Assembly (NCBI RefSeq): GCF_964213995.1
Contig: NC_135826.1
Location: 31,868,001 to 31,932,000, forward strand
Length of the DNA: 64,000 nucleotides
DNA from: Mustelus asterias
Taxonomy: Eukaryota
Direction: 5' to 3'
The notes under the pieces: generated by a model
What the model saw: the letters and a program-made list of their open reading frames with translations, nothing else
What the model was told of the DNA's origin: nothing
The model's database searches: none
Shown here: piece after piece, positions 1 to 64,000 of the stretch
How positions within the stretch are numbered: the first letter of the stretch is position 1
How the letters are laid out: the number at the start of each line of letters is the position of its first letter
Position numbers and translations under genes: made by a program

Positions 1-450
1 CTTCATCATTCAATACAATCATGACTGACTTTGGCTTTCAACTCCAATTTTTAACCCATTCCCCATACTGCTTGAGATTCTGAGACCAAAAATCTGTCTA
101 CCGCAGCCTTAAATATATTCAGCAGTGGAGGATCCACAACTCCCTAGGGCAGAGAATTCCAAAGATTCATAACCCATTGAGCAAAGACATTTCTCCTCAT
201 TTAAGTTCTAAACAAGAGCCCTCTCATCCTGAGGCTATGCCCTGTGCTTTAGATTCCAGTAAGAAGTCTCACAACACCAGGTTAAAGTCCAACAGGTTTA
301 TTTGGTAGCAAATACCATAAGCTTTCGGAGCAGAGACTTCTTACCATGTTCACCCCAGTCCAACGCCGACATCTCCACATCATGACTACTTTAGATTCCA
401 TACACAGTGAAGACAACCTGTGTCTACCCTTTCAAGCCCCTTCAGAATCT
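1..450 (-). mobile_element. CR1 3' fragment interrupted by a Penelope-derived mini-element
   Basis: CR1-type 3' UTR motifs; insert at 259-388 flanked by a 12-bp duplication CTTTAGATTCCA. Confidence 0.7.
259..388. mobile_element. Penelope-derived mini-element
   Basis: gtaagaagtctcacaacaccaggttaaagtccaacagg... also present at 52530 and 56525; 12-bp TSD. Confidence 0.7.
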
Positions 451-1114
451 TGTATGCATATGTGCATTTAAAAGCAGAAATCCAGAAGTTTCTGTCAGTG
501 ACTCTGTGCTTCCCCAGTGGGCATGCTGCTGTAGACTGCAATCAATTAAAAATCATTGAACTAAGGAGAACGTCAGCTCAGTGTCAGAGTAAAAGCCCTT
601 GAAAAGTTACATGCAGCTGAGTTTTTAATGGCATATCTAGTGTGTAAATGCTGCTAAGGAATCTCAATGGTCTTGAAAGAGTAATCTTATATGTGCTGAA
701 TTTCAAATTTCTCCATTATGGTCAAAAAATTCCATATATTTCAAAAAAAGTCTGTTTGTGGTATTTTAGCTTCTACCTTAATCCCATATGTATTTCACTA
801 CCTGTAAAATTTTAAAATTATAAGCAAAAGGGTTTCAGTGGTTTTCACTTCCTAATTTGCTGTCCGAGAATACAACAAAATGATTGGCTGCTCACCCAGC
901 TTGATGATATCATTTCTGACCATGAAATTTAGCTGTTATTTCTGCACCACAATTCAGCAATTCTCATGAACATTAAAGTTCAATGTAGATTGAGAGAACA
1001 AAACTAAAACAGGTAATGACTAGTGTTATTTTTAAAGATCCTCAATGATAACAAATTTAGATGTTGTGCTTTAGAAGCTAAATAAATAAGCCTGTCTTCT
1101 TACAACCCTAAACA

Positions 1115-1400
1115 GCAGAACAAAGAACAGTACAGCAGAGGAACAGGCCCTTCAGCCTAACCAAGCCTGCATCAACACAAACTAAAGACCCTTTGTCTCT
1201 ATGCGGTCCATATCCCTCTATTCCCTGCCTATCCACATATCTGTCAAGATGCCTCTTAAATGTTGCTATTGTATCTGCTTCTCTGGCAGCACATTCCAGG
1301 TACTTACCACCTCTTTGTAAAAAACATACCTCTCATCTTTAAACTTTCCCCCTTTTACCTTAAACCTACATCCCCTAGTAATTAACATTTCTACCCTGGG
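1115..1400 (-). mobile_element. CR1 3' fragment
   Basis: agaacaaagaacagtacagc...ggcccttc tail signature. Confidence 0.75.
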
Positions 1401-1949
1401 ATCTACACAGAACCTTCAGATGTGCAACAGTATACTATTTCTCCATAGTCAATTATTCATTTTATCATGTATGCCAAGAAAAGGGGTAATGGTAGAGAAA
1501 ATGAGAGCTCACTGCACAAATTTCCTACAGTATTAAGGAACATCTCTTAAACTTCAGAAGGTTTAACATTTTTGGTCAGACATTTTAGCTGTCAACAGTC
1601 TGTGGTTATGACACCTCTTGCCTTTAACACATCAAAAAATGTCATTATTTGTCTATATTTCTAATTACTTTTTTTTCCAAAGGAAGTAGCCATGTACTAT
1701 GTATGGGCTTCTAATCTAAATCACCCAATTTATTGTGGGGCATTTTGGAATACACTGCCTGTCTGATTGACCTAAAACAAAATAGCACATTAACAGCTAC
1801 TGCTCTGTATTTGGCTTCTAGAAATTGGCAAGTCATCCTATTTAAATAATTTCAGTTAATATATTTACCGGTCCTTTAGCTAAACTAGCTATTGAATTAC
1901 TTACACACCCACATTGCACAAACTTCTTCAGCATTTAAAATTGTATTCA

Positions 1950-2315
1950 TCAGAGTTTAGAAGAGAGGGGATCCCATAGAAATTGATAAAATCCTAATAG
2001 GATTAGACAGGGTGGATTCAGAAAGAACGTTCCCGATAGTGAGGGAGTCCAGACTAGGGGGTCACAGTTTGAGGATGGGGGCTAAATCTTTTAGGACTGA
2101 GGTGAGGAGATTTTTTTTCACCCCGAGAATGGTGAATATGTGGAATTCACTACAACATGAAATGAGTTGAGGCCAAAACATTGACTGGTTTCAAGAAGAC
2201 ATAGTTCTTGGGGCTAAAGGGATAAAGTGGGGGGGTGGGGGGGGGGGGGGCGGGTTATGAATGGAGAGCAGGCTCGAAGGGCCAAATGGCCTCCGCTTGT
2301 TTCTAAATCTGTAAT
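1950..2315 (+). mobile_element. CR1 3' fragment containing a poly-G run
   Basis: GDPIEI.KIL.GLDRVD-like coding remnant and ggctcgaagggccaaatggcc terminus. Confidence 0.8.
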
Positions 2316-2997
2316 GAGGCAAAAAAAAGTAAAAAGGCAGCAGGATTGGATGGTGCAGTGAGTTCATAATTGGTCTTTCACTTCTGGGACCCAGGTTTAA
2401 AGTAAACCCAGACTCCTGCAAAGAAGATATTCTCAATTGGCTGTGTAAATGCATTCAGTTACAATAAACACTCGGGTGACAAAACAATTAACTTGATGAT
2501 AATAAGCTTTTCTATTACTGTAAACAGAAAATATTTTGAGAGTTTACCCTTAAAACATAAAAGTAGGGGAAAAGAGCGCCAATCAGCCAATTCATGTAAA
2601 ATACCCACTTAAACAGTTTTCATTCATTTCTGTCTCATCATCAGCCCTCTGCTTGCTTTTAACCAGAAAAATGTTTTAAGACAGTCTTGGTTATTTTGGT
2701 TCAGTACATAAAGCTTCTCTGTATCTCGTGGGGTTTTAAAAACTAGGATCAATCCTTTTTAATAGATACAGATTTTGCCTCTCAAAGCAGAGCACTCATT
2801 TAGATCCATTGAAGACCATTTTATTTTCCTTCCAAACTTCTGTACCACGTATTATTGTGAATTTTCTGTGGGGGCTGATCAGAATAAGTCAGAGATTAGT
2901 ACATGACGACACAATCTATTTTCTCCTGCTGGTTAAGTCAAAGCCACAAGGTCCATCTAGCTGGCGTAAACAGATGTGTGGTCGGTGGGGATGTAAT

Positions 2998-3215
2998 TCA
3001 TAGAAACCTAGAAATTAGAAGCAGGAGTAGGCCATTCGGCCCTTTGAACCTGATCATGGCTGATCTTCAAGTTCAATACCCTGATCTCACTTTCCCCCCA
3101 TCCCTTGATCCCTTTAGTCCCAAGAGCTATATCTAATTTCTTCTCAAAATCACACAACATTTTGCCCTCAACTACTTTCTGCACCAGTGAATTCCACAGA
3201 CTCACCACTCTCTGT
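2998..3215 (-). mobile_element. CR1 3' fragment
   Basis: catagaaac...agcaggagtaggccattcggccc signature. Confidence 0.75.
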
Positions 3216-3349
3216 GACCAGACAGCCTCAATTCAGGCAAACCAGTTCATTTGTAGATGACAGCTACTTAGTAAAATCTCTGCCTCGTAGTTAGGAGAAA
3301 CAGCAGGAGATAATCGGTTCATTTTTTTTCCCTTAAAAAAATAATGGTT

Positions 3350-3870
3350 TCCCATCCATAACTATGGTGTCTGCACCCCAGACATACTCTCTTCCATCGG
3401 GAATAGATACAAAAGTCTGAGATCACGTAACAACCGACTCAAGAATAGCTTCTTCCTTGCTGCCATTAGACTTTTGAATGGACCTATCAGAACAGCGCTA
3501 GAGAGTGGCGACTAGGGGATTTTCACAGTAACTTCATTGCAGTGTTAATATAAGCCTGCTTGTGACACTAATAAATAAACTTTAAACTTAACCATATATT
3601 GAGTTGACCTTTCACTAGCTGTGACTGTAACACTATATTCTGCATCCTCTCCTTTCCTTATCACCTTTGTACTCTATGAATGGTATGCTTTTGTCTGTGC
3701 AGCACATGAGAAATAATACTTTTAACTGTATCCCAATACATGGATGGACTTCAACCCAGATAAATGTGTAGTGGTCCATTTTGGTAGGTCAAATGGGATG
3801 AAGGAGCACAATATAAAGGCAAAGACTCTTAGTACTGTACAGGATGTGACAATAATATGTCAAATCAAAT
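3350..3870 (+). mobile_element. Rex1/Babar-like 3' end with two nested inserts
   Basis: Same family; SINE-tail insert at ~3490-3590 and internal CR1 piece at ~3741-3844. Confidence 0.75.
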
Positions 3871-3992
3871 GAAAGATGTTGTGCAATCTCAGGATGGAGG
3901 AAGGAATTTTGCTGGTGTGGCCCCGAGCAGCTTGGTGTGGAGTTCAGTGCCTCAGACAGGCAGTGTATGTGTTTGGGTGACAGGACTCAACC

Positions 3993-4281
3993 TGGGTGGC
4001 ACAGTGTTAGCACTGCTGCCTCACAGTGCCAGGTTTGATTCCCGGTTTGGGTCACTGTCTGTGCTGAGTCTACACATTCTCCCCGTGGGTTTCCTCCGGG
4101 TGCTCCGGTTTCCTCCCACAGTCCGAAAGACGTGCTGGTTAGGGTGCATTGGCCGTGCTAAAATTCTCCTTCAGCGTACCCAAACAGGCGCCGGTGTGTG
4201 GCGACTGGGGGATTTTCACAGTAACTTCATTGCAGTATTAATGTAAGGCTACTGCTTGTGACACTAATTTTAAAAAAAACT
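3993..4281 (+). mobile_element. V-SINE subfamily with alternative 3' tail
   Basis: HE1-like head and V-domain, then ...cacagtaacttcattgcagt.ttaatgtaag...cttgtgacacta tail. Confidence 0.85.
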
Positions 4282-4289
4282 TGTCCTCA

Positions 4290-4760
4290 GTCGGCGGAGG
4301 GTGGGGCGCTGCAGGTAGACGGAGCGGGACCCGTTACTGCCTCACTGAACCTTCCCATCCGTCAGAAAGCCGCAATCGTTCACTAATTAAAGATTAATTA
4401 AAGATGCCCATCACCGCCCAGTTCCCCAGCCGAGCGGCCCAGTGCCAGCCGGCCCCTCCCGCCCAAAGTAAGTCACCCTCACACAACCTCCTCCCATTAG
4501 GTATAAAGCTTCCACTGCTCCCTCCCCGCCCGACAACACTCCCACTCTGATTCCCTCTCCCTTCCCTTCCCCTCACTCCCCTCCCTTCACTCACCCTCCC
4601 GCAGCTTCGCCGCTGCTTCTTCAGCCGCCCCGAGCGCTCTCTCTCTGCGCCCCCCGCCACTGCGCATGAGCACCCCGCCGCTGCCGCGCTGCCCGTCGGG
4701 AGTTGTAGTTCCCCCCCCAAAAAAACCCTGAAGCTCAGCCAGGACAATATAGCCCCCAAC
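4290..4760 (-). promoter_or_regulatory. CpG island with probable promoter and first exon of an unidentified leftward gene
   Basis: ZNF143/SBS-type AACTACAACTCCCGACGGGCAGCGCG on minus (4685-4710), NRF1-like TGCGCATGAGCA (~4661), gtgagt donor on minus at 4594. Confidence 0.6.
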
Positions 4761-4940
4761 CCAACCCCAGGGGATGAGAAGGGAAAGGGGCATGTCTGCA
4801 CTGTGCAAGCTCAACAGATAACAATGCTGGGATTGTCCACTCTGCAACCTGCCCTTGACTTTTGCAAAGGGGGGGGGGCTATGGAATGCATGACCGGCGC
4901 AAGTGATGGCAGCAAAGATTTAATGGGTTGGATCAGCAGT

Positions 4941-5247
4941 TAAGTTTAAAGTTTATTTATTTGTGTCACAAGTAGGTTTACATTAACACTGCAATGAAGC
5001 GATTGTGAAAATTCCCTGGTCGCCACACTCTGGCACCTGTTCGGGTACACTGAGTGAGAATTTAGCATGGCCGATGCACCTAACCAGCACATCTTTCGGA
5101 CTGAGGGAGGAAACCAGAGCACCCGGAGGAAACCCACTCAGACACAGGGAAGAACGTGCAGAGTCCACACAGACAGTGATCCAAGGTGGGAATTGAACCC
5201 GGGTCCCTGGTGCATTGAAGCAGTGCTAACCATTGTGCCACCGTGCT
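4941..5247 (-). mobile_element. V-SINE subfamily with alternative 3' tail
   Basis: Reverse complement of the 3993-4281 type. Confidence 0.85.
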
Positions 5248-5274
5248 ATCCAATTAGAAGGATAATGTTTTTAA

Positions 5275-5760
5275 ATATTGCATTTACACAGCCATTCATG
5301 ACCACAGGCTGTCCCAAAGCATTTTACAACCAATGATGTACCTTTTGAAACAAAAACAAAAAATGCTGGAAAATCCCAGCAGTCTGACAGCGTCTGTGGA
5401 GAGACAATGGAGATAATGTTTCGAATCTGGAAGACCCTTCGTCAGGTCTTTATTGAAATGTGATCGCGATTACAGTGTAGGAAATATAACTAAATTGGGC
5501 ACAGCAAGCTCCCACAAAGAGCAAAGTGATTTTGAACATTTTTTGGTGATATTGATTGAAGGATATCAGCCAAAGCATCAGGGATAACTCCCCCGCTTTT
5601 GTTCCAAACTGTGCCCTGGGATCTTTTACATCCTTCCGTGACGGCAGATGAGGCCTTTGTTTATCCATCTCATCCAATTACTGCACTTTCTCAGTAATGC
5701 ACTAGTGTCAGCCTATATTTTTGTACCGGAGTCCTAAAGTGGGATTTTAGCCTGCAACTC
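5275..5760 (-). mobile_element. Ancient DeuSINE/SacSINE1-like repeat with a Penelope-end insert at ~5350-5450
   Basis: gtcccaaagc.ttttaca.ccaatga, cacagcaagctcccacaaa and gggatcttttacatcc motifs; a similar degraded copy lies at ~27060-27420. Confidence 0.6.
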
Positions 5761-6874
5761 AGAACAGAGAAAGGATGTGGGATTAGGAATAATAAATATT
5801 TATTAGGTTGAATGGCTTGTTTTTTTTTATTTCTAGCCATGAGTCACATATTCTAATTACACTTTCCTGCTTGCTCTCAAGCAACTATTTTTTTGAACTG
5901 AAAAACAAATCACTAATTCAGCAGGGGTTTGTGATGGAGAAGTATAAAAGCAGCGGTGTTTACTTGCAGGGGCCCTGTGGAAAAGTTCAGTTTGGATACA
6001 ACAGATTTTCCTATACGACAATTCTAAATACTACTTAATCTGTTTCAAATCACGCACATACGATCATGAAATGACATGTTTACAATAGGCAGTAGGAGAA
6101 TAGTTGGCAGAATTATCAGGCATTGGCCACTACCATTCCGTAGGTGTCCTTACAATGCAGCTCTGGGGCCTATGTAATTGTATCTATTGTATGATCCTAA
6201 TGAGGTTCTTGAATTGCACATTTTGGCAACTATGTAAAGATATTTTCCTAAATTCGCACATGAGCTCAATCCTTTGTCATTAAGGTGAAGATAATTTGTT
6301 TTACCTTGTCACCTAAGCCATGCCACTAGCATCCTTCCTACTTATCACTAAGTCCCCATAAATGTTTCATTTTTCCCCATCTTCTGCATCCCAATCACAT
6401 CTATTATCTGCTGCATGTTCAGGCATTTAACCGTACAATACAACTGAAGCAAATCAGTTACTAATTGCCCAATACTGAATCACCAATACCTGAAAAACAG
6501 GTAAAGAAATTAAGTAAAATTAAGGAAATTATGTAAAGAAATCACTAACATTTTGCCAAACCAAGCATGTTTGGCAATGATCAATTGGTGATATTAACTT
6601 AAACATCTATTAACTAGAAGCTGCATTTTAGGATAGTTTAAAAAATCTGGTCAGGGAGTGAGGCACAACAATCCTCCCCTCAACATTAGTTGCAATCAGT
6701 TTGAGAAATTACTAGACAAAAATGTTGTATTTATGTATTTTTTTAATGTGGCAAAACAAGTTGAAATTCACAATAACTCTTACTCTGTTCTTTTATATAC
6801 CCGTATATGAACTTCAGCTTGATTTATAACTGATCCCATTAATATATATTAGCCAACCTTTGAGGAAAACTCTC

Positions 6875-7248
6875 CAGCCTCCCATCCATTGATTCTGTCT
6901 ACACTTCCCACTGCCTCGGCAAAGCAGCCGGCATAATTAAGGACCCCACACACATTGGACATGCTCTCTTCCACCTTCTTCCTTCGGGAAAATGATACAA
7001 AAGTTTGAGGTCACGTACCAACCGACTCAAGAACAGCTTCTTCCCTGCTGCTGTCAGACTTTTGAATGGACTTACTTTGCATTAAGTTGATCTTTCTCTA
7101 CACCCTAGCTATGACTGTAACACTACATTCTGCACTCTCTCGTTTCCTTCTCTATGAACGGTATGCTTTGTCTGTAGAGTGTGCAAGAAACAATACTTTT
7201 CACTGTATACTAACACGTGACAATAATAAATCAAATCAAATCAAATCA
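6875..7248 (+). mobile_element. Rex1/Babar-like LINE 3' end
   Basis: Same family; AATAAA followed by (TCAAA)n tail. Confidence 0.85.
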
Positions 7249-8649
7249 AGGCAATCCCGCAAGTCAGTATTGATGAGAGTGAAGGATGTTGAATGCTGCT
7301 GGGAGCTGGAGCAGGGCTTGGACTGCAAGATAGTGAGCTATCATTGTAAAAAGACAACGTAAAGCTTACCAATACTGGTAACCTACATGGTTTCAGCCAG
7401 TTAATTTTGCAAACCAAAGGCAGGAATTTCAGTCTAGTGATGAACTTCCATTTGAATAGAAAATTAATAAATGGCGAGGTAACCTGCTTGATGTTGGTTG
7501 AGAAAACTCCATGCTCTTTGTTAAATACTGTCATCAGATCTTTTATATTCACCCAAGGTAGCAAATAAGAATGCTGTTCTTCAAATAAATATAGTACCAA
7601 TCACACCATATCCCTATTTTCACCAAATAAATGAATGGCAACTTAGGTTTATGATCAAGTTCACATTGGGCTTTAGAAACCACAACCTTCGCAGGCGCTA
7701 TCAACTGAACTAAGCTAAGTGAAATTGTACCTCAACAATTGTTATTTCTTGCCAAATTAAGCATGGTGGCTTCTAACAGTCTTGCCAAAAAAATCCAGTG
7801 AATTTATGATGCTGCTATTTCTTTGGACAAATGGTACTGCAATCTAGTGAGACAATTCAAACATATTTTATTTAAATCAAAGTAGTCAAACATGGCAAAT
7901 GTGAAAAATTCTTTTTAATTTACAATCCTGAAATGTGCAAGAGGATGAAAATATTCATGATCGAAAATGGCTGCCACAACGGAAATGCATGTGTTTTGGA
8001 AGTTCTGATGTAAGCAAATATTACAAGCTTACAGCAACATCCTGTTTCATCTGGTGGTGTCAGTTTTTTGGTGAATTAGGCCAGTGGAGACAAGAAAAAT
8101 GTTCTTCACACTTAAGTAAGCTGACTTTTTTAATCGACTTTTCCCGTCATTTGACCTCATGTCCTCAGTAAAGTCCTCATCCTGCATATAGTGTTATTTA
8201 CCTGGATTAACCAAAATTGAATGGTTGGGGTAGGAAAGACACCCAATTTGAAATTGGCAGAACTTGAGAAGAAAATTCAGTTCACTTAGTCAGCCTGTGC
8301 TGAGTGCATATGGTGTCTATTACAGAAAAATGACATCTGTCTGTTTTGTGCCAATTGCTGGTTCCAACTTGCAGCTTTTAAAGAGTAATTTGGTTGATTG
8401 TCTCAAATAGGCATATATACAAAAAACTAGCAATCAGTTCACTTAAGCGAGTAGTAATTAAAGGTAATCAGACGAGTGGAAAATATCTCTTCTTTTAATG
8501 CTTTGTAGTGTAACATTTAAGTATAATACTGTGCTATGGTCTTATGGTGAGTTTTAGTTGTGCAGATTTAGATTATAAAGCAATAAGGTTGAATGTACTT
8601 TACTGTTGCTGCATAGCATTTCGTCATGAGAGAGCAGATTGCATGGTAT

Positions 8650-9911
8650 GTTTTGTGACAATACTGTGCCTTTATGAAATGTATTTGTGTCATGTTTCTT
8701 GTAAGGGGACTGTTTTATACTTCAGCTTTGTTTACGGGGCCGATTGTCTATAACAGGCAGTCCACATGTTGAGAATGCAGAAGAATAATTGCCCCTAATT
8801 ATTGGGGTGTTTGTTTTAATCTGAGTTAATGCAGTTTTGTTATTTTTTTGGGTTTTCCCCGGGGTTTCAGAGTAGGGTTCAATTAGGTTGATTGACATGT
8901 GTGTGTCATGTGCCTATGGGAGGAGCTAGGTTTAGAGAGAGAAAAGCAGGCAGTTGCTGTTTGAATTTGAAAAGCGCAGTTCTTTTTCTCTCTGCGCTCT
9001 GGAAATTGAAGTTTGGCACCTGCCAGAGTTCTGCTGTTTGAAGACAGGTCTTTCTCTGGAGACTGTTATCTGGGAGCCAGAAGACAGGTGTCTCTCTGTA
9101 TCTCTGTCCAGAGGACTCTATAGGCTGGAGGATTTGATTTGATTTATTAGTGTCACATGTATTAGTATAGAGTGTATTGTTTCTTGCATGCTATATAGTC
9201 AAAGCATACCATTCATAGAGAGGGGAAGGAGAGTGTGCAGAATGTATTGTTACAGTCATACCTAGGGTTTAGAGAAAGGTCAACTTAATGCTAGGTAAGT
9301 CCATTCAAAAGTCTGACAGTAGCAGGAAAGAAGCTGTTCTTGAGTTGGTTGGTACATGACCTCAGACTTTTGTATCTTTTTCCTGACGGAAGGCGGCGGA
9401 AGAGAGTATGTCCGGGATGCATGAGGTCCTTAATTATGCTGGCTGCTTTTCTGAGGCAGTGGGAAGTGTAGACAGAATCAAACCAGTCAGAGGCTGGTTT
9501 GCATGATGGACTGGCTTCATTCATGACCCTCTGTAGTTTCTTGCGGTCTTGGGCAGAGCAGGAGCAATATCAAGCTGTGATACAACCAGAAAATATGCTT
9601 TCAATGGTACACCTGAAGAGGAGTTTACACCTATGAGGATATTACTTAAATTAGAACTAATAGAGAAAGCTAGCAGTTAAGAATTATACCTTGTCATGTT
9701 TACTTATTTCAACCAGTAAAAGTTATTCTAATTCTTTGTTAAACAGTATTGTTAAATAAACTTGTTTTTAAAAATAAAAGCTTCTTAGTGGGTCAATAGA
9801 ATCACATCTGGAGCGAAACACCTTATGCTCTCACAATGCCAAAATCAAAAAAAGCTCGGGTTTAATCTAACTTCACAACATACCTTGGAGTTTCTGATCT
9901 AGTTCCCAACA
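8650..9911 (+). mobile_element. Possible solo LTR interrupted by a Rex-like insertion
   Basis: TG...CA ends, GA-rich core, AATAAA near 9754 and 9773; TSD unclear. Confidence 0.4.
9131..9615 (-). mobile_element. Rex1/Babar-like LINE 3' part
   Basis: Same family; (ATTTG)n tail on the plus strand. Confidence 0.85.
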
Positions 9912-10577
9912 TTTGTCAGACAATTTAACTTAAACTCAAGGCTCTATGACCTCCCTACCTCCGTCCCAAATGCTGGCATCTCTAAATCACCTTAAATGAA
10001 ATAAACAAAAAAACCTTTAGCCTTTTAACTTAAAAGGGTAAGTATACTGAGGGGGCTGATTAGCTCTGTTGGCAAGAGGGTGGTGCAGAATAACATCGAC
10101 AGTTCAAGTTCAAACCTCATACCAGACAATTTTTGGGCATGCCTCACCTTGCCCCATAGTTATATCATAGCACAAGTCATTAGCAATCTTCAGACAACAA
10201 GGACATTACATAGAGAGAAGAAACGTTCACCCTACTGTCCTGGAACATTCCTTTTTGCCGAAAAGAAAGCCATAGAAGTATCATTTTCAGCCTGAATTCT
10301 GAGATTCTACATGAAAGCTACTTTGCTTTACTGAAAAACCCTCATGTAAAGTAGCACAAAAAACTACTTGCATGCAATCTGGAATTACAACACGGCAATC
10401 AATACTTTCCAATGTTGTCTGTGAATAAATCACACTTTATGCTGATACTCCATAGTAATTATATTGCCCAAATGTGAGTATAATAGATACCAGATTTCAT
10501 AAAATTACTTCCTCTTCTTAAGGTTCCCAGAGATGAAAAAGAAAAATGACTGCTGTCCAACAGTTGCGGAATAGAAT

Positions 10578-10875
10578 GGTGCGGTAGGGTGGCTAGCACT
10601 GCTACCTCAGTGCCAAGGACCTGGGTTCAATTCTGAGCTTGGGTCACTGTCTGCGCGGAGTCTGCACATTCTCCCCGTGTCTGCATGGGTTTCCTCTGGG
10701 TGCTCCGATTTCTCCCACAAGTCCAAAAGATGTGCTGGTTAGGTGTTTTGGCTATGCTGAACTCTTCCTCGGTGTACCCGAACAGGCGCCAGAGTGTGGC
10801 AACAAGCAAATTTTCACAGTAACTTCATCGTAGTGTTAATTAAGCCTACTTGTGACACGAGTAAATAAACTTTAA
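10578..10875 (+). mobile_element. V-SINE subfamily with alternative 3' tail
   Basis: Same type. Confidence 0.85.
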
Positions 10876-11908
10876 AAATGGATTAAACCTTATTCGCATC
10901 TGATCTTGGTCAGGTTATTTGGGGGGTGGCGGGGAAATGAGGAGGAAGCCTTTGACTATAGGCATTGAATCTAAGAAAAACAAATCAGTGGATGCAACAT
11001 CTTGCACATCTGCAAATGATTTGTTGCAAAACCAAAATAAAGCATCTGTCACATGATAAATGAAAGCAAGAGACACTTTTCTTTAAAGTTATTTCACTCC
11101 ACATCAACGTTAATGGAGCTACAATCTGCTCCTCTTAATTTAAAGTTGGTTAATCCATTAGGGGGACAGTCGTCTCGAGTTAAATCACTCTTTCGCATTT
11201 CTACCGTACACTTATTTTTCTAAACATCTAAATATAACCCAGCAGAATGATACACAATATTATGGTCTTTTAGCATGGTTAAAACATTTCATATTATTTA
11301 GAATGGTACTGATATTTGTTTGCATTTGTTGGCTATAAAGGTAATGTTGTTGCTTCAAACAAAAAAAAAATCAAAGTAGTATTATTCCTCAGCCATAAAA
11401 TGTGACTATCATACTTTTATTAAGGGTTACTTTGACATTTTCCTTCAGGGCAACAGATTAGAATTGGATTTATAATGTTCAGTCTCTCCTCTAAAAAAAA
11501 TGCAACAGTTAAGTCAATATAGGTCTTAAATGGGTACTTAGATTAAAAGCTACTGTTTAAAACAGGGAATGGAGTTATGAATGCTACACTTTGTCTCTTA
11601 AAAAATGTGTATGACAACACTGGTCCAATTCGGTAGTTTGCGTTTGGATTTTCACATCATGAACTTGAATAGACCCATTCGTGGTTACACTGCATTAAGT
11701 GGTTCTTCTCCCTGACTTTCCCATTGATTTTCCTTCGATAGCTGTAGGATGCATATTGCTTCTGCTGTGCAAAATCTCACTGTTCTAAGAACCTGCCATC
11801 CAAGTGAGTGCTTCTGACTTTTGAAGAAAATATGGTCATACCCATTGCATTCCCACAATAACTTTTGTTTTAAAATTAATCTGTAACTAGACCAGATAGT
11901 CATATAAT

Positions 11909-12224
11909 TAAGTTTAAGTTTATTTATTTATTCATTCTTCCAAGTAGGCTTACATTAACACTGCAATGAAGTTACTGTGAAAATTCCCTATTGCCACATT
12001 CTGGCACCTGTTTGGGTACACTGAGGGAGAATTTAGCACGGCCAATGTATCTAACCAGCACGTCTTTCAGACCATGGGAGGAAACCGGAGAACCCGGAGG
12101 AAGCCCATGCAGACATGGGGAGAACGTGCGGACTCCGCACAGACAGTGACCCAAGCCAGGAATCGAACAAAGGTCCCTGACCCTGTGAGGCAGCAGTGCT
12201 AACCACTGTGTCATCGTGATGCCC
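11909..12224 (-). mobile_element. V-SINE subfamily with alternative 3' tail
   Basis: Same type. Confidence 0.85.
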
Positions 12225-14702
12225 GTGATTACTGGCACACTGCCTTTACCCTGAAAATAACTCTAAACAATTGCTACGCAGAGCTTTATTCTTTCAATAA
12301 AACAAATCACTAAAAGGTTTTCTTTATGTTTAATGCCTCTTGGGTTTTGTTTTTAAATAGCTGAATAATTTTTATCATACGTATATACTAATATCCAATA
12401 CGTTAAACAGATTTTTATAACACCTCACAAATGAATACATATATTTGAATACATAGCTTGTTATTAACTCTTGGATATTCTGCACATAAAATAATTTGGC
12501 AAATAGCAACAGATATTGGGACTCTAGTTAGATGGCAAGGGCAGTATTATAAGAGCATTTATATATAGCACACAAAATTGCTCTGTTCTCACTATATACC
12601 ACACATCTACAGCAGTTTTATATACCATTGCAAATCCAGCATGTCAGCTAGGAGACAACATGCTTTGAGACAATTATGACATGTAGCACTGAAATTCTGC
12701 AATGCTCTTATTAAGTAGTCATCCCATTTTAAACAGCATTTCTCCCAAAAAGATGGCTTCTGTAATTTATGAAATGGGAACAAAACTTAAAAATAAAAGT
12801 CCATCATCATCTGTCAAGATAAAATCACTACACCATAACTGATACCAGGTACCAGAAGGTGGTCAAAATCAGGGAAATGACAATAAAAAAGGGAAGGGTA
12901 GGGAGCATTGTTCATCTCTATGTTCATCAACACCTCTAATGTTTCAGAAGTCAGATGTAATGTAATACTCCCTCTACATTGCCTCAAATAGGTGAAAATC
13001 CAAATTGAGAAGAACTTCTTCAACCAAATGTACACCACCATCTATTCTGATAAACAGCAAGTGCTTTCCAGGAGTTTTCTAAATTATAAACAGCTTTAAG
13101 CTGTACAGGCATGACTACTGAAAACAAAATCAATACCCACACATTTAGTTGGCTCAAATCAAAAAAGTTTAGTTTAGTTAGGGCATCATGATCAGCATGG
13201 GCTTGGAGGTCTGTTCCTATGCTGTATTTTTCTTTGTTCTTTGACACACGTTTCATGTTGTCAAAGGTAGATTTGAACACAGGAGGTAAACACATTATTT
13301 TCCATTACTCATTCTAAAACCTGGCCTTCTCTTAGTCTAACAAAGCAAGGAAAATAATGAAAATGTTTCTCTGCAGGGCCCATCTAAATTTACAATTCAT
13401 AATGAATGCAGAGGTCTTGAATGTTTGTCAAGGACCTGAATGAAGTATTATAGAAATATTTTTGTGAAGCTAATTCACAATAGGTGGTAAATAGATTTGG
13501 ACTTTCCTAGTTTTAGTTAGAACACATGACTTGTAGGATCACTGTGCAATTCTAGTTTTGAAATGCGTGAAAATACTTTTGTATCTACAAACTTGCAGAC
13601 TTATGTTATCCTGGTTGTTATGTGTGTGTTATCCTGGGTGCAATTATTATAGACTTCAAGTCACATTGTGAAACACCACTTTTACCATTGAACAGCTTTA
13701 CTCGCTTCAGTTGGGGGTCAGAACGTTCATTCACAAATACAAACAACTTGAAAAGGCACTCACTCACTATTACAGAACACTGAAAGCAGTTTTACAGCTC
13801 AACAAAAGACCACAGATGGTATAAAATAACAGAAACAGGCATACAAAATATAAGTCTTAGTAATGATTGCCACTAAAAGGTTAAAAAATTCAAGTGCTTT
13901 TCCCATCCATATTTGTACAGTTTGAGCAAAAAGTATTTTCAGCATTATAAGCAGCAAGACATTTTAATTTCTCCAATACATTTTGGGCTTCATTGGATTT
14001 TTACATCTAGTATTAGAATTTTAGCCAATTCATAATTTGAATTAAAATAAGGTAACTATTTTATGCAGTTCAACATGATGTTAACCTACCGAAGCCAAAC
14101 AGTCCAACAACAAAATACTTAATGGAAGTAATCTTCCTGATTAATATTTTGAAAATCCTTGTAATAGTTACAAAATATATATATATATATGTATATAGGC
14201 ACACAGGAAAGCCTATTATTCAAGGTTTCTTTTCAAACATTATGCTCATTTCCATAATCAAGCTTTGTTTAGCATTCTCACTGCATTTCTACAGAACTTT
14301 ATATTCAATGTACATTTTCCAATACGAACAGAAAAATATTTACAGGTAGCACAAAATAAAATGTGCATCACATATTGCTTGGCATCTGCATTTTGATCTG
14401 ACAGTGTAAAGTAGCTGGTTTTTTATATAAACTGTACAAGAAAATTAGAATATCCGCACTTAACTAGACCTTAATTCAAAACCTTTGGCAGTCTTTTCAA
14501 ACACTTCTTTGTAAACAAACATAATTGAAAACATACTTTTAAAAATTCAAGCTGTTTGGAATGAGCAGCAAATTCCTTCAAAGTGTCTTCGTTCTAAGAT
14601 CCATCCAAATGAAAAAATCAATACCAGCATGATGAAACAGTTTCTTGTATATTTATGGGATAGTTGGCATTTTCCCTACTTAACACACCATTTCTTCAAT
14701 CA

Positions 14703-14744
14703 TCATCGTATCCTTGTAAAGAGATTCAGCACAGATATAGATTC
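14703..14744 (-). CDS. FZR1: FZR1 last coding exon (IR tail)
   Basis: [13 protein letters not shown] followed by tandem TGA TGA; AT-rich 3' UTR follows, with candidate AATAAA signals at 12285-12290 and 11416-11421. Confidence 0.96.
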   Translation of the reverse strand, partial: ESISVLNLFTRIR

Positions 14745-17700
14745 CTGTAAATTAATTCAAAAGAAAATGTCAAGTTTTCAATTCACGGGCTTTACCCCCC
14801 CATCCAAACATTTTATTTATCTCACATTTATTATTGCTTCACTGGCCCAATATTTGGTATTCCTTGTACGATATGTTTTTTTTGTGTAGATCAACTGTCA
14901 CTCGTATATGAAGTATTTGTTTAATGTGAAGCATTCAGAACCATATCTTCCTTACTTACACACGCAGACACACAATCCATTTTAGTACAAGAACATTTAT
15001 AGGTTCAGCAGACGATGTCATTGCCAGTATCCAAAGCACCTGGACAACCAGTTAGTTTAATTAGCAGGCATGATTTGACAACATGAGCCAGCTTGTATTT
15101 GTCCACAAGGCTGTTTATCATCCTGAAGACCCCAAAGACGAAGATTTGTGGCACAGTCCCTGTGCAGTTTGAAAGCAGTTGAGAAATACCAAACTATGAC
15201 GTGGGCTACTTGATTTGATTGTATGTAAAACATCAGAGATAAAGTGGCGATTTATAGAAGAGGCTCTCAACAATATTGTTTCCAAAGCAAAGTGTCATAA
15301 AATTCCACGCAATACAAGTATCTTGTCTGCATAAAAAGTTATAAAATTAAACATTTTTATTTTACTTACTTAACATAATCCTTTCCATCATCAGCTAGTG
15401 CAGCATGACCCTGTTGATGTTCCTGTGCTACTACTTCCCCTCTCAACACTTGGGGAGGGTGTCAGTGAGGGATGTGCATTGCAAGCCAGTCCTCACCACG
15501 TGGAAGCTGCTTCAACAATATCTTGTGTACATAAGCCTAGTTTGAAGCAACATTGCTGTTGCGGGGAAAGGAAGCAGTCTCAATCCAGTGAGTGGAGCCT
15601 TTGGAAATGGCATGTGAACAGCGATGGCTCCTTTTCTCCTTCCCCCATCCCCATCCTCATTGCAAATCCCTTAAAATCTCATCCACCCAGAGTTGAGAAG
15701 CCCAGACTTATAGGAGTGTCTACTGCCCACTCTTCATGCTATTAAGTTGACAAGGAAACATCAAAAGTCAATCAAAAAAAGTTGACCAGATTGAGAACCT
15801 TGAAGAGAGTTCTGCTAATAGTGATAAAACAAATTGGATTGAATTGGTAACATGACATTTGTCATTGTGCATTTACCAATTGCGATGGAGTTATGCTGCA
15901 AGGGACCTGTAACCAAACAAGTGGACCAGATCACAAGATGCCTGATACATGCCTTATAGTAGCATACAGTTCAGTAACCACCAGCTTAGTGTGGAAAGCA
16001 AGCCCAAATGGGAGAGCGTTATTACTCAAACAAAAAACAAAGAGCATTGGGAATATGAGCATAAAGTGGAGGCCTTTGTTTTGCAGGCAAATCTGACATG
16101 ATTTGTAATTAAGTATTTTAAGTCTGAAGTAGATGGTTTTTGTCGATTAGTGATTGGTTGAGGGAGACACCAAGCAAAAAGGATGAGCATCACATTTTAA
16201 GAATGATCACATTTATGAAAAGTTCACAAAAGGTACCAGCACTGTGCACATGAAAAATAGAGGACATTGTTTTTGTAGTACTTTAAAATGCTACCTCAAA
16301 CTCTGTCATAAGTTTTATGCTATCAGTCAGAATGAAAAAAAACTAGCTTGATTTACGCCACCTGGTTTCCATAGGACGGTGCACTTTATCCAGGCATACC
16401 AAACATAGGTGCCAGAAAGCACAAAGGATTATGGATTTTAGAATTTTCACAATGTCACAAAAGCATTTGTTAAGCATCCTCAAATGAACTGTTGTGGGAT
16501 TGTATTGATTATTTGTTAATTGGCCTCTGTAAACAAAGTGTAATTGGCTTTCCAGACATTTCACCAAGATTTTCTTGTACCTCTGACCAGAGGTAGTCAA
16601 GACTGACATGGATAAATAATGGTTCAAGGTGACTATGTGCGACGTTGATGAGAATGGTATATAATATGCTGGTTTTGGTTGGCTGTTGATTGATGTGAAC
16701 CAGCTGATGTCAGGGCAGTAGTCTTGACCCCATCTGACTGAGCAGATGGTGTCATATCATCTATTGTCTTGTATCAGGTTGTGGTCATTACAAGACACCC
16801 AACTTTGTAACCGTCTTTGTCAGATTGCAAGTAACCCCCACTTGAATGGCACCTATTTATAAACCCCAATGTAGAGAACTGGGTTTCACTTGGTGACTTA
16901 TCGCAATCTGGAATGATAAGTGGATAAGAAGCAAATGCAATTAAGATGCCACTATGGACGTAAGTATTATACTCCCCAGTCACAAAGCAAGGCAGATGAT
17001 CTTTCCTAGTCTCTACAAATATTGCATCACAACTGGTTGATGGCGGTTTAACAGATTGGTACAATATCATAATCTGCTCTTCTTGCATCTCTCCTCTGAC
17101 TCTGTAGGGGGAAGTGTAGCTCTGCTAGACCTTAAAACTGTCCAACGAATTAAGGAACCAATAAAGGGGCAGAACTGTAGGAACAAAATATGCTCTAATA
17201 GTAAATTCCAATGTTGCAATAAACCAGCAACTCCTACACAGCATGGCTCTATAATGAATCAAATATAAGATCCACAGATTCTCCAATTAGAATCACTGAT
17301 TCACAGAACATTTTATCAGCACAGCTACCTAGAATATCATACCTTAGTTGAACGAGTTTTACTAAAAACATTCCAGAATCGGAGTGTTTCGTCTCCAGCT
17401 CCAGTTACTATGGCTTCGCCATCTGGTGACATTGCCTGGAGATAAGAATAGAAAATACAATTCAGTGCATTCACATTGTTTTATTAGAACTGTACATTGC
17501 TTTTGTAGCTTTAAAAGAAAAAAAACTTTTCCACAAAATCTGCTTTTGCTTTCTAATCATTTAATTCCTTTCCTAACAGGGAAAGGGCTGATGGGAGACT
17601 CATTTAACTAATCACTGTTCAAATGAGAAGTCTGGTGAGACAGGACACTTGCCTTCCTAAAGAAAATCTACATTTACCCATCTGTCGTGATTCATAAAAA

Positions 17701-20700
17701 TATATACTAGTGAATCATAAAAACCCTACAGTGCAGAAGGAGGCCATTCAGCCCATCGAGTCTGCACCAACCACAATCCCACCCAGGCCCTACCCCCATA
17801 TCCCTACATATTTTACCCGCTAATCCCTCTAACCTACGCATCCCAGGACACTAAGGGGCAATTTTAGCATGGCCAATCAACGTAACCTGCACATCTTTGG
17901 ATTGTGGGAGGAAACCGGAGCACCCAGAGGAAACCCACGCAGACACGAGGAGAATGTGCAAGCTCCACACAGACAGTGACCCAAGCCGGGAATCGAACCC
18001 AGGTCCCTGGAGCGGTGAAGCAGCAGTGCTAGCCACTGTGCTACGGTGCCGCCCCTAGTGTAAACTCTCTTATATTTTGAGGCTATTGTACAAATAGTAT
18101 TTGTGAGAGAAACACAGGAAAACAAAGTTTTTTTAAAATCACAACTCTGAAAGTGGCTCCTTCTCCAGCAGATGTAGTGACAGGTCAGTATCGGCTGGAG
18201 CCCGGCCTCCCTAAAACAGTTTCCTCTATTGCAGTTCAGCAAGTTGAGGTTGATTATTTGATCTTAGATTCCAATATCTTTGTCTTGTGAGAGTTGTGCT
18301 AGTCTAGTTTAGTGCAGGGCACTCCCCAGTATACAGACCAGCAAGCCCAAGCTACAATGTTTAGGACTGTAAGGCCATTCATGCACCTGTTGGTTTCCTA
18401 GACTGCAGGTCAGAATTGCTGGGTGCAGAGACATGGCCAAAGTAAGTGCTGGCCACAGTACAACTATCTGGTAATGGAAAGGTGAAATCTATAGAGTTTA
18501 TGTAGTTTGTGGTAGAAGCGATTTGCGGCAAATTAAATGTATGATTTATAGCAGACCGTCTTGCATTTTGCCATAAGTGGTAATGTTTCAGATCTGGTTC
18601 CAGACCTCCTCTCTTTACTCCCTGCTTCACTAAAGTCAGCCTAGATCTCCAGGCCTTTTGCGGAATCCTTGGTTCTGCTGGTAAGCATGGTGCATAGCAT
18701 GGAGATGCATACGGAGCCGGTTGGGGAGTGGAGGAAAAGTTCCAGGGGATTAGCACAAGTATTGCATATTTCTTGGAGGTAGTGCTACAATTGGAGATAG
18801 CTTTATACTCTTTGCTGGAAGAAGTGACATTTCTTCAAGGCATTTCTTTTCTTGGTTCAAAGCCTCGGGCATACAATTTCCCTAAATTCAAGTTCAATAT
18901 TCTAGGACTGAAAGGATGAAGTTGATTTGTGGTGAAAAAGGAATCTGTTTTAGGGAGGAAGGGCTCCAGTCTTCGTTGGCCTGTCGATACGTTCTCTGGC
19001 AAAAGAACTACTTTCATAGTGGCCATATATCTTTACCAAAGCCGCTCACATGCTGGCCTAGATTAAAGTAGTTGGTGCTGAGCCTGTAGGGTTAATTCGT
19101 TGATGTTCGCAATATCGAACCCAATGTTACATTGACTGACATACCCTAAACTGCCCTTGCAGATCTTTGTCCTGCTGAAGCCATGTCTGTATTATTGCAT
19201 GCAAACTAACTGACATTACTGAGCAGAGATTAAATTCATGAGATACAATTAACAACAGATTTTTTGTCAACAATAGTTCCAAATTAACATCTTAAAACTA
19301 TCATTTGAAGGCTGCTTATGCTTAATGTCAACATTAGCAAAACAGAGTAATCTTGCAAGATTAGGCAATCAGCCTTGTAGGTTTTTAGCATTAAACATGT
19401 GTAGATTATAGAGCCAAAAATGTTTCAACTCCAATCCTTACATTATACAAAATGTGAATATGAAAATCATAATGAGTAACTCACCAAGTATAGCACTCTG
19501 TATGAATGTCCAGTCAGTTTGGCTACTTGTGTTAATGATGGATACTTCCACACAAGGATTTGATTTTGTGAATATCCATGAGTACTCACCTACAAATAAT
19601 AAGAACTGTTTTAGTGGTACAATTGCAAAAAGGTACGTAAAACCTCAGAGGTACCACGTAAAATGTGCGAAATAAAAAAGGTTAATCAATTGTGCTCCAG
19701 TCATTATTACTGTAACATGTTGTTTTTACACAGCTGCACCAAAATTTTCCAATGCTACAATGTAATTTCTACATGTATGCTGCAGTTCCATTAGTGCCCA
19801 ATCCCAACAAAGTCTTTTTCTCAACCACTGTAAAATCTGCAAAACCTTTTACCCATTACTGTCTCCCCAGTTATGTATTCATGATGAAAACACAATGATT
19901 TACTTACTAAGTTAATTCTTTGTAATTTCTACTGAGCCAAGAAAACAATATTAAAACAATTCCCCCCCCAAAAATTAAATACACTAAACTCAGATAAAAT
20001 GTAATTTTACTCATTCTCAGAATATGCCCATCACTGGCATGGCCAGCATTAATTGCCACCCTTGGATTTGGCAAACTAAATGATTAGTTAGGCAAGATTG
20101 CCGTCAAGGTTAACCACACTGGTTTGTGATTTGAGTCACAGATAAGCCGGAGCAGGTAAGGGTGGCAAACTTTCTTCTCTAAAAGGATATTTGTAAACTT
20201 CTTGTGTTTAAGACAGTTCAATAGCTTAGCTTTGACCGACACCAAATGCACTGAAAGAAACAAATGAATTACTTTGTACTTACCAGTTCATTTGCATGTT
20301 TGGACCAGGCAAGGTTGCACACCTGGGAACCTGTATCAATGCACTGCAAAGGCTGAGACGTAAGAGTATTCCAGAAACGGATGCACCGGTCAGCAGTTCC
20401 ACCACCTGATGCAAGGAGGCCATGCTGATGGGGGGACCAGGCAATAGCTTTCACCGCTGCAAGATGTTCTGTATACTGCTGCACTGGCCCAGAACTGGAG
20501 TTGTTCCACACCAGAAGCTAAACAATTATACAAGTTAAATGCAAAATAATCAGATTTTGTAATATGAAGTACAACCTGTTTTGTCTTTAAATAATCCATG
20601 AATCCTAAAATTTACGTGAATCAAGGTACAATAGACTTCCAGAAATCACATTCCACTTACTTCCATCCACCACCTCCCACCCCTGCCAAGAATAGAAAGA

Positions 20701-23700
20701 ATTTTAGTCACTATTCTTCACTAATACCAGGAGTTTGTAGATTGATGGACTAACTCAGTATCCTAAGCAGCATGCAACGGACATTTAATAAAGCTGATCA
20801 AATCACTTCAGATGAACTGAAGATATGGAAATTGGACCCCCATTAATAAGAGTGTCGCACAACATTTCAATTAACATAAACTGGGTTCGTTCAGCGCTAG
20901 AAAATAAATCCACCTACGTGGAGACTATAATGTTTTTAAATTATTCTGCTCAATCAGCAAACCAAATGGTTTGATCATTCCCAAATGGTATCATTGCTGT
21001 GGACACACACATCTACCTGTACTTGATTGCACAGCAATGGCACAGGCCATTAGTTTATAAAATCTTAAGTTCAACTGACAGTTTTTTTTTAAGTAAGGAA
21101 GTGCAAGCCCAGGTAATGCTAACTATATTCAAAAAGTGAACATGCAGACAGTACAAATCTAATTTCCACCAATGCTACTCAAAATAGGCTGTTTCTATGG
21201 GGAAACCCTAGCTTATTCTTGCCACTTTGTCTTAGCCATGCAGTTGTGAATGGCAAACAGCTGCTAAAGGGATATTGGTGGACAGAACACCACATTAAAG
21301 CACATACTGGGACTTTAAATGCTAACTTCCATATCTACAAGTCTTCCTCTGTACCCATTTTGTTCCATATTCCTTTTCAATGTACTTTCTCAACGGTTCA
21401 AATTGCGTTTTAGTACCTCATTCCAATGGCAGATACTCATGTAAGAGCTGCAAAAGTGAATGCGGTCAACTAGTGCTCTTAGAAAGATCATAGCCAGATC
21501 ACAGCCAAGGCTGTTCTAGTTCATGAGTTCTTTTTATATTGGAATTACTTGATAGGGATCAGGAATGGGAGGCCCATTTCAGCTCCTGGAACAAAAGAGC
21601 ATCAAACTCAACTGTAAATTCCCTATGGCAACTACAGCCGAGATCAGCTGATTCAGTTTTCATAATGTTCGTTATTTACAGATTCTATTACCTTGTTATC
21701 ATTTCCTCCAGAGGCCAGAAGCTGGTGATCTGTCGACCATTTCAAACCACAAACTTCCTGTCTGTGTCCCTGAAGTCGCCGCTCTGATTGCAACGGTGGG
21801 GTACGGATATCTCTCTGAAGAATAAGACGGTCCCTACTTCCTGATGACAGCTGATCAGCATTCCATGCAAGGGCCCCTATGACCAAAAATCAAACTTAAA
21901 TGTAAACTGCTTGCTGTGCTGAAAATGAACATAACCACTGACATGTCGATTTTATTTTACAGAAAGCTGCTTCAATTTGAGTTGGTTGGGAGCCAATTTG
22001 TTTGCTGAGATCAGTCTACTGAAAGGAATAAACAAAATTCTTTCATTTCTACCAAAGTTTAATCCTGCATACACAACATGGAATAGCATGTTTATCTGTA
22101 ATGTCTTTAAAAGTCCACTTTTGTGTCAAATGTTTTCCCATTTGGAAGTGGATCAGTTTTGTGAATATTTTATTTCAGCTTCCAATATCTTAGACTTGTA
22201 GATTTTGTGAAGTTGCAAATAAAAAGACAGACATAGCAACTGTACTGGGACACCTCGCATTAGTTGGTACTGCTATGAATATACTTTAAATAAAACTGGA
22301 CACAGAGAACAAATGAGAGGTATTTCTGTCAAAGACAAGAATCTCTCAGTATATACAGCCATAACTGTCAAAGCTGAGGTGAGAATGTAGAAGAAGTTGG
22401 TGCCAGAGAGAAAACTAATTGAAGATGGTGGAGGGTACTGGAGGACATGCAGATGTTACAGAGAAAGAAAGAGCTGAAAACCTAAAGACATTAAGACAGT
22501 GCCAAGAATTATTAATTTGAGGCATCAGGGTACTGGAAGGTATGTGGATAAAAGGGGATACAGGTGGGAAGCAAGGAGAATTTGGTACAGCACAGGATAT
22601 GACTAACTGACATTTGTACAAACTACAATTTAAGTAGGGTGGAAGATGGAAGGCTAACAAGGGGAGCATTGAAGTAATCTGAAGAGATGATAAAGACACA
22701 AATGAAGATGTCAACAGTGAATGGGCTGAAGTAGGAGCATAAATAGTCTTTGTGATAGAAGCTCATTGAGTTGGAAACTCAGTTTGAATTAGATAGGGCA
22801 CCAATGGTGAAAAAACATTTGACTCACCCTGGAGTAATGCCCAAGGAGTTAAATGTGAGGGACGAAAATGTGTGCTGGTGCTAAAGATAATTATTCTTGT
22901 TTTGCCAATATTTAAAAGGAGGAATTTTAAACAAGGAAGTGGTCATATTAGGGTTAGGGTAAACTTATGGCATGCACAAGGGTGCACTGGAAATTCTGGC
23001 TACTTATGGAAATGGCCTTTCTACCATGAACATAGGAGGGGAGCAAAAAGAGAGAGCCTGAATTGTTGGTGTTGTTTACTAGTGTAGTACCGAAGGTGTT
23101 CCTTGTTAAGGCAAGAAATGGTCTGCTTGTTCAAGTGAACATTAAGGATCCTATGGTGCTATTCAAATGATCATGGAGTTTTCCAGTTACACTCAAAAAT
23201 CACCACCAAAAACTGATCATATGATGATTTATCTGACCGGTTTGTAAACTGGTTTCCATATTTACCTACTTGTTACAGGATTTCAAAAATGATTCATTAT
23301 ACAAAGTGCTTCAAGATACAGGATGAATAGGAACAAACAAAAAAAGACAAAGTGCATTAATAACGCCAGGTTTTATAACATGATTATCTTTGGACTGTCT
23401 TCATTTAAGAAAAAAATTAGTAGAGACATCATTTGCTGAGTTCTGCCTGACAACAAGCCTGTGCACACCTTGGTTACCATGGACACTCGGTGGGGGAGTG
23501 GGGTGGGGGTGCAGGTGGCGGCCGCAAGACTTACTGAATCATAGAAATCATAGAAACCCTACAGTGCAGAAGGAGGCCATTCGGCCCATCGAGTCTGCAC
23601 CGACCACAATCCCACCCAGGCCCTACCCCTACATATTTTACCCGCTAATCCCTCTAACCTACGCATCCCAGGACACTAAGGGGCAATTTAACATGGCCAA

Positions 23701-26700
23701 TCAACCTAACCCGCACATCTTTGGACTGTGGGAGGAAACCGGAGCACCCGGAGGAAACCCACGCAGACACGAGGAGAATGTACAAACTCCACACAGACAG
23801 TGACCCGAGCCGGGAATCGAACCCGGGACCCTGGAGCTGTGAAGCAGCAGTGCTAACCACTGTGCTACCGTGCCGTCCAAGTGCCATATTTCATACCTGA
23901 ACACAAATACTAAGGCAGCTGTCTTGCCTTGTGTGGACAGGCTCCCAGGCAGACTGAGAAAAAATAACCCTGGACCTGAAGAGAGAGAGAGAGAGGGAAA
24001 GAGACAGACACACACACACACACACACAAAGGCTGCAGCTTATGCAGTCAAAAGAGGAGAGTGCTGCCGTACTGTGAACTGCCTGGTAGAATACAGGGGA
24101 ATTTTTATACTCTGGTCAAAGAAGGAACACTTGCAGTGATTTAAGGACACTGGAAGATTCGTCCTGGTGAGGTTCAGAGAAGGAATCACCAGAATTACTT
24201 ACTGCTGAAAGTTGTCGATTCAGGAATTCTCTGAAAATGATGGGAAGTTTCTTTTGATGGTCATAGTCAGAGTCGTACAGCGTAAAAAATACCTTTCAGA
24301 CAATTGATTCTGCACCGACAATAACTACAATTAAAGGTGTGCTAATTCCATTTTCTTGCACTTGTCTCATATCCTTGAATGTTATATTTCAAGTGCTCAT
24401 CAAATACTTGTTAAAGTTTGTAAGGTTTCCAGCCTTGACTACCTTCCCAGGCTGTGCATTCCAGATTTCCAGCACCCCGAGTGATTTTTTCCCCTCAAAT
24501 CCCCTCTGAGTCTCCTGCCCCTTACCCTAAAACTATGCTCCCGCGTGATTGAGCCCAACCAAGGGGAACAGGTGTGCCCTACTCACCCTGTTCATGCCCC
24601 TCAACATTATACACCTCAATCATGCACACACCCCCTCCCCCCATCTTCTCTGCTCTAAAACAAACAATCCAAGTCTATCCAGTCTCTCCTTATAGCCTAA
24701 CTTCATTGCAGCGTTAATGTAAGCCTTACTTGTGACTAATAAATAAACTTAACTCAAATGCTCCATCGCAGGCAGCATCCTGATGAACCTCTCTGACCCC
24801 CTATAATGCTATCACATTCTTCTTATAATGAGGTGACTAGGACTGCACAGAGTACTCCAGCTGTGGCCTAACCAACACTCTGTACATTCCAACATTACCT
24901 CCTTGTTCTTGAACTCTTTTTCATGACTGATAAAAGCAAGTATCCCATATGTCTTCTTAACTATCCTATTCATGTGTTCTGCTGATTTCAGGGATCTGGG
25001 AATAAGTGCCCAAGATCTATCTGTTCCTTTGAGCTTTCCAGCATCCTGCCATTTATTAAATACTCCCTCGCCTTGTTTCTTCTTCCAAAGTGCATCAGCT
25101 TGCACTTATCAGAGTTAAATACCATCTGCCACTGCTCTGCCCACCTAACCAACCCATCCATATCCTCCTGTCCCTACAATCATCTTCTTCACTATTAACC
25201 ATCCTACCAATCTTGGTGTCGGCTTCAAACTTGCTTAACCCCCCACATTTTCATCTATATAATTTATGTATATAGCAAACAATAAGAGTATCAGTACTGA
25301 TCCTTGTGGTACATCACTGGACACTGGTCTCCAGTCACTCGAACAGCCTTGTACCACCATCTTTTATGTTCTATTACTAAGCCAGTTTCTGATCCCATCT
25401 CGCCAAGTTTCCCTGAATTCCATGTGCTTCCATGTCATGGGACATTGCAAATCAGCAAAACAGGGAGAAGTGAATCCAGTGGAAGCTGGGAATGACTACG
25501 GGCTGTTTCCTATAAAGACTGTAATCCTGTGGAGTGTGTGCTGTAAAGTATATATGCAATGTGAGGTTATTGGTTGTGTTATGTTAACAAAGGTGATCAT
25601 TTCTGTAGCTTAGAGTAATAGTTGCCCTCTAGGAAATACTTAGTCGATGCTTATTTTAGTTCTTTACCGTAGAAATCCCAAAACTTAAATCTCGTCATGC
25701 AATTTCTTCATGTCGGTCACTAGAAATGTAAATATCCTTTAACAAGTTATTGGTCTGTATTGGGATCGTAATGTGTAAACAAATGGAAGTGAGAAGAAAA
25801 TAAATGAGAGGCAATGGCGGGGGTGGGGTGGCAGGTAGAGATGAAATAACAACCTCGGCCATGCATCATTTAAATAAAATTCCTGCCTCTAAGTTATGAA
25901 AAAATTGAAATGAACAGTAATAATTTATCAAAAATTGAAAAATAATCTTCATCCTCCATACAACCATTTTATTAATTCTGAAGTGTTGCATTCTAAATGT
26001 AATAGTGAGAGCATTCCAGTTATGCCAGTGTCTTATGCTGAAAAGGGCTAACAAGAGTCCTTTTGGGGCTTATGAAAATTTGAAGGATACACAAGTTGGC
26101 TGCAAAATCAAATGCTTTACTCAAAATGTTGTCTCTGTTCCTTCATATTCTTTATTCTAATTATTTATTGGTTATATGAACATGTTTGTGCTCCACAAAG
26201 TTGTAGCAGGATTCAAAATTCTAGCTTAAAGATGCTTTTGGCAAATCCATGAAATTCAACCCAACAACTTACCCACTCGAGCGGAGTGCCCTTCAAGTGT
26301 GGATAATTTCTTCCCTGCAGCTGTATCCCAGATCTGAACATATCCTTTGTGCGTCCCAACAGCTACCAAATTTCCCTAGAGTAAATCAAATAATTATGAT
26401 TCCAAAATCTTTTTCAGTTACCACTTGTAAATGATAACCATTATTGTTACTAATAAAGGTTGAAAATTAAGCCAATACATTATATTTAAAAAAAACGTAT
26501 TTTTACTGAAAATGATAACTTTGTATTATTATAGCAATTAAAATGCCCATTTGAAAGTTTTCTTTCTGACATATAGCCTCAGTATTGTTAGTATAAAAAC
26601 AAAATTAGCTACCTTAGACCTACATCATACTTGAAACTAAAAGATCCACCTCCTACCACCAGGAATAAATCAAGGATTTACCTCCAAAGGTACGGGAGAT

Positions 26701-29700
26701 AGCAATGTTTATGATGGAAATATTTTACTTTTACAAGAGAATGGCATAATCAGTAAATTTCTCAATGTTTGTTAACGGTAAAACATCTTGGGAATGCAGA
26801 TGCAGCAATCAGTTTTTATGAAGTTCATTAAGTTTTATAAGGATTATCAATCTGTCCATGAGACAATGAATACTATACTGAACAGTAAACAAGAATTTAT
26901 CTAGCATGGATTTCTGTTGACTGCTAAGATTAATGCAGTCCATGGAATACCAATTAAGATCTGCTACACATTCTGGGATCACTTCCACTTTCTAAATTCA
27001 ATTTCCTTCCAATTATCTTAGCAAAACAATCTTTCTTATTCTTCGAAGCGTGTAAAGAACAAACTTGCATTTGTATTGTGCCTTTCATAACAGCCAATCA
27101 AGTGTAGTCAATGTTGTAATGTAGAGAGACATGGTAGCTAATTTGTGCAGAACAAGATCACACAAATACCAGTGGAACAACTGACCAGGCAATGTGTTTT
27201 TGTTCTCTGATTGAAATGTAAGCATTGGTCAGACACCAGGAGAACAACTTGATCCTTTTGTAAAAGCACCACTAGTTCTTCAACAAAAACAGGGCAGGTG
27301 CAACCTCAGTTTTATGCCTCCTCCAACTGCGTAGCACTTCCTCAGTGCAGCACTGAAATATTAGCCTATAATGCGCTCTCTTAAGTGGGCTTTGAACTCA
27401 ATAAATTTTGTATCAGAAGGATGCTACGAAGATTGATAAATTTTCCTTTTGTAAATTACAAATTCATACCAACCGTATAGGAATACCAAAATTAACATTA
27501 AAATACGTTGGTTAATAGAAACAAGATTTATTTTGCTTGTTGCGACGTATACTCAAACAGTGATTAAGAATAAACATAACCAGATGAAAAGCGATCTTCT
27601 TAAACATGACTAAAGTGTAGCTCTATTTTCACATCAAAAGAATGATATTTACTCTCTCTGACCAGCCAACCGATGTAACAGAATCTCCATCTATAGAAAG
27701 GTCACACAGTCTGATCACCTAAAAGAAAGAAAGTCATTAATTAGGGTACATGTTTTAAATATATGTATACAAGTAGGGCATCCACATTTTCTTAAAGCTG
27801 TACTGAAAGCAAAAATTGGATAAAAGAATTTGAACTTATTCCAAGAAAATAGTCAAAGGCTCATTGGCATTTTATTACAATGATCTTCCTAATGTCTGAT
27901 TTAATACACAAAATAAGATGGAAATGGCATTCTTAAATGACATATTTCACACTAACTTTACGTTAATGCACTGAATTGGCTTTGCATATTTTAAAATCTT
28001 AAAAGATTTTAATTGCATGGGTTTTGATTGACTCATTAGTACTGTCAGCTGTACAGGCCAAATATTTTTCCCTTCAGCTTCCACACATTTCAGTTTTTTT
28101 TGTTTCCCAAAATAGTGCGAAGCTATAGATTATACTTCTAAAGTTTTAATTCAGCTAATGTTTTTATCTTTTCTAAAATGCAAAAAAGTTATTTTATTTC
28201 AAGAGATGTTTTGTTTTCAAAGATGACAGAATGATTTAATACCTGTTTTTACTCATTTGTTTTCTATGAACTTCAATAGTTGTTTTGTTCCTCATTGCAA
28301 TTTCTGTTTATTGAATCCCTAGTGCTGAAGGAGGCCATTTGACCCATCAAGTCTGTACCGATTCTGACAGAGTATCTTACCCAGACCCTCTCCCCCGCCT
28401 GGTCTCCCTAACCCCACATATCTACCATGTCTAATCCATCCAACCTACAAGTCTTGAGATACTCAGGGACATTTTTTACTATCATGGCCAATCCACCTAA
28501 TCTGCACATCTTTGGACTGTGGGTGGAAACTGGAGCACCCAGAGGAAACCCATGCAATCATGGGGAAAATGTGCAAACTCCACACAGTCACCCAAGGCCA
28601 GAACGGAATCTGGGGTCCATGGCACTGTGAGGCCCCAGCAGTGCTAACCATTGTGCCACCCTTGTTTAATTCATCATTTAATAACAAGCTCTAATTGTCT
28701 CCTGTTCATCCTGTGTTGTGCTGATAATTAGAACAGCCTCTTATTAACTTATTTTCAGTTAGAAAATGTGAATTTCTTAATTAGAGAGAGCACACGTGCA
28801 ATTACTGACAAAAATTGTTCCTAAATGACATCCGCTTGGTATCTCCAAGGATATCTTTCTTTTGACATATTCAATGGTTATTGATGCATTTTCTTCAAAA
28901 CTGGTATTTTGAAAGATTGTATTCCAGCAAGAACTTTTAATAAAGACTTGCCAATTTTTGTGTCTGCAAATCAACTATCCTTACAACTGTCTTGTTTATG
29001 GTTTATCATCTTTGGTCATAGAATCCGTAGACCCCGCAATTAGGTAAAAAGATTAACAATCTTGAGGTTCAGAAGACATTTATAAAATAAACTAAACATA
29101 ATTTTTATGCTTTGTGATCAAGGTTACTTGTGATTTAAATATTGTGACTAAATATTTCATCCTTGGAAATATTTATGTGGCCTACTTTTGGTTTCTCAAG
29201 CTCTATTTTAAAATAAACAGCTGAAAAAATGATGAATAGGACATTGTTTCATTCATTCTCTAGACATTAAAAGTATAAGCGCATGAGATGATAGTTCATT
29301 AGTACTTAGCTGAATATTCTTATTCAGGAAAGATTATAACACCACGAAGCTAAAAACGCAGCAGCTCTAATGTGGGAAAACATCCCAAGGTGCTTCACAG
29401 ACAAAAAACTATAGGAGACAATATTTGGAGTTCCTGGTCAAAGAGGTAGGTTTCAAGCAGCCTTTTAAAGGAGGAAAATATTGGAGAGGCAAGATATTTT
29501 GGGGAGGAATTGCAGAGCTTAGGATCTAGGTAGTTTGAAGGCATTTCTGCCAATCTCGATGCAAAGGAAGTGGGGAGTTCACAAGAGGCCAGTTGGAAGA
29601 ACGCAGAGAGCTGAGTGTTGTAGAGCTGGAGGTGGTTCGAGGCAGTTCATGTGGGGGGGGGGGGGGGGGGGGGGGGGGGGAGAATTTCAGATTTGACATT

Positions 29701-32700
29701 GATGAACCAAAAGAGAGGTGCGAGGAGTTATTTGTTACAGACACAGTGGCACTTACTTCATTTACAATGTAAAGCATCCTCTACACACCCGAGTCTTGAA
29801 CATTCTAGAGTAGCTATGTGATGGGCAAAAATCCTAGGGATCTTTGCAATATGTTGCAAAATATACAATGGAGCAGTCACTTAACAAATCACCATCCCAC
29901 GTGTCTATATAGAGAAGTGTATTAAATTAAAGCTTTTGTCATGTTCTTTGAAAAAATATGTTGCTGAAATAGTACTGCAGTCACATGAAAACTGCCTGAG
30001 AAACAGTGAAAAAAATTATGCCACTACTTAGTAGGATTATTTCATTAAATTTTTACTCAACTTCAGGAATGCCTCATTGGCTTGGCACTCAACTCCTCCC
30101 TAATTCCTGGACTCATTCCTGATTGCTGAACTCATGCCAAGACTCGGCCCTCTCCCGTAATCCCGAACAAGCTTCCTAATTCTGTTTTCCTTTCTGCATC
30201 AACCACAGAACCCATCTCCTGTCTTGCCAGTCCCTCCCAAGATCCAGAGCTGCTTGGAAAGACAGCAGAGTTCCTCAGCTTTAACCTTCTGGCTTTAGGC
30301 CCCAACTTTCTTTAACCTAGGTCCTGGTTCCCATTTTTTAACTCCCTATCCCACATGTCCAGCTTGCTTCAGTGGCTCCTTAATGCTAGGAAGCTATCAC
30401 TCATGATCCAGTACAGCTGTGACTATCCATTCAGTCCTGTTTGTACACATTTGAATCTCAGACTTTGGTTTACAACTGCTATGATATTGCAATGGCCACA
30501 GTGTTGCACAATTTGATAGGACTGAGCAACAGTCACCAACAGCAGCATGGCTCAGAGATCAGCTCAATGTATGAATCTAATCACATGTATAAACAACTTC
30601 AAAAATGAAGGGTAATAATAGAACATAGAACAGTACAGCACAGAACAGGCCCTTCGGCCCACGATGTTGTGCCGAGCTTTGTCTGAAACCCAGATCAAAC
30701 TATTTCCTCCCTATCATCCCGAAGTACTCCATGTGCCTATCCAATAGTTTCTTAAATGTTCCTAAAGTTTCTGACTCCACTATCCCTGCAGGCAGTCCAT
30801 TCCACACCCCAACCACTCTGAGTAAAAAACCTACCTCGGACATCCTTCCTATATCTCCCACCATGAACCCTATAGTTATGCCCCCTAGTTATCGCTCCAT
30901 TCACCCGAGGAAATAGTCTTTGAACGTTCACTCTATCTATTCCCCTCATCATCTTATAAACCTCTATCAAGTCTCCTCTCAATCTCCTCCGCTCCAAAGA
31001 GAAAAGCCCAAGTTCCCTCAACCTTTCCTCATAAGACCTACCCTCCAAACCAGGCAGCATCCTGGTAAATCTCCTTTGCACTCTTTCCAGTGTCTCCACA
31101 TCCTTCTTGTAGTGAGGTGACCAGAACTGCCCACAATATTCCAAATGTGGTCTCACCAAGGTCCTGTACAGTTGCAGCATAACCCCACGGCTCTTAAACT
31201 CAAACCCCCTGTTAATGAATGCCAACACACTATAATGTACCAACCCAAACAGGGACATGATACTTGACCCTTTTCTTTTAAAATTTGAGATGTTACTTAG
31301 ACAATTGCAAAAGTAGCAAAATGTTTCAAAAGTAACAAAGTAATGAAATCAACTACCAAGGCTGTTTACCAGAAAGAGCCAACATCTGGAGCAGAAGTTT
31401 TTTGTTCTTTTTCTAAACATAAGCTGCTACTCTGATGCAGCATCAGAACCTCACAGATCACGGTTACTAATGTTTACCAATAACAAACAAAACCAGGAGA
31501 CACTATTCATCAAATGATTTCTCTAGAACATTGAACAGGTTCAATATCATGAGGCGGTGAAGAATGTGGAATAAAAATGATTGTTGTAATCCCTGATTAA
31601 CATAATCTAAACTGAAAAGATTGAATTGTTATTGGTAAAATAAAGTGAATTGACTTTTTCATCACTGACATAGGTCACTGAAATCTGCATTTAAGGATAA
31701 GCCATGCAATAACTGCATTGTTCATACAATAAGGGTGGGTAGAGAGACAGAGCACCAGAAACAGGAAGGGAAAGAGACTGTAAGCTAAAAGGTTCACCTG
31801 GCTAGTACAAGCACTCCAAAGGTACACACAAGTGCCAAGTCCAACACTTAACACATTTAGGGAAGACCAGTCCACTAGGTTTAAGTAAAAGTCATCCTGA
31901 AGTTCAGGTGCATCAAGAACTTTAAATGGGATCTTCGAGATTTTGCGAGTAGGCTTTCTTGGTGACCGCAACAACTTTTGGCTGTTCAAGACAGAAATGA
32001 CAAAATTAAATGCCAAACCAAATAGCAGCATGTACTTTTTTAAAATTTGACAATGGTTAATATGATCATGCACCATGCTATCACTGGTTGCATTCTGCTC
32101 AGTTTAGGAAAGTGGAACATTATTTGGCACTGCATTGTTATAATTTTCTTGTGACCATTCATAACTGAGTATTGTAAACATCCAAAGTGTCTCAGATTCA
32201 AGTTTAGATTATGCACGGGGAATATATTTAGATGCATTTTTGGCTGTTTCTTAGGTGAAAAAAAGATCCAAATATATGTGACTATGTCCCATGCATCAAG
32301 ACTGCTTGAAGATGTATGTTCAAGATGCTTGAAATACATCAGGCAGCAATCTGGCTCAGAAAATATGCAGGAGAGCCAAGCAGCTCTCTCAGCTGGCTGC
32401 TGACCCTCCTGCACATGTTAATGAGGTGTTTAAGGACCCATGTCAAACTCAGTAAGAAAATTGAGCAAAGTACACATATGCAGAGCATGGATATGCTCCA
32501 CTCAGGTTTTGTGTGTCGTTCGGCAACCTAAAACATGGTCCATAAAAAGATCATTGGAGATAACCAATACAAAAAAGTTTTTTTTCTTATTTGATTTATT
32601 AACATAGTGAAAAGTATTGTTTCTTGCGTGCTATACAGACAAAGCATACCGTTCATAGAGATGGAAATGAGAAAGTGCAGAATGCAGTGTTACAGTCATA

Positions 32701-35700
32701 GGTAGGGTGAAGAGAAAGATCAACTTAATGTAAGTTAAGTCCATTCAAAAGTCTGACAGCAGCAGGGAAGAAGCTGTTCTCGAGTCGGTTGGTACGTGAC
32801 CTCAGGCTTTTGTATCTTTTTCCCGAAGGAAGAAGGTGGAAGAGAGAATATCCGGGGTGCGTGGGGTCCTTAGTTATGCTGGCTGCTTTGTTGAGGCAGC
32901 GGGAAGTGTAGACAGAGTCAATGGATGGGAGGCTGGTTTGCGTGATGGATTGGGCTACATTCATGACCTTTTGTAGTTCCTTTAGGTCTTCAGCAGAGCA
33001 GGAACCATACCAAGCTGTGATACAACCAGAAAGAATGCTTTGTATGGTGCATCTGTAAAAGTTGGTGAGAGTCGTAATTGACATGCCAAATTTCCCTTAG
33101 TCTTCTGAGAAAGTAGAGATGTTGGTGGGCTTTCTTAACTATAGTGTCGGCATGGGGGTACCAGGACAGGTTGTTGGTGATCTGGACACCTAAAAACTTG
33201 AAGCTCTTGACCCTTTCTACTTTGTCCCCGTTGCTGTAGACAGGGGCATGTTCTCCTTTACGCTTTCTGAAGTCGATGAAGATCTCCTTCATTTTGTTAA
33301 CATTGAGGGAGAGATTATTGTTGCTGCACCAGTTCACCAGATTCTCTATCTCATTCCTGTACTCTGTCTCGTCATTGTTTGAGATCTGACCCACTACGGT
33401 GGTGTCGCCAGCAAACTTGTAAATCTTAACTTGTAAAATCTTGTAAATTTTAACCTAGCTCACTGCAGAACTCCACCAAACTACTCCAAGCTGACGCCAA
33501 CTTGTGCTCACACCAGCACCTCCCAACCTCCCGTATGGCTGCACTGCCCCCAGCAGTTCCTGGTGTTAAGTTTGGTCAAGTGCAGTTCAAAAAAGGTCAC
33601 AAAACTGTCCTGCAAATCAGACAAATCAATAACGAATTGTTGACTTAAGTCATATCTAAAGGACTGCAGTATTTGAAGTTCCAGATTGAAGGACAGCCAA
33701 CAAAAGAATACAATAAAGAATTGGTACAAACCACATGGACAGTTCAGAGTCAATATATATTCTGCAGTTTAATGTACCAATGTTTATATTTAGATATTAA
33801 CTGAACAGGGAGTTTAGTAATTCCAAAACAGATTAAAAAGTGTCAAGAAAAAACAATTTGGATAATGAATATCATGTCCCTAGCATTCGGATTCCAATAT
33901 ATTAGCTACCTATATTGACCTTCAGAAGATATAGTCATTTCCACAAAGGTTGGAAATTTAAAAAGAGGGAACTCTGCGTGAACTTTCAGTAGCCAGATTT
34001 CGAATTACATAGAGGTACACAATTTCAACATTCAAATTACGAGAAATGTATTAGTATTACACCATTAGAACTCCCAATACATAATGGCATGATGAGATAT
34101 AAGGTTACCTTTTATTGCTAACAGGAGATAAGGAGTAAGGTGAAATGTCGTTTCCATCATCAGGACTTGCACGCTTAGCGCTGAGTGAGTACTAAAAAAT
34201 AAAATCAATACAACATATTAACATTGGTTAAAGATGTTAACACCAATTTTCTTTTACAATTCCAAATGGGGAACACAACAGTGGTTTAATATAATCTTTG
34301 GTAAGATAAGAGAATAAAGCTCTTAAAGATCTGGATTTTCAATAAATATTGAGCTTTAATTTTCAGTGATGCTGTACGGCCAACATTAATAGAACGATCA
34401 GTCCATAGAATCATAAATGTAATTGTAGTGAACATCAATAGTATTTCCATTTACTTTACAGAAGTAGCAGGGAGCCAAGTGTCTAATGAAAACGAGGAAC
34501 CCAAAGTAATTATTAAAGTACCGGAGAAGAAATTAATAGGACCAAAAGTCAACAAGTCGCCTGGAGACTTATCGTTACCCTCAAGTAAAACTTGGAGGCA
34601 GGCAGGTAAATAGGTTAAACTGTTCCTTTCTCAGTGATGAGAAGTTCATACCTTGAATAAACTTTTCTTTTCGGGCGTTGAAGGCTGTAATCTTCGATCT
34701 TCAGTTTGAGGGTCTTGAACTTTTTCAATCCCTGCTCCAAGCAGCTCATTTTTAAGTAATGCAGAATAAGCAAGTCCATCTGTCACACACAAAATAGGGC
34801 AGACGAAAACAGAGAAATAGGATTTAAAAAGTAGGTACAAGTAGGACGCAGTTTTCATTTGCACTATTTGAACAGTTATAATACTGGTCACCTTTTATCC
34901 TGCTCCATTTTACAAAAAGGTTTAAAGAACTTTAAAATGAGAAAGGCAAGCAGTGTGGTTTACCAATGTTATAATTCGAGTTGCATGCAGTGCCTCCTAG
35001 TGTAGTAACATTTATTAGTTGCAACTGATTAATTGTCAGTTGACAGCACAACAACAGTGAAAGGCAGGCGTTTTCTGTTCTATTAAACCACATGACTTGA
35101 AATAACATGCACTCAACTGACTGAAATTGGGGAGTACAACACTTTGCTTAACTGTATTGTCAGATGTAGTAAGAAAGTTTCACCAGCCACTTTTCAAACA
35201 CAAAATTTTGGCATCAAGTTTACCCTTGATCTATGGCTAACTGAAATATGTGCACGACACAGTAAAAATTGACCAGTTTAATCCACTGATAATTTAAGAT
35301 CACAAAATCACAAGAGCCAGGCAAGACTTTACAGCTTTAAAAAGGTGGACCTTCTGTGGCTTTGCCTACAAAATGTCAATACACAGCACATTTCCCTCAA
35401 AGTACATTTCAACAATTGGCCTAGCGCCAATGATACCTACATCCTGTAAATAGAACATAGAACAGAACAGTACAGGAACAGGCTCTTCGGCCCACAATGT
35501 TGGGCTGAACATGATGCCAAATTCAACTAATCCCCTCTGCCTGCCTCAAGTGCATATTCCTCTATTCCTCACATATTCATGTCCTTATGTAAAAGCCCCT
35601 GAAACACACTATGGTATCTGCCTCCATCGCCACCCCTGGCAGCACATTCCAGACACCTACCACTTAGTAAAAAAAACTTGCCCCTCTCATCTCCTTTGAA

Positions 35701-38700
35701 CTATCCCCCTCTCACCTTAAGCGCATGCCCCCTAGTATTAGACATTTCAACTCTGGGAAAAAGATTCTGTCAACTCTATCTATGCTCCTCATAATTTTAT
35801 AGACTTTATCAGGTATCCCCTCAGCTTCCACTGCTCCAGAGAAAACAACCCCAGTTTGTCCAGCCTCTCCTTTTAGCTCATACACTCTAAACCAGGCAGC
35901 ACTCTGGTAAACCTCTTCTGCACTCTCTCCAAAATCTCCCCATCCTTCCTGTAATGTGGCGACCAGAATAAAACCTTTCAAATCAAGGTTTCACATACAG
36001 ATTTCATTTTCAAAGTTTCTTCATTTCTATATTGACCCAGGAGGATTTTTAAATTGAATACTGAGCACACTGTAGTTGTCATAACATTTATAATATCCCT
36101 AACTACACCCAATATTGAGTACACCTTTCAGTATTATACAAGAGGCCTGTTTTAGTGCCTTGCAACGTGTGTGAATTGTTAAAATAATTAGGATTTTGCA
36201 AAAGTAATGCCATTTGAATATAAATTTGGATTTTCACCTCACTATCCTACAGGGTATGATTTTAATTTTTTTTCATGGGGTGTGGGTGTTGTAGTCCATT
36301 CCTCATTGCCCTCGAGTAGGTGGTAATGAGCCACATTTATGAACCATAGCAGTCCATATGGCAACAGCTTGGTAAAACTGAGTGGGTCTGGAGTTACATG
36401 TAGGTCAGACCAGCTAAGGACAGCAGATTTCCTTCCCTAAAGGAGATTAGTGTATCAAGGGTAAACTTGTGTTTTTAATGACGATTGATGACAGTTTCAT
36501 GGTTATCATTACTAAAACTAGCTTCATTAGTTATTTGAATTAATTCAATGAATTTAAATTCCACCATGGCATTTGAACCCATGGCCCCAGACCTTTAGCC
36601 TAGACTCTGGATTACTAGCCCAATGACAACACTACACCACCATCTCAGTACAGTGAAGACATATAGGGTCAGAGGTTTACAGCATGGATACAAGCCTTTC
36701 GGCCCAACTTGTCCATGCTGTCTTTTTTTTAAAAACCCCTAAGCTAGTCCCAATTGCCCGCATTTGGCCCATATCCCTCGAGACCCATCTTACCCATGTG
36801 ACTGTCGAAATGCTTTTTAAAAGACAAAATTGTACCCGCCTCTACTACTACCTCTGGCAGCTTGTTCCAGATGCTCACCACCCTGTGTGTGAAGAAATTG
36901 CCCCACTGGACACTTTTGTATCTCTCCCCTCTCACCTTAAACCTATCCCCTCTAGTTTGAGGCTCCACTACCTTTGGGAAAAAATATTGACTATCTAACT
37001 GATCTATGCCCCTCATTATTTTATAGACCTCTATAAGATCACCCCTCAGCCTTCTATGCTTCAGAGAAAAAAATCCCAGTCTATCCAGCCTCTCCTTATA
37101 ACTCAAACCATCAAGTCCGGGTAGCATCCTAGTAAATCTCTTCTGCACTCTTTCTAGTTTAATAATATTCTTTCTATAATAGGGTGACCAGAACTGTACA
37201 CAGTGTGGCCTTACCAATGTCTTGTACAACTTCAACAATACATCCCAACTCCTGTATTCAATATTCTGACCAACGAAACTAAGCATGCTGAATGCCTTCT
37301 TCACCACTCTGTCCACCTATGACTCCACTTTCAAGGAGCAATGAACATGTACCCCTAGATCTCTTTGTTCTGTAACCCTCCCCAATACCCGACCATTAAC
37401 TGAGTAAGTCCTGCCGTGGTTCAATCTACCAAAATGCATCACCTTGCATTTATCTAAATTAAATGCCATTCATCAACCCACTAGCCCAATTGATCAAGAT
37501 CCCGTTGCAATCAGATAGAAGTTTCTTCACTGTCCACTATGCCACCAATCTTGGTGTCATCTGCAAACTTACTAACCATGCCCCCTATATTCTCATCCAA
37601 ATCATTAATATAAATGACAAATAACAGTAGACCCAGCACTGATCCCTGAGGCACACCGCTGGTCACAGACCTCCAGTTTGAAAGACAACCGTCTACAACC
37701 ACCCTCTGGCTTCTGTCATCAAACCAATTTTGTATCCATTTAGATACCTCACCCGAGATCCCGTGAGATGTAACCTTATGCAACCACCTACCATGCAATA
37801 CCTTGTCAAAGGCCTTGCTAAAGTCCATGTAGACAACATCAACTGCACTGCCCTCATCTACCTTCTTGGTTACCCCTTCAAAAAACTCAATCAAATTTGT
37901 CAGAAACGATTTTCCACTCACAAAGCCATGCTGACTGTCCCTAATCAGTCATCGCATCTCTAAATGCCTGTAGATCCTGTCTCTCAAAATATCTTCTAAC
38001 AACTTACCCACCACAGATGTGAGGCTCACTGGCCTGTAGTTCCCAGACTTTTCCCAGCAGCCCTTTTTGAACAAAGGCACAACATTTGCCACCCTCCAAT
38101 CTTCAGGCACCTCACTCGTGACTATCGATGATTCAAATATCTCTGCTAGGGGACCCGCAATTTCCTCCCTAGCCTCCCACAATGTCCTGGGATACACTTC
38201 ATCAGGTCCCGGGGATTTATCTACCTTGATGCGCTTTACGGCTTCCAGCATCTCCTTCTCTGTAATATGTACACTCCTCAAGACATCACTATTTATTTCC
38301 CCAAGTTCCCTAACATCCATGTTTTTCTCAACAGTAAATACTGATGAGAAATATTCATTTAGGATCTCATCCATCTCTTGTGGATTCGCACATAGATGAC
38401 CTTGTTGATCCTTAAGAGACCCTACTCTCTCCTTGTTACTCTTTTGCCCTTTATGTATTTGTAGAAGCTCTTTGGATTCTCCTTTGCCTTATCTGCCAAA
38501 ACAATCTTGTGTCCCCTTTTTGCCCTTCTGATTTCTCTCTTAACTCTACTCCTACATCCCCTATACTCTTCAAGGGATTCACTTGATCCCAGCTGCCTAT
38601 GCATATCATAGCTTCTACACAATAAAATAGAAAATGATTTTTAAAAATTGCATTAGTGAATGTGGTTTTCTTTTCCCCTCCAAATAAATTCAACACAGCA

Positions 38701-41700
38701 CATTTCCATCAGAGTGCATTAGTACTGCAGTTGGTATGAAGATTAGAAGCTCCATATAGTGGTAGAAGACGGTATGACTGGCCATATCTCAAGACTCATA
38801 CGTGAACCTCACATTCTGTGGTCCAACGCAGCAGGGTGGTTTTGTACCCAAAGCCGACAAACTGCAGGGAGTGTCATTAAAGTCCACTTTAACATATCAA
38901 CTAGAGAATAGTAACAGAATGATAGGCAGCAGGTCAATAGAAAAGCATTTATATTGGGCACACCTTATTAACAGTAAAAACAGTATCAAAAAAAACAATG
39001 CCCATCTTATAACTAAAGACAATAACCAATCTGGGTCAGCAGGTTCTAGATACATGTATCTGTGAACAAGAACATGTGAATATCCAGGTTCTTGCCTGTA
39101 CCAGGATTTGGTTGCCAGGAGTATTATTCTCACATCTGGTATCTTCATAAAGACTCAGACTAATGCATGCCGATTGGCTAATGATCTAGGTTTTTGGATC
39201 TTTTCTAATCATTCCTATCCTCTCATAAAAACACAAGAAATAAGAGAAGTAGGCTATATGACTTGAGTCAAGTCCACCATTCAATAAAATTATGGTGATC
39301 TTCCAACTTAATACCATCTTCCTACATAATCCCCATATCTCTTGATTTCCTTAATATCCAACAATCTGGAACAGTTATTAGCCAGGGCATTGAAAAATAC
39401 ACCGGCTCTTCGCATGGGATCCTGTACAGCCATCTGAGGACAGAGATGTTGTGATTAAATGCTCCAAAATGGAAGGTCAATGGTGCAGCATTATTTCTGT
39501 TGTGTTGGAATGTCAGCCAGCCTAAATTATGAACCTGGAACAATTTGGTTTGGGGGCAATAGTTCTTATATCTCTCAGCTGAGGTTGTTAGCTAACCCAC
39601 TCAACTACTACTGTTAACTCATATCTGTTTAATTTTTTTTTTCTTTTTCAAATATGCAACCATTTCTTTTTTAAAGTCCATTATGAATTCTGCCTCCTCC
39701 CAATATTTCTCAACAACCCGTGATATACATTGTTTGATAACTACACCCTCTTGGGGATGATGAGCCTGTTTTATTTAAATCCCAAGTTTAAGATGTTACA
39801 ATTTAATATCTTATGCATCTCGCATTTCAAACATTGAAAAATAACAAAGATTGAATGTTTTGCAAGAGTGGAGAGCACAAAGACGCAGTGAAAAACTTCT
39901 AATACAATATGTAGAAATTAAAGACACATTTGCCTTTATTTTTATGATTAAAAAGGATTGTAATCCACTATTTGGTAAATAGTGAGACTCTTCCCTCCCA
40001 AGGACCTGGGTGTATTTTGTTTGTATTTAGTACCATTTACTGAAGTTGGTGAAGGAACAATGGAGGTAAACTTGGGTCATCTATGTTAATGTGAACTGTT
40101 AAGATTTTGGTCTCTCTAACTACCCAGAAAAGTGAATGATGATCTCCTCGAAGTGCAAGGTGAAGGGCGGAGAATGAAGAGGGAAGATGACGAATAGACA
40201 GAGGCAATACTACTCCACTCCCATTCCTATAATTACCTTTAAAAAATTATTTGCCCTACTTTCCAAACCCAACTGTGAAATAAATTAATTTCCACACTAT
40301 TCAATTTTTTAAACCTTTGTTCCAATTTTCCTTACAGCTGAACATAACTGGAAAAACTACCTTTTCTGAATGTGCAATAATTGTAAACTTAAGTTTACTG
40401 GACTTGCATAAGACATAATTAAAATAACTAGAACAGTATGTACTGAACCTTTGCCATTGTCAGAGGTTGCATCTTTTGCTTTTCTGTTTTGACTGGGGGA
40501 TTTTTCATTTTCCTAGAAGAGACAAAAACCAATATACATGTTTAATATATGTATTCAATGGTCAATCAACGCAGGTCATTTATGCAGCACCATCTTAGAA
40601 ATGGTCAACAAATCTATTTATGAATGGTGATATTTGCAGGTTGTGTTTTCTCTGCTACAGGCCAATAATCTCAGTTTCCTGGCTGCTGGTCTAATCATAA
40701 AAAAAATCTTGAAAAGTAATAATTGCTCTTTAAAACAAAAAATTTGGTTCATCAATTAAGACAATGATCATCAATTATTTCAAAGAATTTGAAAAAATCT
40801 GCTAAGTTAATTTAAGAAATAAAAATCACCATAACAAGATTCAAGTCACATTTTATATTAGATGGTTTAATAGATGTCAAACAGTTTATTTTGCTAATAT
40901 CCAAGTTGCATTTTGGCTCTGAAAAAAAACTAGAAATTTCAGCTTCGGATTTTGAGAATATTTTTCAAGAGGACAGAACCATATAGCACTTCTCAAAGAA
41001 AAAAAAACACCCACAATTCAAGGATTAATCAAATATTAGATCTTATGGCACCAACTTACATTTATATAGCACCTTAAATGCAACAAAATAGCCCAAGGCA
41101 CTTCATGTGACACTAGACTGCATAGAGATATTGGGGCCAATAGCTTAGTCAGAAAGTAGTCTTCAATAGGATTAAAGAGTGGAAGATAAGTTTATGGAGA
41201 GAATTAAAGAACTTATGGCCTTGGCAGAAGTGATTAAAGGTCAGAATTGGAGGTGCTCTGCTTGGTACAGCAAAAGTATCTTAGCTCATGTGTAGGTTAT
41301 CAGAATGCAAAATATACAGATCTCAGACTTGGCATAATTTTATACCCTAATAAGATAGGATCTACTTGCAACAATCTCCGAGTTTTTAAAGATATGAGAC
41401 ATTTGCAACTTAGTAACTGCTAATGTCATCTCATCTCATCAGATGACTATTTAATTGGTTTATTAAACAACGGTATTAATATATAAACATTGCCTCTAGC
41501 GTGTATTTCATCAGCCACATTATCATCATAGAAATCATAGAAACCCTACAGTGCAGAAGGAGGCCATTCGGCCCATCGAGTCTGCACCGACCACAATCCC
41601 ACCCAGGCCCTACCCCCACATATTTTACCCACTAATCCCTCTAACCTATGCATCCCAGGACTCTAAGGGGCAATTTTTTTTTTTTAACCTGGCCAATCAA

Positions 41701-44700
41701 CCTAACCTGCACATCTTTGGACTGTGGGAGGAAACCGGAGCACCCGGAGGAAACCCACGCAGTCACGAGGAGAATGTGCAAACTCCACACAGACAGTGAC
41801 CCGAGCCGGGAATTGAACCTGGGACCCTGGAGCTGTGAAGCAGCAGTGCTAACCACTGTGCTACCGTGCCGCCCATTATGCTACAAATATAAAACTATCA
41901 TATGGAAATAACAAGTCACTTAATACCCCAAACTTACAAGCATTTTTAAACTGCACAAAAATTAAACCTTGATTAAGCCAAGGACCATTCCTTTATACTT
42001 AATTATATTTTGCAGCCTGAACAAAAGATACATTGTACATTATATAGTGTACACGACTTCTGTCCTTACTATTTGCAATTACCTCAGATGATCTGCTGCG
42101 TTACATAAAGTCTCATTGAAACAAAAAACAAAAGGCAATTGTTGTAGCAGAAATTCCACTATGAAAAGTTTCTGGAATACTTGTTAAAAAATGTGGGCTA
42201 ATAATCTCAGCAACACAAGAGCTATGAGGCCCATCTACAGTTTGGGACACCTACTTGTTCAGACAATCGTGCACACAAACTACACTGCACATGACCTTTT
42301 ACCTTATTCATAAATATTTAAGGATCAACATAATGTGACCACAGCAAAAAACACTTCTAAGCACAAGCAAATTTCCACGCTAAGAATCCATCTTTTAAAA
42401 CAGGCTGATCGCTGAACATTTCAACTATGTCCTTGTTCATTTCCCCAATCTGTCCACTATCACCCAGGGCCAATTTTACCAAAACTTCGCACCCAAAATC
42501 GCGGTAAAGTTGGGCGTCAGGCCTATACCGCGACCTGCACCCGATTCAGAGCAGATCACGGCTTTACCAACACCCGATTCGGGTACGGCTCTGGCCCGCG
42601 CCCGAATCGGGCAGCCCAACAATTTAAATGCATTAGCATGCATTTAAATCGACTGAATGAGCCGCGCACTCAACTCTACCACCAAATCCCACTTTATCAT
42701 CTTCTGGTCCGTTCTGGACCCGTGCTGTAAGCGACCTGCAGAATAAAAGTCCGAAGTGGATTTCTATTCTGCAGGGGAACCTCCGAAGCCCATCCTCCTC
42801 GACCATCCTTCGCGGACCCCCCCGCTAACCACCCCCGCAGATAATGAATGGTACTGGTCGATCTTCCTGGTGTTATCAGCACTGTAACATCAGGAATGGC
42901 TGCCGACACCAAGGATATAATTTTTAGCATAAGCAAGGCTTACATGCAGAACCCTAATGCCATTATCCTTTGTATCCAAGATGGTTCAGTAGATGCTGAA
43001 CGCAGTATTGTAAATGACTGGGTGAGCCAGATGGACCCACAACGCAGAAGGACCATCTTTGTGTTGACCAAAGTGGATCTAGCTGAGAAAAACCTAGCCA
43101 GTCCAAGTCGGATTCAACAAATTGTGGACGGCAAGTTGTTTCCAATAAAGGCTTTGGGTTACTTTGCAGTTGTTACCGGTAGAGGCAACACCAATGAAGG
43201 TATTGATTCCATAAAAGATTATGAAGGAGAGTTCTTTCAGAGTTCAAAATTGTTGAAGACAGGGATGCTGAAAGGACATAAAGTGGCAACTAAGAACTTG
43301 AGCCTAGCAGTTTCAGACTGTTTCTGGAAGATGGTGCGCGAGTCTGTGGAACAACAGGCTGATGCATTTAAAGCTACTCGCTTCAACCTTGAAACTGAAT
43401 GGAAGAACAACTATCCTCGGCTGAGGGAACTCGACAGGAATGAACTATACGAGAAGGCAAAGAATGAAATTCTGGATGAAGTGATCAGCTTAAGTCAGGT
43501 TACTCCAAAACACTGGGAAGAGATTCTACAAAGGAAACTGTGGGAAAGAGTCTCTACACATGTGACAGAGAATATTTACCTTCCTGCTGCCCAGTCTGTG
43601 AATTCAGGCACATTCAATACCACAGTGGACATCAAGCTCAAGCAGTGGACTGACAAACAGTTGCCTCACAAAGCAGTACAGGGTTGCTTGGGGAACCTTG
43701 GAGGATGAATTTGCTCGATTTATGTCAGAGCACAAAGGGAAGGACCATGATTATATCTTTGACAAACTAAAACATGCTGTTAAAGATGAAAGTATAAAAT
43801 GTCACAGATGGGATGAGCAGGCTGAAGACAGTCTGAGAGTCATCCAGCACAATGCTTTAGAAGATCGTTCCATATCTGACAAACAGCAGTGGGATGCAGC
43901 TATCCATTTCCTGGAAGAAACCTTGCAAACCCGTCTTCGAGATACTGAATCTGTAATTCGTGATATGGTGGGGCCAGATTGGCAAGAAAGGTGGTTCTAC
44001 TGGAAATCACGGTCTCCAGAACAGCATATTCGAAATGAAACCAAAACCGAACTGAAACGGCTGCTAAAAATCAATGAGGAACATACAGCTTATCTTGCTA
44101 ACGATGAAGTTACAACAGTTCGTAAAAACCTGGAGGCCAAAAATGTAGATGTGGACACCATTCTGATTAAAGGTACTTGGCACCAAGTTTACCAAAAACA
44201 CTTCCTAAAGAAATCGTTGAACCATTGTAATCTTTGCAGAAGAGGTTTCCACTATTACCAAAGGCATTTTGTAGATTCTGAGCTTGAATGCAATAACGTT
44301 ATCCTGTTCTGGCGCATTCAGCGAACGCTAACTATTACAGCAAACACACTCTGCCAACAGCTAACAAATACTGAAGTGAGACGCCTCGAAAAGAATGTGA
44401 AAGTAGTGGAGGATTTTGCTGAAGACAATGCTAAAAAAATTCAACTGTTGACAGGAAGGTGAGTTCAACTAGCAGAGGACCTCAAAAGGGTTCGTGAAAT
44501 TCAACCGAAGTTAGAAGTATTCATTGAAGCTCTTCATCAAGAAAAATAACACTGTCTCTCGTCACACACTGCCATACATGCCTCCTTCCTCCCCCCCTCT
44601 CTGCTGTTTTTTTCTTTGACGCCCGGGCGCGCTGCTTCTGATTTCTTTTTGAACTGCGCATGCGCAGTTCAGAGCTCCGATCAATCCGGCAGCGCTAAGC

Positions 44701-47700
44701 CCCGCCCACTGCACGGGTTGGACTGGAGCCGGCAAAAAGCGTATGGGGGCACTGGAAAGAGGATTCCAGGCTCGGGTCTGTATTACAACCAGATTTGGCA
44801 CTTAGACTCAAAATGGTAAAATCAGGCCCTCAGTGTCCATTTCTCCTCTGGATCCTTTCCCACAAAGGATTGAAGTTTTAACTTCCTGACTGCGCCAAAT
44901 AGAGAAGAATGCTAAGAAAATGATAGCCATTCATTGGCACACCTGCTGCAAGCATTGGTTTAGCATTGCTCTTCCCCTAGGCAAGGGTAGAAAAATTGAG
45001 ATTTGCAGTATGAACAACAATGTCTCTTCTCCTCCTCCCACACAACTGAAGAGTTTGATGGCATGGGCTCCCACACAAATGGAACTATTTGAAGGGCTGA
45101 TGGAATGGGGAGAGGGATCATGCTACATGAATGCACTTTCTTCCAGTAAATGTACATTTCATGTAGTGAAACCCATCTCTTTCTACATCCCCTCACCAGG
45201 ACATATTTTGTTCATGCGACAGGGGTCCCCCACATAGTTGCTTCTCTCCAGGAGGGGCTGACGCTATTTAAGTGCAATCAAGCACTTAACTGGCCGGTGT
45301 TAGACCTCCCACACAATCAAGGCTCCAATAGGGCAGAAATCTCACCCCCAAGAGTTGTTGACCAGAGGTCAGCAGTCTCCATTGCCAGCGGTGCCACCAG
45401 GAGCAGTGCCTGCTGCTTTTAACTCTCTGAAGCCTTCACCAGTGACCATTGCTGGGTTCCTAGAGACAGATGAATGGGGCAGGATGGGGGTTATGCACAC
45501 GTGAGATTAAATGCAAGGGCAGATTGTGCCCAGTGCCAGGTTTCTCACTCAGTCACCAAATGCCTGTAAACATTATGAGTCATTACAAAGTTATAGGCAA
45601 ACGTGATAAGAGTTTGCCATGCAAATTCCATCCACTACCTGGGAAATGAAATAAGGTGGTAAATAACATACAAATTCTGGCAATTCACCCCAAATTTAGT
45701 TAGTCTACCTGCATTCAAAAGAAAGGTCCAGGCACTGCAGTACATGCTACTTCGCTAAATGATTATTTTTAATCCAAATAACCTACAGAAACCTGAAATT
45801 CCATTTGAATCCATATTACATATCAGTGAGTGGCAAGTTAAGGATTAGATGATGCTTTGTTACTTCACAAAATATTGTTGGCAGTGTAGTCATGGCAAGT
45901 AGAATATAACTAACTTAATTTGTCACCCCAAACATTATATGGGCTATGCTGAAGAATATGGGTCCTCTTTAAAGCAAACTTTTAAAGCAAGCATTTAAGG
46001 TCATTTTAATTTAATTCTGAATGTCTGAATAGTTTCCCCCCAAAATGCCTACATCACTAAATGTTTTCAACAACAACATACATTAATTCTGTGAAAGTTT
46101 ATACTCCAGTTTGCTGCTGCTCTTGAAGGAATAAACCGGTCTCCACTTTTGCTTGGCGATGACACTGGTGAATTTGAAGGCGTTAATGTTCTTCTAACTT
46201 CTGATATCTGAACAAAATCCAGAAATGGAGAATGGTGTTAAATTAACATTAAAAATACAAAATCTGTAATAAAGTTAGAGCACAGCAGTATTAACCTATT
46301 CCATAGGTTCCATAACCTATTCCATAGGTCTGATCTTGCAGCATTAGTTTCTATTAGGATTCTTGAGTTTCAGTTTAGAAATAAAAACAACTGCAATACT
46401 AGACATCTGAAGTAAAAGAGTGCAAGAGAGATTAGTTTGATACATTTTCCTTGTACTATGAACTTCAGCTACTGCATTTTATAAATGTTTGAGAGAGCTT
46501 TTGGTGAGCAAAGAGTTTGTTGGGTTGGGTTCTAATGGAAGATGACAGCTTACATCCATTACGTTAGAAACTGAGCTCCCAGTCATTCGAAGCTTTTGAG
46601 AAAATGGGCCCCGCATTTAAATCACAAAGTAATACAGCGCGGAAAAGCTGCTTCGGCCCATCAAGTGTGCACCCACAGTAATTCCCTCTAAGATTGTACT
46701 CATCCGATTTTCCAGCACTTGGCCCATATCCTTGAATATGATGATGCTTCAAGTGCTCATCCAAATATTATAAGGTTTCCAGCCTCTACTACCTCCCAGG
46801 CAATGCATTCCAGATTCCCACCACCCTTTGAAGTGAAAAATAATTTTCTCAAAACCCTTCTGAATCTCCTGCCCTTTATGCTAAAACCATGTCCTCTCAC
46901 GATTGACACTCCCCAACCATTATGGAAGTAGGATCATTGATGAAGCAGCTGAAGATGGTTGGGTCTATGACATTACCTGGAGCAACTCCTGCATTTATGT
47001 CCTGGAACTGAGACGATTGACCTCCAACAATGACAACCATCTTCCAACCAGCAGAGAGTTCCACCTTTCCCAATACAGTTTTGCTAGGGCTCCTTGATGC
47101 CACACTCGGTCAAATGTTGCCTTGATGTCAAGGGCAGTTCCTCTCACCTCACCCTTGTAGTTTTTTATTCATTCATTCATTGGACATGGGCATTGCTGGC
47201 TGGCCAGCATTTATTGCCTATCCCTAGTTGCCTTTTAGAAGGTGGTGGTGAGCTGCCTTCTTGAATCGCTGCAGTTCAGTTGTTTTGTACATGTTTGAAC
47301 AAAGGTTGTACTGAGGTTAGAAGCTGAGTGACTCTAGTGGAACCTAAACTGAGCTTCAGTGGCCAAGTTCTGCTAAGCATGTGCCGCTTGATAGCACAGT
47401 TGTTGACCCCTTCCGTCACTTTACTGTTCGCGAGAAGACTGATCAGGTGGTAATTGGTCAAGTTGGATTTATCCTGCTTTGTGTACACAGAACATACCTA
47501 GCAAATTTCCACATTGCCAAGTAAATGCCAGTGTTATAGCTGTACTTGAACAGCTTGCCTAGGGGCACAGCAAGTTCTGGAGCACAAGTACTATTGCTGG
47601 AATATTGTCAGGGCCCACAGCGTTGCAGTTTCCAGTATCTTTGGCTGTTTCTTGGTATATGTGGCCTGAATCAAATTGACCACAAGACTGGCACCTGTGC

Positions 47701-50700
47701 TGCTGGGGACCTCAGGAGGAGGCCGAGATGGATCATCCACTTGGCACTTCTGGCTGGATTGTTGCAAACGCTTCAGCCTTATCTTGTGCATTGATGTACA
47801 ATTTAACAATAAAAGACAGGAAAAAGATTATTTGAAATGACTCAGCTGTGTGCATTGTATTACTAAACTGTGATTGTAATTGTATTACCAAAGAATAATT
47901 TGGACTCTAACCCACCTGCATGACTTAGACTTTGAAACTTATAGTTTAGGATGTAGCTATTATGTATTGACGGTGCATTGATCATATTGAAGGTGTTATG
48001 ACTGGCGTGAGTCAATTGCTTTCACCAAAGATGGGTAAAATAAATCCTGGCTACTGGAGCTAAAGAGGAATAAAAATAGCTCACTGAAATAATCCAACAT
48101 TCAGTTGTGCAGGTTCACAGAAGAAAGAAAATTGAAAGTAAAAAAGACAGAGAAAGAAGTTAGCCCAGATCAGAACTAGCGTCGATCTCTGTCCAAGCTA
48201 TGATAGTAAAGGCTATGTGTAAATTGTAAACTACTGCCTACTAGTTAAGTGTTGTTTTATTATTCAATAAATCCTCATGCGTTACACCGAAATTACGTCT
48301 GCCAACTTCCCGTCTCATCAAGAAATCGAATAAACATTCAAGTAACTCACAAGGTCTTGAAAATATATAATAGGCCAAAATTCGTTGAGGAAAGAGGTTC
48401 ATATTTCACCTGTATTAACAGAAAAAGGGCCTTGTACACAAAAAATGAAGTATCTCTTCTTCCCATTCTTGCAGATACTGACTGACAGGTCTTACTCCAT
48501 GTGTTATCATATATCCAAACTGATCTCCTACAAGGCATAAATAATCAGATCACTGTTCAAATACATATCAAAAGTATGACGAAATTATTTTTAATGATGA
48601 TTTGATGGACTCAGGATTTCTACTCATGATATTTCTTTGGAAAGATTTGTGTGCTCCTTTTGCAGATGACATGATGTTGCTGCCGCTCACCTCTGATGAG
48701 GTTCACTTTACTTAACATCTTGAAAAAAGATTTTGCCGTTGTGATATGCTGGCAGATCCCCCTAGCCGCAGTATTCTGCCTTCATATAGCTCAAGAAGAA
48801 AGTTCAAGGTATTTTTTGGAAAATAAAAGTTATTTGTCTCATTATTGATTTATATTGGTTCATGGATCCTCAATAGATGCCAACTTCTGCCTGGTCACAG
48901 TCCATCAGGATGGGTGCACACTTCTTAACTTAAAGGGTGCAAGTCAAATTGTCAACCTGACTCCCAAATGCTCCATTTACTATGTATCCACTTTAATTGA
49001 TTCCTCGGCTGTAACAAACAGATTAAATTTAATACAATTTTATGATAACATAGACAACTGAAGTGAAAATCTCTACTCTTGTTCATATTCCAATCTCTTT
49101 TACATCGGTCCTATTCATCATTCTGATGTAGTTCCAATGATAGAGTTCATTGTTTACCCAAAGAACAAGTCCAGGACTCCACATCACAAGTACAAGTGCC
49201 CTGTGTTTCTCTATTTTTCATTTTATAGATATATCAAAAGTTCTTTGACAGAGTCTCCATAATATTTCCTGTGAAAATTAAGGATCAGTCAAGAGAACTT
49301 CTTCAATTTTCAAACTTCAGTTGAGCAGTGGTCAAATGGTCAAGTATTTCTTAGTCACTTTACCATCAAATTTCAATGCTAGCACTTTGCTATACCAACT
49401 ATTAAGTTTTTCATTAATACTTTTAGCTATTTTTACTAAATTTATTAAGGTCATAATAAACTGTCAAAAATGCTGTGATCGAACACAATTTTGCTTATAT
49501 TAAGCTGTGGCATAAAGTAGTTCTAAGTACTTTTAAAAAAAGGTTTATGCACATCATTTATAGATAAAGCCAGCTTTACTTTGAATTAACATATACATAA
49601 CTAGATGTGTAGGTTAGAGCGATTAGCAGGCTAAATATGTGGGGTTGCGGGAGTGGGGCCTGGGTGGGATTGTTGTCGGTGTAGATTCGATGGGCCGGGT
49701 GGCCTCTTTCTGCACTGTAGGGATTCAATAGATTCTTATCCATTCTGACTTTTTACCTTAGACTTGAACTTAACGTCTTGTGCGGATTTTTCTCAGATGC
49801 TGTTGGAAAGCTAGGTACAATGTATTGTAGAGTTTTTCACCGTCTACTTGGGTTGCGACCACTTCAAACCAAGGACGTTGGTCAAGAAGGATCCTTCCCT
49901 TTCTAAAGCTCTCTGCTGTTTGCAATGCTGCGTAGATATTCCTCAGGTTTACTACTGAACGTTCCACTATTTTCCACAATGTTTGGAAGAGTAATGGGTC
50001 CATCGTTGCTGTCACCCCTCCAACACTTTTATTAATTTGTGCCACCACAGCAGCATGTTTTCAGTCCACTAGATCCTCCCTTCATACCGCACATCTCTGG
50101 GAACTTAGTTGATTTTTGAACCCTTTTAGCCTTCTTAGAACATTGATGTTATTCATACCAAAATCATTAATTTTGCTTTGATCATCTCTGGTTGGGGATA
50201 TTACTTGTCGTCCCTTGTGAATAAAGAGAAGGTAAAAGAAGTATATTTGATTAATTTAAATTTATTGGCTACCTATTTCAATTGAAATCATGCACACGCA
50301 AACATCTCTCTGTTTCTATTCCTTTTTTATATTGCTGCGTAATTTGAGCCGCTGAAACAGAGGAGCGGTAGGCCATTCAGCCCTACCAGCTTGATCTTCA
50401 CCTCAGCTTGATTTTTCTTCATTTGATCCATTGTCCTTGGTATCTACTGCCTAATATATATATATCTGTGACCTTGGCGTGTCAATTGATTCAACAATCA
50501 TGGGCTGTAGTGATTAAGTGACTGGAGTAGTAATCCAGAGAACAGATTTTCAAATATCCCTTCATTCTCATCTTGAGAATTCGGAGTTAGATTTTTTTTG
50601 AAACATCTGGAAATTTGCAGTCTCAAGGTGACCATGAAGTTCTCTGACTGGTTTGCTGGTATCCTCAAGGAAAGAAAGCGCCACCAGGTCTGACCAATAT

Positions 50701-53700
50701 GTGACTCCAGTTTTGCACTAACAGGTTGACACATCTTTAAGGGATTCATGAAGAAGGCCCACTTCAGGGCAACTAGAGATGGACAATGAATGTCAACTTT
50801 ACCAGTGATGCTCACAGCCCACAAGTAACCTTTTTTCTACAAAATCACGAGATAGAGTAAAATTACGAGAAATAGGAAGGGTCGAGAGCTTCAAGTTTTT
50901 AGGTGTCCAGATCACCAACAATCTGCCCTGGTCCCCCCATGCCAACAGTATAGTTAAGAAAGCCCATCAACGTCTCTACTTTCTCAGAAGACGAAGGAAA
51001 TTTGGCATGTCAGCTATGACCCTCTCCAACTTTTACAGATACAACCAGAAAGAATGCTTTCAATGGTATATCACAGCTTGCTATGGCTCCTGCTCTGCCC
51101 AAGACTGCAAGAAACTACAAAAGATCATGAATGTAGCCCAGTCCATCACACAAGCCAGGCTCCCATCCATTGACACTGTCTACACTTCCCACTGTCTCGC
51201 AAAAGCAGCCAGCATAATTAAGGACCCCATGCACCCTGGACATTCTCTCTTCCACATTCTTTTGTCCGGAAAAAGATACAAAAGTCTGAGGTCACGTACC
51301 AACCGACTCGAGGACAGATTCTTCCCTGCTGCCATCAGACTTTTGAATGGACCTACCTCACATTAAGTTGACCTGTCTCTACACCCTAGCTATGACTGTA
51401 ACACTACATTCTGCACTCTCTCTTCTCCTCTAGAATGGTATGCTTCATCTGTATAACATGCAAGAAACAATACTTTTCACTGTATACTAATACATGTGAC
51501 AATAAGTCAAATCAAAACTTCAATTTTTTGACTTTGGGAAACGTGCTTCCTAACTACACTCCTGAATGGCCTAGCTCTAATTTTAAGATTGTGCTTCCTT
51601 GTTCCATTGCCCCAGTATTTCCATCCAACCTTGATTTTAAAATTCTTATCCTTTGCTTTCAAATTCCTCCATAGCGTTGCATCTCCCTCTAACTTTTTTC
51701 AGTGCTGCAACCCACTAAAATCGCTGTGCTCCTCTAATCCTGGGCTCATGAACTTTGATTTCAGCGGCCATCCCTTTAGCTGCCGGGGCCAATAAAGTCT
51801 AGAATCTCCTCCTTAAGCCTCTGCATCTCCAGTTCTCTCTCCGCTTTTAAGACACTGCTTAAAATCTACCTCTTCAACCAAGTTTTTGGTTTTCTGTCCA
51901 AATAACCCCAAGTGAGGCTCCGAGTCAATTTTGTAAAGTGTCCTTGGACATTGGTAAGGCCACACTTGGAATACTGTGTGCAATTCTAGTCACCCTATTA
52001 TAGAAAGGATATTATTAAACTAGAAAGAGTGCAGAAAAGATTTATTAGGATGCTACTGGGACTTGATGGATTGAGTTATAAGGAGAGGCTGAATAGACTG
52101 GGACTTTTTTCTCTGGAGCGTAGGAGGCCTTATAGAGGTCTATAAAATAATGAGGGGCATGTAGATAGTCAATAACTTTTCCCAAAGGTAGGGGAGTCTA
52201 AAACTAGAGGGTATAGGTTTAAGGTGAGAGGGGAGAGATACAAAAGTGTCCAGAGGGGCATTTTTTTTCACACAGAGGGTGGTGAGTGTCTGGAACAAGC
52301 TGCCAGAGGTCGTAGTAGAGGCAGGTACAATTTTATCTTTTAAAAATGATTTAGATAGTTACATGGGTACGATGGGTAAAGAGGGATATGGGCCAAATGT
52401 GGGCAATTGGGATTAGCTTAGGGGCTTTAAAAAAAAAGGGTGACATGGACAAGTTGGGCCGAATGGCCTGTTTCCATGCTGTAAACCTCTATGACTCTAT
52501 CTATGACTCTATGTTACTATGTTAGGGACAGTAAGAGTTTTACCAACGCTAGGTTGGAGTCCAACAGGTTTATTTGGTAGCAAATGCCATTAGCTACCAA
52601 ATAAACCTGTCGGACTTTAACCTGGTGTTGTTAAAACTCTAACTGTGTTTACCCCAGTCCAACGTCGGCATCTCCACACTATGTTAAAGACACATGGCCA
52701 ATGGTGGAGTCATGAAAATTGGATGAGCAAGAGGCCAGAATTGTGGAATTGGATCAACAAGTGGCTAGAATTGGAGAGCAGAGATCTTGCAGGGTCTGTA
52801 CGGCTATATCTTGTTGGGGATAGGGAGGAATGAGGCTGTGGTGGGAGTTGTGGATATTTTAAAATGAAGCTGCTGCCAGATAGGGAACTCCGTGTAGGTC
52901 GGTGAGCAGTGACAGCAGCAGCTTGCATTTATATACTGCCTTTTAAGACTTATCTAGATAGCCACATGAACGGAGTGGGAATGGAGGGATACAAAAGAAT
53001 GGTCTAGTTTGGACCAGGGAGCGGCGCGGGCTTGGAGGGCCGAAGGGCCTGTTCCTGTGCTGTATTGTTCTTTTTGATACAGTAAAATATTCCAAAGTGC
53101 TTCACACAAGTGTTAGCAAACAAAATATTTTTTCACAGAATTGATGGGTGTAATGTCCTAACTATGTTAGGGGTTGTGGGTCTTAAACAAAAAGACCCAA
53201 AAAGTCCGAAGATGTGCGGGTTAGGTTGATTGGCCATGCTAAAAATTGCCCCTTAGTGTCCTGAGATGCGTAGGTTAGAGGGATGAGTGGGTAAAATATG
53301 TAGGGATATGGGGTAGGGCCTGGGTGGGATTGTGGTCGGTGCAGACTCGATGGGCCGAATGGCCTCTTTCTGCGCTGTAAGGTTCTATGATTCTATAACT
53401 AAAATAAGGGCAATGCCAAGTGCGGTTGACAGTTTTGAGTTTGTGTCAATACACATCTAAAAAATAATTTCCACCTATGTAATATTGATCATCAATTCAA
53501 CGCGTTCATCAAGATTTTAGCAAAGTGCAACGGCCGACGTGAAATTATCATACGATGTTAACTTGAAATGTGAGAAACACTCAATAGTATGAATTTTGTC
53601 TTGCAAAGCTCAGGTTGTATTTGGAGTGAGCATTTTGATTGAGAACAAAAAAAGCTGAGTGCATGATGAAGTTAGACACCAGGATTCCACATTTCCTGAT

Positions 53701-53954
53701 TCAACTTGAGATGACAACACCAGAGGTTGATGAACTGGAGGCTGGACATTTGGAGGTGCTGAGGTTCAGGACAGCCGCGGTTTCACTGACATTTTACTGG
53801 ATGAAATGTTGGTACACCCAGAAAGACACAGCAAGCCAGAGAAAAGTAAATCAAACTAAAACACTAAATGAAACTTAGCACTTACACAAGGGACCATGTT
53901 TTCATTCTGTACATTAATTTGTCGTAAAAGTCGTCGTTCATAGTCCTGATCCAT
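14703..53954 (-). CDS. FZR1: Fizzy-related protein 1 (Cdh1), APC/C co-activator; 13 coding exons, 493 aa
   Basis: Exons 53886-53954, 46082-46207, 40449-40512, 34652-34779, 34109-34191, 31798-31981, 27653-27718, 26273-26375, 21692-21876, 20284-20517, 19485-19589, 17343-17435 and 14703-14744 have GT-AG boundaries and compatible phases and sum to 1482 nt. The protein starts [12 protein letters not shown] and has the C-box DRFIPSR, KLLR, WD40 repeats and the C-terminal IR tail (LFTRIR*). Confidence 0.98.
17343..17435 (-). CDS. FZR1: FZR1 coding exon 12
   Basis: [31 protein letters not shown]. Confidence 0.97.
17713..18054 (-). mobile_element. HE1-type tRNA-derived V-SINE, full length
   Basis: GGGCGGCAC head with Pol III A/B boxes, V-domain, CR1-like tail; CTAGTG target-site duplication. 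Confidence 0.9.
19485..19589 (-). CDS. FZR1: FZR1 coding exon 11
   Basis: [35 protein letters not shown]. Confidence 0.97.
20284..20517 (-). CDS. FZR1: FZR1 coding exon 10
   Basis: [31 protein letters not shown]...HANEL. Confidence 0.97.
21692..21876 (-). CDS. FZR1: FZR1 coding exon 9
   Basis: [16 protein letters not shown]...LASGGNDNK. Confidence 0.97.
23537..23878 (-). mobile_element. HE1-type V-SINE
   Basis: Near-identical to 17713-18054. Confidence 0.9.
23980..24028 (+). repeat. (GA)n/(CA)n microsatellite
   Basis: Direct read. Confidence 0.9.
24260..25430 (-). mobile_element. Degraded CR1 LINE 3' part
   Basis: Remnants of RT and ORF2 C-terminus ([10 protein letters not shown]...KNKEVML). 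Confidence 0.8.
26273..26375 (-). CDS. FZR1: FZR1 coding exon 8
   Basis: [34 protein letters not shown]. Confidence 0.96.
27653..27718 (-). CDS. FZR1: FZR1 coding exon 7
   Basis: [22 protein letters not shown]. Confidence 0.96.
28313..28661 (-). mobile_element. HE1-type V-SINE, older copy
   Basis: Diverged copy of the same head and body. Confidence 0.8.
29653..29680 (+). repeat. Poly-G tract (28 nt)
   Basis: Direct read. Confidence 0.95.
30617..31232 (-). mobile_element. CR1 LINE 3' fragment, same subfamily as 60878-62623
   Basis: Near-identical ORF2 C-terminus ([32 protein letters not shown]) and tail. Confidence 0.92.
31798..31981 (-). CDS. FZR1: FZR1 coding exon 6
   Basis: [39 protein letters not shown]...ACTSQ. 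Confidence 0.97.
32588..33423 (-). mobile_element. Rex1/Babar-like LINE 3' part
   Basis: [42 protein letters not shown] motifs. Confidence 0.88.
34109..34191 (-). CDS. FZR1: FZR1 coding exon 5
   Basis: [27 protein letters not shown]. Confidence 0.96.
34652..34779 (-). CDS. FZR1: FZR1 coding exon 4
   Basis: [43 protein letters not shown]. Confidence 0.97.
35450..35975 (-). mobile_element. CR1 LINE 3' fragment
   Basis: agaacatagaacag tail and [12 protein letters not shown]. Confidence 0.85.
36665..38612 (-). mobile_element. CR1 LINE (second subfamily), 5'-truncated and frameshifted
   Basis: ORF pieces with [25 protein letters not shown]. Confidence 0.93.
40449..40512 (-). CDS. FZR1: FZR1 coding exon 3
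   Basis: [21 protein letters not shown]; tag/gt boundaries. Confidence 0.96.
41524..41874 (-). mobile_element. HE1-type V-SINE
   Basis: Near-identical to 17713-18054; CATTAT duplication. Confidence 0.9.
42467..44829. mobile_element. Non-autonomous TIR DNA transposon (Harbinger/PIF-like MITE) enclosing the OPA1 retrocopy
   Basis: Left end GGGCCAATTTTACCA (42467-42481); right end TGGTAAAATCAGGCCC (44814-44829, reverse complement GGGCCTGATTTTACCA); 3-bp flanks CCA/TCA; GC-rich arms with many palindromes. Confidence 0.75.
42846..44549 (+). pseudogene. OPA1: Processed (intronless), 5'-truncated OPA1 mitochondrial dynamin-like GTPase pseudogene
   Basis: Runs from G3 (MVLVDLPG) through G4 (TKVD) to the native end FIEALHQEK* (44547-44549). 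Lesions: +1 frameshift near 43681, an in-frame codon loss near 44400, and a premature TGA at 44460-44462 (probable CGA>TGA). Confidence 0.96.
46082..46207 (-). CDS. FZR1: FZR1 coding exon 2 (C-box)
   Basis: [42 protein letters not shown]; cag/gtatg boundaries. Confidence 0.97.
46620..47800 (-). mobile_element. Composite of CR1 3' end and degraded CR1/L2-group RT fragments
   Basis: VIVGGQSS...[17 protein letters not shown] and KSN..NY..ISLL remnants. Confidence 0.75.
49605..49730 (+). mobile_element. HE1-type SINE tail fragment
   Basis: gggcctgggtgggattg...gatgggccgg...ctgcactgtaggg. Confidence 0.75.
50870..51515 (+). mobile_element. Rex1/Babar-like LINE 3' part
   Basis: Same family as 32588-33423; tcaaatcaaa tail. 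Confidence 0.88.
51950..52515 (+). mobile_element. CR1 LINE 3' fragment, same subfamily as 36665-38612
   Basis: Matches the reverse complement of ~36670-37220; (CTATGACT)n tail. Confidence 0.9.
52530..52679. mobile_element. Penelope-derived hairpin mini-element
   Basis: Inverted arms 52530-52581 and 52593-52644, followed by ccccagtccaacg.cggcatctccaca. Confidence 0.72.
53200..53396 (+). mobile_element. HE1-type V-SINE, 5'-truncated
   Basis: 3' half only. Confidence 0.82.
53886..53954 (-). CDS. FZR1: FZR1 coding exon 1 ([23 protein letters not shown])
   Basis: ATG at 53954, donor gtaag at 53885; likely acceptor ccag just upstream of 53987. Confidence 0.95.
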
Positions 53955-55603
53955 AGTTAAGCGGGTTGAACTTTAGTGAGGCTTAATCTGGAGTCAGTTC
54001 CAAAACCAGGAAAGAAAGAAACAACATTGAAGTGTAAACATTAATACGCTGTGCAACTTTCACATTGGTAGTAGCTATGATAAATATACAATACAAAACA
54101 ATTCATTAATTGGAATACAAATAAATTACTTGCAGGACATTTTGAATCAGAACATTGACACACTACACTTTTGGAACTGGTGGTACAGAATGAGCTTGAT
54201 TGTTCATCTGATATGATATTAGTGTATCTGGAGGAAAGGGATTCTGGTAACACCTGAAAGCCAATGTCCAAGATTCCAACCTATAATGCAAATGTTTCCA
54301 TAAAGAAACAAATTTTTAAAAGTGTCTTCATGTTTTTGAAGAGAGATCTTATTATGACAGCATCAAGCTAATCACGTTAATATCAATAACTTGCACTTAT
54401 ATTTTTGCTCGAATGTATAAAGCTTTCAAAACCACTGCCCAGAGGGACAGTATGGTGGAGTAAAACTAAATAGGAATTGATAGGGTTACAAACATTGCGC
54501 CATGAAGGAGAGATTAGGGTATGAACATATGAATTAGAAGGAATAGGTTGAAAAGATGGACTTGGAAAAAGCTTTTTCTTTTAAAAAAGGAAAAATTAGA
54601 TGTTCCACATGGTCAAAGTTGGAAGTACAAGAGGCGATACATGGAATTTAGAAGTGTTCATCATCTAATCAATATCAGGAAAGGTTGGCATTGGGGAACA
54701 ATGCTTTACATAATTGCGATTTTAGCACTTTGTCAGGAGTGTGATGAAAGCTTAAGCTTGATTTTTCAGAATAGTGCAAAAAAAAAAGAACTTTGGTTTG
54801 GCATTACCAACCCCACTAATTATGATTATCACAAAATGTGAGGTTTAGTAGTAGAAAAAAAGCGTAATTCATAATTTATTTCACACTTCACCACACAAGG
54901 TTCCTGAATTGATTTGAATAGAATAGCACTCAACACACTTGTTAAACCTAAAAGATAAAGCAGTACTATCAACTCTCACTTCATCCAAGGTTGAAAGCCA
55001 GAAGAATCTCCTTCACTGCTGCATTCAGCCCAGGAGGTTTCATCATTCAGATGAGATCAAAATGTTAAATCGCTGCTGTTTAGGTGGACATAGAAGATTC
55101 CATCACACCATGTGAGCACAGGGAAGTTCTCCTGGCATTCTGGCTACCATTTATGCTTCAAACACCATTAATGTCTTAGGTTTCATCACTGAGAGTCTAC
55201 TTTTTTTAAACTGGTGGTCGAATCTGCTTAGATGCAAACAGCAACAACACTTACAAAAACAAATTTAGGGGCTGGAAAATGCTTTGGTCCCATAGATGTC
55301 GCCCACTAATTAAATCCTGAATATTGTAAGCTTGTATAATTAACAAATCAGTACAAACTCACGACGTGAAGATAATTTTATACATCCAAAACTCTGCAGG
55401 ACCACCCTGGTCATGTCCCACTCTTTCCACACACAACAATAAACTACCAAGTTTTCAAAGCCCTAACCCACATCACGTTATTCTATTTGTGCAATTTTCT
55501 CTTCCACTAATCTGAACCTGCGCCCTCCAGTCCTCTCTTGCGATTAATCTTGCCCATGTCTGCTTTAGAAGACCCAAAGCTTCAGTTTTTTCAGCGTCTG
55601 CTT

Positions 55604-55924
55604 GGGGTGGCACGGTGGCTAGCACTGCTGCATCACAGCTCCAGGGACCTGGGTTTGGTTCCTGGCTTGGGTCACTGTGTGTGTGGAGTTTGCACGTTCT
55701 CCCCATGTCTGCGTGGGTTTCCTCCGGGTGCTCCGGTTTCCTTCCGCAGTCCAAAGATGTGCAGGTTAGGTGCATTGGCCATGCTAAATTGCCTCTTAGT
55801 TTAGAGGGTTATATTTAGATTGGCAGGTTAAATATATGGGGTTACTGGGATAGGGCCTAGGTAGATTGTTGTCGATGCAGACTCGATGGGCTGAATGGCC
55901 TCTTATGGTTTCTATGATTCTATG
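55604..55924 (+). mobile_element. HE1-type V-SINE
   Basis: Head, V-domain and tctatga tail. Confidence 0.88.
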
Positions 55925-56524
55925 CTTGAACATCTTCCAAAAACACTATGCCTTACTCCCTACGTTCAAGAGACCCCTAAAAGCAAACCACTTCATCCCA
56001 TGTAATAAGTATTCTTAAAAAGTTTAACTTCACAAAAAACAATATATAAAACATTGTTTTGTTCTTCTCACACCATGCATTTTACAAATTCAAATGGACA
56101 GCAAGATTTGCCTCATTTATGAAAATGACTAGTATAAATCAGTATTATGGTATCCCATCTATGAAGATAAGAAAGTAAACATTCTCTGCAACAAAATCCA
56201 TTCTCCTGCATATAAATATTTACGCAAAAAGTTAAGTAGCTTGCAATTTTTAGAAATTACATGCTGATAACATTTTGTTCATGCATTTGTCATAAGATGT
56301 ATTGAACAGACACAGAAAATATACAATTGGGAACAACTGGAAGGTAACAATGAGCAAATATAACAAAGTAGGCTGTTCTGAACTCCAGGAAAGTATTTTC
56401 ATGCTGAACTGACTGATTACATAACACCAAATGTAGTTGAAAAGGTAGAAGGTAACAATCAGACTGAAGAAAGGACTGGAATAAGGCATGGTCACATTAC
56501 AGAGAGATGGTAGGTGGTATTCTC

Positions 56525-56655
56525 AGTAAGAAGTTTAACAACACCAGGTTAAAGTCCAACAGGTTTATTTGGTAGCAAAAGCCACACAAGCTTTCGGCGC
56601 TCTCAGCCCCTTCTTCAGGTGAGTGGGAATTCTGTTCACAAACAGAGCTTATAAA
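56525..56655 (-). mobile_element. Penelope terminal fragment containing a minimal hammerhead ribozyme motif
   Basis: Minus strand CAC-CTGAAGA-AGGGGC TGAGA GCGCC-GAAA-GCTT-GTG at 56585-56621. Confidence 0.7.
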
Positions 56656-57570
56656 AAAGGAGTATTCTTGCCAGATAACGTCTACCATGACAATTCATTT
56701 CACCTTGTTTAGAACAGTAAAACCAGAGGACATGGTCTGCATTTGAAGGAAGACAAATTCAAAACTAATTTGCAGAAATAATATTTCAATGAGAAAGTGA
56801 TTAATCTATGGAACAGGTTGCCCAGCGATATAGTGGAAGACATTAGTATTAACTCACTGAAATGCACAGATAGATTTCTGACATTTTGGGATGCAACTCA
56901 TGAATGAGTTGAGCCATGACGTGTGGCAAGTGTAATTTGCTTAGGAGGAATAAATGACTTTAACCTATGATTCCTAATGCAGGGGTTCCTTCACATCATG
57001 CCTGCTATAGATCAGTCAAGAGATTGATTGCTAGGATTATTTAGCTCCATTATCATGGCACTATGCAACTGCCAGGATGGTAGAAGACAAAAGTATGTGA
57101 ACCTTGGTCTTTCTATCTCTACCCATTCTGATGTTTGCAACTGAAAAGCCCTGATGCTGGCAACTGTCACTTGTAGTGAAAGCAATTTCCTCCTTTAAGA
57201 CACTTGTTGAAACCCATCGCTTTGGCCAAGATTTTGGCTATTCGACCCAATATCTCCTTCAGTGGCTCGGTGTCATATTTTGCTTTACAATGGTCTTGTG
57301 AAGCACCTTGGGATGTGTTATTATACTTGTATAGTCCTTTTAATGCAAGTTTCCTATTGGCACAGAATTCTGTCTATTTGATGACGATGGGCATTGAAGG
57401 ATTGTTAACTTTAGTTCATCCGTTCTCTCCAGATGCTGCCTGATACGCTTCCGGCGCTTTCTTTTTCATTTACCGACATTTGCAGTTTTGTTTTTCATTC
57501 ATGAAAAGGTAGTATAGCAGTATGGGAAAAAAACAATGGAACTAATAGAAGAGCAAATATATACCCTGGA

Positions 57571-57868
57571 TCATAGGATCCCCACAATACAGAGGAGGCC
57601 ATTCGGTCCATCAAGCTTGCATCGACCACAATCCCACCCAAGCTCTATTCCTGTAACCCCACACATTTACCCTAATTCCCCTGACACTAGGGTTAATTTA
57701 GCACAGCCAATCAACCTAACCCGCACATTTTTGGACTGTGGGAGGGAAACCAGAGCAAACCCACGCAGACACAGAGAATGTGCAAACTCCACACAGACAG
57801 TGACCAGAGGTCAGAATTGAACCTGGGTCCCTGGCACTGAGGTAGCAGTGCTAACCACTGCGCCACCC
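57571..57868 (-). mobile_element. HE1-type V-SINE
   Basis: Diverged copy. Confidence 0.82.
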
Positions 57869-58097
57869 ATCTAAACCAATACAAGGGCATTAGCCAGTCA
57901 GTGATCTCAGTACTGTCTGTAGAAAATGTATGTGCACAAATTGACTGCTGCATGTGTACATAACAAGCTATAGTATTTCAAAATTAGTATTTCACCTTAG
58001 TTGTGAAAGGGGTTGGGCCATCATATTTCTGATACATTCAAATGAAATCGAGACAACTTTTGATAAATAGACTGGGTACAGACTGAGAAGCATTGTC

Positions 58098-58428
58098 CAC
58101 AGCAGTGATTAGCACTGCTGCCTCACAGTGCCAGGGACCTGGGTTCAATTATAGCCTTGGGTCACTGTGTGTGGAGCTTGCATGTTCGCCCCTGTCTGTG
58201 TGGGTTTCCTCCAGGTGCTCCAGTTTCCTCCCACAGTCAAAGAATATGCAAGTTAGATGGATTGGCTATGCTAGATGTGTAGGTTAGGGGGATTAGCAGG
58301 GTAATTCATAGAATTGCAACAGTGCAGAAGAGGTTACAAGAAAGGACCTGGGTGGGATGCTCTTTCAGAGAGTCGGTGCAGGCTAGATGGGCCAAATGGC
58401 CTCCTTCTGCACTGTAGGGATTCTATGA
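58098..58428 (+). mobile_element. HE1-type V-SINE
   Basis: Diverged copy, inverted relative to 57571-57868. Confidence 0.8.
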
Positions 58429-58723
58429 CACAGAAAATGCAACTTTGCATCTGCAGTGAAGCCACGTTATCAAAATATAATTAACAGCAATCCCAAATCC
58501 TACTCCAAGCGGTTCAAAAGGAGGACTCGAGGCAGCAGGATCTGGGTTGAACAAACCCAAAAGAGCGCAGACGGTGAAGAAACTCATGCTCAGCAGTCCA
58601 GTGTACGGGGTGTGGGTGTTTGACCATCAACGCCTCCCCACAGTGAAGGCACCAAGCTGGGCACGGGGACGCCAGCAGTAAGCACAGCACACACAGTGTA
58701 AGAGAGAGAGAGAGAAGACTTAC

Positions 58724-58950
58724 TCTACCTGCAATGTCGGACTGTCCAACGGAGAAACCTCGACCAAAACAAAGGGGGCTTCTGGATGAAGAATCGCCCT
58801 CACATACTAGCCCGTGCCACGGCTTCTCTCAGCTCAAGTATCCAGACCTTTTCTTCCCCCCCCCCCACTCACCCTAACCCAGCCCTGGGGCTCCGCGACT
58901 CCTCGAGCTGTTCAGCCCACAGACAACATGGCAGCCGCACTTCCGGCGCC
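58724..58950 (-). other. FZR1: Probable non-coding first exon of FZR1
   Basis: Lies in the CpG island next to the promoter motifs and ends in a gtaag donor at 58723; TSS not determinable from sequence. Confidence 0.65.
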
Positions 58951-59055
58951 GGAGCGACCGTTACCCATTGTGACGTCACTGAGATTCAAACCGCCGCCGG
59001 AAGTGCGGCCGTTGCCATGGCAACGCGGGGCGGGGGGGTCACCATGGTTACCTCA
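58920..59055. promoter_or_regulatory. CpG-island bidirectional promoter
   Basis: YY1-like CAACATGGC (58924), ETS/GABP CCGGAAGTG on both strands (58938-58946, 58997-59005), CRE TGACGTCA (58971-58978), RFX X-box GTTGCCATGGCAAC (59011-59024), GC box (59027-59035), second X-box-like GTCACCATGGTTAC (59038-59051). Confidence 0.85.
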
Positions 59056-59293
59056 TCACCCTAAACGAAGCGGGTTTAAGATCGAATAAACTTTCCAACG
59101 CCCCGGTCATATATATATATATATTTTTTTTTTGTTCCTAAATCTAAAGAGGCAGGTTTGGTGCCGGGAGTCCGGTTCCAGTTGCTGGTGGTGGGTGTGT
59201 GTTTCGGCCCCAGGCCCCAAGCGGCGGCGGGGGGGGTGAAGCTGAGGACCCCCCCCCCACCACCCACCACCACCACTTCCCAGGTCAGTCAAC

Positions 59294-59455
59294 ATGGCGG
59301 AGGAGACGGTGCTGCCAATGATGTTCCTACTCCTGTTTCTCTTCATGAAACGCCGCGCCGACTACGAGAGTGCGGGCGTGGAGAGGAGGAACGACGCGCA
59401 GAGGAGGCTGAGATTGAGGCAGTATTTCCAGCAGCGCCAGAGGAAAATGATCTTG
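59294..59455 (+). CDS. Coding exon 1 of Harbinger-transposase-derived gene
   Basis: aacATGG Kozak context; MAEETVLPMMFLLLFLFMKRRAD...RQRKMIL (54 codons); phase-0 donor gtaaat at 59456 matches the phase-0 acceptor at 63238. Confidence 0.75.
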
Positions 59456-60877
59456 GTAAATGGGAGAGAGGGAAAGGGAAATTAGAGAAAACAACAACAA
59501 CAACAAACGTGCGCGGGTCACACAAAAGGCAAAAAACTTTCACTCGTCTTTGGCCCCCTAACTCCTGAAAGCAGTGGGTCTCCAATGAACAGGAGAAGAA
59601 CCACTCAAAGCTTGTTCTTGCTCCCTTATCTTGTTCACCCATAGCTGGAGTTTGTAATCCCATTCAGAACCACAATATAAAAGCGAGTGACTTGGCGGGT
59701 GGACGGACGCGTTTTCCTTTTTGTTTTGGATCCAGTTACTTAAGAAAGGGGAGTCTCAAATTAGACCATCGATACGATTTAAATAGCGTCAGGTATGAAA
59801 CACATGGCGACCTATTTTTGAAATACTCCACAATCGTGACTGATATTGAGATGGGCTTTATTAGCTGATCCTAATCAGGTTAGGATTCTTTTTAAGCAGC
59901 GGGGTGGTTAGAACATTGGAGTAGCTGACCAGAAAGTGATGGAAGCAAGCACTGCAACAGCTCCCGAATAGGAAAAAGATAAATATTGGATGAGATGTAA
60001 GTAAAAGATGCGAAGGAAAGATAGGGGAATGGCACCATGTATGTGTTTCTTTCAGAAAACTGGAATCGGTGTAATGGACCACATAACCTCCTTCTGTACT
60101 ATAAAATTCAAACCTTCTTTCACAAATATCTGCTCTCCCCCCCCCCCCACCCAGATGTAAAATGTATTGTTTAAATTATTCAGAAACTGGATGGACTGTG
60201 GAGGGAGAATAAGTACATAGAGCAACTAGGCTACTCGATTAAGATTAGATCAAGTTTCATTTTCTATGTGCTGATTGGAAGGGTCCTGTTAAATTAAAGT
60301 TGGCATATAGGAGCGTGCTTCTTACATTTATTTCAGTTATTTTTGTTGTTCTGTGAGCTATTGTCAGGCTAGAATGTAGAGAACTTAGTGGTGCAGTCAG
60401 CTGTAATCTGGAAGTAACTGGTTCTGACATTGGGTGTTTTTTTCATCTCAAAGTTTTAGATGTAAAGTTTCTTCTGAATTTTAGCAGACTACATATGAAT
60501 ACAAAAGCTGAAGAATAACTTAGTTTTCCAACCCCTATTACCAGACAAAAAGTGATTTGATACAGCTATTACCATTTAGGTGTCACAGTGTAGCTTTAAA
60601 TTAACAACTGAACTGTCAATCTTTCTGTTTATGATTTTCAAAAGTTGAAAAACTAATTATGCATTAAGAAATTATCGAACTTTAAAAGCTAAGCAAAATT
60701 GCAGAGGCTTTATTAAACCAGTTTGTATGCCAATCCAGTTTGATTTTTCCCTCTAACCATATTTGAGTGTTGATTGAAACCTCCATATTTACATTTGGGA
60801 TGGAGTTTGTGCCTGTAAGAAATTAACTTTCATACCAAAGTTTAATCCCCTTAATTGTAAATTTCTGGGTGGAAACA

Positions 60878-62623
60878 GTAGTGGGAACTTGTGTATGGAG
60901 TCAGTAGAGATAGGCGAGGTGATGAATGAATACTTTTCTTCAGTGTTCACCAAGGAGAGGGGCCATGTTTTTGAGGAAGAGAAGGTGTTACAGGCTAATA
61001 GGCTGGAGGAAATAGATGTTCGGAGGGAGGATGTCTTGGCAGTTTTGAATAAACTGAAGGTCGATAAGTCCCCTGGGCCTGATGAAATGTATCCTAGGAT
61101 TCTTTGGGAGGCAAGGGATGAGATTGCAGAGCCTTTGGCGTTGATCTTTGGGTCCTCGCTGTCCACGGGGATGGTGCCAGAGGACTGGAGAATGGCGAAT
61201 GTTGTTCCTCTGTTTAAGAAAGGGAATAGAAATGACCCTGGTAATTATAGACCGGTTAGTCTTACTTCGGTGGTTGGTAAATTGATGGAAAAGGTCCTTA
61301 GGGATGGGATTTACGACCATTTAGAAAGATGCGGATTAATCCGAGATAGTCAGCACGGATTCGTGAAGGGCAAGTCGTGCCTCACAAATTTGATAGAATT
61401 TTTTGAGGAGGTAACTAAGTGTGTTGATGAAGGTAGGGCAGTTGATGTCATATACATGGATTTTAGTAAGGCGTTTGATAAGGTCCCCCATGGTCGGCTT
61501 ATGATGAAAGTGAGGAGGTGTGGGATAGAGGGAAAGTTGGCCGATTGGATAGGTAACTGGCTGTCTGATCGAAGACAGAGGGTGGTGGTCGATGGAAAAT
61601 TTTCGGATTGGAGGCAGGTTGCTAGCGGTGTGCCGCAGGGATCAGTGCTTGGTCCTCTGCTCTTTGTGATTTTTATTAATGACTTAGAGGAGGGGGCTGA
61701 AGGGTGGATCAGTAAACTTGCTGATGACACCAAGATTGGTGGAGTAGTGGATGAGGTGGAGGGCTGTTGTAGGCTGCAAAGAGACATAGATAGGATGCAA
61801 AGCTGGGCTGAAAAATGGCAAATGGAGTTTAACCCTGATAAATGTGAGGTGATTCATTTTGGTAGGACAAATTTAAATGTGGATTACAGGGTCAAAGGTA
61901 GGGTTCTGAAGACTGTGGAGGAACAGAGAGATCTTGGGGTCCATATCCACAGATCTCTAAAGGTTGCCAGTCAAGTGGATAGAGCTGTGAAGAAGGCCTA
62001 TAGTGTGTTAGCTTTTATTAACAGGGGGTTGGAGTTTAAGAGCCGTGGGGTTATGCTGCAACTGTACAGGACCTTGGTGAGACCACATTTGGAATATTGT
62101 GTGCAGTTCTGGTCACCTCACTATAAGAAGGATGTGGAAGCGCTGGAAAGAGTGCAGAGGAGATTTACCAGGATGCTGCCTGGTTTGGAGGGTAGGTCAT
62201 ATGAGGAAAGGTTGAGGGAGCTAGGGCTGTTCTCTCTGGAGCGGAGGAGGCTGAGGGGAGACTTAATAGAGGTGTATAAAATGATGAAGGGGATAGATAG
62301 AGTGAACGTTCAAAGACTATTTCCTCGGGTGGATGGAGCTATTACAAGGGGGCATAACTATAGGGTTCGTGGTGGGAGATACAGGACGGATATCAGAGGT
62401 AGGTTCTTTACGCAGAGAGTGGTTGGGGTGTGGAATGGACTGCCTGCAGTGATGGTGGAGTCAGACACTTTAGAAACATTTAAGCGGTTATTGGATAGGC
62501 ACATGGAGCACACCAGGATGATAGGGAGTGGGATAGCTTGATCTTGGTTTCAGATAAAGCTCGGCACAACATCGTGTGCCGAAGGGCCTGTTCTGTGCTG
62601 TACTGTTCTATGTTCTATGTTCT
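60878..62623 (+). mobile_element. Young 5'-truncated CR1 LINE (RT and C-terminal ORF2) in the intron of the Harbinger-derived gene
   Basis: Uninterrupted 550-aa ORF with [33 protein letters not shown]; tail (TTCTATG)n. Confidence 0.95.
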
Positions 62624-63238
62624 AAATGAATGGAGTTCAAGTTTACCCTTGGTTGAGTTTAAGAAAAAACAAATTCTATCACATTCAATTGCAAGCTGGT
62701 TAAAAAACCTTTTTAAAAGTTGTATACATCTTCAAGTTCTGCAATGTTTTCTTGAAAGATAAATCTTGTTGATAGGTCCAAATTACAATTTTTCATTTCA
62801 TGATTCTTTATATTAATAACTTTTTAAACAAAATCTTCAAAATGTGGACAAATGCCTTCAATGAACACACTCTAAACTGTATAGCTTTATTGCATTGTGC
62901 ACTTAAAATTGTTTTAAATTAGCTCAAGTTGTCCCCCTGGGTCTAATGACCTCATTGTCAGTGATTTAAAGTAAAAGTTATTTATTTTTAGTTATCATGT
63001 TAACAAAGTATCCATCCAAGAGGAAATTTTAACTTCGATTTGTGTTACCATATCTAAAGTGTGTCTTTATTTTTTAATACCTGTGCAATGTTCATACACT
63101 ATGATCGCAGCATGCCTCAGCAGGAAAATGTTGTCAAAGTATATGGCTTTTGTACTATAACCATTAAATAAAAAAATCTTGCAGTATTGCTGAATATTTA
63201 AGGAGTATAATTACAACAATATTTTTCTTTGTTTGTAG

Positions 63239-64000
63239 ATGGTGATGGCACGTGGAGGTAGTAGGTGTAACTGTCGGACAAGAATCTGGTGTAAGCCACG
63301 AAGTTCAGACTGGTGGGAACGTGTGGTTATGAAGGACTTTCAGCCAAATGATTGGCTGGAAAATTTCAGAATGTCTAAGGAAACATTTTTCCATATCTGT
63401 AGCCAGCTGAAACCTATGGTTTCTCGTCGAAATACTCACCTTCGTCCTGCGCTGCCCCTGGAAAAAAGAGTTGCCGTAGCATTTTGGCGACTTGCTACTA
63501 ATGTGGAATATAGAACTATTAGTCATTTGTTTGGGATAGGCCGATCAACTGTTTGTAAATGTGTAAGAGAAGTATGCCATGCTATTGTGTCTCTCTTAAA
63601 GCCTCTGTATCTTAGGATGCCTTCCAATCAAGAATTTGAAACAATAGCCCAAATGTTTGTTCAGAAGTGGGATTTTCCCCAATGTGTTGGTGCCATTGAT
63701 AGCTGCCACATACCCATCATTGCCCCTCCACAATATCACAAAGATTACCTAAACAAAAAGGGATGGCATTCAGTTGTGTTACAAGGTGTAGTTGATGACA
63801 CTGGGAATTTCTGGGATGTCTGTACTGGATTTTCTGGGAGTTCTCTTGATACAAAAAATCTGAGGAGTTCTGATCTATGGAGAATGGCTATTGAAGGAAG
63901 GTTGTTCCCTGATTGCTCAAAAAATATTCTGAGAACACCAATGAAATACCTACTAATAGGCAGCTCTTCGTATCCGCTACAGGAATGGCTCCTGAAGCCG
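63239..64000 (+). CDS. Harbinger/PIF (DDE_Tnp_4, HARBI1/ALP1-like family) transposase-derived protein, exon 2, runs off the window end
   Basis: Polypyrimidine tract and tag acceptor, then 254 open codons: WLENFRMSKETF, LEKRVAVAFWRLAT, LFGIGRSTV (HTH), FPQCVGAIDSCHIPI, YLNKKGWHSVVLQGVVD, GFSGSSLD, LIGSSSYPLQEWLLKP. By recall it is not close to HARBI1 itself. Confidence 0.92.
   Translation, partial: MVMARGGSRCNCRTRIWCKPRSSDWWERVVMKDFQPNDWLENFRMSKETFFHICSQLKPMVSRRNTHLRPALPLEKRVAVAFWRLATNVEYRTISHLFGIGRSTVCKCVREVCHAIVSLLKPLYLRMPSNQEFETIAQMFVQKWDFPQCVGAIDSCHIPIIAPPQYHKDYLNKKGWHSVVLQGVVDDTGNFWDVCTGFSGSSLDTKNLRSSDLWRMAIEGRLFPDCSKNILRTPMKYLLIGSSSYPLQEWLLKP

Follow-up and report, generated by a model that had tools for sequence, protein, structure and literature searches.

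A processed OPA1 pseudogene between arms that look like a PIF/Harbinger-type element in Mustelus asterias

Nested retrocopies and related systems

Retrocopies nested in DNA transposons are an already known kind of arrangement, represented by bat Helitrons and by ARF6-MER20. Four nested-retrogene cases, with empty exemplars, are described from Myotis bats (PMC4224331). As at the locus reported here, a spliced mRNA was reverse-transcribed into a DNA transposon and is truncated at its 5′ end. The Myotis cases differ in that they were later amplified (118 copies), have poly(A) and L1-type target-site duplications (TSDs), and sit in a rolling-circle carrier, whereas the shark carrier looks like a cut-and-paste element with terminal inverted repeats (TIRs), its insert has no tail, and it is known from a single copy. 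A second comparison comes from animal Pack-TIRs, ARF6-MER20 among them: host gene sequence lies between TIR-element arms, and most are single copy, with only 4 (1.4%) being multicopy (PMC8277862). In the study that defines them, however, cargo is duplicated at the DNA level, fillers are DNA-derived and short, and the methods discard intronless copies of multi-exon genes as retroduplicates; the word 'Harbinger' is absent from its main text. Here, host sequence likewise lies between what look like the TIR arms of one element, but this cargo is spliced.

The carrier resembles the NuwaII group of the PHIS (PIF/Harbinger) superfamily, whose target is C|TNA|G and whose 13–46-bp TIRs begin with GG (PMC4482050). 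It differs in being without a transposase or Myb gene, and hence without phylogenetic placement, and cartilaginous fish are absent from the 12 species named in that paper. GGG starts are also typical of NuwaI, whose CWG target is not seen here. With respect to the cargo, tailless retropseudogenes also are without poly(A), and their 3′ end falls on an internal A-rich stretch overlapping the target, but they are described as L1-dependent, are scored with 8–35-nt TSDs and are reported from therians and, outside mammals, only from anole (PMC5322556), whereas here a 4-bp repeat is found in a CR1-rich shark. Finally, double-strand-break (DSB) repair mediated by reverse-transcription (RT) products inserts internal fragments of spliced mRNA, without poly(A) and with short junction homology, but was described at CRISPR breaks in mouse and usually leaves no duplication (PMC4516963).

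Against this background, we assign a probability of roughly 0.55 to a history of two nested events, in which LINE-type reverse transcription placed a copy of spliced OPA1 mRNA into an intact ~655-bp MITE.

A decayed, spliced OPA1 fragment in an FZR1-like intron

The analysis covered a 64-kb window, the whole stretch of DNA under study. The host gene is FZR1/CDH1-like and lies on the minus strand; we take it to be FZR1 from characteristic sequence words and a Pfam match of a downstream exon to WD40_CDC20-Fz. Its intron at 40513..46081 was delimited by exon translations and GT/AG ends. Antisense to this gene, at 42846..44549 on the plus strand, tblastn, Pfam (Dynamin_N and OPA1_C domains) and codon comparison identify a 1.7-kb spliced OPA1 fragment with a CpG-rich arm on either side. 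The fragment, or cargo, starts at the second base of the Arg codon preceding MVLVDLPG and ends with the native OPA1 stop codon at 44547-44549. In tblastn, residues 408-685 of Heptranchias OPA1 match 42848-43681 (95.7% amino-acid identity) and residues 682-974 match 43671-44546 (90.4%), so that the cargo is colinear and gap-free with 567 shark OPA1 residues and contains no intron gaps. The original prediction of an intronless OPA1 fragment reaching from the G3 motif to the native stop is thus borne out. If shark OPA1 intron positions are taken as equal to human ones, the cargo runs across the positions of introns 12-27, beginning in the middle of exon 12, ~37 nt in, and ending in exon 28 (human numbering from PMC8270428). 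Because it is continuous across the exon junctions of a multi-exon parent, we call it a processed pseudogene, and the earlier claim that the copy passed through RNA is supported.

The cargo carries a frameshift near 43682, a codon loss near 44403 and a premature stop at 44460, and it has 21 changes in 491 codon columns that are invariant across 12 sharks and rays (pN 1.8%), counts that exclude Callorhinchus (one extra residue), a mis-joined whale shark model, unnamed proteins, redundant isoforms, four codons at the frameshift and the deleted codon. It differs from the OPA1 of Cetorhinus, Heptranchias, Carcharodon and Pristiophorus at 34-36 of 562 positions and from that of carpet sharks and rays at 42-52 of 562. 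It contains neither the targeting sequence nor the membrane anchor, and of the GTPase it lacks the part before DLPG. The cargo is therefore a decayed, dead pseudogene whose coding capacity is lost; a functional retrogene is ruled out by the frameshift, the stop, the replacement of invariant residues and the lack of the N-terminal half. This decay did not figure in the original prediction.

Two further features lie at the left junction. An ATG directly after it opens a 286-codon frame. In the arm just before it, an acceptor-like stretch (CTAAC...CAG) ends at 42840; splicing between arm and OPA1 was nevertheless rejected as the source of the chimera, because arm sequence upstream of this stretch is still present and the first cargo base lies ~37 nt into exon 12.

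The arms, their inverted repeats and the target site

The left arm (42467..42844) and the right arm (44550..44829), both given on the plus strand, end in inverted repeats at 42467..42481 (plus) and 44814..44829 (minus), which start with GG and match in 14 of 16 columns, with one gap and one mismatch. Immediately outside lie CCA at 42464..42466, preceded by C, and TCA at 44830..44832, followed by G, a pair that reads as a 3-bp TNA duplication in C|TNA|G whose left copy has one mismatch. These GC-rich arms, repeats and CCA/TCA flanks are as originally described, and the proposed PIF/Harbinger-type assignment also holds up, in that the TIRs and target fit a single non-autonomous PHIS element. Judged from sequence features, the arms resemble opposite ends of one such element with a NuwaII-type target, a family placement (Harbinger/NuwaII-like) that we infer.

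Taken alone, the TIR is not beyond chance: in a search reaching up to 500 bp from either end of the cargo, its score was equalled in 118 of 1000 shuffles and at 246 of 547 other window positions, a set that probably includes SINE pairs. The joint pattern of a GG start, a match of at least 14/16 and a C|TNA...TNA|G site, defined post hoc after the data had been seen, occurred in 0 of 1000 shuffles and at 0 of the 547 other positions. CpG change-points, placed without use of the TIRs, lie at 42488 on the left (range 42460-42500) and at 44773 on the right (range 44730-44808), coinciding with the element ends or falling about 20-55 bp inside them.

The left arm is 54% GC, has a CpG o/e of 1.07 (28 observed versus 26.1 expected) and is rich in hairpins (fold z -4.5), with four of 8-12 bp, as well as three CCCGA(T/A)TC subterminal repeats. 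The right arm is CpG-rich over 44621-44829 and contains a perfect 22-bp palindrome at 44650-44671. By contrast, 44550-44620 is pyrimidine-rich and CpG-poor (1 CpG in 71 nt; CpG o/e 0.34 versus 0.79 over the remainder of this arm); it may belong either to the element or to the OPA1 3′ UTR. The arms make up 1.0% of the window, in which blastn and a motif scan found no second copy of either arm or of the TIR motif; two of the seven CpG-rich islands in the window are the arms, and none of the others has the TIR motif. An 89-aa open frame in the right arm, searched as a possible protein trace across an empty junction, had 0 matches among 1.84 billion proteins, the whole window had none in Rfam, and the element contains no tandem repeats. 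A bacterial promoter/terminator scan, which is not relevant to a shark, returned 0. The TIR motifs have no text match in the supplements of PMC4482050, whose logos are pictures.

The odd composition of 44550-44620 raises the alternative that the retrocopy includes 3′ UTR, from 44550 to about 44620, with its ordinary end lost or unrecognisable, or that the arms come from different elements. A TIR that alone does not exceed chance would fit this alternative too, as would the lack, within the window, of another copy of either arm that could corroborate a family. Set against it are the joint TIR and target-site pattern (0/1000 shuffles, post hoc), the CpG edges near the TIRs and the absence of any A-tract after the stop: neither an A-run of at least 6 nor AATAAA/ATTAAA occurs within 44541-44900, in line with the original observation that poly(A) is missing. 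We consider this alternative very unlikely.

Junctions and routes of entry

At the right junction, the cargo 3′ end (44539..44549, plus strand), set by protein homology only, has 9 A in 11 nt and is the only one of 1694 cargo 11-mers with at least 9 A, which makes it a candidate internal priming site. ATAA forms the final 4 nt of the cargo (44546-44549) and also stands at 42841..42844 on the plus strand, 1 nt ahead of the cargo; these copies are a candidate 4-bp TSD around the cDNA, and the single plus-strand base between the left copy and the cargo (42845..42845) may be a 5′ extra nucleotide. By chance, ATAA would turn up in 6 of the 371 windows of 8 nt along the left arm, and no longer repeat occurs at the cargo junctions. 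The original statement that the cDNA has no TSD is thus open to doubt. A repeat of only 4 bp is short, however: six repeats of at least 4 nt are shared between the 14 nt that precede 42848 and the stretch 44540-44700; the 5-mer at 42836/44663 among them is disfavoured as the true TSD, as it would place the CpG-rich, palindromic 44621-44662 in an mRNA. If 44550-44620 is OPA1 3′ UTR, the arguments from the A-rich end and from ATAA both fall.

LINE-type insertion into the MITE could have proceeded as follows. A ~655-bp non-autonomous PHIS element would have inserted by cut-and-paste at C|TCA|G in the FZR1 intron, an event of which the TIRs, the site and the CpG-rich body are directly visible. A LINE-type reverse transcriptase, most likely from the CR1/L2 elements that predominate in shark genomes, would then have used spliced OPA1 mRNA as its template and placed the copy in the element's interior: a nick at the ATAA site could give a T-rich end that pairs with the A-rich stretch closing the OPA1 coding sequence and primes synthesis there, leaving the 3′ UTR and poly(A) uncopied. 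Synthesis would halt within exon 12, 1.7 kb on, and joining at the 5′ side would add one base and leave the 4-bp duplication. Splicing, truncation at both ends, the A-rich 3′ end and ATAA at both junctions are the direct traces of this second event; we infer the enzyme, the priming and the absence of element DNA loss. A single copy is compatible with either order of element insertion and cDNA arrival; the cDNA insertion most likely occurred at this FZR1 site.

Several observations, most of them in other systems, fit this route. Internal priming at A-rich regions gives tailless retrocopies (PMC5322556) and is our proposed cause of the missing poly(A). L2/CR1 TSDs peak at 3-5 bp, and 5′ extra nucleotides occur in about half of zebrafish ZfL2-2 copies (PMC4245944). 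Among three neighbouring near-full-length young SINE copies examined, two have adjacent TSDs of 5-6 bp, which fits as well, and one has no adjacent TSD, which does not. CR1 constitutes 21.8% of the whale shark genome, in which PIF-Harbinger is also present (PMC8455134), and 14,081 retrocopies have been counted in cartilaginous fishes (bioRxiv 10.64898/2026.06.26.734816). With so many retrocopies, and arms that occupy 1.0% of the window, some chance nesting would be expected. A tailless CR1/L2 product is an extrapolation, because tailless retrocopies are described as L1-dependent. As a rule, CR1/L2 elements are strict in requiring their own 3′ tails. The reading that originally led, in which gap repair captured the cDNA and the composite then moved as a unit, is not supported as the first choice here: its case from missing poly(A) and TSD is weakened because both have a simpler reading in internal priming and a 4-bp candidate TSD. 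Retro-insertion into a MITE, originally offered as the simpler alternative, fits better, given the A-rich priming tract and a candidate TSD of CR1/L2 size.

The same junctions could arise by RT-product-mediated DSB repair, the form of capture originally proposed, in which a break in the element, possibly located at a hairpin or left by excision, was filled through microhomology with reverse-transcribed OPA1, replacing some internal element sequence. Doubly truncated, poly(A)-less inserts of spliced mRNA with short microhomology are found at mouse zygote breaks, where one retrotransposon insert had a 4-bp TSD (PMC4516963), and the hairpin-rich left arm (z -4.5) and A-rich 3′ microhomology are compatible with such patching. 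ATAA at both junctions is not predicted by it, however, the nearest hairpin (42735-42775) is about 65 bp from the insertion point, and the summed arms would make a plausible intact MITE length. We regard patching as a possible but doubtful origin.

If instead the element had copied an older OPA1 processed pseudogene elsewhere by template switching, the RNA step would lie earlier, not at the present junction. Single-copy animal Pack-TIRs arise mainly by gap filling, and ARF6-MER20 may be an instance of a captured retrogene (PMC8277862); moreover, the left arm shows no CpG depletion (28 versus 26.1 expected), whereas the cargo has lost 4 of 16 Arg CpGs. Yet this age difference is not significant: CpG decay is 2/16 in arm hairpins versus 4/16 in cargo Arg codons (P=0.65). 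Arms and cargo look equally old, and there is accordingly no sign that the element resided long before the cDNA arrived. Captured fillers are also usually short (median 224 bp versus 1.7 kb here; PMC8277862), priming accounts better for a 3′ end that falls on the most A-rich tract, and tblastn found no further OPA1 pieces in the 64-kb window. We give such DNA-level capture little credence.

Movement as a unit would require that the cDNA entered an active Harbinger/NuwaII-type copy elsewhere and that cut-and-paste transposition later brought the 2.36-kb composite to the FZR1 intron, while sister copies came to lie at other loci. Consistent with mobility, both TIRs are intact, arms and cargo have similar CpG decay, and a 2.4-kb composite falls within PHIS element sizes. 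No second copy of the OPA1-bearing chimera lies in the 64-kb window, and no truncated shark OPA1 protein is among the matches listed (120 of 121 near-length and 120 of 3192 longer), although annotated proteins are weak evidence on sister copies because pseudogenes yield none. Literature searches, mostly at record level, found retrogene spread by DNA transposons for Helitrons and no Harbinger case. We judge this history improbable.

As a single nested pseudogene, the locus is of little importance. If an empty site confirms the ATAA duplication, it would offer a clean junction at which a CR1/L2-type enzyme primed internally on an mRNA to give a tailless retrocopy, which would bear on the origin of many retrocopies in CR1-dominated shark genomes. 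If sister copies exist, retrogene amplification by DNA transposons would extend from Helitrons to cut-and-paste elements, a class filtered out by design in the animal Pack-TIR survey (PMC8277862). A mobile composite would be a cut-and-paste TIR transposon spreading spliced host mRNA in a vertebrate, and further copies might reveal a family that collects tailless retrocopies.

A processed OPA1 copy antisense to an FZR1/CDH1-like gene

The OPA1 fragment (42846-44549, plus strand) has gone through RNA, as originally predicted. With Heptranchias OPA1 as the tblastn query, abutting matches to residues 408-685 (95.7%) and 682-974 (90.4%) ran without an intron gap to the native stop at 44547-44549. 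The Met that opens MVLVDLPG corresponds to human M394 (exon 12), and the cargo ends in what is exon 28 in human (PMC8270428, in excerpt). If shark introns are placed as in human, the ungapped cargo would span 16 intron positions. Homology starts at the second base of the Arg codon preceding MVLVDLPG, off any exon boundary in human numbering, and GPGLQ, which lies upstream in 11/11 displayed cartilaginous-fish OPA1 proteins, is missing. Among the matches listed, the nearest proteins are shark OPA1. The cargo is a dead copy: its reading frame shifts near 43682, lacks one codon near 44403 and is interrupted by a stop at 44460. CpG-type decay affects 4/16 CGN Arg codons, and 21 substitutions fall in 491 columns that do not vary among 12 sharks and rays (~1.8% of non-synonymous sites). 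The whale shark OPA1 model P0009 combines an E1-E2 ATPase domain with an aberrant C-terminal part and is likely a mis-joined gene model.

The element bearing this cargo lies in a 5,569-bp intron (40513-46081) of a minus-strand FZR1/CDH1-like gene (exons from about 53954 to 14720), to which the cargo is antisense. One host exon matches WD40_CDC20-Fz (Pfam); the name FZR1 is presumed, partly on this match and partly on sequence words. CpG islands at 58761-59560 and 4041-4780 may serve the host gene and a neighbouring gene, respectively, as promoters. Directly 5' of the cargo junction, CTAAC, a pyrimidine run and CAG (42825-42840) resemble a splice acceptor, and an ATG 7 nt beyond this CAG starts a 286-codon OPA1 frame; plus-strand transcription or exonisation would be a candidate event. 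Past the OPA1 stop, an 89-codon open frame (44550-44816) continues in the OPA1 frame; a protein database search found no relatives, and the frame is probably due to chance.

The carrier element

Both arms (42467-42844 and 44550-44829) are GC-rich (54% left, 52-56% right), and CpG observed/expected is 1.07 in the left arm and 0.79 at 44621-44829, versus 0.33 for the window. The predicted terminal inverted repeats (TIRs; 42467-42481 and 44814-44829) agree at 14/16 columns, but their local score alone is no better than chance, being reached by 118/1000 shuffles and at 246/547 other positions. The pair is nevertheless credible, because CpG change-points computed without the TIRs (42488 and 44773) lie at the element ends or slightly inside them, and the flanks (C-CCA left, TCA-G right; target copies 42464-42466 and 44830-44832) fit a C|TNA|G target. 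The joint TIR and target pattern, set post hoc from the data already seen, occurred in 0/1000 shuffles and at 0/547 other positions. C|TNA|G is the defining target of NuwaII, a group within the PHIS (PIF/Harbinger) superfamily that has TIRs of 13-46 bp with a GG start (PMC4482050, in part). Moreover, the three bases outside the target duplication on either side are mutually complementary, as the superfamily's extended target preference predicts (PMC2836001, in part). In the portions available, PIF-Harbinger is reported from whale shark (PMC8455134) and not detected in elephant shark (PMC9179366).

Four hairpins and three subterminal repeats lie in the left arm. Within the 64-kb window neither the arms nor the TIRs recur, and the element has no transposase, so the PIF/Harbinger assignment of the original prediction, although matched by GG-start TIRs and C|TNA|G-type flanks, is made from ends and target only. 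With that limit, a non-autonomous NuwaII-like PHIS element is a credible reading of the arms. GC-box-like motifs and TGCGCATGCGCA, which we take to be NRF1-like, lie on the minus strand at 44650-44720, directed inward, and suggest a remnant promoter of the parent transposon.

Junctions and the route of insertion

We favor, at a probability of roughly 0.55, a model in which OPA1 mRNA was reverse-transcribed by a LINE-type enzyme into an intact element of ~655 bp; synthesis would have been primed where the coding sequence ends in an A-rich tract, and a 4-bp duplication would have resulted. As first noted, no poly(A) follows the cargo, which terminates on an 11-mer with 9 A, the sole such 11-mer among 1694 in the fragment. 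For tailless retropseudogenes, PMC5322556 (in excerpt) proposes internal priming at A-rich tracts that are complementary to the target, and such priming would explain why the cargo ends exactly at the stop codon, which is otherwise odd. ATAA stands at 42841-42844, one base 5' of the cargo, and again as its last four bases; it occurs in 6/371 8-nt windows of the left arm. The earlier case for capture, argued from missing poly(A) and a missing target-site duplication (TSD), thus keeps its first premise but meets an A-rich end and a candidate TSD that leaves the second doubtful. As excerpted, PMC4245944 describes 3-5-bp duplications for L2 and CR1 clade LINEs and extra 5' bases in about half of zebrafish ZfL2-2 copies. 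Duplications of 5-6 bp are also seen locally, at two of the three young SINE copies described below. Against LINE-type insertion, short repeats are common (six of at least 4 nt between the zones compared around the junctions), the 3' end was set by protein homology only, with 71 CpG-poor bases after the stop that could be OPA1 3' UTR, and tailless copies are described for L1 with TSDs longer than the 4 bp here (PMC5322556, in part).

Alternatively, a break in the element could have been patched with OPA1 cDNA, with loss of element sequence; cDNA inserts at repaired breaks are likewise doubly truncated and tailless (PMC4516963, in part), and we consider this route possible but distinctly less probable. 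That the 3' junction is misplaced, or that the arms are unrelated, is improbable, and DNA-level capture of an older OPA1 retrocopy is just as improbable.

Mobility, precedents and neighboring repeats

Transposition of element and cargo as a unit is unlikely. The 64-kb window contains no second OPA1-bearing copy, and no truncated shark OPA1 protein appears among the best 120 of 121 or the best 120 of 3192 matches, a weak test for sister copies because pseudogenes yield no proteins. Multicopy cases account for only 1.4% of the animal Pack-TIRs in PMC8277862 (in part). However, both element ends are intact and CpG decay does not differ between arm hairpins (2/16) and cargo (4/16; P=0.65); the cDNA may therefore have entered before the family became inactive.

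The locus is best described as a Harbinger-type MITE with a retrocopy nested inside it. Some nesting is expected by chance, as retrocopies are common (14,081 across the cartilaginous fish genomes examined; bioRxiv 10.64898/2026.06.26.734816, in part) and the arms make up 1% of the window. Like animal Pack-TIRs, the locus places host gene sequence in a TIR element, but its cargo is spliced and falls outside the DNA-level duplications that define the class in PMC8277862, a survey that, in its accessible text, dropped intronless cargo as retroduplication and recorded a MER20 TIR element containing a retrogene as ambiguous. In bat Helitrons, mRNAs were retroposed in and then amplified (four cases, 118 copies; PMC4224331, in part). 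Retrocopies nested in DNA transposons are thus already known; the portions of the literature searched contained no case of a Harbinger element spreading a retrocopy, so a mobilised OPA1 composite would be new, if proven.

A SINE-like family with a 9-bp tandem tail is represented at 41520-41875, 23538-23879 and 17713-18054 and by 11 weaker matches, one copy lying about 590 bp from the OPA1-bearing element in the same intron. Adjacent 5-6-bp duplications flank two of the three near-full-length young copies, drawn from 14 blast matches in the window, and none is present at the third. An open reverse transcriptase frame of 587 codons (60778-62541; RVT_1 in Pfam, E 3e-32), presumably CR1-like, marks a young LINE copy; broken further LINE copies lie at about 30750-31350, 36740-38490, 32725-33450 and 50810-51370.

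Follow-up and report, generated by a model that had tools for sequence, protein, structure and literature searches.

The 64,000-nt stretch of the Mustelus asterias genome analysed here (the window) carries the coding exons of FZR1 on its minus strand and, running off its right-hand end on the plus strand, a two-exon gene derived from a Harbinger transposase (Table 1). The two genes stand head-to-head, as the earlier note had proposed, on either side of a CpG island, and DOHH follows 10.7 kb downstream of the Harbinger-derived gene on the same strand.

Table 1. Features of the Harbinger-derived gene and its surroundings, in window coordinates
Feature	Position	Strand	Details
FZR1 coding exons (C-box and WD40)	17402..53954	-	ATG 53954, extending to at least 17402; WD40_CDC20-Fz E 4.8e-15
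Putative non-coding first exon of FZR1	58724..58930, upstream end approximate	-	Donor GTAAGT after 58724; contig cover
CpG island, symmetric, bidirectional-looking promoter	58860..59520	.	GC 0.58, CpG o/e 0.82
Coding exon 1	59294..59455	+	54 codons, ATG at 59294; spliced contigs
Intron, phase-0 GT-AG	59456..63238	+	3783 nt; GT donor 59456, AG acceptor 63237-63238
Intronic RT frame from a 5'-truncated, CR1-like LINE	60778..62541	+	RVT_1 E 3.4e-32
Coding exon 2 (HTH and DDE_Tnp_4 domains)	63239..64000, running past the window	+	371 codons in total
First catalytic position D208, retained (AIDSCH, GAT)	63698..63700	+	Sequence and alignment
Second catalytic position S296, replacing D (GSSSYP, AGC)	63962..63964	+	Sequence and alignment

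The frame first described as 54 plus at least 254 codons around a phase-0 intron was confirmed on the sequence, coordinates included. The second exon has 254 open codons inside the window and, far from meeting a stop just past it, stays open to a TAG 354 bases beyond the end (G000:C26:31932354), so that the two exons encode a protein of 425 amino acids. Splicing was sought in the assembled contigs of four runs which we presumed, by guess, to be RNA. The joint 59455/63239, which skips 3783 nt, is present in two of the four (X1 and X3), from two studies, and in X3 one 2083-nt contig covers both exons; a spliced transcript with an open frame, as expected of a domesticated transposase gene, is therefore found in presumed-RNA runs. 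The intronic RVT_1 frame (587 codons, 60778–62538) is separate from the gene product, and the LINE region is heavily covered by multi-copy contigs. The insertion claimed for the intron is present; its assignment to CR1 is presumptive, from features of the LINE 3' end.

Against a window background of GC 0.40 and CpG o/e 0.33, the island at the start of the gene is distinct. It contains an inverted 19-nt pair with CCGGAAG cores (58934–58952 and 58991–59009) around TGACGTCA (58971), a 14-nt palindrome at 59011 and a YY1-like motif at 58925. By their consensus, these are putative ETS, CRE, RFX X-box and YY1 binding sites. In two of the four runs contigs cover a putative FZR1 first exon near 58724–58930, by coverage only and with a putative joint to the ATG exon. 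The island was said to be shared; it does mark the start of the Harbinger-derived gene, while a start of FZR1 within it depends on this putative non-coding exon. N-terminal extensions of bird models had no clear match in the shark promoter (best E 0.026). A skate-like record matched a frame of the promoter weakly (E 0.003).

The protein carries a DDE_Tnp_4 domain (PF13359; residues 207–370, E 1.2e-28, 100.1 bits against a cut-off of 24.8) preceded by HTH_Tnp_4 (PF13613; residues 125–175, E 7.3e-6, 25.9 bits, slightly below the cut-off of 27), which is the arrangement of PIF/Harbinger transposases. Where an autonomous Harbinger would be present in multiple dispersed copies, this gene has one DNA match in the 3.68-Gb genome, itself, and the next of 149 scored matches in a protein search of the same genome is 33% identical. 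The top matches of that search belong to a multi-copy family with intact DDE residues; in all, at least 148 further Harbinger-like matches occur in the genome, many of which have an open frame. An autonomous element should also have terminal inverted repeats (TIRs) of 25–50 bp on both sides. The earlier note saw none nearby, and we found no convincing flanking pair either: two overlapping stretches of 9–10 kb contain 56 and 68 inverted pairs, and among the 25 longest of each those that extend across the gene consist of G/C runs or match only briefly. No Myb-family gene was found among 72 neighbourhood proteins (frames of at least 120 aa from 78 kb downstream and of at least 130 aa from the window), a set which short exons could escape. 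A search with PF13873 gave none on this contig among the 150 of 1811 candidates scored, and yielded single Myb exons only.

Orthologues form one clade (103 of 131 rows, support 99) which follows the jawed-vertebrate tree and includes chimaera, sharks, rays, coelacanth, ray-finned fish, amphibians, turtles, crocodilians and birds; the same clade was recovered by IQ-TREE on 27 rows, and it was extended by frogs. Such vertical inheritance across deep lineages is what a domesticated gene should display. At 425 amino acids each, the proteins of shark and chimaera have the same length, and they are 84% identical, the coelacanth protein being 65% identical. Neither mammals nor squamates occur among the named rows of the protein searches and the clade, which lends slight weight to the suggested loss in mammals. 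One published gene list (PMC11112828) puts the cattle locus LOC100295989 between FZR1 and DOHH. Among the exon differences listed for run X3, 12 of 17 are synonymous, where 21% would be expected (p 1.8e-5), and five are non-synonymous, a pN/pS of 0.11 which is rough since the 17 are those among the rows listed (289 further rows). This excess, though less than a formal dN/dS, points to purifying selection. With a single spliced copy and orthologues that branch as the vertebrates do, the sequence is almost certainly a domesticated Harbinger-transposase gene, as had been proposed.

The earlier note gave DOHH as the divergent neighbour of human FZR1. In Mustelus asterias the Harbinger-derived gene intervenes without replacing it. 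The evidence for position comes from this species and from two bird records, and bears on FZR1 outside this shark only indirectly. In the bird records the orthologue is spliced, with a change of frame, to DOHH's first coding exon (tblastn E 4.5e-28), where 75 and 77 of the 91 codons fit two DOHH proteins and shuffles give at most 40%. It would be extraordinary if what lies beside FZR1 were by chance a Harbinger copy that is recent or still mobile: although Pfam cannot separate the gene from a transposase, and databases name these proteins putative nuclease HARBI1 or ALP1-like, it is single-copy, has no convincing TIR among the longest inverted pairs listed and no Myb frame among the 72 neighbourhood proteins, falls in a species-tree-like clade and has the same neighbour in birds.

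The bird records, together with the symmetric promoter, might also suggest that the locus acts mainly in cis, its transcript reading through into DOHH and setting the output of DOHH or FZR1, with the protein secondary. We regard this as highly improbable, given the strong constraint on the protein (92 alignment columns at least 95% conserved), the synonymous excess, and a shark DOHH start that is CpG-rich in its own right (GC 0.62, o/e 0.80). There are acceptor-like AGs 84 and 89 nt upstream of the shark DOHH ATG. No fused Harbinger-DOHH protein was found at E 1e-30 among 4181 candidates of 721–2055 amino acids, a range that leaves out lengths 651–720, and exon 1 compared with longer proteins gave two matches, neither of them a DOHH isoform; a first exon in common with DOHH is neither favoured nor opposed by this. 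Bird and teleost 90% clusters include DOHH and GNA11 proteins, which could point to chimeric models or be noise of the clustering, and they were given no weight.

The first exon encodes a hydrophobic stretch followed by a basic, Gln-rich segment, predicted to form a single long helix (residues 6–59), and this N-terminus is also present in other vertebrate records. It had been considered an added feature. Because relatives outside the orthologue clade, with intact DDE residues, share the same hydrophobic-then-basic start, the exon is not a host addition; its N-terminal layout descends from the transposon family. Nor is it a conserved membrane helix, since the best 19-residue hydropathy, 1.46 in the shark, is 0.3–0.8 in five orthologues. 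A search of the ESM Atlas with residues 1–80 returned unnamed short proteins only. Co-regulation with an APC/C activator, as formerly suggested, amounts to the apparently shared promoter, and nothing else links the protein to the APC/C. There is no KEN box in any of the 103 orthologue rows and no invariant D-box. An RxxL is commonest at residue 123 (79 of 103 rows), but it precedes the HTH and is probably structural.

Both altered motifs reported for the catalytic domain were found as described, and the third catalytic position, past the window, is changed likewise, D334 replacing E. The triad in Mustelus asterias is therefore D208/S296/D334, and not the D/D/E of an autonomous Harbinger. The change at S296 is common to all eight cartilaginous-fish rows and limited to them; it is not a mark of domestication, because D/D/E is intact in 23 of the 103 orthologue rows (coelacanth, sturgeon, gar, bowfin, tarpon, salamander, turtles, gharial and birds). 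In the remaining 80 it is broken in various ways (D/S/D, G/D/E, G/D/D, A/E/E), while outside the clade the triad is broken in two of 28 rows. Four changes were placed on the 27-row tree, three of them within the orthologue clade, and the triad broke at least three separate times in orthologue lineages; three frog records also have no intact triad. Outside the clade 25 of 28 rows have the HD dipeptide, but none of the 103 orthologue rows does.

The description of an apparently catalytically dead host gene accordingly stands for Mustelus asterias, while the 23 intact rows tell against assuming a loss across the family. These rows, on deep branches, and the intact fold of the model would suit an ancestral nuclease that depends on metal and is working to this day in birds, turtles, coelacanth and gar, with sharks and most teleosts non-catalytic. 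The universal replacement of the HD dipeptide, and the retention of the gene through repeated breaks of the triad, frogs among them, make this decidedly unlikely. Since catalytic residues were lost separately in several lineages, the protein is likely a non-cutting partner, and we consider that the function of the gene is probably nuclease-independent.

In structure the model (pLDDT 87.4) comes closest to transposases (piggyBac, Z 9.7, rmsd 4.8, 237 aligned); by sequence there was no solved relative, only one chance match at E 0.6. A homodimer was predicted with a score of 0.53 against 0.00 for the best control. In microbes 21 of 30 solved pairs and none of 23 single chains reached the pass mark, and in animals 7 of 16 did. 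The runs share 59% or more of their contacts, with a pLDDT of 79 or more, and place the predicted interface at residues 73–96 and 137–153. The score may reflect memory of solved transposases. Conservation of the interface (0.75) is not higher than that of the rest of exon 2 (0.72, p 0.28).

The explanation we favour, with a probability of roughly 0.6 as a whole, is that a Harbinger transposase became a two-exon host gene at the FZR1-DOHH locus before cartilaginous and bony fish split, and that its protein would act without cutting DNA, as the predicted homodimer, carried to chromatin by a Myb/SANT-type partner. Nuclear import and an accessory role in a chromatin complex are suggested by analogy with plant ALP1 and HDP1, and such a Myb-partnered chromatin role is plausible, if somewhat short of probable.

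A non-cutting dimer might instead restrain Harbinger transposons, pairing with active transposases or soaking up Myb proteins, and the gene would then be dispensable where these elements died out. Such a function would fit the predicted dimer surface, the dispensable triad and the many Harbinger-like matches in the shark genome; it would also fit mammals, none of which is named as holding the gene and from which Harbinger elements are reported absent (PMC9392472, PMC9179366). Slow, conservative evolution is, however, unlike an arms race, the resident shark family is only 25–35% identical, ALP1 and ALP2 do not bind Ping proteins (PMC7282668), and squamates, of which none is named, carry Harbinger elements (PMC12262214). 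We consider restraint unlikely. The same holds for the fuller scenario of a pan-gnathostome second domestication in which a restraining dimer shed its triad at least three times, retained a second copy in some teleosts, was co-transcribed into DOHH in birds, and was lost in Harbinger-free mammals.

HARBI1 lies at another locus, is shorter, and has NAIF1 as its partner. The present gene, unlike HARBI1, encodes 425 amino acids and lies between FZR1 and DOHH; HARBI1 reaches mammals, whereas no mammal is named in the clade of this gene. The separation of the two is inferred, the trees containing no HARBI1 sequence; searching the shark genome for a HARBI1 pattern gave no matches and was uninformative. 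According to PMC9392472 and PMC9710019, HARBI1 is the Harbinger gene of transposase origin in vertebrates, which have five of Myb origin, and it resembles the present gene as a single host gene that arose near the base of the jawed vertebrates and whose function is largely unknown. No paper describing our gene was found in a literature search limited to non-subscription papers, and it is apparently an undescribed second gene of this kind.

From autonomous PIF/Harbinger elements (DDE_Tnp_4), including the zgc:113227-like group, which have the same HTH, DDE_Tnp_4 and N-terminal layout and whose nearest DDE-intact members are 42–47% identical, the gene differs in having no convincing TIRs and no Myb gene found nearby, a single copy, no HD dipeptide and vertical inheritance. 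Its triad being whole in some orthologues and broken in others, the gene offers a natural series for asking whether a domesticated transposase still needs its nuclease chemistry. In Arabidopsis, ALP1 (with ALP2) and HDP1 (with HDP2) are likewise domesticated Harbinger nucleases which lost their DDE residues and act by way of protein partners in chromatin complexes, the nuclease-Myb interaction being kept in all three domesticated pairs examined (PMC7282668). They are separate plant domestications, and the present gene lost its triad in some lineages only; the name ALP1-like reflects family likeness, not orthology, and a common database label is corrected. MSANTD1-4 and NAIF1 come from the same transposon superfamily and are of similar domestication age (PMC9392472), but derive from the element's other, Myb gene, and are candidate partners of the protein. 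A second ancient transposase-derived gene, if true, would give the MSANTD proteins a candidate for the partner they lack and, being present in zebrafish and galliform birds, is open to testing.

The Harbinger-derived gene between FZR1 and DOHH is a real host gene. Its two-exon anatomy is as the earlier note had given it, coordinates and GT/AG splice sites agreeing, and together the exons specify a product of 425 aa. An identical protein is present as a gene model in the protein collection (P0129), and the same exon junction occurs in 425-aa models of several sharks and a chimaera. Contigs from two of four sequencing runs, presumed to be RNA and belonging to two studies (X1 and X3), carry a splice of exactly 3783 nt with GT..AG ends and leave the intron outside repeats uncovered; in X3 a single 2083-nt contig begins 6 nt 5' of the ATG and reaches the 3' untranslated region. 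The intron contains a reverse-transcriptase frame of 587 codons.

Features of the locus (window positions unless a locus is named)
Feature	Position	Strand	Remarks
Coding exon 1	59294-59455	+	54 codons, GT donor next
Coding exon 2	starts 63239, after AG	+	open past window: 371 codons, then TAG
CpG island	58860-59520		GC 0.58, CpG o/e 0.82
Palindrome, 14 nt	59011-59024		perfect; shared promoter; sole copy in window
FZR1	ATG at 53954	minus
OPA1 retrocopy	42848-44462	+	intronless, frameshifted; within FZR1 intron, antisense to FZR1
DOHH	L032:3038 to L033:2820 (G000:C26:31943038-31952820)	+	four coding exons

The gene is almost certainly not a mobile Harbinger copy: searched as DNA it has one match in the 3.68-Gb genome, the nearest other own-genome protein match is 33% identical (149 scored among 3568 candidates), the inverted repeats listed include no convincing terminal inverted repeat pair around it, and the 72 neighbourhood proteins scanned include no Myb-domain frame. 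It is not an autonomous Harbinger. The 29 further Harbinger-like loci retrieved are mostly a single DDE-intact family, many with stops. A young, near-identical, DDE-intact family with open frames was observed on small own-genome contigs (L004, L006-L008, L021).

A protein search with exon 2 gave 500 matches at E 1e-20; the 120 listed, seven cluster members and four own-genome transposases made up the tree input. In this tree of listed matches the gene falls in a single clade of 103 rows (support 99), whose earliest split leads to cartilaginous fish, followed by tetrapods, coelacanth and ray-finned fish, in rough agreement with the species tree; IQ-TREE on 27 rows recovers the same clade. A profile search brings in frog members, which are divergent, and a further teleost group that evolves faster (herring, knifefish, whitefish; P0257, P0286, P0289, P0303); this group may represent a copy kept after genome duplication. 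One feature is common to the whole clade: its 103 rows all lack the HD dipeptide, which 25 of the 28 rows outside carry. Neither mammal nor squamate appears among the named rows of the 120 matches listed from 500, of the clusters or of the profile search (many rows are unnamed), a faint hint of absence. The hint is weakened further by a cattle gene list (PMC11112828) that has LOC100295989 between FZR1 and DOHH.

Two hagfish proteins (P0073, P0177) group near zgc:113227-like proteins and not within the clade; both have independently broken the second Asp and show a changed HD motif, and they are perhaps a further domestication. Sturgeon and bowfin proteins (P0095, P0297, P0433) form a separate pair near the clade base, perhaps another conserved Harbinger-derived gene.

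The catalytic triad of the Mustelus asterias protein reads D208/S296/D334, the Ser being common to all eight cartilaginous-fish rows. D/D/E is intact in 23 of the 103 orthologue rows (coelacanth, sturgeon, bowfin, gar, tarpon, eel-group, salamander, turtles, gharial and birds) and in 26 of 28 rows outside the clade. Caecilians have G/D/E, otocephalans mostly G/D/D and higher teleosts mostly A/E/E, and the first Asp is also missing in three frog records; four triad changes are needed on the 27-row tree, three of them within the clade. Among exon differences listed for X3, 12 of 17 are synonymous versus 21% expected (p 1.8e-5), and an informal estimate from at least 17 such differences puts pN/pS at roughly 0.11. 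The triad is dispensable in several lineages and the host gene is under constraint. Because the gene survived each triad break, we read its function as independent of cutting; residual nuclease activity, with birds or coelacanth among the possible holders, is quite unlikely.

AlphaFold2 (pLDDT 87.4) lays out exon 1 as one helix (6-59); a linker of low confidence leads on to helical and HTH regions and to a domain of the catalytic type. The closest structural matches are transposases, among them piggyBac [Foldseek E 3.8e-4; Z 9.7, rmsd 4.8, 237 aligned]. The hydrophobic-then-basic N-terminal layout is also found in DDE-intact relatives, and exon 1 was therefore inherited from the element. The two-copy model scored 0.53 versus 0.00 for the best of three controls, with runs agreeing in at least 59% of contacts and pLDDT of at least 79; the dimer mark is reached by 21/30 solved pairs and 0/23 single chains from microbes, and by 7/16 in animals. 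A transposase fold and a homodimer are predicted, and the dimer score may reflect likeness to solved transposases. The predicted interface (residues 73-96 and 137-153) does not involve the exon-1 helix and is no more conserved than the rest of the protein (p 0.28).

FZR1, on one side of the shared island, would start within it through a putative non-coding exon covered in two of four runs; on the other side the Harbinger-derived gene is followed by DOHH, whose ATG lies 10.7 kb past its stop, with a separate CpG-rich patch. The shared promoter is built symmetrically: two inverted 19-nt copies flank TGACGTCA, and there is also a palindrome which we take to resemble the RFX X-box consensus. In a skate-like record these motifs are read continuously into exon 1 (E 0.003). 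No APC/C pointer was found in the Harbinger-derived protein. The OPA1 retrocopy within FZR1 retains Dynamin_N and OPA1_C domains (E down to 1.8e-106).

Acceptor-like AG sites lie 84 and 89 nt 5' of the DOHH ATG, and the one at 84 nt would continue the frame of the Harbinger-derived exon 1, so the two genes might share a first exon. In bird-cluster records P0229 and P0231 the orthologue breaks off a little short of its usual C-terminus and runs on into a 104-aa tail, which is DOHH coding exon 1 read in a shifted frame and closes in a stop. This tail matches the shark DOHH exon (E 4.5e-28), and its codons are compatible with two bird DOHH proteins at 75/91 and 77/91 versus at most 40% in 200 shuffles. 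Adjacency of orthologue and DOHH therefore holds in birds, and read-through splicing between them likely occurs there. A portion of PMC12649552 places FZR1 and DOHH near one marker on chicken chromosome 28, with three unnamed LOC genes. That the gene acts mainly in cis on DOHH we hold to be very improbable.

Several candidate Myb exons are present in the own genome, four of which (L044-L047, Myb_DNA-bind_5) score far above the rest; L044 and L046 presumably resemble MSANTD4 and FSBP. Restraint of Harbinger elements is the foremost alternative role, still an unlikely one. We place first, tentatively (probability about 0.45), a role in which the protein would not cut and would act at chromatin with a Myb partner, because domestication left the nuclease-Myb contact in place in HARBI1-NAIF1, ALP1-ALP2 and HDP1-HDP2, and those of plants work within chromatin complexes (PMC7282668, PMC9710019, PMC9392472).

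Judged by range rather than by tree placement, the gene is probably distinct from HARBI1: mammals have HARBI1, whereas the named rows listed for the shark-gene clade include no mammal. PMC12262214 describes a domesticated Harbinger close to TRIM genes of reptiles as a younger squamate locus. The relevant passage of PMC9392472 gives HARBI1 and NAIF1 as the only vertebrate cases known before and adds four Myb-derived genes. Our literature search, covering the full text of openly accessible articles, returned no description of the gene. By analogy it would work like HARBI1, ALP1 and HDP1, beside which it stands as one more domesticated Harbinger transposase gene, apparently undescribed.
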